A stretch of 45,929 nt of DNA from Elsinoe ampelina (Eukaryota), in the NCBI GenBank assembly GCA_010093995.1, contig ML992504.1:1554360-1600288 (forward strand). Reading direction: 5' to 3'. The position numbers and the translations under genes are program-made. The notes beneath the pieces were generated by a model. It saw nothing but the letters and a program-made list of their open reading frames with translations, made no database searches and had not been told where the DNA came from. This document shows, in pieces, positions 1 through 45,929 of the stretch. Each line of letters begins with the position of its first letter. Within the stretch, counting starts at the first letter, position 1.

Positions 1-294
1 GCCTATGAAGATGTATTGTCTGTATACAAAAAGTGGTAAAGCCGGTACAGCTTGGCGGGCCCGTGCGCCAGGATTTCTGAAAGTGAGCCTTGGCCCGTTT
101 CAGATCTGGCTCACAACGGCTATCCGGAGTCAATTTTGGGTGCACCAAATATTTGAAGTGGACTGAAGCTAGTTCATTTTCAATCGTAAAAAGCAAGTTC
201 ATTACGGCATCTCCTCATGATTATGTTCCATGACCATTCATATGCACACCCCCCAGCAAAGCTTTTTGTGATCGTGGGCGGTAATTTGCCTCTA

Positions 295-2770
295 TTAGCG
301 TGGCATGCCCGCAATCTCACGAATCCTCCATCTCCAGGCATGTGTGTCTGGTCTTGGTGCACCGTCCAGGCCAGTGAACCAAGACTCGCAACGACGCCTC
401 CAGACTACCTCTTCTTCCTTCTGCCTACGAATGAACTCCGGTCCTAGGTCGAACTCCTCCCCGACGAGCCACTCGTCGTTAGCAAGACCACCACCTTGAC
501 CATGTCCTACTGATGCTCCAGCTCCAGTAGGAGTGGCAGCTGCATTGATGTCTTTGAGATCATCGATGCCGGCGAAAGGGTCCTCGTCGTCCTCATCAAT
601 CTGAGGTGATGCTTTGGCGCTGGGAGTTCGGTGCTGCTGGTCGGGTTTGACCTTGAGCCAACACATCCTCACAGGGTCGAACACCATGCCTCCGACGACT
701 TGAATATTTTGTGTGCTGTTGGCAGACATCGGCGCAATGAGAGCTGGCCTGGGTGGCGAAGGCACAGGAGCTGGGTGGTCATAATGACCAAGATAGGAGT
801 GCGAACGTTGATGTGTGAGCGGAGTCGGAGTTGGGAGAGGAGGAGGGAAGTCGAATACGTTCAAGGTGTTCTCATTGCCTTCCCAACGATGTGTTTGAGG
901 GTTGTAGATCATGCCTTTTTCGGCTGAGAGAAGGTTAGCGGAGATGAAGGAGGGAAGGGGGATGGAGTTGGGAGAAGGAAAGAAGTCGCGGGGAAGCCAT
1001 ACACTTGACAATGGTTGCATCGCCTGGCTTGATCAGCCCAGGCTGTATGCGTCTGCCCTTGTTCCGAGCTGCACTAGGAGAAGTATGTGGGCTTCTGGCA
1101 GCGATCTGGGCCTTCCAGTTTGTGCTGACGGGCATCAATGGCCCTTCGCTACGTGGGCGTGGGACGTTCGCGAGGCGCGATTCGCGAGCTATACGGCTGG
1201 CTGCAGTGTCGCGGAGGTAGCGCGGAGTATTGGAAGACTCCTGGAAGACCTTGAGAGGACTCCTCGGTGTCTGAGGACCAGGTAGTGGGGTGGACATGCG
1301 GTCTGTCAAAGCTGAGCGAGCGCCAGTGCCGTGCTCCCTGAGATCGAGTCTGCTTGGGATATTACGCAGGGTCTTTGGCGCTGTCCTCATCGATGGCTGC
1401 TTGAGAAACTTGGATTCCTTCGTCACCGATGTTGGCAAGTCATCAAAGACCTCGAGCTCTGAGCCGTCACCAAAGAAACGTTTCTTCTGGGGCTTGGTAA
1501 GGGTACGCTTTGCTGCAGCCTCCCGGAGCAGGTCTTTTGGCGCAAATTCCGTCCTTCTCGAAGTTCTTGATGGCGTGTCCGGCACGTAGGCATTTGACAA
1601 TCGAGAGAACGATCGAGGGGGTGGGGAGAGTCCTCTGTGCGGATCCGAGTCTCTTCGCAAATGCTGTGATGAAGACTTTGCATTGACATGATGCGATTGC
1701 ACTGAAGACCCAGCCGGGAGAAACGGTACGCTTGGCTTCGAGCTGAGGTTGTAATTGCTCTTCATGACTGGCATGGATCGCTTGGAGCGGAGAAGTTGCG
1801 CACTTGTCGTGGTAGGTTGTAAGCGATGTCGAGCTACTGAGGTCGCGCCGGGTTCCATGACAGGCTCCAGACGAGATGAATTCGGCTTGACACTGGGGAC
1901 TGGTCGAGGTATTCTCGTAGATTTCTCGATGAAGGTCACAGTGGTTGCCGGAGCGCGTGTCGGCGGGACCAGATTACTCCTTGAAGACTTTTGCTTGACG
2001 TTCTTGTGAAGAGTAAGTTTCTTCGGGTCGAAAACATCGCCACCGCCAACCTCGAGGTCGTCAAAGAAGTTGTCAGATTCTTGCAGAAATTTGGGTGATT
2101 TCGGCGCTTGTTGTGCCTTTGGTTGTTCGATGGGAGTTACTGGTTCTGGTGACTTTGCAGCTTCAGCAGCTTGACGTTTGCGAAGTAGGCTCTGAAGGTC
2201 GACATCTCCTCCAGGCAGTTCCAATCCTCCAAAATCATCTTCACTTTCGGCAGTCTGACTTCCCAGACTTGGGCTCATGGCAGAGGTCGATCCACTTCTA
2301 GTCCTTCCCTGCTTACTTGTGCCTGCAAATCGTATTCCCAGGCTGCCCTCGAATTCATCAAAGTCGTCGTGTTCTTCATCATCGTTAATCGTTGGTGGAG
2401 GTTCCACCTTTCGTGGCTTCAGTGTGAGTCCTCCAATAGATGGTATATCCAAGTCATCTCCCCATCCATCGTCAAGTCGTTGTCGTGAATTCTTCTTTCC
2501 CAATCTCTTGATACTCCCTCCGACCAATGCTGAGGCCGGAACATTGGCCGGTATTGGTACTCCCGCCCGTTTCGCGGATTGAATAGCATGTGTGGTCGAA
2601 TTGTCATCATTCGGTGATACTTGGAGCTGCCAGTCCTCCTCACCAGTGTTTGATTCGGAATTGACAGATAGTCGCGAGGATAGAGATGTTTGCACTGTCG
2701 AGACCGAGTGCGCGAAGAGGTCTCCTTGAAAGTCTCCATCATCATCCCAGCTCTCTACGGCGGCCGTCAT
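295..2770 (-). CDS. byr4: Cytokinesis regulator Byr4/Bfa1-like (SIN/MEN two-component GAP subunit); 2 exons, intron 924..1002
   Basis: ORFs 935..2908 and 295..1020 join via GTATGG...CTAAC...CAG to give ...TIVKSEKGMIYNPQTHRWEGNE. Contains N-terminal ESWDDDGD, FFGDGSELEVFDDLP and the C-terminal GMIYNP..RWEGNE / GGMVFDPVRMCWLK repeats typical of Byr4. First ATG in frame is at 2770 (the ORF track starts at a non-ATG codon). Confidence 0.85.
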
Positions 2771-3348
2771 TTCGACGGTGACGCGCGCAGAAGCTGCGCT
2801 TGAAGATCCGAGTAATGTCGCAGGACCTGGCGATGCAGGGAGAAAGTGTGATGGAGTGATGTGCGGTGGGATGTGACGACTTGCGAAAATGGGTGGCTTG
2901 GGAGACAAACGAAGCCGTCGGGGGCTGGGCCGACCGATCAGGTCAAGCGTGCCGGGCTCTTTTGACTTTTGTCCGTGCCCCTGACCCTGAATCTACACGA
3001 CTTTGACGCTTCTGCAGGAACAGAAGGTTCATGTGATCAGAACGAACGTCGCAAGGGTGCCATGGCGGTTGCGACCGAGAACCTAATGGACAAAGCACTC
3101 GAATTGAATAAAATCATCTTCAGGCAGCGGTAAGTTAAAGGACAGGCTGCTACGGTCAGACGGAAAAACTGGTCCTGGTTCTGAGTGTTGCCTGGGTCAA
3201 TGTGTATTCACTTCCAAACATTTGGCCAGCTTTTGCCTGTCAACAATCGGAACCACGGCTCATTTCGAGGCAAAGACGACTGATGTCGTTCACCAACTGA
3301 CCCTGGTCAATACCCTGGGATCCACAACGAAGATTTCGAGGAAATTCA

Positions 3349-4443
3349 ATGGCAACCTCCAGTGTCCTACGTATTCGAAGGACAGATGCTGGGGATGGTG
3401 ACTACGTGATCGCCAGAGTAGAACAATCGAAATCTGGCAGATTGGATCTATTGGTTTATGCTACCGACGGCGAGCAGGTGTACCTGGCGAGATTAAAACA
3501 CACGGAAATAGAGAGCCTACAGAGTAAGACGGGCAAGACTTCACTCGAGGATTGGCACAATGTCCTATCTGCAAAGCTATTGCAAACAGAGGGCGACCTG
3601 TCAAGTAAGGTCGTTCAGGATATCGAATTGGTGGCCTCCATCAGCGACAATATGACCTTGACGTTTCGCAAGAATATTGGCAAGATCACGGTGAGCATCA
3701 TGAGGGACATGCTTCAAAAAGGCAAGCACTGAACCAAGTAGCAACGCCTGGGAGATGTAGTCCTCAAGCCCAACGATGATGTGGAATTGAGCATACTGGA
3801 TTGGACGGCCGAGTCGGCAGCGAAAGTAGCAACGCTTCAAGATCGCACATCATCATTGGAGTCACAACTACGAGAGCAGCAGCAACAAGTTGCGGAGCTC
3901 AAAAAGCAACTCGATGATGCTGCGCAGCACCAGCGGAGTGAACAGGAACTATTGATCCAGGAATTTGCAGCTCTTCTTAACACCAAGAAGCTCAAAATAC
4001 GAGACCAACAGCGTCAGCTTCTTCGTGCTGGAATTGATCCAAATGACCACAGATCATCTGCCCAGCGTCCAGCGGCTAATGGCAGTAAGCGCAAAGCTGC
4101 GGCGGATACGAATGACCGGGACGAAGATGGTGATGGCGAGGAGAATGCCGGTGAAGAAGATGCTGACATGAGCGATGCTACCCAGCGGACGGAGAGCCCA
4201 GAGCCTGAGGACGACGATGGTTTGGATCAGGTCATCAATCAACGTGAAGCTGTATCTGAGCAAGAAACAACCTCGCAAAGATCTGATGGGAAGAAACAAC
4301 CAGACGCGGATCTCACAAAGATCCCACCCAGGAGAGAGCTGCCATTTGCACAGTCCAATGGACACAGCACAAAGGCCAGACCAGTACAGAAGGGTAAATC
4401 ACCTATCGGGGCAGATGATGATGAGACGGATGACGAGCTCTGA
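3349..4443 (+). CDS. XRCC4/Lif1-like non-homologous end-joining protein; intron 3691..3741
   Basis: ORFs 3349..3732 and 3781..4443 join via GTGAGC...TAG to give RKNIGKITQRLGDVVLKP. Head domain (LLVYATDGEQVY), coiled coil ending FAALLNTKKLKIRDQQR (XRCC4-type LNxKKxKIR motif) and acidic tail ending DDDETDDEL. Confidence 0.75.
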
Positions 4444-4937
4444 GTGTGAGCTCGACGTCTACGGCCAGGATCAGATCATGACACACCATACCAAATTATG
4501 AAGATTACCATCCGGTGCCGCAAGTCCCAAATCAATGAGACCCTTGACCTTTGTGCCGTGAAAGACCAGCAAATTTTCAACGAGGCGGTGTGAGCCAATC
4601 GGCATGTTCCCAGCCGCAATTCGACGTCTGGCGCCCACGTGCTTGCTTGGGCTGTCGTCTTTTGCCCGTGTCCTTCACGCCTAAAACTCACCCCCCATCG
4701 CACCATCATCTATCGTTCGAACGGGGATTACCAGCGCGCAGCAAGTCGAGCGCACATCCCCCAGATACACCGGGGACTGAGCTTCCTGACAGTCTCTGTA
4801 GACTGCATTCGACATAAACCGGCTGCGTGCTCCCTTTCCCGCAAAGCCTTTGTACGACCGAGTATGCTCTCGCTCCGTTCTCGACGTGGCAGCGTAGGTG
4901 CTAGGACAGCCAGGGCAAGAGCCAGGACCACGCGCAG

Positions 4938-6063
4938 ATGTCTACATTGACTTCATCTGCTTCACCAGCAGCATCACCACGCCTCACTCCCTACAACCAA
5001 TATAGATCTACACGACCAACCCAATCGCCTTCGAATTCTTCAAAACCACCTACACCTCCAACTTTCTCGAGAAGTACATTTGCGCAACCAGCGGTGCCCC
5101 AATCGCCTAGACAGCAACCAAAATCTCAATACGCTGATGCAGCGACACAATACTCCCCAGAAGGCTATCCACCCACGGCGACAAAGTCATATGAGCCGAG
5201 CAACCGCAATAAGCGGAAGCAGGCTTCAACACCACCACCGATGAGTCCAGAAAAGGATGCAGGATCCACACCGCCTCCCGAACCGAATCCTCGAGTTTCT
5301 CCCTCCAATGCAGAGAAAACTGCGATAGACTCTGCAGCAGCCGTGGTGAAGGATCCAGTCGAAGAGAGTAAAGGGGCTACAATAGCACAGCTAGCGCCTA
5401 AAAAGGCCAAAGTGGACTCCAAGGGCATCAAGATCATGCCCCGGCAGTATGAGACGTGCGATCCGAAAGATTTGGGTGTGTTGATTGCGGATATGCTTAT
5501 GGAATTGATACGACTTAATGATAAGATACCCTTGAAAGACGGCAAACTTACTAGATTTCATTCAAGGTTTGTTCTCGGGCAAGGCGGAGCTGTGAATGGT
5601 GCTGACTGGATACAGAGCGCCTCCTGGCATATCATGCCACGATTACCTCAACCGACTAATTCAGCATGCAACACTTTCGCCCCCGATTCTCCTCTCAATG
5701 GTGTACTACATCGATCGACTATGCGCTCTCTATCCTGCCTTTACGATTGGCAGCCTTACAGTTCATAGGTTCTTGATCACAGCGGCCACAGTAGCTTCAA
5801 AAGGACTCAGCGATAGCTTTTGGACAAACCCTACATACGCAAGAATTGGAGGCATAAGTACCAGTGAGCTGGCGACGCTGGAGCTGGATTTTCTTCAGAG
5901 GGTTCACTTCCGGATCGTACCCAAGCCGGAGACATTAGTCGACTACTATATGAGTCTGGTGCAAAGAAGCGATGATTATAGACTGGAGGATGAGGCACTC
6001 TCGTCTTCTGCGTCGCTAGAGTCGGAGCCGATATCTGATCCTATGGAAGAAGATCCGTCATGA
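4938..6063 (+). CDS. PHO80: Pho80/PREG-type cyclin (nuc-1 negative regulator family); intron 5567..5615
   Basis: Spliced junction gives LTRFHSRAPPGISCHDYLNRL, followed by the cyclin box (LLSMVYYIDRL, TVHRFLITAATVASKGLSDSFWTNPTYARIGGI, LELDFL). Long Ser/Pro-rich N-terminus. Confidence 0.88.
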
Positions 6064-6133
6064 AGTACTCGCCTGGAGGCATTTGACAAGATGGGTCGGT
6101 GCACGTCAATTATATCTACAAAAGCCTACCATC

Positions 6134-7089
6134 TTACACGCTGGCGTTGAATTCATCAACAATCTCCCTGGCAGCCTTGACAATGTCAATGGCCCCGGGA
6201 GAGTCAGAGTGGCAGCACAGAGATACCTCATGGTCATCTATGGGCAATTCAACCTCTTCTCCAGTCACAGCTGTCACGCTGGAGTTCTCGACCTGATTCC
6301 GGATGTGCTTCTGCGTCTCTTCGGGCTTCCAAGCTCTGTGACCGTTAGCGCCATTCCCGCATTTAAGGGTATCACCAGGCCTACTTCTTCTTCCGATCAA
6401 TTACCAGGGTCCGATCCTTGTTGTACTGTACGTCGCCATACAACTCAGCCGTGAAAGGTAATTCGAGCTCCTTCGCGACTTGTTCGTGATAGGTGCCAGC
6501 TAGACCAAAAACTCGAGTCCCAGCTGGAACGCCAGCATAAGCTGCTCGACACGTCTCCACATCTCTGTACATCATTCCTGAGATGGATCAGTGAAGGGCG
6601 AATCTGATCACGGAATCTACCAACCATAGAGAACGCCATGTGGCTTTACGTGGTGCAGAGGCACATTCTCCGCATCCAAGAAACCCTTGAGAGCGCCTAC
6701 CTGGTACCGGACCATGGCGGTAATTTCTTCAGGAGACATTTTGATCTCCCTACGGCCAAAACCCTGGATATCTGGTAGTCCCGGATGCGCACCTATAGCG
6801 ATGTTGTTCTTCTTGCATGCCCGCACTGTTTCCTGCATGATGAGTGGGTCACCAGCATGAAAGCCGCACGCAATCTAGCAAAGGTCAGATCATACAGCTA
6901 CTACACGAATGTAATCATAGAGCGACATGCATTTGCATGATCAATCAACGGGATGAGCTCGTCGTCTGGTCCGCATTTGAAATTACCGTATCCTGTATCG
7001 GTTATCAGCGAAGCTTATCCAAAGCGTCATTGCCCCGCACCTTCACCCAGGTCAACATTGATCTTGACCTTTTGCTTCAGTCGACCCAT
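6134..7089 (-). CDS. lamB: LamB/YcsF (5-oxoprolinase PxpA-like) protein; 5 exons, introns 6993..7040, 6875..6930 (GC-AG), 6578..6624, 6336..6384
   Basis: Reconstructed protein [47 protein letters not shown]...[16 protein letters not shown]...[10 protein letters not shown]...AELYGDVQY...[11 protein letters not shown] carries all LamB/YcsF signature motifs. Confidence 0.93.
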
Positions 7090-7232
7090 TGTGTCACTTC
7101 CCAGTATTGATTTTGAGATTATGTACGACTAGCTGACAAGACAGATTGTAGCTCGATTGAATATACCAAGCTCGGTTCCGGATTGATCGTCACGGCTCCA
7201 AAGCACGACTCCAACGCCTCCAATTGACCCCT

Positions 7233-7321
7233 CTTATCACCAACCCGAGGAAGCTCGATCTGCCAATCCCACCTCCAATCGATCCTGACCTCACCAAGGC
7301 CCCATCTACCCCTCCTTATCA
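7233..7321 (-). promoter_or_regulatory. Two TGATAAG GATA-factor (AreA/NIT2-type) sites in the lamB/lamA divergent promoter
   Basis: CTTATCA at 7233..7239 and 7315..7321 in the 366-bp intergenic region. Consistent with nitrogen metabolite control, but short motifs are weak evidence alone. Confidence 0.4.
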
Positions 7322-7455
7322 GCCATGGCACACAACCGGCACCTGTCACCTGGTAGGCCCCCATTCACTCCCTCCAGGATTACTCCGGACCAATGGGCAC
7401 CTACATATCCCCCCTCCCACTACCATCCCCGATACCACCAACCTAGCATGCACCC

Positions 7456-10400
7456 ATGGAACGCATCAAATCCATCCTCATAGCCAACAGAGGCGAAATC
7501 GCCGTCCGCCTCTGCCGCACCGCCCGAAACCTCCACCTACGCACCATCGCAATCTACACCAACGCCGACGCCGCCTCCCTGCACGTGACTGCAGCTGACG
7601 AAGCGATCCTCCTATCAGGTCCAGACAGCACAGCCTACACCGACGGCGACGCCATCATCGCCATTGCGAAGGCGCAGGGCGCCGACGCGATCTTTCCTGG
7701 TTATGGCTTTTTGTCGGAGAACGCGGACTTTGCGAGGAGGGTGAGGGGGGCGGGGCTGGCGTGGATAGGCCCGGCGCTCGAGGTAATCGAGAAGTTTGGC
7801 GTGAAGCATGTTGCGCGTCAATTGGCGGAGGAGGCCGGGGTGCCTGTTGTGCCGGGCAGCAAAGGGCTACTGCGGGGCGGGGAGGAGGCGGAGAGGGAGG
7901 CGCAGAGGGTGGGGTTTCCGGTCATGCTGAAGGCTACGGGGGGTGGTGGTGGGATGGGGTTGGTAGTCTGCAGGGATACAGGGGAGGTGAGGAAGGGGTT
8001 TGAGATGGTGAAGAGTAGAGGGCAGGCGTTGTTCAGAGACTCTGGAGTGTTTCTGGAGAGATACGTGGAGAAGGGTCATCATGTTGAGGTGCAAGTATTT
8101 GGGAACGGGCAGGGTAAGGCAGTAGCGTTTGGTGAGAGGGAATGCAGCATTCAGCGGCGACACCAGAAGGTGGTCGAGGAGTGTCCGAGTCCGTTTGTGG
8201 AGAGACACGATGGTTTGAGGAAGAGGTTGTGCGATGCTGCTGTCAAGTTGTCGGAGAGCATCAACTATGGTTCTGCTGGGACGATTGAGACACTAGTCGA
8301 CGATGCGACTGGGGACTTTTACTTCCTGGAAATGAATACACGATTACAGGTCGAGCACGGTATCACGGAGCTCTGCTACAATGTCGACCTTGTGGAACTC
8401 ATGATCAAACAAGCTGATGCTGAATTGGCTGGCAAAGGCGGGCTCGAGGCGAGCTATTTGCAGTCGCTTGTACCTGAAGGACCCTCTGGGCATGCCATTG
8501 AGGCGCGAGTGTATGCTGAGAACCCACTCAAGGGCTTCACTCCTGCTCCTGGACTGCTACAAGATGTACACTGGAACGAGATTGAGGGCAGCCGCATAGA
8601 TACCTGGGTCTTCACAGGAGCAAGGGTGACTCCAAATTACGATCCGATGATTGCCAAAGTCATGTACCATGGCGAGACTAGAGAGCAATCAGTCAAGGGC
8701 ATCCTCGAAGTCCTTTCTGGCTCACGAGTATCTGGACCTCCTACCAACCTTGACTTCCTGTCCCAAGTCATTCTCTCAGACGACTTCGCCTCTGGCAATA
8801 CCATCACTGCTTTCTTGGATACATTCGAGTATTCACCATCAGTAATCGATGTGATCAGTCCTGGAGCTTACACACTTATACAAGACCTACCAGCTCGGCC
8901 TTCCGTGGGGAAAGGCATCCCGCACTCTGGTCCAATGGACCCAATGGCTTTCCAGATTGCCAACATGCTCGTTGGGAATGATCGGACGAGGGAAGGCCTT
9001 GAGATCACCCTCAATGGCCCAGAGCTTCACTTCATCGGCGCTGCAGTCGTAGCGCTGACTGGCGCGTCTATGGATTTCCTGCTCGACGGCGAGACTGTAC
9101 AGATGTGGTCGAGGATACATATCAAGCCCGGCCAGAAACTCAAGATTGGAAAGACTCTTGCTGGTGGGTGCCGATCGTATCTGGCTGTGTATGGTGGGTT
9201 CCCATCAGTGGCTGAATACTTTGGCTCGAAGAGCACTTCTCCACTTGTAGCGATCGGAGGCTACCAGGGTCGCCAACTTGCACCGGGAGATCTATTGTCA
9301 ATCTCAAAGGATATTCCGGATGCTTTGTCCTCCCAAATAGGTTTGCCTGAACACGTCGTACCAAAATACGGGGACGATTGGGAGATCATGGCCATGGTCG
9401 GTCCCCACTCGGATGGATACTTTCTCCCTGAGGATATCGAAATGATCTACTCGACGAAGTGGAAAATATCACACAATGCCAGTCGGAGTGGCATTAGATT
9501 GGTAGGGCCAGTCCCCAAATGGGCACGCAAGGATGGTGGCGAAGGTGGCTCACATCCGAGTAATCTGGTCGAATACGGCTATCCTCTCGGAGCACTGAAT
9601 TGGACTGGTGACGATCCCTGCATCTTTCCGGTTGATTGTCCGAATTTTGGCGGTTTTGTATCGAGCACTACGATCATTCGAGCTGAATGGTGGAAGATGG
9701 GACAAATCAAGGCTGGTGATACCATGCAGTACAAACGGGTGACCTTGGATGAAGCCCTGTCACTACGCAAAGACAACGACGCTTTCCTCGACAGTGTAGA
9801 GTCAGCTATCAAGTCGAACAGCTCACTTGACTCTATCAAGCCTATCAATGCTCACTTTGAGCCATCATCGATTGGCGACGACGCGATCATCTGGCAACGT
9901 GAAGCTACCGACAAACTTCCTCAAGTCCGCTATCGTCAAGGAGGTGACGACCATCTCATCGTCGAATACGGCAATGAGCAATTTGACCTCAACCACCGCT
10001 GCCGGGTGACCGCCCTCGAAACCGCGCTCCGCTCCCCTTCAGCCCCCTCCTTCCTCAAGTCCCACCTCATCAACACCGTCGGCTGCTGCACCTCCCTAAC
10101 CCTCTACTACAACGGGGCCCTCCTCCCCCGACCCCGACTAATCTCCCACCTCCAACACCTCGAAACCCTCCTCGGCGACCTCTCCACCACCAAAGTCCCC
10201 AACCGCACCTTCACCCTCCCCCTCTCCTTCGAGTCCCGCCCGCAGACCGATGCCATCCAACGCTACATCGAGACCCAACGACCACACGCCCCATACCTCC
10301 CGGACAACCTCTCCTTCGTCGCGCAAAACAACGCCTTCACCCCCTCGCAGCTCAAAGACATCTACCTCACGGGCTCCTTCCTCGCCGTCGTCGTCGGCTT

Positions 10401-11213
10401 CTTCTGCGGCAACACCGTCTCCCTCCCCGTCGACCCACGCCAACGCATGTCCTGCCCGAAACAAAACCCCTCGCGCGTCTTCACCCCCGAGGGGACGGTG
10501 AGCTGGGGCGGTAGCTGCATGAGCATCTACCCCGTGGACAGTCCAGGGGGTTACCAGATGACGGGACGAACGGTGCCTTGCTTTGATTACTTTGGGTGGA
10601 AGAAGGGGTTCAGCAGGGACAGGCCGTGGTTGTTCCGGGATTTTGACGTTTTGACGTATAAGAGGGTGAGTGAGGCGGAGTTGGATGAGGTGTTGGCGCG
10701 GTTTGGGAGTGGGAGGTATGAGTTTGAGTTTGTGGAGGGGGAGTTTGATATGGGGGCGCATAATGGGTTGTTGGAGCGGACGAGGGAGGAGGTGAGGGGG
10801 ATTAGGGAGAGGCAGAGGGTGGCGCAGGGGGAGATGGTGAGGGCTGAGGAGGAGAGTTTGGTGAGGTGGAGGGAGGAGAAGGCGAGGAGTAGGGGGGATG
10901 AGGGGCTGGTGGAGGGGTTGGTGAATGGTGAGTCTGATGTGGGCATGTTGGGTGTGGGTGCTGATGCTGGGCAGATCCGAAGATTGTTAGTGTTGATGCG
11001 CCGGTGGATGCGAATGTTTGGAAAGTGGAGGTCAAGGAGGGAGAGATGCTGGGGGCGGGTAAGATGGTGGCGATATTGGAGGCGATGAAATTGGAGATTG
11101 GAGTGAACGCGCCGGAGGATTTGACAGAGGGGACGAAGGTAGAGAAGCTGCTAGTCTTGCCGGGTGAGACGATCAAGGCAGGTGGGAGGATAGCGCTGCT
11201 ACGGACACCTTGA
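7456..11213 (+). CDS. lamA: Stand-alone urea-carboxylase-like biotin enzyme (biotin carboxylase + AHS2/AHS1 carboxyltransferase + biotin carrier), LamA-like; intron 10928..10974
   Basis: ILIANRGEIA, PGYGFLSEN, KATGGGGGMG, RECSIQRRHQKVVEE and FLEMNTRLQVEH (BC domain); GIPHSGPMD, GGYQGRQL, SRSGIRL (AHS2/PxpC-like); SPGGYQMTGRT (AHS1/PxpB-like); last exon gives ILEAMKLEI (biotinyl-Lys). There is no N-terminal amidase domain, so it is not a Dur1,2 fusion. Divergent from lamB as in Aspergillus nidulans. Confidence 0.9.
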
Positions 11214-11323
11214 TCACTCGCGACTCAAGGGAATGCGTGTGTGACAGAGCTTATTGGTTGGTATATTCGAAACGAGCTACAAAAGAGAGACAACTATGTA
11301 CAACCATCTTCACCTCCCCACAA

Positions 11324-12773
11324 TCAGACAATCTCATACGTAATCTCATCCAACGCCTCCTCCATGTCACCCATCGACCTCGCCCTCCTCAACGGACCCT
11401 TGACAGCAGTCTTCTCCTTGCTCAACCCCTTCAAGAACTTCTCCCTGTTCTCGCCCGTCAAGTTCAAGTGCTCAGCGACCATGGTAGCCGGGGTCTGCGC
11501 CAGCCACTGCTCGGTGCTAAAGTCCTCGAACTTGGGGGCGCGGAACATCTCCAGCATCTCGACCGGCTCGTCGCCGATGTTCTCGACGTAATGAGCGTGG
11601 TTCTTGAGGACGATACCGACGTCGCCGGCGACGTAGTTGAATGTGCGTGCGGCACCGGCGGCGGCGAAGATGGTGACGCGGGCGTGGCCGCGGAGGAAGA
11701 AGGACCATTCGTCGGCGTTTGGGTGCCAGTGGAGCTCTCGAAGACCGCCGGGGACGATGGTGACGTGGGCTGCGGCGGTGGTCTTGGAGACGGGGAAGTT
11801 TGTGCTGTCTGTGATGCGGACCTCGCCACCAGGAAACTTGATGGGCTTTTGCTGGAGCATGCGGTGGGTGAACCGGGTCTTGGATTGGATGACTTGCTTG
11901 CGGTCGGCTTCGAGGGAGCCGGGCATGGTGCCTTGGAAGATGTACTTTTCTTCTTGGGAGAGGGTGTCGAAGACGCGTTGGTCGATGCGGAAGTTCTTGC
12001 CTAGGACTGACTTGGGAGTTCGGGCTAGGTAGTCGGTGAGGAGGAACGTGCTGTCTTCGGAGAAGCCACCGTCGTCGAAGATGAGGAGGAACTCGGTGCC
12101 TTCGTCGCCAAGACCTGTGATGTGTTAGAGAATAGAAGTAGGGTAGAGGTTGAGAAACATGCCTTGGATGCTGTGAGGGTAGCCGGTGGGGAAGTACCAC
12201 AGGTCACCCTCGTTTAGGTCATCGATGTAGCAGCCACCCTCGACGTCAAGTACTGTAATACGGCAAGATCCAGCAATAATGTATGCCCATTCGCTCTCGT
12301 TGTGCCAGTGGAGCTCACGGTAGACGCCAGGGCCGAGACGCATGTTGACACCGGCGATCTCCTTTGAGCTTGGCAGCTCACGGACGGTCGTCTCTCGTGC
12401 CCAACCACCTTCCTCCAAACGCATGTGCGAGTCGGTAAAGGACCTTTGAAGTGTAAGTCTTGGCATGATGTGGCTCGATATTTCTGGAGACCCACCACTT
12501 CATGTTTGGCATCTTGCCCTTGTCCGTGTTTGGTGGGCGAACGATGTCAGGGTTCTGGCGAGCACGGTCTGGGTTTTGGGGACCCAAGATATCGCTTCCC
12601 TTGCCACCACGCCTGGGTTGAGGACTGTGACTAGCATCAGAATTGTCCGGATACAGCTTTGATGGCAAGACTACTCACACATCGCTCTTGAGAGGAGCCA
12701 GACCAGCTTTGGCATAGGCATCGAGACTCCTCTTGCGGCGCTCCTCGAGCACACTTGGACCTACGTTTGTCAT
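11324..12773 (-). CDS. oxdC: Oxalate decarboxylase (Mn bicupin), no signal peptide; introns 12625..12678, 12444..12495, 12115..12162 (GC-AG)
   Basis: Spliced product includes VPQPRRGGKG..RQNPD..MKWSFTDSHMRLEEGGWARETTVRELP..MRLGPGVYRELHWHNESEW..DLWYFPTGYPHSIQG..FLLIFDDGGFSEDSTF and a second cupin RELHWHPNADEW..HYVEN. The lid motif SEDST keeps the Glu associated with decarboxylase rather than oxidase activity. Confidence 0.93.
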
Positions 12774-12862
12774 GATGGAAATGTGTCTGGTGTGTTTGAT
12801 GTGGAAAAAGGAATGCAAGATATCAGGAAACTGAGAAGCTACATCAAATCCGAAGCTGGACA

Positions 12863-13135
12863 GCCAAGGGACCAGGGTGGCTAATATCTATCGGGGATCT
12901 CATCTCGATGTCGAGCTGTAGTGCTTTCACGTCATCACTTTGTGGAGCTCCGGCACATTTCCCCGCTTTAGATTTGAGGGAACTTGTGTTTTTTGGCGCA
13001 AACACGTCCCGCCTCGCCAAATCAATCACATTGCCAAGAAACAGGCTGCTCCCTCAAGAGGCTTAGTCGCGACAAGGCTAGTCAAGACGAGACAAGACTG
13101 TCGACACATCACCGACCTTTAAAGAGACCGCCAAG
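12863..13135 (+). promoter_or_regulatory. Three GCCAAG (PacC/Rim101 consensus GCCARG) sites in the oxdC/DUF1275 divergent promoter
   Basis: GCCAAG at 12863, 13033 and 13130, all in the same orientation within a 580-bp intergenic region. Confidence 0.4.
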
Positions 13136-13353
13136 GCATCGGGTCCATTTGCTTGCGCAGCCGGCATATCAGGGCAAGATAATAATCAAAGCTTGTCTGG
13201 CTTGTCTCGCCGAGAGAAGACCGGCAAAAGGACGTGCCTTCCTTTCCCCGCCCTCAATCTGAAGTAGCCACCATCACCTCGCGCCTCTACAGTACTTGTC
13301 CAGGGAACTTATCTTCCGAGTCGTCTCGCTCATTGACCTCTCAACCACCAATC

Positions 13354-14187
13354 ATGGCCGACGTCGAGGACCCTACCGCCAACAAGGACAAACCATCCAT
13401 CCGAGAATATTTCGACGAGACTGTGACAGAGGCCTGGACTGATATCCTTCTGATTCTCAGCTGCTTCACTACTGGTCTACTCGATGGCGCAGTATTCAAC
13501 GTCTGGAGCTGCTTCGTCAGCATGCAGACTGGTAAGTGGCTGATCTGCATCATCCCATGTCAATCCGTTTGACCTTGCACAGGAAACACTGTCTATGTCG
13601 GCCTAGGCTTTTCTGGACAGCCCAAAGACCAGCCATGGAGATGGCTAAAGTCAGGGACTGCCATTTTCAGCTTCGTCCTCGGTTCCTACCTCTACAGTAG
13701 AGCAATGAGGTACTTGGGACCTCTCAAGCGCACCACCATCATACTGGCATTCATGGTCGGAGCACTCCTCTGCTTCGTCAGCGCCATTCTTGTACAAGTC
13801 GGCATTGTACCACCAAATGCTGGTCGTACCATCCCCGAGAACAACATCGTACTAGTCCCTCTCTGTCTGCTCTCCATATCCGCAGCTGGACAGATCATTG
13901 TGTCTCGCTTCCTCGGCTACAGTGAATTAACCACCGTGGTGCTCACCAGTGCCTACTGTGATCTAGCATACGACGAAAAACTCTTCACTGCACCTCTCAC
14001 CAAGAACTCGAAACGTAACAGGCGGGCAGCATCAATGATCATGACTTGCGTCGGCGCCATCGCTGGCGGTTTCTTGACGTACGGAGGCGACATTGCACCT
14101 GCCATCTGGCTTGCAGGTGGACTCAAAGTGCTCATCGGACTTGCTCTCATCTTCTGGAAGTCAAAGGCGCCTATTCAACTCGAGTAG
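13354..14187 (+). CDS. DUF1275 (YoaK-like) multi-pass membrane protein; intron 13532..13582
   Basis: Splicing GTAAGT...CAG gives FTTGLLDGAVFNVWSCFVSMQTGNTVYVG (DUF1275 F..MxTGN signature); the second half has GQIIVSR..LTTVVLTSAYCDL..RNRR..GAIAGG; about 6 hydrophobic segments. Confidence 0.85.
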
Positions 14188-14580
14188 AGCAATCCAGTCC
14201 ATCTACCGGAGCAGATACGGTACCCACTGACAAGATCGATCGGCTCCTCCGGCATATACCTCCCCCAACACACTCCAAATTGGCGTCCATTTCGCGCGAC
14301 TAAGTAGACTGCGCCTTGGATACTCAAAAGCTTTGAGTCTTTGGCCATTGTACATACAGCATACTACAATATCACTATTCCTGTCTGCCCCTCCTTGGTA
14401 CCGATATCGGCTGCACCTTGAGCTCCCACGAGTCAGGCCGCCGGATTCCTGACCCTTGTTGAATTGACATCACCGCTTTGCGCATGTTGACAGAAGTGGT
14501 TGCAAGACTGAAGACAAGTATAAACTCTCTTCTCTTTGCTTCTTCCTGCTGTTGCAATTCCCCATCGCAGGCATCCCACC

Positions 14581-14720
14581 ATGTCACAAAATCTCAAGCT
14601 CTACACGGCCGGCACGCCCAATGGCCAAAAGATTCACATCGCACTCGAGGAACTCGGCCTCCCTTAACTTACGAAGTCCACAAAATCGACATTTCCAAAA
14701 ACGAGCAAAAAGAGCCTTGG
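14581..14720 (+). pseudogene. Glutathione S-transferase (Ure2/YfcG-like) N-terminal remnant
   Basis: Reads MSQNLKLYTAGTPNGQKIHIALEELGLP-[TAACT]-YEVHKIDISKNEQKEPW. A 5-bp insertion creates a stop and frameshift, and the expected INPNGRIP motif and C-terminal domain do not follow. Confidence 0.85.
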
Positions 14721-15114
14721 TCAAGGACCAAACTAATTCGTCAACAGTCGTGGAGAAGCTTGAGCTTACCCCCACCGGCGCCATGGAAGGGAGATAAGCT
14801 TTCAACTACCGGAGATGGTTCGACAATAAACAGCTGACAACATCCGGTACATCAGGGGCGGATGGCATGCCCATTGGACCACTACCAGTGGTGAAGCAAT
14901 AATGGCGATGAGCAGCGCACTTCATGCGTGGAAGAGTGAGGTGGCCAGCAGACGATCGGATCGGAGCGACATGGTATCGGCAAACAATATCCGAGATCCA
15001 TGCGTCTACTAAGAGGACAACCAGTTCTAGTGCAGGAACAAACGATTCATTCGAGGACTACATCCGTCTCCCTTCCTCCCAAACCACTCTAACACCTCAA
15101 CCCAACCTCGCCAT

Positions 15115-16698
15115 CTAATGATCCTCCTTGATATCAATCTCCGTCTTATGGAACTTCCTCGCCGACACCTTCCTCTCAAACAAAATATCAATCTCCCTAA
15201 ACGACCGTCCCCTCATCTCGGGCAACTGGAAGAACGCCGTGATCAAACACAACAACCCCGTCGCCCCCCACACATACCCACACTTGCCACCCAAATTCGC
15301 CCCGAGCGGATTCAACATCCACGACGCGAGGAAAATACACGGCAACTCGATGATGTAGTACGCCGCGCGCCCCATCCCCGTCGTGAGAGGCCGGAGTCGC
15401 ACGGCTGATGTCTCCCCGATGACGACCCAGGACGCCGGGGCGGGACCGAGACAGAAGAGGACCGAGACGATGAGGCCGAGGGACGCCTGCGCGAGGGAGG
15501 CAGAGTTGGAGGCGCCGACGGAGCCGGCCACGCCGAGAGCGATGAGGAGGATGGTGTTGGCTGCGGAGCCCCAGAGGTAGATTGGGCGCCGACCGAAGTA
15601 GGATGTCAGTACCCAGGAGCCCATGACGAAGATCATCTGCAGGGCTGAAGTGATCAAGCCGAGAGCGAAAGCGAGGTTGTCGTCGATGCCGGCTTGTTGG
15701 AAGAAGTAGACGGCTTGGTTGGCGATGAGGTTACCCGTGAGGTTCTGGGCGAGGTAGACACCGCAGACGATGAGGGTGCGGCGGAGGTCGGTGCCCTTGA
15801 AGAGTTCGGGGATGCTGGGCTTGTTGGCGGTCGATTCGTGGTCGACGATACGCTTGACCATTGCGAAGGAGTCTTGCGCGTTGACCATGCTCTTGCGGCC
15901 CAGACGCCCGATGGCTTTGAGAGCGTCGTCGAAGCGGCCTTTGCGGGTCAGCCAGTAGGGGGATTCGGGGGCGAAGAAGATGAGGATGGCGAGGGGCGTG
16001 GGGAACATCCATTGCAGGGCGATGGGGACGCGGTAGGCTGAGGGTCCGGTGATGCTGTTGTAGTGGTAGGTGATGGCGCCGACGATGATGCTGCCGATGG
16101 CCCAGAACATTTGAAGCATTTGGGTACAGGGAGCGCGGAGCTTGATAGGAACGATCTCGCTGCAGTAGGCTGGGGCGTTGGCGATGAAAATACCCCAAGG
16201 GATACCCTCGAGGAGCTGAGCGGCGAACATCACTGGGAGCGAGTTGGCGAAATAGAAGATGAAGATGAAGGCGTTGAGCAGCATCAGGCCCGTGATCGTG
16301 GCCCATCGGTAGCCCAGCCAGGTGGTTAGAGGTCCTGCCACGAAGACACCGATGAGAGCACCGAGTTGTCCGGCAACTTGGAGAGATGACTGCCACTTTG
16401 TGACAATGACATTCTTTCCAGTTGCTGGATCCAAGACACCGTATTCGTCCTTGAAGGCACCCAGAGCCAAGAAGTTACCGATGAGGAAGACGTCGTAGGA
16501 CTCCATGATGATGGTGCAGGACATGACAAAGGCCCAGAAAGATGCCATCGGGTACATCTTGACAGCCTCGAGGACAGTCATGTTGTGCTCAAAGGCTTCG
16601 CCATCGATAGCCCCAGCGTTGATGTCCGGCTTCTCCGGGTGGTGGTGGTCTTCATAGACGACAGACTCTTGAGCCTTGACATCGTCGAGGTTGGACAT
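15115..16698 (-). CDS. MFS sugar porter, maltose/alpha-glucoside permease-like (527 aa, intronless)
   Basis: IIMESYD, WQSSL, EGIPWGIF..APAYCSEIVPIKLR, PIALQWMFP..APESPYWL, DLRRTLI, FGRRPIYL, GETSAVRLR, LPEMRGRSFREIDILFERKVSARKF; about 12 TM segments. Confidence 0.9.
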   Translation of the reverse strand: MSNLDDVKAQESVVYEDHHHPEKPDINAGAIDGEAFEHNMTVLEAVKMYPMASFWAFVMSCTIIMESYDVFLIGNFLALGAFKDEYGVLDPATGKNVIVTKWQSSLQVAGQLGALIGVFVAGPLTTWLGYRWATITGLMLLNAFIFIFYFANSLPVMFAAQLLEGIPWGIFIANAPAYCSEIVPIKLRAPCTQMLQMFWAIGSIIVGAITYHYNSITGPSAYRVPIALQWMFPTPLAILIFFAPESPYWLTRKGRFDDALKAIGRLGRKSMVNAQDSFAMVKRIVDHESTANKPSIPELFKGTDLRRTLIVCGVYLAQNLTGNLIANQAVYFFQQAGIDDNLAFALGLITSALQMIFVMGSWVLTSYFGRRPIYLWGSAANTILLIALGVAGSVGASNSASLAQASLGLIVSVLFCLGPAPASWVVIGETSAVRLRPLTTGMGRAAYYIIELPCIFLASWMLNPLGANLGGKCGYVWGATGLLCLITAFFQLPEMRGRSFREIDILFERKVSARKFHKTEIDIKEDH

Positions 16699-18299
16699 GT
16701 TGGCGGTGATGGCCTGAAGGGAAGAGAGAGATGTATCGAATCAATCAGAGTGAAATGAGACCCTCAGACTCGACTGAACAAGAAGAATAAATCATGGGAA
16801 TTGATCAGTCTTTATGTGACACGAGATGGTCGTGGAAGCCCCACGTATCCCCACCGGAGGCCCGGATATGTCGGGGTTGCGAGCTGGAGAATATGGTTGC
16901 GGGCCAGGCGAGACAGGTCTGGTTATGCTCGGATATGTTTGTGACAGGATCTCGGAGACCATTGCATCATCGGCAGGAAGTGATACTCAATACCCGGCAT
17001 AATTACGGCTCCGTTTTTGGACCTTGACTGGTCGTGTGCCACCAGCTAGCGACGTGCAGTCCACAGTAGAGCAGAGATGTGTCGCCTGGACGAAAGCGGC
17101 TGAAATTGCGGCGGCATGCAGACGAGGGCAACCTAAGATCCGTCAGTGCTGACAAGCTTTGCAGCGTCTGAAGCTTAAACCTACCAGAAGCTTCGTCAAT
17201 GCTTGTCTCACTCGATCGAGACGTGGAGACCAATTCTGGGGACTCCGGAGGGGATTTGTGCGCACCGCAAGAGCCTCCAGAGTATCAGCTGCCCCGTTCA
17301 GCCTCCGCACCGTGTCCACTTTGCAAGCTGGAGAGGCATTTCCGCCTTGCTCACAGTAAGTTAACTTATCTGCTTGGTCGTCTCCGGAATCCAAGGGTGG
17401 GTAAATCAGCCGTATCTTGGTCCCCATGAAAGGTGCAGGATCCGGATGAGCAGGTGTATTCTGTCCCGTCCAGCATAGTGTGTCACCAGCCAACAGCTCA
17501 AACGGTCATGGGTCGAGGGTCTTCAGCTCATGTGGCAAGATCTGCAGTGTCCTACGGCCCGGATCTGGGGAACAAAGCACGTGTGAGGAGGGCGAGCTTG
17601 CACTCGAATTGACATGGAAACTCTTGTGAGGTCTTGCGCGTAAGAGTAAGTTAATGGACGGCCTCGAGCGTTGTCACCAGCTTGGGAGTGCCTTACCTGC
17701 GATTTGTCCGCTCTCGTAGTGTGGATGAGTCTGCTATTTCGGTGTTGATTGCACCAATATGTCAGAGCAAGCATTGAATGAGGTGTTGAGGTGTGAGGTC
17801 ATGTCCTGAGCCTCGCCAAGTCAGTAGTTGCCGACTTGGCGATGGTCCCTGGCGGCCTTGAGGTCAGAGCCGCGTGAATATGCGGCTTCGGAAACCCGGT
17901 ATCCCCACGTTCACACGATGCTTTCTCTCGAAGTGAAACTCTGGTCGACCTCGATCTTTGCGAAACACACCCAATTATATTATAAGTCGAACGCATGTGT
18001 TCTAGATCCTATTCGCGAGCAAGACATCGGTCAGCCACGTAACTTACTCAGCACGTTCGAGATCAGCACAGCACGATCGATATGAAGTTAGACGATAAGT
18101 TAACTAACTAAGTTGTAGTAACAACTTAAGCTCGGTCGCGTCATCTGTCCACATGAGATCGTGCGTAGATTGCTCTGGCCATCATCCCATAAGTTACGTC
18201 TGAGATGAACGTCGACATCGCTGCCTTCAGCCTTCCTCATGGGATGACAGACCTCATGGCCTCGAACACTGTTGAGCCTCTCTCTAGCTTGCTACGACG

Positions 18300-18374
18300 C
18301 CACTACACCCACAGCCACTTCACCCACAGCCACTACACCCACAGCCACTACACCCACAGCCACTACACCCACAG
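18300..18374. repeat. Minisatellite, 5 x 15 bp (CCACTACACCCACAG)
   Basis: Five tandem copies read directly; copy 2 has one A>T change. Confidence 0.92.
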
Positions 18375-18437
18375 AGACGTCTTCTGCTGTTGCTGTGATG
18401 GATGCTCGTCACATGCCGCGAAGCTCACACATTGAGC

Positions 18438-18555
18438 CTGAACCTCGCAGACTGAATTGAAAGAACCTCGCAGAATGAATTGACTGAACCTCGCACACTG
18501 AATTGACTGAACCTCGCACACTGAACCTCGCACACTGGGTCTCGCGCACTGAACC
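18438..18555. repeat. Minisatellite: 3 x 23 bp (CTGAACCTCGCASACTGAATTGA) followed by ~3 x 14-bp sub-unit (CTGAACCTCGCACA)
   Basis: Tandem copies read directly, with degeneration toward the right end. Confidence 0.85.
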
Positions 18556-21500
18556 ACAAGCGCTAAGCTCAGCTGGTCAAGAGTGTTTAAGTTAGTGTTC
18601 ACCTCGATTCGCAAGTTCACGCAGACCGCAGCTTGATGAGCGTTCCCGGATGACAGGGCGCCTGTTGGCAATACGGTGTAAGTTAGCCTGTGTGTGGCAA
18701 TTGTTTGCTGATAATGCCGGTGGACAGCGGGCTCCGCGGCTCGATCTTGTTGATCTGACATGAAACACCTGACTGTCTGTGACTTGTTGCGGGAGGGAGG
18801 GTGGCAAACGAAAGCACACCAATAACAGCGAGGTCGAGACAGACGATAGCAGCCTGTGCAGCGCTTGATCACTGCGTCGTTGCGTGGAGCAATAAACAGA
18901 GCAGCACGTCAGCACAGCAGTCACCGGCTGCTTCCCGTCCACTCGCACTCCAAGTCCGACAGGCGTCATCTCACAAGCATCTTTGGGCCTTATTGTGGTC
19001 TCGCTAGACCTCATTGAAGCTGATTGAATGTCATCAGACGAGCGCTGGTCCTGAAAAGTTAAAGTGAAAGGTAGAGACCTACCAGCAAGAGTCGACGGTG
19101 AAAGCCTCGTCTTGATCCATGGAGGAGGAGATAGTGGAGGCCCTTCAAGGTCATTCGGGCGCAGGCAAACCACTGAAATTGCACATCAAAACCATGCTCT
19201 GTGCGTGATCAGCTGCGATTGTTGAACATCTTCATCGGCCGCAAGCTGAATTACCTAATGAACAAGGTCATGCATGATCATATCGTCGCTTGTTCTGGCA
19301 CTGAATAACAAACCTTGCTCTTGAACTCGACGCTAGACCGCGTGACGCCAAAAGTCCGAAACCGTCCAAAAGACCACTCCGAGCGAATCCTAACTTACCA
19401 GCGTCCATGTCGAGGCTTGTCTCCAGCTGACTTAAGTTACGCATGCCAAAAGTCAAAGGTTCTGACCGTGGCGCCCGAGAGGGATGGGGATTTTGCCTCT
19501 AGAGCCATTCCTGTATTCTTCAGAGATCCTGATTCATGACAGGTGGTCTTGCAACTTAGGAGCCTCTCACAGCAGCTATTTTGAAGAAAGCATGAGAATG
19601 CGTCGAAGCAAAAACTGTCCATGATCTCACACACATCGGTCTCCCGCTCTCAACACAAGATGATCGTGCTAGACCGAGGTGAGGCCGTGAATAGACTCCG
19701 ACATGACCATTATTCAGCTGAGTGGTAATGTCAAAGTCATCATGATCTCATTGACGGTGCTGTAATCCTGCCTGTCGACTCTCTTGATCCTGTCAGCTGT
19801 GTCAGACTCGTCACTCTTGTCAACCTTGTCAGTCTCGACAGCCACCCTTCTGCTTTTTCAGGCTTGCTGTAAGACAAGCGGCTATCCTCGCTAGAGCTGC
19901 CGAAATGGGACATTTCCCTCGGGATTGGTCAGTCCTTGCGTCTTTGCATGTCTGGAACACCGTTGATCTCGTTACGAGGGCAACTGTTCTGCGTGTGACT
20001 CTGCTTTTGTGCGAGACGCGCTGCATCACGTTGCGTCGTGCTTGCTCATTAACCTCAGGTCCTGCGAGCTGATTGACATGCCTTTTTCTTTGACTGTCGC
20101 TCTTGAGCAGACTGGTCCGACCATGTGCCCAAGATGTCACCAGGTCCACGAATGCTCTTGTGTCATTCTTGAGTGTTGACTTCAGCATGCATCGATCAAG
20201 GGCTGACGCTCGGTGAATCGACTCATGCTGGCAGCGATCTACCACGCGGTGTAATGACTTAGTGATTCAAAATGGACACATCACCGGCTGTCTTTGAACG
20301 CAAGTGCTTTCCGTCTGACGATTTTGTGAGAGGACGGCTCTGACAGTGAGTCCACGAGACTGTTTCACTGTCTAACTTACGGAGTCATTCTCCCAGTTGA
20401 TGAGGTCGTCTCGCCAGTCATGATTCTTTTTGCCCCACGCTAGTGTGCAGTGCAATGGCCAATATGGTAACTTAAGTTATTATGTTGTCTTCGTCTGATC
20501 TGAGCGAGACGCTGTTCGTCAATTCCATCCGTTGCTCGAATGAGCACTGAGTGACAAGAGGCGCATCAATTCAGCATAAAGACAGAGAGCGTGCGACAGC
20601 GAAAGGTTGTGACGGTCGTGTTTGAACGAAACACACTAGTTAGAAGCTCTTCAGCTCTTTCGTGCTTTTTCCCAGAGGCCTTGTCGTCGGGGTTCACAAG
20701 TTATCAAACCGGCAAGTCAGCACTTGCGCCACGGTCCGATATGAACTGGCTGAGATCATTGTCAATTGAGTGCTGCGGCAATAGCTAGAAGGATGTTCCC
20801 CTCTTCAGGCGGGCCACTTTTGATCCATGCCTGGATCCAGCTGTGTGGTCAACTGGTCATGGAGCGCGGGGATAGAGTGATCCATTGAGGGCTAATAGAC
20901 TGCAAGCGAGGTCGCTCATGATGTGCAAGAGCGACAGAAAGGCCATGGTGGTAGTTCCATGACGTCTTGCTTGTCGGCTCCATCCCAGCATTGGATCAGC
21001 CAAGCTGCTCATGGTTTCTTGACTTTGACCTGGTCATTGATGGCTGATGGGAGTGGTCAAGTAACTTAGTTAACTTGAGCGATGAGGCATCGGGTGCTGA
21101 CATGAGGTTGCCACTGCCGAACTTGACGCCGCACACGAGAGCAGTGCTTGCCGCAAGGACCCTGAGGGATAAGTCATAGGAGAATGCGCCGATGCGGTCG
21201 TGTGAGGCCGTGACGATTGCGACTCGGCAGGGAGCGTTGAGGAGAGGCAGAACATGTGACGACGAGGCGATGCGGCAACGCGAGCGATGTGAGGGACCAG
21301 GTAGAGCAGCAAGTGATGCGAAGGGCAAGAGGGACAATGTCAGACAACGAGGTCGTGAAGAGATTCACAGCGAACATGAACGGCAAGCGCGTGTGGTGCC
21401 TTCAGGACTGCCCCCAGGATGAGCAGTGACATATTACGGATGCTCTGGAGGGAGGAGCATACAAGCACTCATCCCGTCCAACATGGGCCTACTTCGACCA

Positions 21501-21566
21501 ACTTGAGACATCACAAGAGGAATACATTCCCTAGGTAAGTTATCCAACCACAGGTCATCCAAGCTC

Positions 21567-22166
21567 CTAATCCGAGTCCGAGCTATCACTGCTGTCGCTC
21601 CCACTTCCCCTGCTCTTCGACTTGTGCTTCTTCTCCTTCTTGTCCTTCTTGTGCTTCTTGTCCTTCTTCCCTCCCTTGCCGTCCTTGTAGTGATCCTCAA
21701 GCTTCGAACCAGCGATAGCTCCTCCAATAGCACCGATGACACCGTGTCCCATGGCGTGACCACCCATTGCTCCAGCAGCAGCGCCAGCTAGACCGCCCAT
21801 CAGACCTCTGTCTTGTGGCCCGCCCTGTTGCTGTTGGTAGCTCTGCTGAGGAGGGTATCCTTGCTGACCGCGGTTGTCGTAGCCCTGCTGCTGTGGTGCA
21901 CCGCCGTAGCCCTGTTGACCGTACCCTTTGCCATGCTGTTGTTCGTGGCCGCCGTGCTGTTGACCATAGCTTTGCTGAGGAGGTCCGCCGTAGCCCTGCT
22001 GCGGGTGCTGTTGCTGACCGTACTGTTGCTGTCCACCATACTGCTGTTGACCGCCGTACTGTTGTTGCTGGCCGCCATACTGCTGCTGACCGTAGCCGCC
22101 TTGCTGACCCTGCTGACCGTATCCCTGCTGATGACCGCCTCCGCCGTAATAGTCGTTCGAGGACAT
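21567..22166 (-). CDS. Gly/Gln/Tyr-rich low-complexity protein with glycine-zipper segment and basic/Ser-Asp tail (199 aa)
   Basis: ATG in good context (ACAATG); QQQYGG repeats; DRGLMGGLAGAAAGAMGGHAMGHGVIGAIGGAIAGSKLED (Gly-zipper 2TM-like); KKDKKHKKDKKEKKHK tail. Confidence 0.8.
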   Translation of the reverse strand: MSSNDYYGGGGHQQGYGQQGQQGGYGQQQYGGQQQQYGGQQQYGGQQQYGQQQHPQQGYGGPPQQSYGQQHGGHEQQHGKGYGQQGYGGAPQQQGYDNRGQQGYPPQQSYQQQQGGPQDRGLMGGLAGAAAGAMGGHAMGHGVIGAIGGAIAGSKLEDHYKDGKGGKKDKKHKKDKKEKKHKSKSRGSGSDSSDSSDSD

Positions 22167-22538
22167 TGTTAGGTATCAGGAGATGTGTGGGTGAGGTTGT
22201 GCGAGGTGGATGTGAGGAGAGAAGGAATGCGCCGAGTGTTGTATAGATTTGGTGTATGTCAGAAGTGGAGGAATGCTGGTCTTCTTGAGCTGATGTGATC
22301 CAAAGCTGAAGAAACAGGGTTGCCCCGCAGATTGTCAGGGACGTCAGGCGGCAGCTGCGGATGTGTCAGGTCCCGCGATGTCCCATCCAATCAACGTTGA
22401 GCTTTTCCGAGCTTTGACGCTTTTGCGCTGTGATGAAGCTGAAGTTAATTGCACCGCCACTTGCAACGGACAGTTTCGGGGCGGTGCATCCAGCACCTAA
22501 AGTAGCCAGAGGGTACCGTCATCGCACCACCTTGACTC

Positions 22539-24245
22539 TCAGAACCACCACAATTCGTCCTCGAGACTATCCTTCCAGAGCTGCGGACAAGGAGTTTTCG
22601 TGCTCCACTCCCTCCAGGACGATGTCTCTGCCGCGATAACGCGATGTATGGCCGCAAATGGTCCAAAGAGGTACCAGACTTGCATCACGATGCATATGAG
22701 GAGTGCTGCAATAGCCATAAGTCCTATCGAGATGGAGATGAAAGCAAACAATATTGTGAAGAAGACGGTCCACCGGGTGTCCTGTCCAGAGGTGGCCGTG
22801 GTAGGTGCCGAGGTCGATGTCATGGTCGCTGTCGAGCTTTCATCCGCCAGCTCAGGGGCCGGAGACTCAGGTGTGGTAGTTGTGCTATCTGATGCAGTGT
22901 CTCGTGGTGTCTTGAAGACAAGGTCTAGAGCACCTTCGGCCATCAAAAGTACTCTCAGTACTGTCTGTATGGTACCCACCATGCCGATCAGCTGAAAGAT
23001 GATGTCCTTCGCAGGCATACGAGCAAAATTGACCACGACCTGTAGTTGTACGAAGCCAGCAACCATCATGTGCATGATCATTCGAGTCACGCCGCCCTTG
23101 AGGTTGATGAATCCTAAGAGCTTCAAGTTGCGGGTCTCTGTAAGGTCAGACTGCTGTCTGAGGTTGATACATTCAGGTAGCGCGCATGCATTGACGCCGC
23201 AACAATCAATCTCCTCCTTGATTGTCCAGTCGGTGTGGATGAATGTAATCAGGAGTGACTGAAGTAGCCCAATAATTCCGGAGACGACCATGAGGAACAT
23301 GGCAATGTCGACTGTGGCGTACCTCTTGGAGACGATGCGGCGAACAAGTAATACTGCGGCTTGTGCGTACTGCCCCAGCAGGATTGTCAGGATCAAGAGA
23401 CGACCTAACCACTTCAGATCTCGATGTAGATATGCTGGGACGACATGCTGAGGATTGACACTAGCAAGATATGGTCGCGGTGTCTCCGCCGTCGAAGCTG
23501 ACTCGGCGGCACCAAGGCGGACACAGCAGATGCGGGCCAGCTTATAGCGCAAACCAAGCTTCTCCTCCCATTGTCCTTTGTGGAAAGGTAACGATTGTGC
23601 TAGTTCCAACCAGATCATGACAGTCAGCGTGAATGCTGGAGTGAGTGGACTCAGCAAGACCTCCAAAGCTCGAAACAGCTCACGACGTATGGATCCTGAT
23701 CCTGCCAGTGAACCAAGATGGCCGTGAATACAGACTGTCGTAACAGTGGCCGCGAAGAGCTTCACTAGGACACCAGTCCGTGTCCTCCTTCCATCCGAGG
23801 GGCATGATGTATCGAAATCCGAAGTACTGATCTTGGGCGTGGCCTTATCCATTGACCAGAAGATGTGGAACAGACAGAAAGTCATCGTGGCGATGGGAAT
23901 CCAGACAGAAGTGGGCTTGAGAAAATGGTTCTTCACGAGCATTATGAGGCTGGTATGTATGGATCGAGCTGGTGTCGGTTGGGGCTGTCCATTGTTTGGA
24001 TGGACGGTGCTCCCTTCAGTCCTACTTTGACGTCGATCTGATGGAAGCAGCGCCATGAAGAGAAACCCACCCAGAACCAGAGGAAATGTTAGAATCGTCA
24101 AGGTGCTTACGTATAGCTGATTGGGAAGCCTTTGGAGCATTGAGCGGTCATGGGTGTGTTGAGACTCTCCGTCTGGTTCGACACCGTTCGACGTTGTCGG
24201 ATCCTGTGCGTCCGACATGATGTGCGAGCAAGCAGTATTAGACAT
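22539..24245 (-). CDS. Hypothetical multi-pass membrane protein (568 aa, intronless)
   Basis: Long uninterrupted ORF with many hydrophobic segments, ending CPQLWKDSLEDELWWF. No family recognised. The start could be at the second Met (MSDAQD). Confidence 0.7.
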   Translation of the reverse strand: MSNTACSHIMSDAQDPTTSNGVEPDGESQHTHDRSMLQRLPNQLYVSTLTILTFPLVLGGFLFMALLPSDRRQSRTEGSTVHPNNGQPQPTPARSIHTSLIMLVKNHFLKPTSVWIPIATMTFCLFHIFWSMDKATPKISTSDFDTSCPSDGRRTRTGVLVKLFAATVTTVCIHGHLGSLAGSGSIRRELFRALEVLLSPLTPAFTLTVMIWLELAQSLPFHKGQWEEKLGLRYKLARICCVRLGAAESASTAETPRPYLASVNPQHVVPAYLHRDLKWLGRLLILTILLGQYAQAAVLLVRRIVSKRYATVDIAMFLMVVSGIIGLLQSLLITFIHTDWTIKEEIDCCGVNACALPECINLRQQSDLTETRNLKLLGFINLKGGVTRMIMHMMVAGFVQLQVVVNFARMPAKDIIFQLIGMVGTIQTVLRVLLMAEGALDLVFKTPRDTASDSTTTTPESPAPELADESSTATMTSTSAPTTATSGQDTRWTVFFTILFAFISISIGLMAIAALLICIVMQVWYLFGPFAAIHRVIAAETSSWREWSTKTPCPQLWKDSLEDELWWF

Positions 24246-27200
24246 GGCATACTTACATTCAAAGACACGAAGTCAAGAGAATTGAAGTGACTACCCAGCA
24301 AATGTGGTCGCCTCGTCAAGAGATGTCGAGATTGACCAATGAGATGGAGCTATGCCGTCTGCGCCTCAATCCACTCACGGATTGTACAAGGCAGTGACAC
24401 GGAGGCAATCGGCGAACCCACCGCTCCTGTCACAGATTACAGACTGTTGCGGAAACATCGCATGGATGGATGATGCCTGCATTTGTTGAATCCTGGGAAA
24501 GGATATCAGGAATTGAAGCTCTCGTTCCATTAATCCAGCTCGTCACGTAATGCTGTTTCACGCTCACAACCCGTTTCCTAACGTCACATAAGAGCATATA
24601 CCTAGAGCGAGACACATATGCAGGCGCTGGTATAGAAGCCATTCTTGGAGATATTCAGTAGTATTCTGGGCAAAGCTAGGTACTGTGGATGAGGCTAGTT
24701 CTGGTCAGACGATCGAGAGAACGGCGTCTGCGCCTTCACCCTTGTACACACTCTTACCTATAGACAATGCTTATTGTGTGTTGCTATGATGGCGGTGTCG
24801 GGAAATTGCGAAGAAACTATATGCCGGACATAAAGGACAACCTCAACAAAGCCCCGAAGGCGATTGCCTTCTAGCACCTGCAGAATCTTATGATACAGAA
24901 TCGAATCTACCGTAGGGGACGGGATGCGTAGCCTGGCTCAGTACGCTTTAAGCAGTCCAAACTCGAGGGATTTAGAGAACAAGGACGGATGATAACCTAC
25001 CAGACCGTCACTTCGCGGGCAGTAAGTTTTACGTAACCTCTGCACCTTCGAGCTCGCTTCCCAGGAGTCATCGATATAGTAGGAAGCTGACGAGGCCTGC
25101 CCCTATCTCACCGATAGTCCACCGACAGCAGGCATAACAAGACGTCTTGCATGCTTGATCCCGGAAGACGGTCCTCGAGCAAACAGTGGATATGCAGATG
25201 CAAAGTCTGGGACAGACCGCTCCCGATAGACTTCTGTCATGGACTTTTGGATTTCCTGGTTGCTTTGTTTGCTTTACCAGCGACAAGGGGCCCGCAATGC
25301 CTGTCAAAGGCAAACGCGAACAAGAAACGCACATCACATGCAGATGCAGTCCAGCCCAATCATCCATCGGACGTGCATGTTCGCCGTTCACGGCGCTGGG
25401 AAAAGACAAAGTGCGCTCGAGCGGGGTTGAATATGCAGAAGAAAGTTCCACTACCTTGCCGGAGAGAGCCATGCGAGTTTGTCCCACAGTGATGGATGTC
25501 AGGGATTGCTGAAATAATGCAACAAGTCGATCATGGATGCTGAAATTGAACTACCAGGAATATATTCTTGATGCTTGCACGAGTCGTTGCATCGTTCGCG
25601 AGCATGCAGTGAAAAAACCTCCGAAAATGCAGGATCCTTGCCTGGTAGGACCCATACCAGGACTGTGGATCCAAAGACTGCAGGAGAGAGGTAGTCGGCT
25701 CGGCTCTCACCACCAAAATGTAGTTTGACACATTGGCACTGCTGGGGATGACGGCATGAAGCATGCGCTGGGAAGGAGGATGGATTGGCGGCTGCAAGTC
25801 TGCAGCGAGTGGTCAAGTTGCAGTACGGTGAGGAAAGTCCCCCGCTAATGTGCGTTGGAATGGCTGGGCCTGACTCCTCGATGACGGACGGCAGCGCTGC
25901 GGACCTCTCCCTGCCTGTACCGACAGTCTATTTGCACCGTTGTGTTTCATGACCGACTTTGACAGGTCGTGACGATGGTCGAGAAACGTCAACGGCCACG
26001 GGCTATCGAACACGAGCCGTAACCGTTGGAGAGAGACCTCCAAGCGACGACCAAGGGACGAGGTACCCGCCCGCACGACACGGCAGACAAAGCTTTTCGG
26101 AAGATTGAAGAGTCCAAGCGTCAAAGCTTGTTGCGCAAGCGACTCGTCAGTGCGTTGATGGAAAAGGGCGAGGAAAAAGCATCATATTTCCTGCACGTCC
26201 AGTTGTCATGCTTTCGATAGCGCGGGGGTTTCGCCGTGGGAGCATGGGTTCGGACTTTTTGGAGCAAAGCTCGAGGGAGATCATGAGCAGTTTGAGAGTG
26301 AGTCCTGAATCGCAACGACCCACCTCGAACACATGGGCGTGCTTTTTTCTGTGGTACAGATCATCCCTTGAGCGACAATCTGAAGGAGAGAAACGTGCTT
26401 ATCCCTGTCGTGGTTGACGCCGTACTGTACGTGTGCGACGGGTAAGAGTCCACTTTTGTGCAGAGGAGGATTGTGAACTCGGAAAGAGGTCGAAATGCGA
26501 CTCAGGTGATGTACAGGAACCCAATGTCAGGTCGGACTCGTCGGGGCTTGGTTTGGGTGTGTCCAAGGTGCAACGCTCAGCGACCTGGGATGTCCGTCAC
26601 GCCCGATCTGACGGTGAGATCCAGGACCGCCATCCAGCCACTGGATCTACCATGGTGTGTCTGCACAAAATCCAACGGCAAGTCTCGATAGCCCAGCTCC
26701 TGTAGCTCCCGCGTATAGCAATCAGCGGGCTTTGTGCCGTGGTGTACAACTACAAAAGCGGTCTCTCGCCCGGAAATCGCACGGGAGGCGTTTGTCCAGC
26801 CAGGCAAAAATGCGGACGGGGGCCTGGCGCTGTGTGTGTGACACGGTCAAAACGGCCATTTAGACGTGGAGCCGCTACCTTGTTTCTGCAGCTAAAAACG
26901 GGCGCCATGGCCTGTTTGGGCAACGGCTGGTCTTGCGATCGAGTCATGGGTTCTATGCAGACCCGCCCCTCGGTTCGCTGACATGCCTGACATTCCTCTG
27001 TTCCAGCAGGGAGGGTTGGGAAATCTCTCGATCATGGTTCCCAAGGCGCTGGACAGGTCATCATCTCCGAGCGGGACTCCACGGGAGAGTGACATTTTAG
27101 GGCTCTTCTGAGCTGTGGGTTTGGGTCAGAGCTGACCGTCGAGGTGGTACAGACCTGACAGATGTAGAAGAAACGTTTGAGACTGGCCATGATACGAGAA

Positions 27201-27650
27201 ATTGGCTATTCGCTGTGCTGGGCTGCTTGCCGTCAACGTGTGTTCCTGTACCTGTGCGGTGGCATGCTCCGATGTGGAGGATTGACCGTTGAAGAGTCCT
27301 GCTCGAGTCGCTGCTGTGATTTGAGCAGGCTGAGGGTACATCAAACCTCCTGTCTATGCAGAAATGTCGAAGGTCGTGATGACAGGCGCTGTGTCGCAAC
27401 TATGAGCGACGCATCACGTGCCTTCATATGCCGCTGTTCCCGACGTCGGCTGGATCTCCAGCGAGTCAGGCTTGGCGTCTCCAGCTCCACTTCATGAGCT
27501 GCCGAGTGCGACTTGAAGAGAGGTAAGTCGATCGAGTGAAATTGTACATACCAGTGATTGTTTCGTCATTGCTTTTACCGCCGGTCATGTCTCTATTACT
27601 CCAATTTCGCTAGCGGAACAGCATGCAGATCGACCATCCTCCTCGAGATC

Positions 27651-29337
27651 ATGGACGCCGAAGAAGAGGAGCATTTCGATGGTCCAGAAGACTTCAGCAA
27701 GCGCATTCATGACATTGTGACGGCCCCTTGCGACACACATCAAGCTATCGATGATAGCCTGCGACAGTTCATCAGCGCCGTAACCTCCTTCCACCGTATG
27801 GCAATTGCATCCACAAAGTCGAGGCGGCGTTGACATCTTCCAGGAGATCACCCCGATCTGGTTGGAGACCATGTCGACCACGGCTGCTTCGAGTTACTCG
27901 CGGCAGATCTGTTCACGGCCAATCGCGACTATGTCAGACGACAATTCATCTACAGCTTGATGCAGGTTCGTCACGCTGTATGATGGGCGAGTCAAGGCAC
28001 ACGACTGACCCGGCAACAGGAAGATGAATACCCCGTGCTACAAATAATGACCACTTTCTTAATATATGACGGCAAGCATGACGAAGAGACGTTTGTAATG
28101 ATGCAAAATGAAGGCTTGTTTCCCCGACTGGTGGAACTGATCAAGAGTGGGAGATACGAGGACACCTTGGTCCACAGACTCTTGCTCGAATTGCTATGCG
28201 AGATGACGAGGATACAAGTCTTGTCACGAGACGATCTGAGTGAGTGTGCGTCTGTCCTATCTTGGGGTCATGACTGATCCGCGCAACAGAAATGGTGGAC
28301 GACGCTTTCATCCTCTACCTTTTTCAGCTGATCGAGCAGCTCTCCCATGATCCAAGTGATCCATATCACAATGCAATTATCAGGATTCTGGTAAGCGCCC
28401 CATTCACGTCGGCGACTGGCCTTCTAACTTTGCTCAGCTTGTGCTTAACGAGCAATATATGTGCTTCGATACGGATGAATCTGGCGATACGACTCAAACA
28501 GATCCTATACCCAACCGTATTGTCAAGATCCTCTCATCCTACGGACCAGCGTACCGAGCTTTTGGAGAAAACCTTATCCTCCTTCTCAATAGGGAAAGCG
28601 CACTCGGTCCTCAATTGCTGATACTCAAGATCCTGTACCTGTTGTTCACAACCCCGCAAACATTTGAATACTTTTACACCAATGATTTGCACGTTCTTGT
28701 TGACGTGATCATGCGCAACCTGGTGGACTTGGACCCTGGTTTCGACGATGACGACGACGACGGCAATCCGACCATGTCTCCGGAAGGTACTGGCAATAAG
28801 GCTTTACGCCATACCTACTTGAGGGTTCTTTACCCCTTACTGAAGAACACCCAATTGGCTCGTGAAGACGGAAACTACAAAACGGAAGAGCTTCGGAGAC
28901 TCCTTCGCCTGCTTGTCTCCTCATCCTCACAACATTTTGCACCCGCAGACAGCACGGTTCTCCGTCTTGTGTCACGGTGTCGACAAATCGATTGGATCAA
29001 GGATGAAGCGGATGAATTCTCCCATATCGAGTCTCCCACGGCAAAGAGTCCACCATCAGATGGTGATGTTGCTAAACGATTACTTGGCATGACCAACATT
29101 GAGGCGGGCATCAGCAGTCTCAGTGTTTTAGAAGTGACTGCGAAAGTCGAGAAGGAGGACAAGAAGCAGAAACCCGCGCTACCGCCTCCGCGTCGAATCA
29201 AGAAGGTCGCAGATGTCACGAACCCACAAAATGGAAATGGCAGGCTCAAGGTGAAGCCCATGATACCCAAGCCGCGAAGAGCGCGAAGCGAGCAGATCAG
29301 AGATCGCAGTCCGTTTTCTGACGACTCTCCTGGATGA
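27651..29337 (+). CDS. LDB17: Ldb17/Dip1/SPIN90-like Arp2/3 activator (DUF2013); introns 27796..27843, 27966..28019, 28240..28289, 28391..28437
   Basis: Four canonical GT-AG introns join the ORFs in frame. Motifs NRDYVRRQFIYSLMQED, FPRLVELI, LLVLNEQYM, FGENLILLLNRE, LILKILYLLFTT, EYFYTNDLHVLVDVIMRNL and LRHTYLRVLYPLL; Pro-rich tail (KPALPPPRR). Confidence 0.85.
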
Positions 29338-30321
29338 ATGCACTTTTATTTCCAGATTCCCAACTTGCTCGCCAGTAGCGGCAGATCCCGATACAGGACT
29401 TTGGATGATTGACGTCTCTCACAGATGTCAAACCTGACAGTGTTGTATCTCGACCCTGCAGCACGCAGCCAATTGACACGGCCAGCGAAAAAAGGGGCAG
29501 ATCAATTCTACTAGCGACCTGGGAGCTTTCGTGGCGTTCGGCAACTGTTGTGTAACCGCATCCTTGGACCACCAGACCAGGATCAAACTCGGGTACCTTG
29601 CTTGCATGTCAGACTAATGGCAGCCTTGCACCACCTCAACCGTCTGCAAACTCCCGACGTACAATTTCAATTTTCTTCCTTCCAATGCACCTCATCCAGA
29701 CTGTGCTGTCTTCTAGCCCTTGCTACGAGCGCATGGCCCTTCTGGTCTGTGGCGTCCTTGTTGGCTACCAACGCTCAATCCTCCTTGCCGAAACTCGGCC
29801 CATGTGGCAGCACAACTCTTTGTCAACATTAGAGGGCTCGGTCTTATCGACCGTCAATCTGATGCAGCTTCCTCAAGGGATATGGTATGGTAGCTTCACG
29901 CATATTCTCCGACAATCAGGCAAGGGTTGCTGCCATTTTTATCTTTAGCCGAAGATTGCGATATTGTCTAGAATTGCTATCACAAGTCTATGCCTTTCAG
30001 TGCGGCATGGTTGCACAGTCCCTCGCTGTCCTTGCTAGTAGCGTCTGCCAGGTACGAGCAGTGTCTGCATGTCCAGACCCATGCGCCACGACAAATCATG
30101 GTGGTGCGACAAACCTCTTCGGCCGCTCACATGCAATACATCCCCACTCTGACCCCTTCGTACTCCCGAGAAGTCGTGATTAGACAGAGTGAGAGCAATT
30201 GATATATCCTCCAGGCCTCCCAGTCTTTCATGAACTCCATCGTGAAGTGGTTCCACACCTTGTTGCCTCTCCTCATCGGACATTCGTTTGGACACTCGTT
30301 TTGCACTCTCGTTCTTCCAAG

Positions 30322-32417
30322 ATGAGGACTTCTCTCTCCTTCGCTGCACTTGCTGCTGCCTCCGTTGTCGCTGCGGAACCCTTGGCTAGTAAGATATGGG
30401 TGTTAATCGGAAGGTCGTTCATGATGCTGACTGCAATTTAGATGCGAACCACGATCGAGGCTACGGAGGTTGGTGGAAGAGGCCGAGTCGTGGCTATACT
30501 CGACCATACTGGCCGATCTACCCCCCAAGATCATCTACAACCAGCTTCGGCACTGGTGTCAGTCCTTCTTCATCCACCGCCGATGCTGTTACGGGGTCCA
30601 GCACGACTTCCTCTCTGTTCTCTCCCACTCTCTCGACGGCAACAAGGACTGGTGGCGAGGCGGAGTCTTCCTCGACTGTCCGTGGCTCTTCTACGTCCAC
30701 CACGTCCCGCCGACCACCGGTGACTACAACAGTCGTGGTCACTGTCACTGTCACTGAGCCAGAGTATCCATCCACCTCCGGCTCTTCCTCCACGACTGGA
30801 CCATCCTCCTTCACTGGCACAGGGTCTGGCCCCAGCTCGTCTACCGCCAATCCGGGCACCGGCAGCAGCAGTACCATTCCCTCGACGACCTCTGCTCCAT
30901 ATGGCAATTCCACGACCAGCACTACAGCCAGTCCTGGTACTGGCACGTCGACCTCATCTACTTTCACTCTCACCAGCTCATCTGCTTCGAGGTTCGGCAA
31001 TGATACGACCAGCACCACGGCTAACCCAGTGACACCGAGTAGCTTGACGACTGGTCCACCGACCACACTTGTCCCTCCCACTTCGACTGAGCTGCCTCCA
31101 TACGGCAATGGGACAAGTACGCCTTGCATCGACCATGGAACTGGCACAGCCCCGCTCAGCTCCACCACTGCTGATGACTTTCCCGGGACATCTTCCAGAT
31201 CCTCATCACGCTCGTCCTCCACTCCCTACTACCCCACTACGGGCAACTCAACGACTGCCGGTCCCACTGGTCCGTCCTCTACCGGCACAAGTGGAAGGAC
31301 TACCCTCACCATCACCAGTCCAGTCACGGTCAACAGCACCACCTTCTCCATCAGCTCTACCTCAGCACCTCGAAGTGGGACCGACTCGACCAGTGATTCT
31401 CCTGTGACGAGCAGCAGCTTGACCCGTAGGACCACGATCACTTTGACTAGTCCCATCGTCACCACTGTCACCAGCTCTCTCGTTGGCAACTCCACTTTGC
31501 CATCCTCCACCGCGTCGATCACGTCCAGCAACCCAACCACATTCACGACGGGCTCTCCTGTCACTTCTAGCTCTCTGTCGTCGGCGTCTTCTTCTTCGAC
31601 CACAAGACGCGGCCCTTTGCCATACCCGAGCTTCACCTATACTCCTCGTTCGTCGTCATCGTCTTTCACAGGAACCTCGCCTCCGTCTAGCAGCCTGTCG
31701 ACTACGGCCGATTCGGTCCCATCTTCGAGCTTGACGCCTGGAAACAGCACCACTTTCTCACCTACATTCAGCTCTGGTACTCGTACCGGGCCACCCGAGT
31801 CCACGACTTACTTGTCTTCTAGTACCGCTAGCCCGGTAACGTCATCAAGCACCGGATCCAGCTCGACCTTCACCCCGACATTCAGCCCAGGTACAAGGAC
31901 TGGTCCACCCGAGTCTTCGACTTCCAGCACTGGAGGCCCGGTCACATCCTCGAGCACTGGATCCAGCTCTAGCTTCTCTCCCACGTTCAGCTCTGGTACC
32001 CGCACTGGTCCACCGGAGTCATCTACTGGGACGACCACTCTATCATCTCCAACCCTGCCTCCAGTTTCGACCACAAGAGCAAGCAGCTCAACAGTCTACA
32101 ACACAACCACTTCCGCAACAGGCAGCACGTCAAGCAGCACCGGCAACCCAGTGACTTCCTCCTCCGCCTCTCGCACCGGCACGTTCTCCACCACCGAGAC
32201 CTCCACCTACCCCTCGACCTTCTCCACTATCACGATTACCTCCGAGTCCACCACCGCTAACCCCACCGGGCCATCTTCGAGTCCGTCCGCCTACCCCACC
32301 ACGAGCTTGAGACCTTACCCTCCCCTTCCTTATGGTCCACCTTCTTACGACGACGGAGATGGGTATGGAGAAGGTTACGCAGGCTACGACGGGCCGGTGC
32401 CGGATGATGAGGAGTGA
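30322..32417 (+). CDS. Secreted Ser/Thr/Pro-rich mucin-like protein; intron 30389..30441
   Basis: Signal peptide MRTSLSFAALAAASVVAA joins via GTAAGA...CTGAC...TAG to ORF 30396..32417. Many NxT/S sequons (YGNST, FGNDT); acidic C-terminus without a hydrophobic GPI signal. Confidence 0.8.
31750..32030 (+). repeat. Coding repeat, ~3 x 39 aa (TFSPTFSSGTRTGPPES...PVTSSSTGSSS)
   Basis: Three near-identical peptide blocks with synonymous divergence inside the mucin-like ORF. Confidence 0.8.
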
Positions 32418-33287
32418 GGTTTCCCTTGAGATGTATCGGCGACGATGGCGAGGTAGTCCTCTTCTTCTTCAGGGCGGGTAATTTGCTATAGGCGAGCTGC
32501 TTCGATTCTGACACTCCTTTTCTTCCACTTCTTTGACATGTGGAGCCTGTCGTCGAGAGTCATAGTTGGCCCTAAGCTTCTTGTATCTTTAGGACTTTTA
32601 GATATACTTTTCATGGCAGTTTCTGGTCTCACTTCGTCGATTTGCTAGTTTAAAGCTGGGTGTAAAGCACAAATCCCCGAGTCAAAGACGCTTGCTATGC
32701 TACGCTAGTGAAGCCCAAAGACTAACGGTGTGTTCTATGTATCCTTGGTGCTCCTCTCCTTCTCCCCTATCGTCGTGGCTAGGGACATATCCTCCATCCC
32801 CCTGTTCGTCGCTTGCGCAAGCTGAAGCCTCGCACATGTCGACGACGGAATTCCACTCTTACCTGTCCCCAAGAGAGCCGGTGTTTTGGTGTACCTTGCT
32901 CTGCCACTCTGGAACCACACTCACACGCTTGAGTGCTGCTTCGGCTTCGCATTTGCTCGCCGTTGACAAAGTTTTCCAGTATCTGACTGGCGAGAGAGCT
33001 GTTTCTGATCTTCTCTATCCCGGCTGCCCCTGCGATGACCATGTGCTTGATTCAAGGTTTCGGGCTATCGATGTAAGACATAGACACCTCGGGGCTTTGT
33101 CACGATTGATTTGGTATCGCTGGCAACTGTGGATGGTACTCGCTTCGTCAGAACATCACTCGTGGAAGTACAGATGACTCTGGATTAAAGGTGTGTACGA
33201 AGTGTCGATTCATTAAACATCGTATCTATCTGTCCCCTCGTCCCCTCACACATCTGCCTCCCCTCTCCACTGTACGCTGTTGTACAT

Positions 33288-35840
33288 CTAGCACGACAGT
33301 GCTGGGCAACCGATCTGGGTTCCGTATGGCTGTGACAGGTCAGTTTGAGGTAACGTGCGACGACAAGGTCAATACTCACGTCCGGACCAGCGATGCCGGC
33401 AATTTGGAAGATGGCGTTGATGACGCCGCCGATACCCTCGCCTGCAATCAGACCTGCGGCCACAGCGTAGCCGTAAATGTCGAAATGCTCGGGTTTCTTC
33501 TTCGCCCAGAAGTAGGCGGGGATGGCGCCCATCAACATGGCCGTTCCGTAATGGGTCTGTGGCAGCACGAATGCCAAGCCAATGCACTGCCGACGTTGTT
33601 AGAGCTGTTCTGATAACATGTGATACTGTGGAAGTGTTTGGGCGGCAAAAAAAGGGGTCGGGTCAGGGGGTGAAGCAAAAACATCTGAAACTCGGGGGAT
33701 TGACATACCATCATGTTGGGGTGATACACGCGGTACTTTTCCCATGTTCCGCGGTATGCGTAATGGCGAACGATGATCATGAAGACACCGAAGATCGCGA
33801 AGACAATCGAGAAAATACCGGAGCTCTTGGGGATCGGGAAGGTTGGGTCGGTGACGGCGATGGCGGTCGCACGCCAGGCGGCAATCGAGGGACCGCTGAA
33901 GGGGCAGGTCTCTGCGTTAAGGTCGATGATGCATGGGTACGCCTTTGCGAAAAGGATGAACATGGCTGGTGCAAGGAACACGGCCACGATTGTGCCAAGA
34001 CCTTGAGCAACCCATTGCTGCTTGGGGTTCGTGCGGAGCAGGAAACCAACGCGGAAGTCGCCGACAAGATCAGAGGCCTGGTTGGCACCGATGGACGCAA
34101 GAGAACCACCGAGCAAGTTGAGGCGTTGGGCCTTCTCGGTGACCCATCCCTCGCCCTTCGTCGCGCCACCGAGAACGATCTGGGATGCCTTGGAGGCTGC
34201 GGTGAGAGGTGTAATGTCGGTGACACCAGTGCACTGGATGGCGAGGAACGAGAAGAAGAAGGCCAAGAAGACCGAGAGAAGAGACATGCCGACAGGCATC
34301 TCGAACTGGACGCCCATGACAACGCAAGTGCAGATAATGACGACCAGCAGAAGAGGAGCCCACCAGAACCATGGAATAAGCTCGTGAGGCTCGGCAGAAT
34401 CCTTGACCATGTCGTCGAGTTTTTGCGAAGCGCGACTCTGCATCTTCTCGCTTGGCTGCTTACCCATCTTCTTGGTGATATCGACGTATGCCTTGCAGCA
34501 TGCACGGACGATAGCCTTGCCGATGAAGAAGATGACTTGGTACTGGAGAAGCAGCTCAGTAAAGGACACGGCAATCATGAGCAATACACCAGGCCAAAGG
34601 AGCCAGTAGCGAGGAGATGGGTGGTCCTTGGTGGAGAACTTGGAGGAGAGCGAAGCGTAGGAGATGTACTCGCTCCATTTCTCATCACCGGGAGCGAGTG
34701 GATTACCAAAAGCCATGCCCTGGCGAACAAGGGATGGTCCGATAATACCCCAGGCGATGACTGAACCGAAGAAGAATGAGAAGGCAGTGTTGAGACCAAC
34801 AAGGATACCAGCACCAATGAAGGCAGGGGTGAATTCGATTATCCACAGCCAGTTCTCAACGTCAATGGCTCTGTTGTTGTAGCCGCCCCAGATGTAAAAC
34901 CAGGTGAAGGGATGCCAGTCCCAGAGGATGCCAATGGCATACTGAGACACGACACGGAGAACAAGAGCAGCAGAGAACGCCCATCCGAGTGCCCGCATCT
35001 TCATCTTGGCGATAGCCTCGCCGGTAGCTGCCATGTGCATCGAACGGATGGTCATGGCGGTGGCAGTCGGGGTTGGGAAGATCAGACGCAACTCCCTCGC
35101 CACGTAGATGATGAAGAACTTGCGCAACGGGGTCGCAAACGCAAAACCGAAGTAACCTGACGCGTTCAGCATGCATCTAGAGTGATAGAACGAATGGTCT
35201 GGGGGGTCAGGGGACGAGTGGGGAGGGGGAGGCGATTTATAAAATGCCAAGACTTACCACCGACGAGGGTCAGAGTGATCAAGCGCGGGAAATCGGACTG
35301 CGGGGTGTCCAAGAGGCCGAGTTGGTAGAGTGCCGGAATACCAGAGATGAATACAGACGAAAGGCCACCTGCTGCTGTTGCCGCAGTCTGGACGATGTTG
35401 TTCTCACGGGGACCAAAGTCACCACCGAGGATTGGGAAAGTCTTTGGGAGGACCTTTGCCAATGACTTGAGGACGGAGAAACCAATGATGGCACCGAAAA
35501 GCGATGCACCAAAGGTCCAACCAGTCTTCAATCCGAGGTAAATGTTGGAGGCGTTGACGGCGGCACCGCAGCAGCAGCCGACGAACATGGCACGAATGGT
35601 GACAATGCGGTCGGTCTCCTCCGGCAGATCGTCGAAAGGCTTGAATGGATCGTAGTCGAACTTCATGTCGTCCGGGTCGGTCTCCATCTCGCCAATGACG
35701 GCCGCGTCCTTCTCCTTCTCGTCACCTGACGAGGCGTTGGACTTGGTCTCAACGTTGTGAGCGGCGGCGTCAGATGGCCTGGCGGCGAAGACATTCTGCT
35801 TCTCGGTGAGAGGCGGTTGGTCTGGGTTGATGTGGCCCAT
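33288..35840 (-). CDS. OPT-superfamily (YSL-like clade) oligopeptide/metal-chelate transporter; introns 35157..35257, 33587..33708, 33330..33379
   Basis: TIRAMFVG, NIYLGLKTGWTF, PRENNIVQTAATA, PLRKFFI..LIFPTPTATA, QCTGVTDITP..SKASQ, DLVGDFRVGFLL, YAVAAGLIAGEGIGGV; last exon PYGTQIGCPALSC-stop. Confidence 0.9.
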
Positions 35841-37939
35841 AGGCTGTGAGGCGATCAGCAATCAAAAATGATGAAATGGATGGCGTTGCCTACCTGGACA
35901 GGCCGGTCCATAACCTCTGTGATACCAGTTCCCGACATGGTCAATACCTGTCGACGAGACAATAGGGTGAGGGTAGGGAGCGCGAGACTGGGCCCGGGGA
36001 ATTGGCCTTACTTGTATGATTCGGACACGATCGACATGGTCTCGTCGATACCACAAGATGGCAGGTCAGGGCTCACTCGGGGTCAGAGCTAAATTAGCGT
36101 TTTACTATCCTCAACCTTCTGTATCTCTCTCGCAGCCGACGTATCGCATTCGGGGCCAACCATAGGGTCGAAGCGTGGTGCAAACAGCGTCAGGTATGCA
36201 CAAGCAGCTTCCTGATGCGGATTAGTGCTCAGTGAATCAAGCACCTCATGCCAAGGCGTGCTAATGTAACTTCGTGGGGTGGGAAGCATCAGCGGCGGTT
36301 TGGCAGGCGGTGGTGGACATTTGTTGCGCCTGTCGCGTGCATCACTGGCGTGCCTAGCCGGAGACGGGAGGGGAGCGATAGGACGGTGAAGCCAGATTGG
36401 CTAGGCGAGCGAATCACACGTTGGTGGCTTTATCCAGAGGGTTCGCCTAGCGCGAGGGTCTACAGCAGGTCGGCTTATCTCGGCAAGGATATGGCGCGCA
36501 TTTTGATCCAGACAAGCATTGGAACAGCGATCCAACGGCGGTTTGGCTGCGGGGGAAAAGATTGAGGACGGTAGTGCAGACACGCTTCCAATCGGTGACA
36601 GTATAGAGATCTGGCGGCGAATTTTGTTTTTTCTGACATGGTGTTTTCATCATACCTGTCGCTGACACGGGGATGGTATGTAGATGTGACAGAGAGTAGA
36701 TGCAGTGGAAATCAACTCAAACCTACCTGTCGACGTTGCTCGGTCGCAATTTCGTGGAAAGAATTTTCTCGAGCCCTTCCATCAAACCTTCATGAGTCGT
36801 CGGTTGTGGAATTGACCGCAAAACAGCACCGACATAGACAAACTTTGGTCGTTCCCCTGTGCCACATGTGCCACAACCGTAGTCTTGGTCACTGCTTAAT
36901 TGAGGGATCACGCTTTCGGTCGGCCCACATCGTGCGATCGAAAGGAAGGGCTAGAAGGGTTGTCGAAGTCCAACCTCCTGCCTTTCTCTTCGTACCTCGG
37001 AAAGGCCTGAAATGGACGTAATCAAGCATGAGGGAGGGGTGGCATCATGGCAGCTCCCACGGGCAGCATCATCGTCTCCCGCCAGGATCAAGACAGTCAT
37101 GCCGAGAGTTGAGCGCAACGCACATGCTGTACCGCGAAAGTCTAAACTTGTTACTGCTTCCTGCCGTGGCTTCTGATATTCGTATTCGTCTTGTGGTCCC
37201 GTAGGCCGTCAGGACCACCACGCGTGGAAGCTCGCAACATTTGCAACCGCTCACGCGATCAGCGGCGGCAGAGTGCAACCCGCCGGAAGGATCTCTGCGA
37301 CACTGTACCGGTCGCCATGTGGTATTCATGACAATTCACCGGCGGTAGGGCCGTGATAGAGTGATCAATGAAAATCCTTCGGCTAACATGTGACCATTTC
37401 CTCGAAAAGTATTCGTGCTACCAGACCGGGCATCCTGGTGTGGATCACCAACTCTGAGTATTCCAATGTTACCAGAATCGAGTCCAGATCAAACTCATCA
37501 TACCCTTCGTGGGTTCGCGCCCTGTAGCGTGGGTGCTAGCACCAAGTGGGCATACGTGCAGATCCAAGTCTCTTGGTGAAGCTTGAGGGAGGAGAGCGGA
37601 GAATATGTACCTACTGTAGGTACTGTACAGTAATAAGTTACAGTACTGCTTTTGGTGGCTTTGGCCCCCGTGAAAGCTCCGGCTGATCGTCGGGAATGTT
37701 TACCCCAAGCTTTGACAAAAGTTGAACAGCTTCATGTGACAAGGCAGGTGATTGCTATACTACGCTCATTCTGAATGATTCACACGCTCCTTTGACCATG
37801 TTGCCATGCGTTTGAGATATCAGTCTCGCAGGGCGACGTGCCATTGAACATCTAGCAGGAACAGAAGACTATCTGGGTTCGGAGTCGACAGTATCCCCGC
37901 CCCTGAAAGAAGCATACCTTTTTCAGGCCATCTCTGAGC

Positions 37940-39811
37940 ATGAGGGCACGACGCATACCGACGCTTTTACTGGCTGTCGTTGTCGCCGGAACCTTTTTTG
38001 TATTCTTACGACAAAATCTTACAGGATCGCATCGGACTCAACGACCAGTCGCGCCTGTTCGACCTCCAGGTCCTCCTGAAAACGCAGACCACGAGAAGAG
38101 CCAACCTGCTCCGCGACCTCTCAATGGCGTACGCGAGCACCCCATTGATCTCTTGGTCAAAGACAATGAACGCGACTTCCGCGCCATGATAGACCGCCAA
38201 TCGGTGTCTCTGGAAGATGCTGTCAAAAACTACAAAGCAAGATATGGGATGCCTCCACCTCCTCGATTCGACGACTGGTACCGATTCGCGAAGAAGAAGG
38301 GAGTACAGATAATAGATGATTATGACACTATATACCATTCAATGCTACCCTTCTGGGGTCTGCAACCAAGCACGATCCGAGCACGGGTCCGAGAAGCTCT
38401 GGGCTTTGATGGAAATGCTCTGATCGCAATCATGATACGAGGAGGAAAAGTTACACATCATCAAGCAGGCCCAGAATGGCAACAGACCGCTACGATTGGC
38501 ATGATTGATGAGTTCATTCAGCATCTTCCCGACATGGATTTGGCCTTCAACATCCACGATGAGCCCCGAGTCGTGGTACCTCACGACGAGCTGGACCGAT
38601 TGGTAGCGCTGGGCAAGTCGCGACAAAGTAGACTTCTGAAACCCAAGCGAAAGGACTTCTCTCCTCGTCCTCGAGACCTGCAATCTGGTCAGCGTATCGA
38701 CGAGGTCAAGACTACGCGCTTCAACGTCTTTGCTCATCAGCCTGTGTGGCTACCCTCCCGCCTCTCCTGCAGCATCGACTCCCCTGCTCGCGCGATCGAG
38801 GAATCCCAGGCTCAAGATGACCTCGACAAGTACGCCCTCAGCTCCCTCGGTTTCATCCACAACCACACAGCCTTCACCGACGTCTGTAACACCCCCTCCC
38901 TCGCCACCTCCCACGGCTTCTTCGACCGCCCCAACGCCTTCAACGTAGTCCACGACCTCGTCCCCATCTTCTCTCAATCCAAAATGTCCTCCTTCCAAGA
39001 CATCCTCTATCCGTCCCCCTGGTACTTCAGCGAAAAAGTCCACTACGACCCAGCCAAAGACCCAACCTGGACCTCCAAAGCCCCCAAACTCTGGTGGGTC
39101 GGCAGCACCACGGGCGGCTTCTCCCGCAACGGAGGCTGGCGCCGGCAACACCGCCAAAAACTCGTCACCAAACTCAACGCCCTCGACACCGCCAAAATCA
39201 TGCAAAACCGCGCGGCCATCGACCGCAAAGAACTCGGCGGCGAGAACCCGGAATGGGCGGTGAAAGAAGTGCCCCGCGACTCGTACAAAGAGCTCATGGA
39301 CGTGCACTTTAGCCACATCGGACAATGCGACCCGGGGGACTGCGACGCGCAGAAGGAATTTTTCCAGATGGTCAAGCAGGCGGATTTCCAAACTGCGTGG
39401 AAACATAAATTCCTCCTCGACGTGGACGGGAACGCCTTCAGTGGCCGATTCTATGCGTTTTTGAAAAGCAAGAGTTTGCCGATCAAGATGAATGTGTTCC
39501 GCGAGTGGCACGAGGAGTGGATACGGCCGTGGGTGCATTTTGTCCCGCTGAGTCTGCGCGCCGAGGAGGGGTTGGAGATTGTGAGGTATTTCTCAGGAGA
39601 GGATGAGGGGAGGCGGACGGCCGAGAGACTCGCGGAGCAGGGGAGGATGTGGGCGGAGAAGACGTTGCGGAATGAGGATTTTGTGGTGTGGTTTTTTAGG
39701 TTGTTGTTGGAGTGAGTGTTACCCTTGAGGAGATTGCAGGGGAGGGGTGCTAATGTGGCCAGGTATGCGAGGGTGATTGATGATGATAGGGAGAATATTG
39801 GTTATGAGTGA
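37940..39811 (+). CDS. Glycosyltransferase family 90 (CAP10-like / beta-1,2-xylosyltransferase-like); intron 39712..39762
   Basis: Type II membrane anchor; YKARYGMPPPPRFDDWY, LPDMDLAFNIHDEPRV, PIFSQSK..DILYPSPWY, LWWVGSTTGG, KFLLDVDGNAFSGRF, EWHEEWIRPWVHFVP and spliced end FRLLLEYARVIDDDR. Confidence 0.9.
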
Positions 39812-40053
39812 CGAGATGTGGATCGATAGGGGGAGGTGGTTTGTATATGATATACGATGAAGAGATGGTTATTCTTATCCCTGTACAAGAAGCATGGCGC
39901 GGACATATGGTACATACATCTGAATGAGTTTCATTGCCACTCTAGCTATACGCCGTCTAGGTCTGCGCCTGGTCCCCGTCTACAGCAACGCCGTTCTCGT
40001 CATCTCATCATCACTCGTCACCTCGTCCCCAATGCTCAGTATCCACCACCCGC

Positions 40054-41231
40054 TCAGTGGTTGCAGAGCACATACCTGTACCTCGCCTTTCCAGCATCCA
40101 TATCCACGATCGCCTTGTTCGCCTCCTTCATCGGCACGTTGTTGTTCCATGTGTGCACATTCTTCTCAGCGAAGAAGTTCAACATATCCTGAATCTCCTT
40201 TGGCGAACCGATCATGCTACCCCAGATACTCGCGCCCTTGGGGATCAAGCTGAACATGTTGAAGCCTGGGATCTGGTCCTCCGGTGCACCGACCTGGACG
40301 AATCGTCCCTTGTACTTGAGCAGACCGAGGTACTCCTGCAGGGGCATCTTGTGGCTGCTCACGGTGCAGATGATGACGTCGAGACTGCCGGCGTGCTTGG
40401 AAGCCCAGTCCTTGTCTTCGTCCGTGGCGATGAAGTCGGTGGCGCCCATCTTGAGGGCGTCAGCCTTCTTGGTGCCGGTACGTGAGATGGCAGTGATCTT
40501 GTCTGCTCCAAGGGCTTTGGCGCCGAGGATACCGAAGTGGCCTAGACCCCCGATACCGATGATTCCGACGCTCTTGCCTGGTCCAGCGCCATGGCGCTGA
40601 AGTGGGGAGAAGACGGTGACGCCGCCGCAGAGCATGGGGGCTGCGATGTCGGATGGGAGGGCGTCGGGGATCTTCACGACGAGGTGGCCTTGGCCTCGCC
40701 AGTGAGATGCATAGCCGCCGGCGGAGGTAGAGCCGTCTGATCAGAAATTAGTCCCTGGTATACCATAGAGCATAAAGTATGGTGCGTACCAACTGGCCAC
40801 TTGCTGCCGAATGTGGCAACAACGGCCTTGCAGTGCTGCTCTTGACCATCGGCACAGCCCTCACAGTCGCCGTTCTGGTTTCTGCAAGCACCAGCTTGGG
40901 CACCGACACCAACGCGGTCGCCGACCTTGATGTGGGAGACATCCTTGCCTACACGGACCGCCTTGCCGACGATCTCGTGGCCGACGACGATTGGGTATGG
41001 AGTTGGGTACCACCCAGAGCGGAGAGTATGGATGTCAGAGGCGCAGATACCGCAGTGGGAGATCTCAATGTCGACGTCGGCCTGGGACGATTAGCGAGGA
41101 TTCTGCTACGGAACCATGGTGCGTAGTGCCTCCTCCCAGGTCTTTGGCTTGAATTCCTCCCAAGACATGTTGCCCTCGGCAGACTTTGGGTCCTTGGCGA
41201 CCCATCCCTCGAACTTGTAATCAGTAGACAT
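40054..41231 (-). CDS. NADP-dependent Zn alcohol dehydrogenase (Adh6/Adh7, cinnamyl-alcohol dehydrogenase-like); introns 41082..41129 (probable GC-AG) and 40737..40789
   Basis: MSTDYKFEGW..KPKTWEE/ADVDIEISHCGICASDIH..VVGHEIVG..RVGVGAQ, four structural-Zn cysteines, GGYA, APMLCGGVTVFSPL, GIIGIGGLGHFG, ARYRYVL. Confidence 0.9.
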
Positions 41232-42019
41232 CTTGTAGTTGTGTATGGTGTTTTGTGGTTGTCGAGGTGTGGATGTGGTGTTGTCGTGGTAGGTTGGAGT
41301 GTCCAGCTCAACTGGAGGAAACGCGACCATATATACCTCACAACGGATTGATCCCGATTTACCTCATAGACTTTTCAGTAACCCTGAGCTCACCCGTGTC
41401 GCAGAGCTCTCGAGCATTCTCTGCGTGATGTCACTTTGGACATTACGGACTTTGCGGATGTGATAGCTCCAGAGAAATGCCACTTTTTTGTGGAGATCGG
41501 CACTGCAACTGCTGTTTGCGGCAACGGCAACGGCAAGAGAAAGCAGATGCGGTCGCGGACAAGAGCGGCCGCAACCCGAGCTGCAGGAACCTTTGCGTAC
41601 AGACGGGTATTATACGTTGTACGAATTAGATCGATCATGTGTGCTCTACCATTCACATTGATCCCGTACAACAACTTCTCCTACGCCGGTGTAAGCTGAT
41701 CAACAACTCCACCACAAACAAACACAAGCTGATGGAGAGCTGATGGAGAGCTGGATTATAATACACCAACGGTTGATTGATCAAGGCTATCTGAAGCTGC
41801 ACGGCTGAAAGAAGAGCTGGAAGGAAGCTGCTCAAAGCCGCTGAGTCATCCGCCAAGCCGACACCGGACATACAGTACATAGTCCGTCCGTGGTTCTGTC
41901 AACCTCGGCAAGAGCTGTGGTGCCAAGAAGGACCCTGATTCAGTGCACCCAAAGTTGAACTGAGACTCATCAACGGTTATACCAATTTATGATCAATTTC
42001 GACAGTTATTGTCTTATTC

Positions 42020-42165
42020 TGTTAAAGCTTAGGAGTTCTGTCAATTTAGTTATCTCTTAGGTTATTAGGTTAAGTATTTATATAGTAAGAATCTACCTAA
42101 TTTTAGTGGATTAGGCAGTAATAAATCTTCTCTTTCCCTACACACAAGTTAATAGTTATAAGCCC
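42020..42165 (+). repeat. Putative 5' LTR (42020..42154) and primer-binding site (42155..42165)
   Basis: Starts TGTTAA and ends TTAATA (RIP-compatible with TGTTGA...TCAACA), immediately followed by GTTATAAGCCC, which resembles the copia-type GGTTATG(A/G)GCCC PBS. The 3' LTR is outside the window, so the boundaries are unconfirmed. Confidence 0.5.
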
Positions 42166-44806
42166 GGTATAACTACCCCTATATAAGTAGAGTATTTAGT
42201 TGTCTTCCTATTCTATCTATTAGTTAATTCTCTATTATCTCGCTTTTTAAGCACTAGAATCTGTCAAGTACTGCCTTAACTACAACTATAGGATTTAGGT
42301 GTTAATAAAGAGATAAACAACTATAGATACTAACATACTAACAGCTAGAACACCTATCATTCTTACTACATTAGCTGAATAGGCTAGCTAGCTATATATT
42401 ATTAAGACTAGAGCTTTAAACACTAAGATCTAGCATATTATTAATCCCTAATAGACTATTAAACTAGAAGGACTCCCTAAGCCTTAGAGGCTAGATATAT
42501 TAGATTCTAACTTCTTAGCACTCTTCTAGATCTATAAGGAGGAGTAAGCTTAGCATAACAAGTAGCATAAGGCATTAGTAGATCTAGCTAGCCTTATTTA
42601 GTTATTAATTGCACTATAAGTTCTTATAGTTATCTAACTAAAGGGAGATCCCTATCTATAGGCTATCCTTAGAGTATTAAAGAATAGATTTGTACTATCT
42701 AATGCTATAATCTAGCTAGAGGTTAAAGCTCTCTAGAGGAGACAACTCTCTAGTCTATTATTATAGAACATAGACTATTAGCTTTAGTAATAGGAAGAGG
42801 TTATAGACAAGGCTAGGAATTACAACCTACTAGAAGCTTAAGGCTTAAGGCTATAGAGAGATTTCTTACTCTCTATCTTAAGGACTAAACTAGTATTTAC
42901 TAATAAATATCTTATTAATCTAGATTTACTAACTCTGCTAACTATGCTTAAACTAATTACTAAGTTTAGATAGTTTTATAAACTTTATAAGCTATATAGT
43001 ACTACAAAGGCTAGTAAGGGAGCAATAGTATTCCCTATAGCTACTAAGGACTCTATAAAAGAGCCTAGTCCTACTAGGGAGCCTAGATGTGTATACTAGA
43101 AGCGGCATAAGTAGAGTAAGTGCTATTACTTAAATAAGTATCTAAGGCTAGAAGAATAGTTACTAAACTAATAGACCCTTAAGGAGGTTAAGTAAAGGCT
43201 TAATAATAAGGCCTTAAGGGAGAAGGTTAAAGCTATCCTTGCTAAGGAGGCTTACCTTTATAAGGGGTTATCCCTACTAGTGCTAATTAACATAGCTATA
43301 ACTATTAGATTATACTTAGTATTTATCTTAGCTACTAGTAACATCTTAAGTTTATAGATTCTAGATTCTAAAGCAACTAATCATATCTATAATTACACTA
43401 TAAAGGACAGATATAAGGTTACTAGACTTATAGAACCTTATAAGTAAATATTCTATAGTAACACCGCTCTTACAATTAAGAGCTAGGGATTAATTACTAT
43501 TATAGCTCTCTATAAGGGGCAGCTAGTAACTATCTAACTTATATAGGTAGCTTATATGCCATTAATAATAACTAATCTAGTTAGTCTTAGGAGGTTCCTA
43601 AAGGGTAGAGTCTACTAAAACACTTAAACTATAAAGATTAATTATAAAGGGAAGGTACTCTTCTTAGTAACTCTAAAACATAATTAATATATAGTAGAGA
43701 ATAACTCTAAAGCTCCTTATGCTATTACTATAGCTATAGGAGGCACTAGAGATCCTTATCTATTAGTATTTACCTTAGTTATAACAAGGACTAATTAATC
43801 CTAGTATAAAGTTATAGGCTATCTAAGTATAGAGTCTATTAATTACCTCTTAACTGCTATAGTTAGTAGTAAACTAACTTTAACTAAGTCTAACTTGTAT
43901 TAACTAATTTATCTTAGGTTACTATATTAGACTTGTGAGCTATTAAATGCTTAGAAGCTTATCTTAAGGAGCCCTAACACTAAGATTGTTATAACTAAGC
44001 CCTTTAAAAGGATTACCTTTAACATTATTATTAATAGGTTTACTAGCTATAATAAGGCAAGGTATATAAGCTATTTTGCCTATAGGGCTACTAACTATCA
44101 CCTTGTAAGCAGTTATACTTATAGATATAAGATTAATAAAATCTGTATTAAGATAATTACCTATATTAAAAGTAATCTTAGCTTTAAGGTTAGATTTATC
44201 AGAAGTAACAATAAAGGAGCCTTTAGCCTTAGATTTACTATCTTCCTAGATAGTAAAGGTATCTAAAGAGAGCTATCTACTCTATATACTCTAGTATAGA
44301 ATAGTTATAGTAAAAGGATAAGGTCTATACTATTAAGGAGAGCAAGGGCAGTAGCTATCTTTGCTAATCTTCTAAGGGAACTATACCCTAAACTATATAG
44401 GTTAGTAGCCTATCTAATAAATAGAACACCTCTTAAGAAGCTAGACTAGAAAACCCTCTTTAAGCTAGTTCATAGATGCCCTCTATCTATATCCTATCTT
44501 AGACCACTTAGATACAAGGCTTATGCCCTAGATTATTATATTATAAGTGGTAATAAGCTTATACTAAGAGCACACATTAGTTATCTAGTTAGATATAACT
44601 TAACTAACATATTTAGGATCTTTATACTAGCCTTAAAGAAGGTTATTAGAACTAGGGATGTTAGATTTAATAAGACTTAGTTTTATAAGCTAGAGGAGTA
44701 GCCTTAGCCTTAGCCTATTAGACTACTTAATCTACTAAGACTGCTATAGAAAGTTAAGGAGAATATACCTTAAACTAAAGAGGTAACTAAAGGTCTATCT
44801 GTACTG

Positions 44807-44878
44807 TAGAATCTAGTTTAGAATCTAGTTTAGAATCTAGTTTAGAATCTAGTTAAGAATCTAGCTTAGAATTCAGTT
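44807..44878. repeat. 12-bp tandem repeat (TAGAATCTAGTT) x ~6 in the INT-RT linker of the copia element
   Basis: Four perfect and two degenerate copies read directly; the unit length preserves frame. Confidence 0.85.
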
Positions 44879-45929
44879 TAGTAGATTCTAACTAAGGAAC
44901 TAAATAATTACAGTTTATTATTATAGTTATAGGCTTAATAGGCTCTATTACCTCCACTGGATAATTATAGTCTACTATTATAGTTATAGACCCTAGAGCT
45001 AAACCCGGCTTAGATCTAGGAGGCTACATTACTAGAGTAGTTCTATAATACTCTAGCCTCTCTACCCTTAATAGCTATATAGCCTTTACCTCTATCTAAA
45101 GCTAAAACTGTAAGGAGTAAGGTAGAAGCCCTAGCTAAAGAGGTGACTAAGGAGCCTAAATAGCCTAGAAGAAGGATTGCTATAAGGTTAGCTAACCTAT
45201 TGCCTAAGTATATTCTTACTATAAGAAGGACTAGGAAACTAAGAAGGTAGGCCTACATTACTAGTCTTATATAGCCTTAGGAGGCTCCTAGATATTATTA
45301 AGCTTTTAATGCTTATCTATTAATAAAGCTAATCTAGCTAAAGCTAGAACTAAGGGATAATCTACCTCTACTACTAGCTAACATTAGGGAGCTATAAGCT
45401 TATCCTTATAGGGAGCAATTCTAATAAGCAATAAAGGTAGAATTGCTTACTCTCTATTTAAAAGACACTTAGACTATTATACTTACATCTTAAGCTATAG
45501 GGAAGCTAGTGCTACTAACCTAGGTCTTTATATATAAGACTAATAACAAAGGAGAAGTTATTAAACACAAGGTAAGGCTTTATATAAGAGGTAATCTTTA
45601 ATCTATAGAGTTAGAGACTTATATAGCTATATTAGCTACTAAGATTTTTAGAATGCTTATAGCTCTCCTTACTTACAAGGATATAGAGGCTATCTAGATA
45701 GATGTTATTAATGCTTATATTAATAGTCCTATTAATAAGACAACCTACTATACTATTCTACCTAGATTTAAGCTTATACTAGAGGTGCTTATAAAGGACT
45801 ATCCTAGTATAGTATTATCTAATATAATCCTCCTACTAAAGAAGGCACTCTATAGCCTTAAACAAGCACTAGCTCTCTAGTATATAGAATTTACTACTAC
45901 ACTAAAGAATCTTAGATTTACTTAGGCCC

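Follow-up and report, generated by a model that had tools for sequence, protein, structure and literature searches.

A putative lactam module adjoins a recurrent oxalate decarboxylase–DUF1275 gene pair in Elsinoe ampelina

The stretch of DNA analysed here, a window of 45,929 nucleotides from the plant-pathogenic fungus Elsinoe ampelina, contains at positions 6134-14187 four genes arranged as two divergent pairs, lamB with lamA and then oxdC with a DUF1275 gene, the two pairs being convergent to each other. We regard it as likely that these are two functionally independent pairs, a lactam module and a module of an oxalate decarboxylase with a membrane partner, which a rearrangement inside the genus Elsinoe would have placed side by side by chance. 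This account builds on gene identities, transcription, splicing and the conservation of the pairs, to which a fold and a dimer are added as predictions. An earlier note on the same DNA had read the four genes as one pathway; its interpretation is supported in part, but the four-gene pathway is not. The hint of novelty is limited to the second pair, where an oxalate-splitting enzyme stands repeatedly beside a little-characterised membrane protein; the lactam module is already known.

Spliced models were built by hand for all four genes. On the minus strand, lamB (6134-7089; LamB/YcsF, PxpA-like, 251 residues) has an open frame over five exons (7089-7041, 6992-6931, 6874-6625, 6577-6385 and 6335-6134). 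A divergent promoter region of 366 bp (7090-7455), with four CCAAT boxes in its sequence, separates it from lamA on the plus strand (7456-11213; exons 7456-10927 and 10975-11213; 1236 residues). The convergent genes lamA and oxdC have 110 bp between their stop codons (11214-11323). The bicupin oxalate decarboxylase gene oxdC follows on the minus strand (11324-12773; exons 12773-12679, 12624-12496, 12443-12163 and 12114-11324; 431 residues), and a second divergent promoter region, of 580 bp (12774-13353), leads to the gene of a DUF1275/YoaK-family membrane protein on the plus strand (13354-14187; exons 13354-13531 and 13583-14187; 260 residues). These models reproduce the layout and gaps given earlier, and the gene identities also hold: Pfam matches agree with them, and the models of LamA, OxdC and DUF1275 equal the annotated E. 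ampelina proteins P0224, P0346 and P0344 at every residue. The GST remnant that had been suggested as a flank was not recovered, as four open reading frames in 14203-15057 downstream gave no credible Pfam match even at E ≤ 10. The upstream neighbour of the cluster is a PHO80-type cyclin (PF08613), and the next gene downstream is an MFS sugar transporter (15118-16740, minus strand).

Evidence for transcription comes from RNA-derived contigs of four runs from two studies (X1, X2, X4 and X5). They bridge all three oxdC introns and the DUF1275 intron in 4/4 runs, the lamA intron in one of the four (X2) and, for lamB, one of four introns (intron 4, 6336-6384), again in a single run of the four (X5). 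Because contigs join across introns of each gene, spliced transcripts of all four exist. Contigs of X1, X2 and X4 over lamB are colinear with the DNA, and lamB introns 1-3 have homology as their sole basis; among them is intron 2, of GC-AG type with the donor GCATGT. The last oxdC intron is also GC-AG. In run X2 the contig of one of the convergent genes lamA and oxdC stops at 11239, and that of the other starts at 11245.

The first pair would be the fungal lactam and omega-amide utilisation module known from Aspergillus nidulans, for which Katz and Hynes in 1989 reportedly described the divergent layout of lamA and lamB together with a 2-pyrrolidinone phenotype. The likeness, one of gene layout and domain content, is that a LamB/YcsF protein is encoded divergently beside a large protein with biotin carboxylase, CT_A_B, CT_C_D and biotinyl domains. 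In E. ampelina, Pfam LamB_YcsF (PF03746) matches three minus-strand exons within 6134-6874, and LamB exon 3 aligned to residues 33-115 of PDB 2dfa (E 2.7e-31). For LamA, matches on 7447-11213 of the plus strand to Biotin_carb_N, CPSase_L_D2, Biotin_carb_C, CT_A_B, CT_C_D and Biotin_lipoyl give the order biotin carboxylase, CT subdomains A-B and C-D, then biotinyl domain. The same order is found in the urea carboxylase part of Kluyveromyces lactis DUR1,2 (PDB 3va7/5i8i), and the alignment with 3va7 runs end to end over LamA residues 5-1126 (E 8e-249). Against the urea carboxylase model TIGR02712, LamA covers positions 2-1200 of 1201 and scores 1265.6 bits, under the equivalog cut-off of 1303.85; by its sequence it is a near-equivalog of urea carboxylase. 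Unlike that enzyme it has no fused or adjacent allophanate hydrolase, its partner being instead the PxpA-type LamB.

LamB and LamA had also been equated with the bacterial 5-oxoprolinase PxpABC. LamB does match PxpA models, and region 464-786 of LamA passes the common domain model TIGR00724 (235.3 against 230.2). The analogy for LamA is loose, however, because it falls far under the equivalog cut-offs of PxpC (148.1 against 500) and PxpB (39.3 against 145.55); in addition, LamA has biotin carboxylase and biotinyl domains, which PxpBC lack. As a biotin- and ATP-dependent enzyme of the urea-carboxylase type, LamA would activate a lactam, for example 2-pyrrolidinone, at its amide nitrogen, and LamB would finish the ring opening to an omega-amino acid.

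Could the two pairs form one pathway? The proposal was that LamA and LamB cleave an oxalyl-amide such as oxamate or oxalurate in an ATP- and biotin-dependent manner, that OxdC removes the resulting oxalate and that DUF1275 moves substrate or product. The genes are indeed contiguous and all transcribed in the same runs, and LamA lies just under the urea-carboxylase cut-off, so that its substrate may differ from urea. The arrangement is also retained in two Elsinoe species, the only ones with consecutive accessions for DUF1275, OxdC and LamA: E. ampelina (KAF2225216/15/14) and E. fawcettii (KAF4554206/07/08). In NU457-like assemblies LamA, OxdC and DUF1275 are on one contig (475793), and a loose linkage therefore reaches beyond Elsinoe; genes of this fungal class are conserved at the chromosome level, which makes such linkage expected. 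Against a common pathway, adjacency is absent from Dothideomycetes sp. NU457, the nearest outgroup, where OxdC (from an 85% cluster) and LamA (from a 75% cluster) bear between them the tags MBLNU457_3542 and _3578, which differ by 36 on a single contig, and in sp. NU459 DUF1275 (g5954) and LamA (g4926) are on different contigs. Searches by tblastn with spliced LamA and LamB found neither near OxdC at any of 80 metagenome and 80 bacterial-genome loci; nine of the metagenome loci have an OxdC at least 60% identical, and LamA was found at 0/6 of those that extend at least 450 bp past the OxdC stop. An adjacency restricted to this lineage had been named beforehand as what would argue against the pathway, and this is what the synteny comparison found, since lamA and oxdC adjoin in two Elsinoe species only and 0/160 OxdC loci elsewhere carry LamA or LamB.

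The phylogenetic distributions of the two pairs differ as well. LamA relatives occur throughout Dothideomycetes at 66-78% identity, whereas close relatives of OxdC/DUF1275 have a patchy spread (Elsinoe, Aureobasidium, Onygenales, Tremellomycetes). Among the LamA matches (85-86%) are E. australis and Sphaceloma murrayae, which are absent from the 103 DUF1275 matches and from the 120 OxdC matches listed. The lamB/lamA and oxdC/DUF1275 promoters have no common k-mer or motif above shuffled sequences, and in A. nidulans lamA and lamB are, according to a passage of PMC8016842, lactam catabolism genes within the AmdR regulon for omega-amino acids and lactams. We therefore hold a single four-gene pathway, with oxalate as the product of LamA and LamB, to be extremely improbable.

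The second pair recurs widely and would be a separate module, with OxdC as a non-secreted Mn-bicupin that converts oxalate to formate and CO2. Two Cupin_1 domains lie on 11324-12499 of the minus strand, and the protein scores 542 against TIGR03404 (cut-off 254.2). Bacillus subtilis OxdC (PDB 1j58) aligns over the full bicupin and has in common the RELHWH...E motifs of both cupins, which we take to be the metal sites, and the glutamate of 'FSE(N/D)ST', presumably the lid residue. In contrast to it, the E. ampelina gene is fungal with three introns, and its protein has a conserved N-terminal extension with an SVLEERR-like motif. No signal peptide was found (N-terminal hydropathy maximum 0.76), as is likewise true of B. 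subtilis OxdC, which agrees with the cytosolic location assumed earlier. A hydrophobic N-terminus is seen in 0/10 full-length OxdC relatives at 70% identity or more, against 38/72 under 70%.

The pairing of oxdC with DUF1275 is real and recurrent: it was seen at 16 bacterial loci, on four metagenome contigs of eukaryote-like character and in five named fungal genomes. These five, out of seven named fungal genomes that showed both proteins, have adjacent tags or accessions, namely E. ampelina, E. fawcettii, Helicocarpus griseus (AJ79_07014/15), Arachnomyces PD_36 (FQN54_007241/42) and Onygenales PD_40 (FQN55_004657/58). In E. batatas the tags are 331 apart, with tag numbers that may not be positional, and in Cirrosporium the two genes are on separate contigs. 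Among OxdC loci, DUF1275 adjoins in 17/80 from metagenomes and 3/80 from species genomes; Pfam confirmed 17 of the 18 open reading frames tested as DUF1275, and linked loci L001, L006 and L008, outside that check, have a script HMM as their basis.

This neighbourhood would be meaningless if it reflected a bidirectional promoter that chance had maintained, or hitch-hiking in horizontal transfer. Just 20 of 160 OxdC loci have a DUF1275 gene, and the genes are apart in Cirrosporium and in a Paenibacillus genome (G003), where OxdC and two DUF1275 genes are far from one another. Yet all 20 linked cases fall within 1.35 kb of OxdC, and none was found more than 2.5 kb away in 761,593 bp of OxdC flanks. 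Both orientations are also represented: fungal pairs are divergent, and those of bacteria, from three or more phyla, lie on the same strand with gaps of 4-100 bp. Of the bacterial DUF1275 copies linked to OxdC, fifteen rows (14 distinct loci, as L162 repeats the genome of L114) form one clade with support 87/93 that spans Acidobacteriota, Verrucomicrobiota and Actinomycetota; two linked copies, L189 and L067, are outside it. According to PMC13532258, a bicupin of the OxdC family (SMU_RS00710) and a protein of the YoaK family (SMU_RS00720) are jointly down-regulated in Streptococcus mutans. A meaningless pairing thus seems quite improbable.

That DUF1275 (YoaK) is linked to oxalate genes, as the earlier note had suggested, holds in bacteria too. 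PMC3720670 describes a uctB-oxc-uctC-duf1275 region in Acetobacter aceti, and a B. subtilis pangenome table in PMC12712070 gives a YoaK-family protein and oxdD equal presence/absence counts, which is a matter apart from genomic adjacency. The majority of DUF1275 genes lie away from oxalate genes; at Acetobacteraceae DUF1275 loci a bicupin neighbour was found in 1/30 and oxc/frc in 0/30.

What might the membrane partner do? We infer a transport role, in which DUF1275 would bring oxalate in and/or formate out and so let the intracellular OxdC act; it may be a carrier of oxalate or formate. PF06912 (93.8 bits, on 13186-14187 of the plus strand) is the sole family matched. The AF2 model (pLDDT 87.9) has eight helices, two of them short, and gave no Foldseek match at E ≤ 0.001. 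All of its best 50 VIA-align rows are MFS transporters, with the match covering one half (Z 14.1-9.5), which suggests a fold like half an MFS transporter, with the proviso that for helical bundles a Z below about 13 may mean a common arrangement only. One of them is OxlT, the 12-TM MFS oxalate:formate antiporter of Oxalobacter formigenes, which serves an intracellular oxalate-decarboxylating route and on one six-helix half of which the model superposes (8hpj, Z 12.2, rmsd 4.8, 177 aligned). Compared with OxlT, DUF1275 is half-size and shows no similarity in sequence, and with OxlT as just one of the 50 the match lacks specificity.

The pair could also be functional with DUF1275 as no carrier of oxalate or formate, serving instead in Mn2+ supply, in proton or bicarbonate handling under acid stress, or as a membrane anchor or regulator of OxdC. 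OxdC needs Mn (PMC8254039 and PMC6850040), the S. mutans pair is located together with malolactic genes in an acid-stress locus (PMC13532258), neighbours across the whole family are very varied, and no conserved basic residue has been shown to line a pore. However, DUF1275 is also found beside the oxalyl-CoA decarboxylase route of A. aceti (PMC3720670), which is Mn-independent, so that the common factor there is oxalate/formate and not Mn, and its predicted fold resembles MFS solute carriers. We consider such a non-carrier role unlikely.

A carrier role had been argued from FpOAR, by which Fomitopsis palustris exports oxalate; it too is a membrane protein of a fungus with a tie to oxalate, and had been placed in the DUF1275 family. 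Its family instead appears to be SNARE-assoc/DedA: AtOT, the plant homologue of FpOAR, has a SNARE-assoc domain, this domain is marked in the alignment of FpOAR, HbOT and AtOT in PMC10003554, and the E. ampelina protein matches PF06912 only. This part of the case for the four-gene pathway was apparently built on a wrong family assignment.

According to structure prediction, DUF1275 probably works as a homodimer. The predicted dimer scored 0.76 against 0.00 for the best of three controls, a mark reached by 21/30 proteins solved as one-chain pairs and 0/23 solved single chains, and among eukaryotes by 17/29 pairs, but 1/7 of those without an older solved relative, and 0/30 single chains. Contacts agree between runs at 99% or more, with a partner pLDDT of at least 80, and the predicted interface includes G60, N61, T181 and A218, which are invariant in the DUF1275 family.

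The block comprises four genes arranged as two divergent pairs: a LamB_YcsF gene (lamB, 6134-7089, minus strand) opposite lamA (7456-11213, plus strand), whose 1236-residue product combines a biotin carboxylase with CT_A_B, CT_C_D and a biotinyl domain, and a bicupin gene (oxdC, 11324-12773, minus strand) opposite a gene for a DUF1275 protein (13354-14187, plus strand). Pfam searches confirm all four domain identities that an earlier note had named, and its intergenic gaps of 366, 110 and 580 bp are exact. After splicing, the hand-built models of LamA, OxdC and the DUF1275 protein are identical to annotated proteins of Elsinoe ampelina (P0224, P0346 and P0344). The block is flanked by a PHO80-type cyclin gene and an MFS sugar-transporter gene (15118-16740, minus strand; PF00083, E 8.9e-73), the latter lying 0.9 kb past DUF1275 and apparently belonging to neither pair. 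No credible Pfam match was found at the place where a GST remnant had been proposed.

Contigs from four sequencing runs (X1, X2, X4 and X5, originating from two studies) served solely for intron bridging. They join across all three OxdC introns and the DUF1275 intron in all four runs, and across the LamA intron and one LamB intron in one run out of four each. Since contigs join across introns, the runs contain RNA and all four genes yield spliced transcripts; LamB introns 1-3 were placed by homology only. Two introns are of the GC-AG type with a GCATGT donor, namely the last oxdC intron (12115-12162), bridged in every run, and one in lamB (6875-6930), which comes from homology only. Contigs of X1, X2 and X4 are also colinear with the DNA through the lamB introns into the convergent cyclin gene (6100-6954), a pattern suggesting that 3' ends overlap or that lamB is covered by an antisense or unspliced transcript; a convergent cyclin transcript overlapping lamB is possibly the explanation in these three runs.

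What kind of enzyme is LamA? The urea carboxylase portion of K. lactis DUR1,2 (3va7) matches it from end to end (E 8e-249), and in a full-length alignment it narrowly misses the cut-off of the urea carboxylase equivalog TIGR02712 (1265.6 vs 1303.85). Its scores against the equivalogs of PxpC (NF045499, 148.1 vs a cut-off of 500) and PxpB (TIGR00370, 39.3 vs 145.55) are far lower, and it passes the shared domain model TIGR00724 (235.3 vs 230.2). The domain set of a biotin-dependent carboxylase is present (PF00289, PF02786, PF02785 and PF00364), and the last exon carries a Met-Lys biotin attachment motif (LEAMKLEI). The near-cut-off urea carboxylase score, together with PxpB and PxpC being far off, thus marks LamA as a paralogue of urea carboxylase and not as a fused PxpBC.

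LamB is, judging from its profile matches, a PxpA-type protein. Three of its exons cover positions 31-113, 114-180 and 180-238 of the 239 positions of PF03746, with scores of 139.2, 32.3 and 37.8 bits (cut-off 22), and a single 83-aa exon used as query reaches 129.3 bits with the PxpA model (NCBIfam NF0038xx; cut-off 226). The correspondence to bacterial PxpA/B/C that had been suggested for the pair is therefore loose, as LamA stays far below the PxpB and PxpC cut-offs. The lamA and lamB genes of A. nidulans share the divergent layout and have a 2-pyrrolidinone phenotype. As members of the AmdR regulon of that fungus, both are named as genes of lactam catabolism (PMC8016842). LamA would activate lactam or amide nitrogen in a biotin- and ATP-dependent manner, and hydrolysis would then proceed with LamB. 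No pointer to oxalate as the product of LamA and LamB emerged from the present analyses.

Do the four genes nevertheless form one unit? The earlier note had proposed a pathway in which LamA and LamB cleave an oxalyl-amide to oxalate, to be removed by OxdC. This finds no support, because the adjacency of lamA and oxdC is confined to Elsinoe, a distribution that the note itself had named as refuting its proposal. Adjacency in named fungal genomes was read from consecutive locus tags or accessions, and among the homologues compared only E. ampelina and E. fawcettii have consecutive accessions for DUF1275, OxdC and LamA. LamA is present in E. australis and Sphaceloma murrayae at 85-86% identity, and neither species appears among the 103 DUF1275 or 120 OxdC matches listed. 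In Dothideomycetes sp. NU457, OxdC, which belongs to the 85% cluster, lies 36 tags from LamA, a member of the 75% cluster, on one contig, and in sp. NU459 DUF1275 and LamA are on different contigs. Conservation of the junction between the pairs outside the genus, taken as the test for a functional cluster, was not observed.

Environmental and prokaryotic sequences give the same picture of the junction. LamA or LamB occur in none of 80 metagenome loci scanned with an OxdC exon and in none of 80 OxdC loci from bacterial and archaeal species genomes. Nine of the metagenome loci hold an OxdC of at least 60% identity; six of these nine continue for at least 450 bp past the OxdC stop, on the side that lamA occupies in the window, and none of the six carries it. 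LamA relatives are spread evenly across the Dothideomycetes; close relatives of OxdC and DUF1275 are patchy, being found in Elsinoe, Aureobasidium, three Onygenales and several tremellomycete yeasts (70-77% identity). A weak test for a promoter motif common to the two divergent intergenic regions gave k=8-10 counts within those of shuffles. Counting against a reading of the pairs as independent, NU457-like assemblies carry LamA, OxdC and DUF1275 on one large contig, so a loose linkage extends past Elsinoe. All in all, the locus is a lactam module of known type beside a conserved oxalate-decarboxylase/DUF1275 module. An amide-to-oxalate pathway would, if true, be new biochemistry, but the evidence is not in its support.

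In the second module, OxdC scores 542 bits against the TIGR03404 cut-off of 254.2, covering positions 2-364 of 367. When aligned with B. subtilis OxdC (1j58), it displays RELHWHxExEW and PHSIQ in the N-domain, RELHWHPNxxEW and HYVEN in the C-domain, and a lid FSEDST against FSENST in which the glutamate is kept. In this family, such motifs provide a His/His/Glu/His Mn site per cupin, and the lid glutamate separates decarboxylase from oxidase. OxdC can hence be classed as a bicupin of the oxalate decarboxylase family, predicted to convert oxalate to formate and CO2. Its N-terminus is without a hydrophobic stretch, which agrees with the cytosolic location expected earlier; such a stretch occurs in 0/10 full-length relatives of at least 70% identity vs 38/72 more distant ones, and several close relatives have a SVLEERR-like N-terminal motif in common. 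Among the matches listed, the tremellomycete proteins (P0117, P0121, P0122 and P0126) at 70-77% identity are nearer to OxdC than most Dothideomycetes, and the Naematelia DUF1275 protein is 51% identical to that of the window. These similarities suggest that the pair may have spread horizontally between fungi.

The pairing itself recurs widely. DUF1275 adjoins OxdC in 5/7 named fungal genomes in which both genes were seen, and four eukaryote-like metagenome contigs show the two genes divergent, as in the window. Another 16 loci are bacterial, mostly with both genes on the same strand and DUF1275 4-100 bp downstream. Pfam confirmed 17 of the 18 DUF1275 ORFs tested. A match at L084 from the iterated HMM was dropped, being a Na/H exchanger according to Pfam. 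The two genes are at most 1.35 kb apart in all 20 linked loci, and no DUF1275 was found in 0.76 Mb of more distant OxdC flanks. Fifteen bacterial OxdC-linked DUF1275 rows (14 distinct loci, as L162 repeats the genome of L114) form one clade with support 87/93 that spans at least three phyla, and two other bacterial OxdC-linked DUF1275 proteins fall outside it; clades were read from the tree itself, in which L021, L067, L001, L006 and L008 are OxdC-linked loci. Set beside this recurrence, the view that the neighbourhood of oxdC and DUF1275 is meaningless appears very improbable.

Some loci depart from the simple arrangement. In E. batatas, OxdC and DUF1275 (P0104 and P0345, about 99% identical to E. 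ampelina) are 331 tags apart on one contig, which reflects either non-positional numbering or a break within the 580-bp promoter. In the Conexibacteraceae locus L154, the matched OxdC region overlaps at its end with a DUF1275 frame (6606-7907; 434 aa between stop codons), and the two may represent a fusion or overlapping genes.

Published data include an OxdC and a YoaK of S. mutans that are regulated together and encoded two genes from each other (PMC13532258), matching presence and absence of a YoaK-family gene and oxdD in B. subtilis (PMC12712070) and a uctB-oxc-uctC-duf1275 region in A. aceti (PMC3720670). The DUF1275 family as a whole is without oxalate specificity. Only one of 30 Acetobacteraceae DUF1275 loci has a bicupin neighbour. 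The oxc-DUF1275 linkage of the A. aceti type was not recovered in these 30 loci, a result that is no evidence of absence given flanks of 1.5 kb, crude ORF picking and many ORFs without a Pfam match. Within the literature searched, as far as its text was accessible, neither an OxdC-DUF1275 link stated as function nor the module as a functional unit was found.

The DUF1275 protein belongs to PF06912 (TCDB 9.B.143; 93.8 bits vs 25.4, with exon 2 covering 29-192 of the 193 profile positions), and no NCBIfam model matches it at 1e-5. TCDB lists the family as MFS-related and uncharacterised (PMC7778945). The fungal oxalate exporter FpOAR, which had been named as a DUF1275 protein, appears not to be one: published alignments of FpOAR and AtOT mark a SNARE-assoc domain (PMC10003554), whereas the window protein has no SNARE-assoc Pfam match at E<=0.01.

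Its AlphaFold model, built from 41 sequences, has a pLDDT of 87.9. A Foldseek search against the PDB returned nothing at E<=0.001 and only weak MFS rows. The best 50 rows of VIA-align are all MFS transporters matched over one half, with Z of 14.1-9.5 and OxlT among them at Z 12.2, values that may be generic for helical bundles. As a homodimer the protein scores 0.76, whereas none of three controls exceeds 0.00; the mark of 0.76 was reached by 21/30 solved homodimers and 0/23 solved single chains (in eukaryotes by 17/29, by only 1 of the 7 without an older solved relative, and by 0/30 single chains). The homodimer runs reach a contact agreement of at least 99% and a pLDDT of at least 80, and the invariant G60, N61, T181 and A218 lie in the predicted interface, which takes in residues 56-73, 176-189 and 211-226.

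What could such a protein do next to OxdC? It may be an oxalate/formate carrier, to which we give somewhat less than an even chance; this role is favoured because a decarboxylase that is not secreted depends on the import of its substrate or the removal of its product. Other supporting roles of DUF1275, in Mn supply or pH, we regard as unlikely. Spelled out, and held just as tentatively, the carrier reading is that this DUF1275/YoaK subfamily would be a dedicated homodimeric 'half-MFS' carrier, moving oxalate in and/or formate out for non-secreted OxdC, within a module that is multi-phylum in bacteria, patchy in fungi and perhaps horizontally spread. The position-specific, recurrent pairing with an intracellular oxalate decarboxylase provides a comparative-genomics handle on the uncharacterised DUF1275/YoaK proteins and a concrete, cheaply testable hypothesis, namely a homodimer that would transport oxalate/formate. 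How oxalate is handled is relevant to plant pathogens in oxalate-rich hosts, to bacterial acid tolerance, for example in S. mutans, and to engineered oxalate degradation.

Two minor observations concern the sequence of the window. At 13815-13816, in a coding exon of DUF1275, it reads AA and runs X2, X4 and X5 read TG, probably a codon-changing strain difference. Over 42001-45929 the G+C content falls from about 0.55 to 0.30, and this stretch is likely an AT-rich, repeat-mutated block of the kind common in the fungal class of E. ampelina.

Follow-up and report, generated by a model that had tools for sequence, protein, structure and literature searches.

Background

Footprints of the Tc1/mariner type are defined as inserts of 2-4 nt with TA on both sides (PMC6943129). 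The canonical Tc1/Sleeping Beauty footprint, TACAGTA/TACTGTA, consists of TA, three terminal nucleotides and TA; it is pseudo-palindromic, and its central mismatch can be resolved either way, according to the same source (PMC6943129). The fungal Tc1/pogo elements impala and Fot1, at niaD in Fusarium and Aspergillus, are TA-targeting cut-and-paste elements which excise and reinsert (PMC4832277, PMC9113092).

Two rice species have been compared for sites from which DNA transposons, Mariner-type and others, had excised; such sites were identified by alignment to the occupied or empty orthologous site and lie mostly near genes and outside coding sequence. Only 8 of 94 sites retained just the two target-site copies, the remainder having deletions averaging 18 bp and/or filler (PMC4423477).

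The window analysed here is a 45,929-nucleotide stretch of Elsinoe ampelina contig ML992504.1. One non-coding spacer in it (17357..21542, hereafter the field) carries along its whole length 15 exact copies of the heptamer TAAGTTA/TAACTTA and 13 copies with one mismatch. The sequence pattern suggests, with a probability of roughly 0.55, that the heptamers are excision scars (TA, three terminal nucleotides, TA) of a TA-targeting element with AGT ends.

Setting and sequence quality

The field, a spacer with no RIP signature, is bounded by a sugar-transporter gene and a small Q/G-rich ORF, both on the minus strand. It lies upstream of the former, which encodes an MFS transporter of 527 aa (15115..16698; Pfam Sugar_tr, E = 8e-73; GC3 0.79), and downstream of the latter (21567..22166), whose 199 aa are rich in Q, G and Y, end in a lysine-rich tail and match no Pfam family. 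Clustering at 90% identity leaves the transporter on its own; its nearest metagenome relative has 75% protein identity.

The interval had been described as gene-poor, and a GC3 scan finds no coding signal in it. None of 43 stop-to-stop ORFs (at least 55 aa) in 16759-21787 reaches the Pfam cut-off, and the field has no Rfam or tRNA signal; a CRISPR-DR match at E = 0.92 was dismissed as noise. The lack of coding signal and Pfam matches is the setting expected of footprints that persist only where a 5-bp gain is harmless.

The field is not AT-rich, as the initial annotation also stated (GC 0.50-0.54). Its RIP indices (TpA/ApT 0.52; (CpA+TpG)/(ApC+GpT) 1.32) are similar to those of the rest of the window; in the RIP block, by contrast, they are 1.95 and 0.37. 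RIP is therefore rejected as the source of the heptamers. The AT-rich block itself is a RIP-mutated Ty1/copia retroelement rather than a DNA transposon.

Two read sets of the source sample yielded contigs (depth about 200x) that reproduce 16700-22200 with zero differences and show the field interval to be single copy; the two read sets contain no variants in this region. Since independent read contigs agree, the heptamers are not an assembly artefact.

Distribution of the heptamer

A program search of the window recovered all 15 previously annotated copies, which start at 17357, 17362, 17647, 18040, 18096, 18190, 18588, 18679, 19391, 19433, 20373, 20468, 20473, 21062 and 21536. The only copies outside the field and the RIP block are the three already listed, at 3131, 14665 and 37634; two more are found at 43535 and 44596 in the AT-rich block, which the annotation had set aside. 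The window total of 20 compares with 2.42 +/- 1.55 in 100 dinucleotide-preserving shuffles (maximum 7; none reaches 20). Scaled to 4186 bp, the shuffles predict 0.22 copies where 15 are observed. The excess is thus real and larger than first estimated: about 65-fold rather than about 30-fold, the earlier figure having assumed an expectation of about 0.5.

Fifteen of the 18 non-RIP copies fall within one 4.2 kb span (binomial 6e-13 for the given span); another gene-poor 4 kb stretch, 24.3-28.3 kb, has none. In other fungi, 466 kb of non-redundant DNA contains 16 copies against about 12 expected. The density is 3.58 per kb in the field and 0.034 per kb in other fungi, a 104-fold difference; TAAGTTA/TAACTTA is no general fungal motif.

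Seven copies stand singly inside the field: 17647..17653 (TAAGTTA), 18190..18196, 18588..18594 and 18679..18685 on the plus strand, and 18040..18046, 19391..19397 and 20373..20379 on the minus strand. Only the copy at 18040 is both preceded by G and followed by C. The last heptamer (21536..21542, plus strand) lies 25 bp past the point where the 199-aa ORF stops. The central base on the plus strand is G in nine of the 15 copies and C in six, without clear preference, as expected of a footprint whose central base is resolved either way.

The remaining copies are compound. At 17357..17368 two heptamers with one common TA form the nested pair TAAGTTAACTTA (TA-AGT-TA-ACT-TA), which was found, like the nested 12-mer at 20468, as the initial annotation gave it. 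A second nested pair, with one change, is TGACTTAAGTTA (TG-ACT-TA-AGT-TA; 19428..19439). A dense patch at 18084..18131 reads GAAGTTA..TAAGTTAACTAACTAAGTTG..CAACTTAAGC; it includes the exact heptamer at 18096 and one-mismatch copies at 18084, 18101, 18105, 18109 and 18122, some of them overlapping. At 21062..21077 an exact TAACTTA is followed by overlapping near-copies (TAACTTAGTTAACTTG).

The four one-mismatch sites noted earlier are present (18084 GAAGTTA, 18122 TAAGTTG, 19552 TAAGTTG, 20255 TAAGTCA), and the field contains 13 such copies, where the rest of the window would predict about 1.5. Seven mismatches are at positions 1/7 and six at positions 2/6, three of the latter being overlaps. 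None of the 13 copies differs at the inner three positions, where uniform neutral decay would put roughly 40% of mismatches.

TA-N3-TA words and shared-TA chains

All 15 heptamers have the form TA-NNN-TA, with TA on both sides of the insert, and this class as a whole is in excess: the non-RIP window has 63 TA-N3-TA words against 39.1 +/- 6.0 in 300 shuffles (maximum 57). Among TA-TA spacings of 0-8, spacing 3 is the most frequent; the others range from 37 to 54. The published footprint TACAGTA/TACTGTA is the second most frequent of 19 TA-N3-TA word classes in the window, with 11 copies against 3.18 expected (0/100 shuffles). TACCATA occurs six times against 2.78 expected; one of 100 shuffles reaches six, and the enrichment of this word alone is not significant.

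These words are also chained. Seven 12-mers of the form TA-N3-TA-N3-TA are present against 1.2 expected (0/300 shuffles reach 7), and comparable chains at other spacings number 0-3. Six of the seven are composed of the TAAGTTA, TACAGTA and TACCATA classes. One, at 29881..29892, is TATGGTATGGTA, in which two TACCATA-class words have a common TA.

Two chains mix words, where 0.014 are expected (P = 9e-5). The first, TATGGTA+TAACTTA at 20463, belongs to the triple chain TATGGTAACTTAAGTTA (TA-TGG-TA-ACT-TA-AGT-TA; 20463..20479), in which a TACCATA-class word and the first member of a nested AGT-class pair have a TA in common. The second, TAAGTTA+TACAGTA at 37634, belongs to a pile outside the field, TACTGTA-GG-TACTGTACAGTA-A-TAAGTTACAGTA (37612..37645); here one AGT-type word accompanies four canonical Tc1-type words and shares TA with one of the CAG type. 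Mixed-word chains favour scars because shared TA targets predict them, while independent binding sites do not. The seven chains, two of them mixed, are what would be expected if the TAs of footprints were re-used, also between families.

Exact nested pairs number two in the field. Under random placement the probability of at least two is 0.001; it is 0.35-0.60 when the target of each event is a TA drawn at random.

The surroundings of the heptamers are ordinary. G before or C after occurs at 12 of 30 flanking positions, against a frequency of 0.34 for window TAs (P = 0.30); among the 15 copies there is no information beyond the heptamer edges, and no sequence similarity extends outward from them. 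AGT-type and CAG-type words are in the ratio 15:0 in the field and 3:10 outside it (Fisher P = 2e-5). Because of this AGT specificity, the field is not just a hot spot open to any TA-targeting element.

The suggestion of the initial annotation that the field consists of excision scars is partly supported, in its core idea of TA-anchored 5-bp additions: the class excess, TACAGTA, the chains, the flanks and the G/C centre all support it. Repeated visits by one element, also proposed there, may account for the number of copies.

A proposed model for scar formation

An element of the Tc1/mariner/pogo kind, with ends AGT...ACT, would insert at TA and duplicate it. On excision, the transposase would leave a 3' overhang on each flank, made up of the three terminal nucleotides. 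These AGT overhangs could then anneal (A:T, G:G, T:A) and be ligated, and resolution of the central mismatch either way would give TA-AGT-TA or TA-ACT-TA, so that every excision would add 5 bp net to the former TA. Each scar would provide two new TAs, and later insertions would therefore at times hit old scars and produce TA-sharing chains.

Read in this way, the field would be a record of at least 15, perhaps about 25, events in a place where 5-bp additions are harmless. Frequent hits on the spacer could reflect a resident element or MITE that moved over short ranges and escaped RIP through its small size or single copy.

Several features weigh against scars, among them the limitation of the field to one word family and the failure to find a source element in the sequence searched. 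The restriction of mismatches to outer positions resembles the profile of a binding site; a faster decay of TpA in this region, which a TpA/ApT of 0.52 makes possible, would be another reason for it. The four double sites with at most one mismatch are all inverted (two AGT-TA-ACT, two ACT-TA-AGT) and none is direct, where random resolution predicts half to be direct (P = 0.06 for 0/4); in addition, the reverse complement of 17355-17370 is identical to 18094-18109 at 15 of 16 positions, flanks included. Finally, 15 clean scars need unusually uniform repair, given that rice excision sites are mostly messy.

Search for a source element

No TA-AGT...ACT-TA element was found in the window or in 80 fungal loci (606 kb). 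The latter come from a metagenome scan with the transporter, none being closer than 75% protein identity, and serve as background. With a threshold of at least 15 of 20 matching positions, no TIR pair was found for AGT, ACT, CAG, CCA or CTG ends in the window or the 80 loci, and none of the long inverted repeats of the window fits such an element. Polymorphic 5-bp TA-NNN-TA indels are absent from 14 near-identical fungal locus pairs, a small sample from other species.

No transposase family is matched among the 22 longer ORFs of the window or among 143 of its ORF fragments. The fragments scanned belong to a set of 179 chosen in gene-poor zones from the 414 of the window; the other 36 of the 179 lie at 11.3-12.2, 14.2-15.1, 29.3-30.4, 35.2-35.85 and 40.0-40.75 kb. 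Neither the AGT-ended element proposed in the initial annotation nor a DDE transposase was found in the window or the 606 kb.

Fot1/pogo termini are given as AGT...ACT in that annotation, which would make this superfamily a candidate source. Its hallmarks are TIRs flanked by TA and a DDE_1-type transposase that carries a CENP-B-like DNA-binding domain; the scans of the window described above found neither. A full-text literature search returned no statement of Fot1/pogo termini or footprints.

Alternative explanations

The heptamers may instead be a homotypic cluster of sites for a sequence-specific DNA-binding protein that reads the pseudo-palindrome T-A-A-(G/C)-T-T-A; this is unlikely, although it retains appreciable weight. 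The predicted protein may bind as a dimer in the manner of bZIP factors, which read TGA(C/G)TCA or TTA(C/G)TAA, and could regulate the sugar transporter or organise the chromatin of the spacer. Such a protein would account for the inner core of AAGTT, kept in 13/13 near-copies while the outer positions alone vary. A conserved core with looser edges is the profile of a binding site; faster TpA decay would look alike. The palindromic form of all four double sites, the agreement of the two composites together with their flanks, the limitation of the field to one word as against the CAG word, and its position upstream of a gene of a regulated type point the same way. In other fungi, 4 of the 16 heptamers lie within 2 kb upstream of a homologous transporter, in 11% of the sequence (P = 0.10), which is a weak hint.

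Binding sites nevertheless give no reason for the TA at both word ends, for the excess of the TA-N3-TA class, or for the sharing of a TA with two further words of that class, among them a published footprint. Fifteen perfect copies, spread evenly over 4.2 kb in both orientations and carrying no information outside the heptamer, are unlike known fungal promoter clusters, and sites that overlap by 2 nt could hardly be filled simultaneously. A full-text literature search for the heptamers yielded no factor, only primers and unrelated matches.

A narrower form of the excision-scar reading is doubtful, if conceivable: the field could be a fossil track left by a single TA-targeting element, small or of single copy, that hopped very short distances within one harmless spacer. 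In a RIP-proficient fungus, such an element would have stayed below the size or copy number detectable by RIP; each hop would have left a clean 5-bp scar, giving 15 to about 25 in 4.2 kb, before the element was finally lost.

It is very improbable that the heptamers are the surviving termini (TA + AGTTA...) of old, heavily diverged MITEs or solo TIR ends. Coordinates and strands show opposite centres alternating in 10 of 14 neighbouring heptamer pairs, and several plus-then-minus pairs would delimit segments of 400-950 bp; in another genus, a Sordariomycete, MITEs of the Tc1/mariner type, 81-524 bp long and with TA duplications, are common (PMC3227409). Against this, the putative ends have nothing in common past the heptamer, the segments between heptamers are without mutual similarity, no TIR pair reaches 15/20 matches, and nested pairs, which enclose no body, cannot be the ends of an element. 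Extant MITE ends were accordingly rejected as the main cause, there being no TIR pair at that threshold and no similarity beyond the heptamer.

Also very improbable as a source are 5' splice donors (GTAAGT...) of spliced non-coding transcripts from both strands, or some non-transposon TA-anchored mutational process. A preceding G turns 7 of the 15 copies, as well as those at 3131 and 14665 outside the field, into GTAAGTTA, near the fungal donor consensus. Splice donors were rejected as the main cause on the context of GTAAGT, which is GTAAGTTA in 7/7 cases in the field against 2/11 elsewhere in the window, so that plain donors do not explain the words; moreover, 8/15 copies lack the G, which is no commoner here than before window TAs overall, the heptamers lie on both strands of a field devoid of coding or RNA-family signal, and nested copies have no reason under splicing.

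Implications

Excision scars are usually recognised singly, beside a known element or against an empty site. The present field is dense and family-specific and is legible in one sequence, where a shared-TA chaining rule betrays the process.

If the excision-scar reading is correct, TA-targeting transposons were once active where the only visible repeat of the window is a RIP-killed retroelement. Earlier activity of DNA transposons in fungal genomes could then be detected simply, by counts of TA-N3-TA words and chains, and excision would seed many identical short palindromes in a promoter-sized spacer as regulatory raw material. A fossil track would in addition be a natural record of extreme local hopping, its scar array supplying pseudo-palindromes that a DNA-binding protein could adopt later. 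If the heptamers are binding sites instead, TAAGTTA/TAACTTA would be an unrecognised and very exact one.

Comparison with known systems

The locus resembles the Tc1/Sleeping Beauty system in that TACAGTA itself is enriched in the window and is chained to the AGT-type word. It differs in the inner triplet, which is AGT/ACT in the field; this would therefore imply another element family, none of which is seen here. For the Sleeping Beauty footprints, excision was induced and the donor sites were known, whereas the scars of the field are inferred from sequence alone. The likeness to impala and Fot1 is that of TA-targeting cut-and-paste elements of filamentous ascomycetes.

As in rice, whose natural excision sites lie mostly near genes and not in coding sequence, the putative scars lie in a spacer beside a gene. 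In contrast to the rice sites, which are scattered and mostly messy, the field has 15 clean copies in 4.2 kb.

Clusters of fungal transcription factor sites share with the field many copies of a short pseudo-palindrome with looser edges upstream of a regulated gene. The copies in the field are, however, unusually exact and spread over 4.2 kb, and, unlike such clusters, they obey TA-sharing rules with unrelated words.

A dense heptamer field beside a sugar transporter gene

The heptamer TAAGTTA and its complement TAACTTA are concentrated in a field of 4186 bp (17357-21542). The initial annotation had counted 15 exact copies here by hand; an exact word search of the window finds the word or its complement at all 15 coordinates, and the excess is confirmed and stronger than was claimed. 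The window contains 20 copies, compared to 2.42 +/- 1.55 in dinucleotide-preserving shuffles, none of 100 of which reaches 20; scaled from these shuffles, 0.22 copies are expected in the field against the 15 seen. Outside the AT-rich block at the end of the window, 15 of the 18 copies fall in the field (probability 6e-13 for a given span). The field also holds 13 one-mismatch copies, where ~1.5 are expected from the remainder of the window; the four near-miss sites named earlier are correct, as is the description of the field as not AT-rich (GC 0.50-0.54). Contigs from two source-sample read sets (~200x) show zero differences over 16700-22200, at the same read depth as the flanks, so the field sequence is correct and present as a single copy.

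The field is a spacer separating two genes, both on the minus strand. It lies upstream of an MFS sugar transporter of 527 aa (15115-16698; Pfam Sugar_tr, E = 8e-73), which forms a cluster of its own at 90% identity in a set of ~15 billion proteins. The other gene is a Q/G/Y-rich ORF of 199 aa (21567-22166) with no Pfam family; it is made up of repeats rich in Q, G and Y, a short stretch rich in G and A, and a lysine-rich tail, and its exact sequence is absent from the protein collection. The spacer carries no third-position GC signal (for comparison, transporter GC3 is 0.79), none of its 43 stop-to-stop ORFs of at least 55 aa reaches the Pfam cut-off, and it has no Rfam or tRNA matches. Two tandem arrays inside the field, at 18299-18374 (15-bp unit GCCACTACACCCACA, ~5 repeats) and 18438-18555 (23-bp unit containing GAACCTCGCA, ~4 repeats), are free of the heptamer.

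RIP indices in the field are normal (TpA/ApT 0.52; (CpA+TpG)/(ApC+GpT) 1.32), compared to 1.95 and 0.37 in the AT-rich block (41990-45929; GC 0.31), which extends past the window end. With stops read as X, this block yields RVT_2, SH3_retrovirus and Pol_BBD domains; it is a RIP-mutated, inactivated Ty1/copia LTR retroelement and not a DNA transposon. None of the long inverted repeats within the window fits an AGT-ended element. A 95-nt inverted repeat (32960-33054 and 35036-35130; 73% complementary, arms 1981 nt apart) has between its arms the greater part of a minus-strand ORF for an OPT oligopeptide transporter (33532-35253). Elsewhere, a 1213-aa ORF (7447-11088) has biotin carboxylase and carboxyltransferase (CT_A_B, CT_C_D) domains, a make-up that identifies a putative urea carboxylase type enzyme.

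Word frequency in other fungal DNA

Background was taken from 80 fungal metagenome loci fetched by the transporter protein (best protein identity 75%), which total 606 kb, or 466 kb without near-duplicates. TAAGTTA occurs 16 times in the 466 kb, with ~12 expected; density is 3.58 per kb in the field and 0.034 per kb in the background, a 104-fold difference. When all loci and the window are scanned for heptamers with at least six copies per 4.3 kb, the field ranks first once simple repeats are set aside. Of the 16 TAAGTTA copies in the loci as a whole, 4 lie up to 2 kb upstream of the transporter, a zone that makes up 11% of the sequence (P = 0.10).

Among TA...TA heptamers, the one in greatest excess over these 466 kb of unrelated fungal contigs is a different one, TACAGTA/TACTGTA (59 versus ~32 under an order-2 model). 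The excess is a hint that scars of the Tc1 type may be common across the intergenic DNA of fungi. Comparable word piles exist in fungi other than E. ampelina: in one locus (L034; transporter 69% identical), 9 of 11 TACAGTA/TACTGTA words lie within 3.4 kb (6336-9750), mostly in a 1.9 kb divergent promoter adjoining the transporter, with the remainder just beyond. The pile includes the nested forms TACTGTACAGTA and TACTGTACTGTA, G precedes eight of the nine words, and two TAAGTTA copies lie 92 bp apart. Its place beside the transporter is partly a selection effect, since the loci were fetched by transporter.

Evidence for probable excision scars

We consider it somewhat better than an even chance (roughly 0.55) that the field consists of excision scars left by a putative TA-targeting element with AGT ends. 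The initial annotation had suggested such scars, of an AGT-ended DNA transposon, and had given Fot1/pogo-type termini as AGT...ACT. Outside the AT-rich block, words of the form TA-N3-TA number 63 in the window versus 39.1 +/- 6.0 in 300 shuffles (maximum 57), and spacing 3 is prominent among TA...TA spacings 0 to 8. Ranked second in frequency among these words is the published Sleeping Beauty footprint, TACAGTA/TACTGTA (11 in the window versus 3.18; 0 of 100 shuffles). Words sharing a TA are also in excess: seven TA-N3-TA-N3-TA 12-mers are present where 1.2 are expected (0 of 300 shuffles), six of them composed of TAAGTTA, TACAGTA and TACCATA. These findings fit the excision-scar reading. No AGT-ended element was found in the window or the 80 loci (606 kb), where pairs of terminal inverted repeats matching at least 15 of 20 positions were sought for five end types, with no matches.

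Chains that mix words occur at 20463 (TATGGTA-ACTTA) and 37634 (TAAGTTA-CAGTA), against 0.014 expected (P = 9e-5). They favour scars, because shared TA targets predict such chains and independent binding sites do not. The second of them is part of a pile outside the field, at 37612-37645 (TACTGTA-GG-TACTGTACAGTA-A-TAAGTTACAGTA), which chains four TACAGTA/TACTGTA and one TAAGTTA via shared TAs. An ORF carrying a glycosyltransferase family 90 domain (37907-39715) has this pile ~270 bp upstream. The field holds two exact nested pairs, a very unlikely outcome of random placement (P = 0.001) but the expected one if every event takes any TA at random (P = 0.35-0.60). Flanking bases add no information: G before or C after is found at 12 of 30 positions, versus a fraction of 0.34 for window TAs (P = 0.30).

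Alternative explanations

The main rival, an unlikely one, is that the field is a cluster of candidate binding sites for a protein. Changes in the 13 near-miss copies, three of which are overlaps, are limited to the outer four positions with none at the inner three, where uniform decay would place ~40% of them; this resembles a binding-site profile. Faster TpA decay would give the same pattern and may account for it; the low TpA/ApT permits this and does not prove it. Four double sites carry no more than one mismatch; every one is palindromic, with both kinds found twice, and direct ones are absent (P = 0.06). Two composites in the field match, together with their flanks, at 15 of 16 positions. 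A search of the main text of articles found neither a transcription factor nor a footprint report for the heptamers.

Also weighing against scars, the field is family-specific, and not a general hot spot for TA-targeting elements: AGT-type and CAG-type words number 15 and 0 inside it, and 3 and 10 outside (Fisher P = 2e-5). A gene-poor control stretch of ~4 kb (24300-28300; no coding signal, no Pfam match in 46 ORF fragments) has no TAAGTTA and one TACAGTA. The excision-scar reading must assume short-range hopping or targeted insertion. No transposase family is matched by 143 ORF fragments from gene-poor zones of the window, drawn from 179 selected of 414. No TA-NNN-TA indels are found in 14 pairs of near-identical fungal loci, a small sample from other species.

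An origin as degenerate MITE ends is highly improbable; apart from the two tandem arrays, the stretches surrounding the heptamers have no repeats in common. Least probable of all are splice donors or the product of another process: within the field TA follows GTAAGT in all 7 cases, compared with 2 of 11 in the rest of the window, and a preceding G is missing from 8 of the 15 heptamers, so a splice-donor by-product is rejected.

Comparison with known excision systems

The main texts consulted on Fot1, impala and fungal Tc1/mariner MITEs gave no statement of Fot1/pogo termini or footprints. The canonical Sleeping Beauty footprint is described as the 7-bp TACAGTA or TACTGTA, in which two TAs enclose the three end nucleotides of the transposon and the central mismatch is repaired either way (PMC6943129). 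Compared with the footprint as described there, TAAGTTA has the same anatomy, but with AGT/ACT inside instead of CAG/CTG. Two AGT 3' overhangs would pair as A:T, G:G and T:A; the central base of the 15 field heptamers is G in nine and C in six. Natural excision sites in rice are reported as mostly untidy, with 8 of 94 clean (PMC4423477), whereas excision in the field would imply 15 clean scars. Excision by this mechanism is already known; what is new is how dense, how clean and how family-specific the field is.
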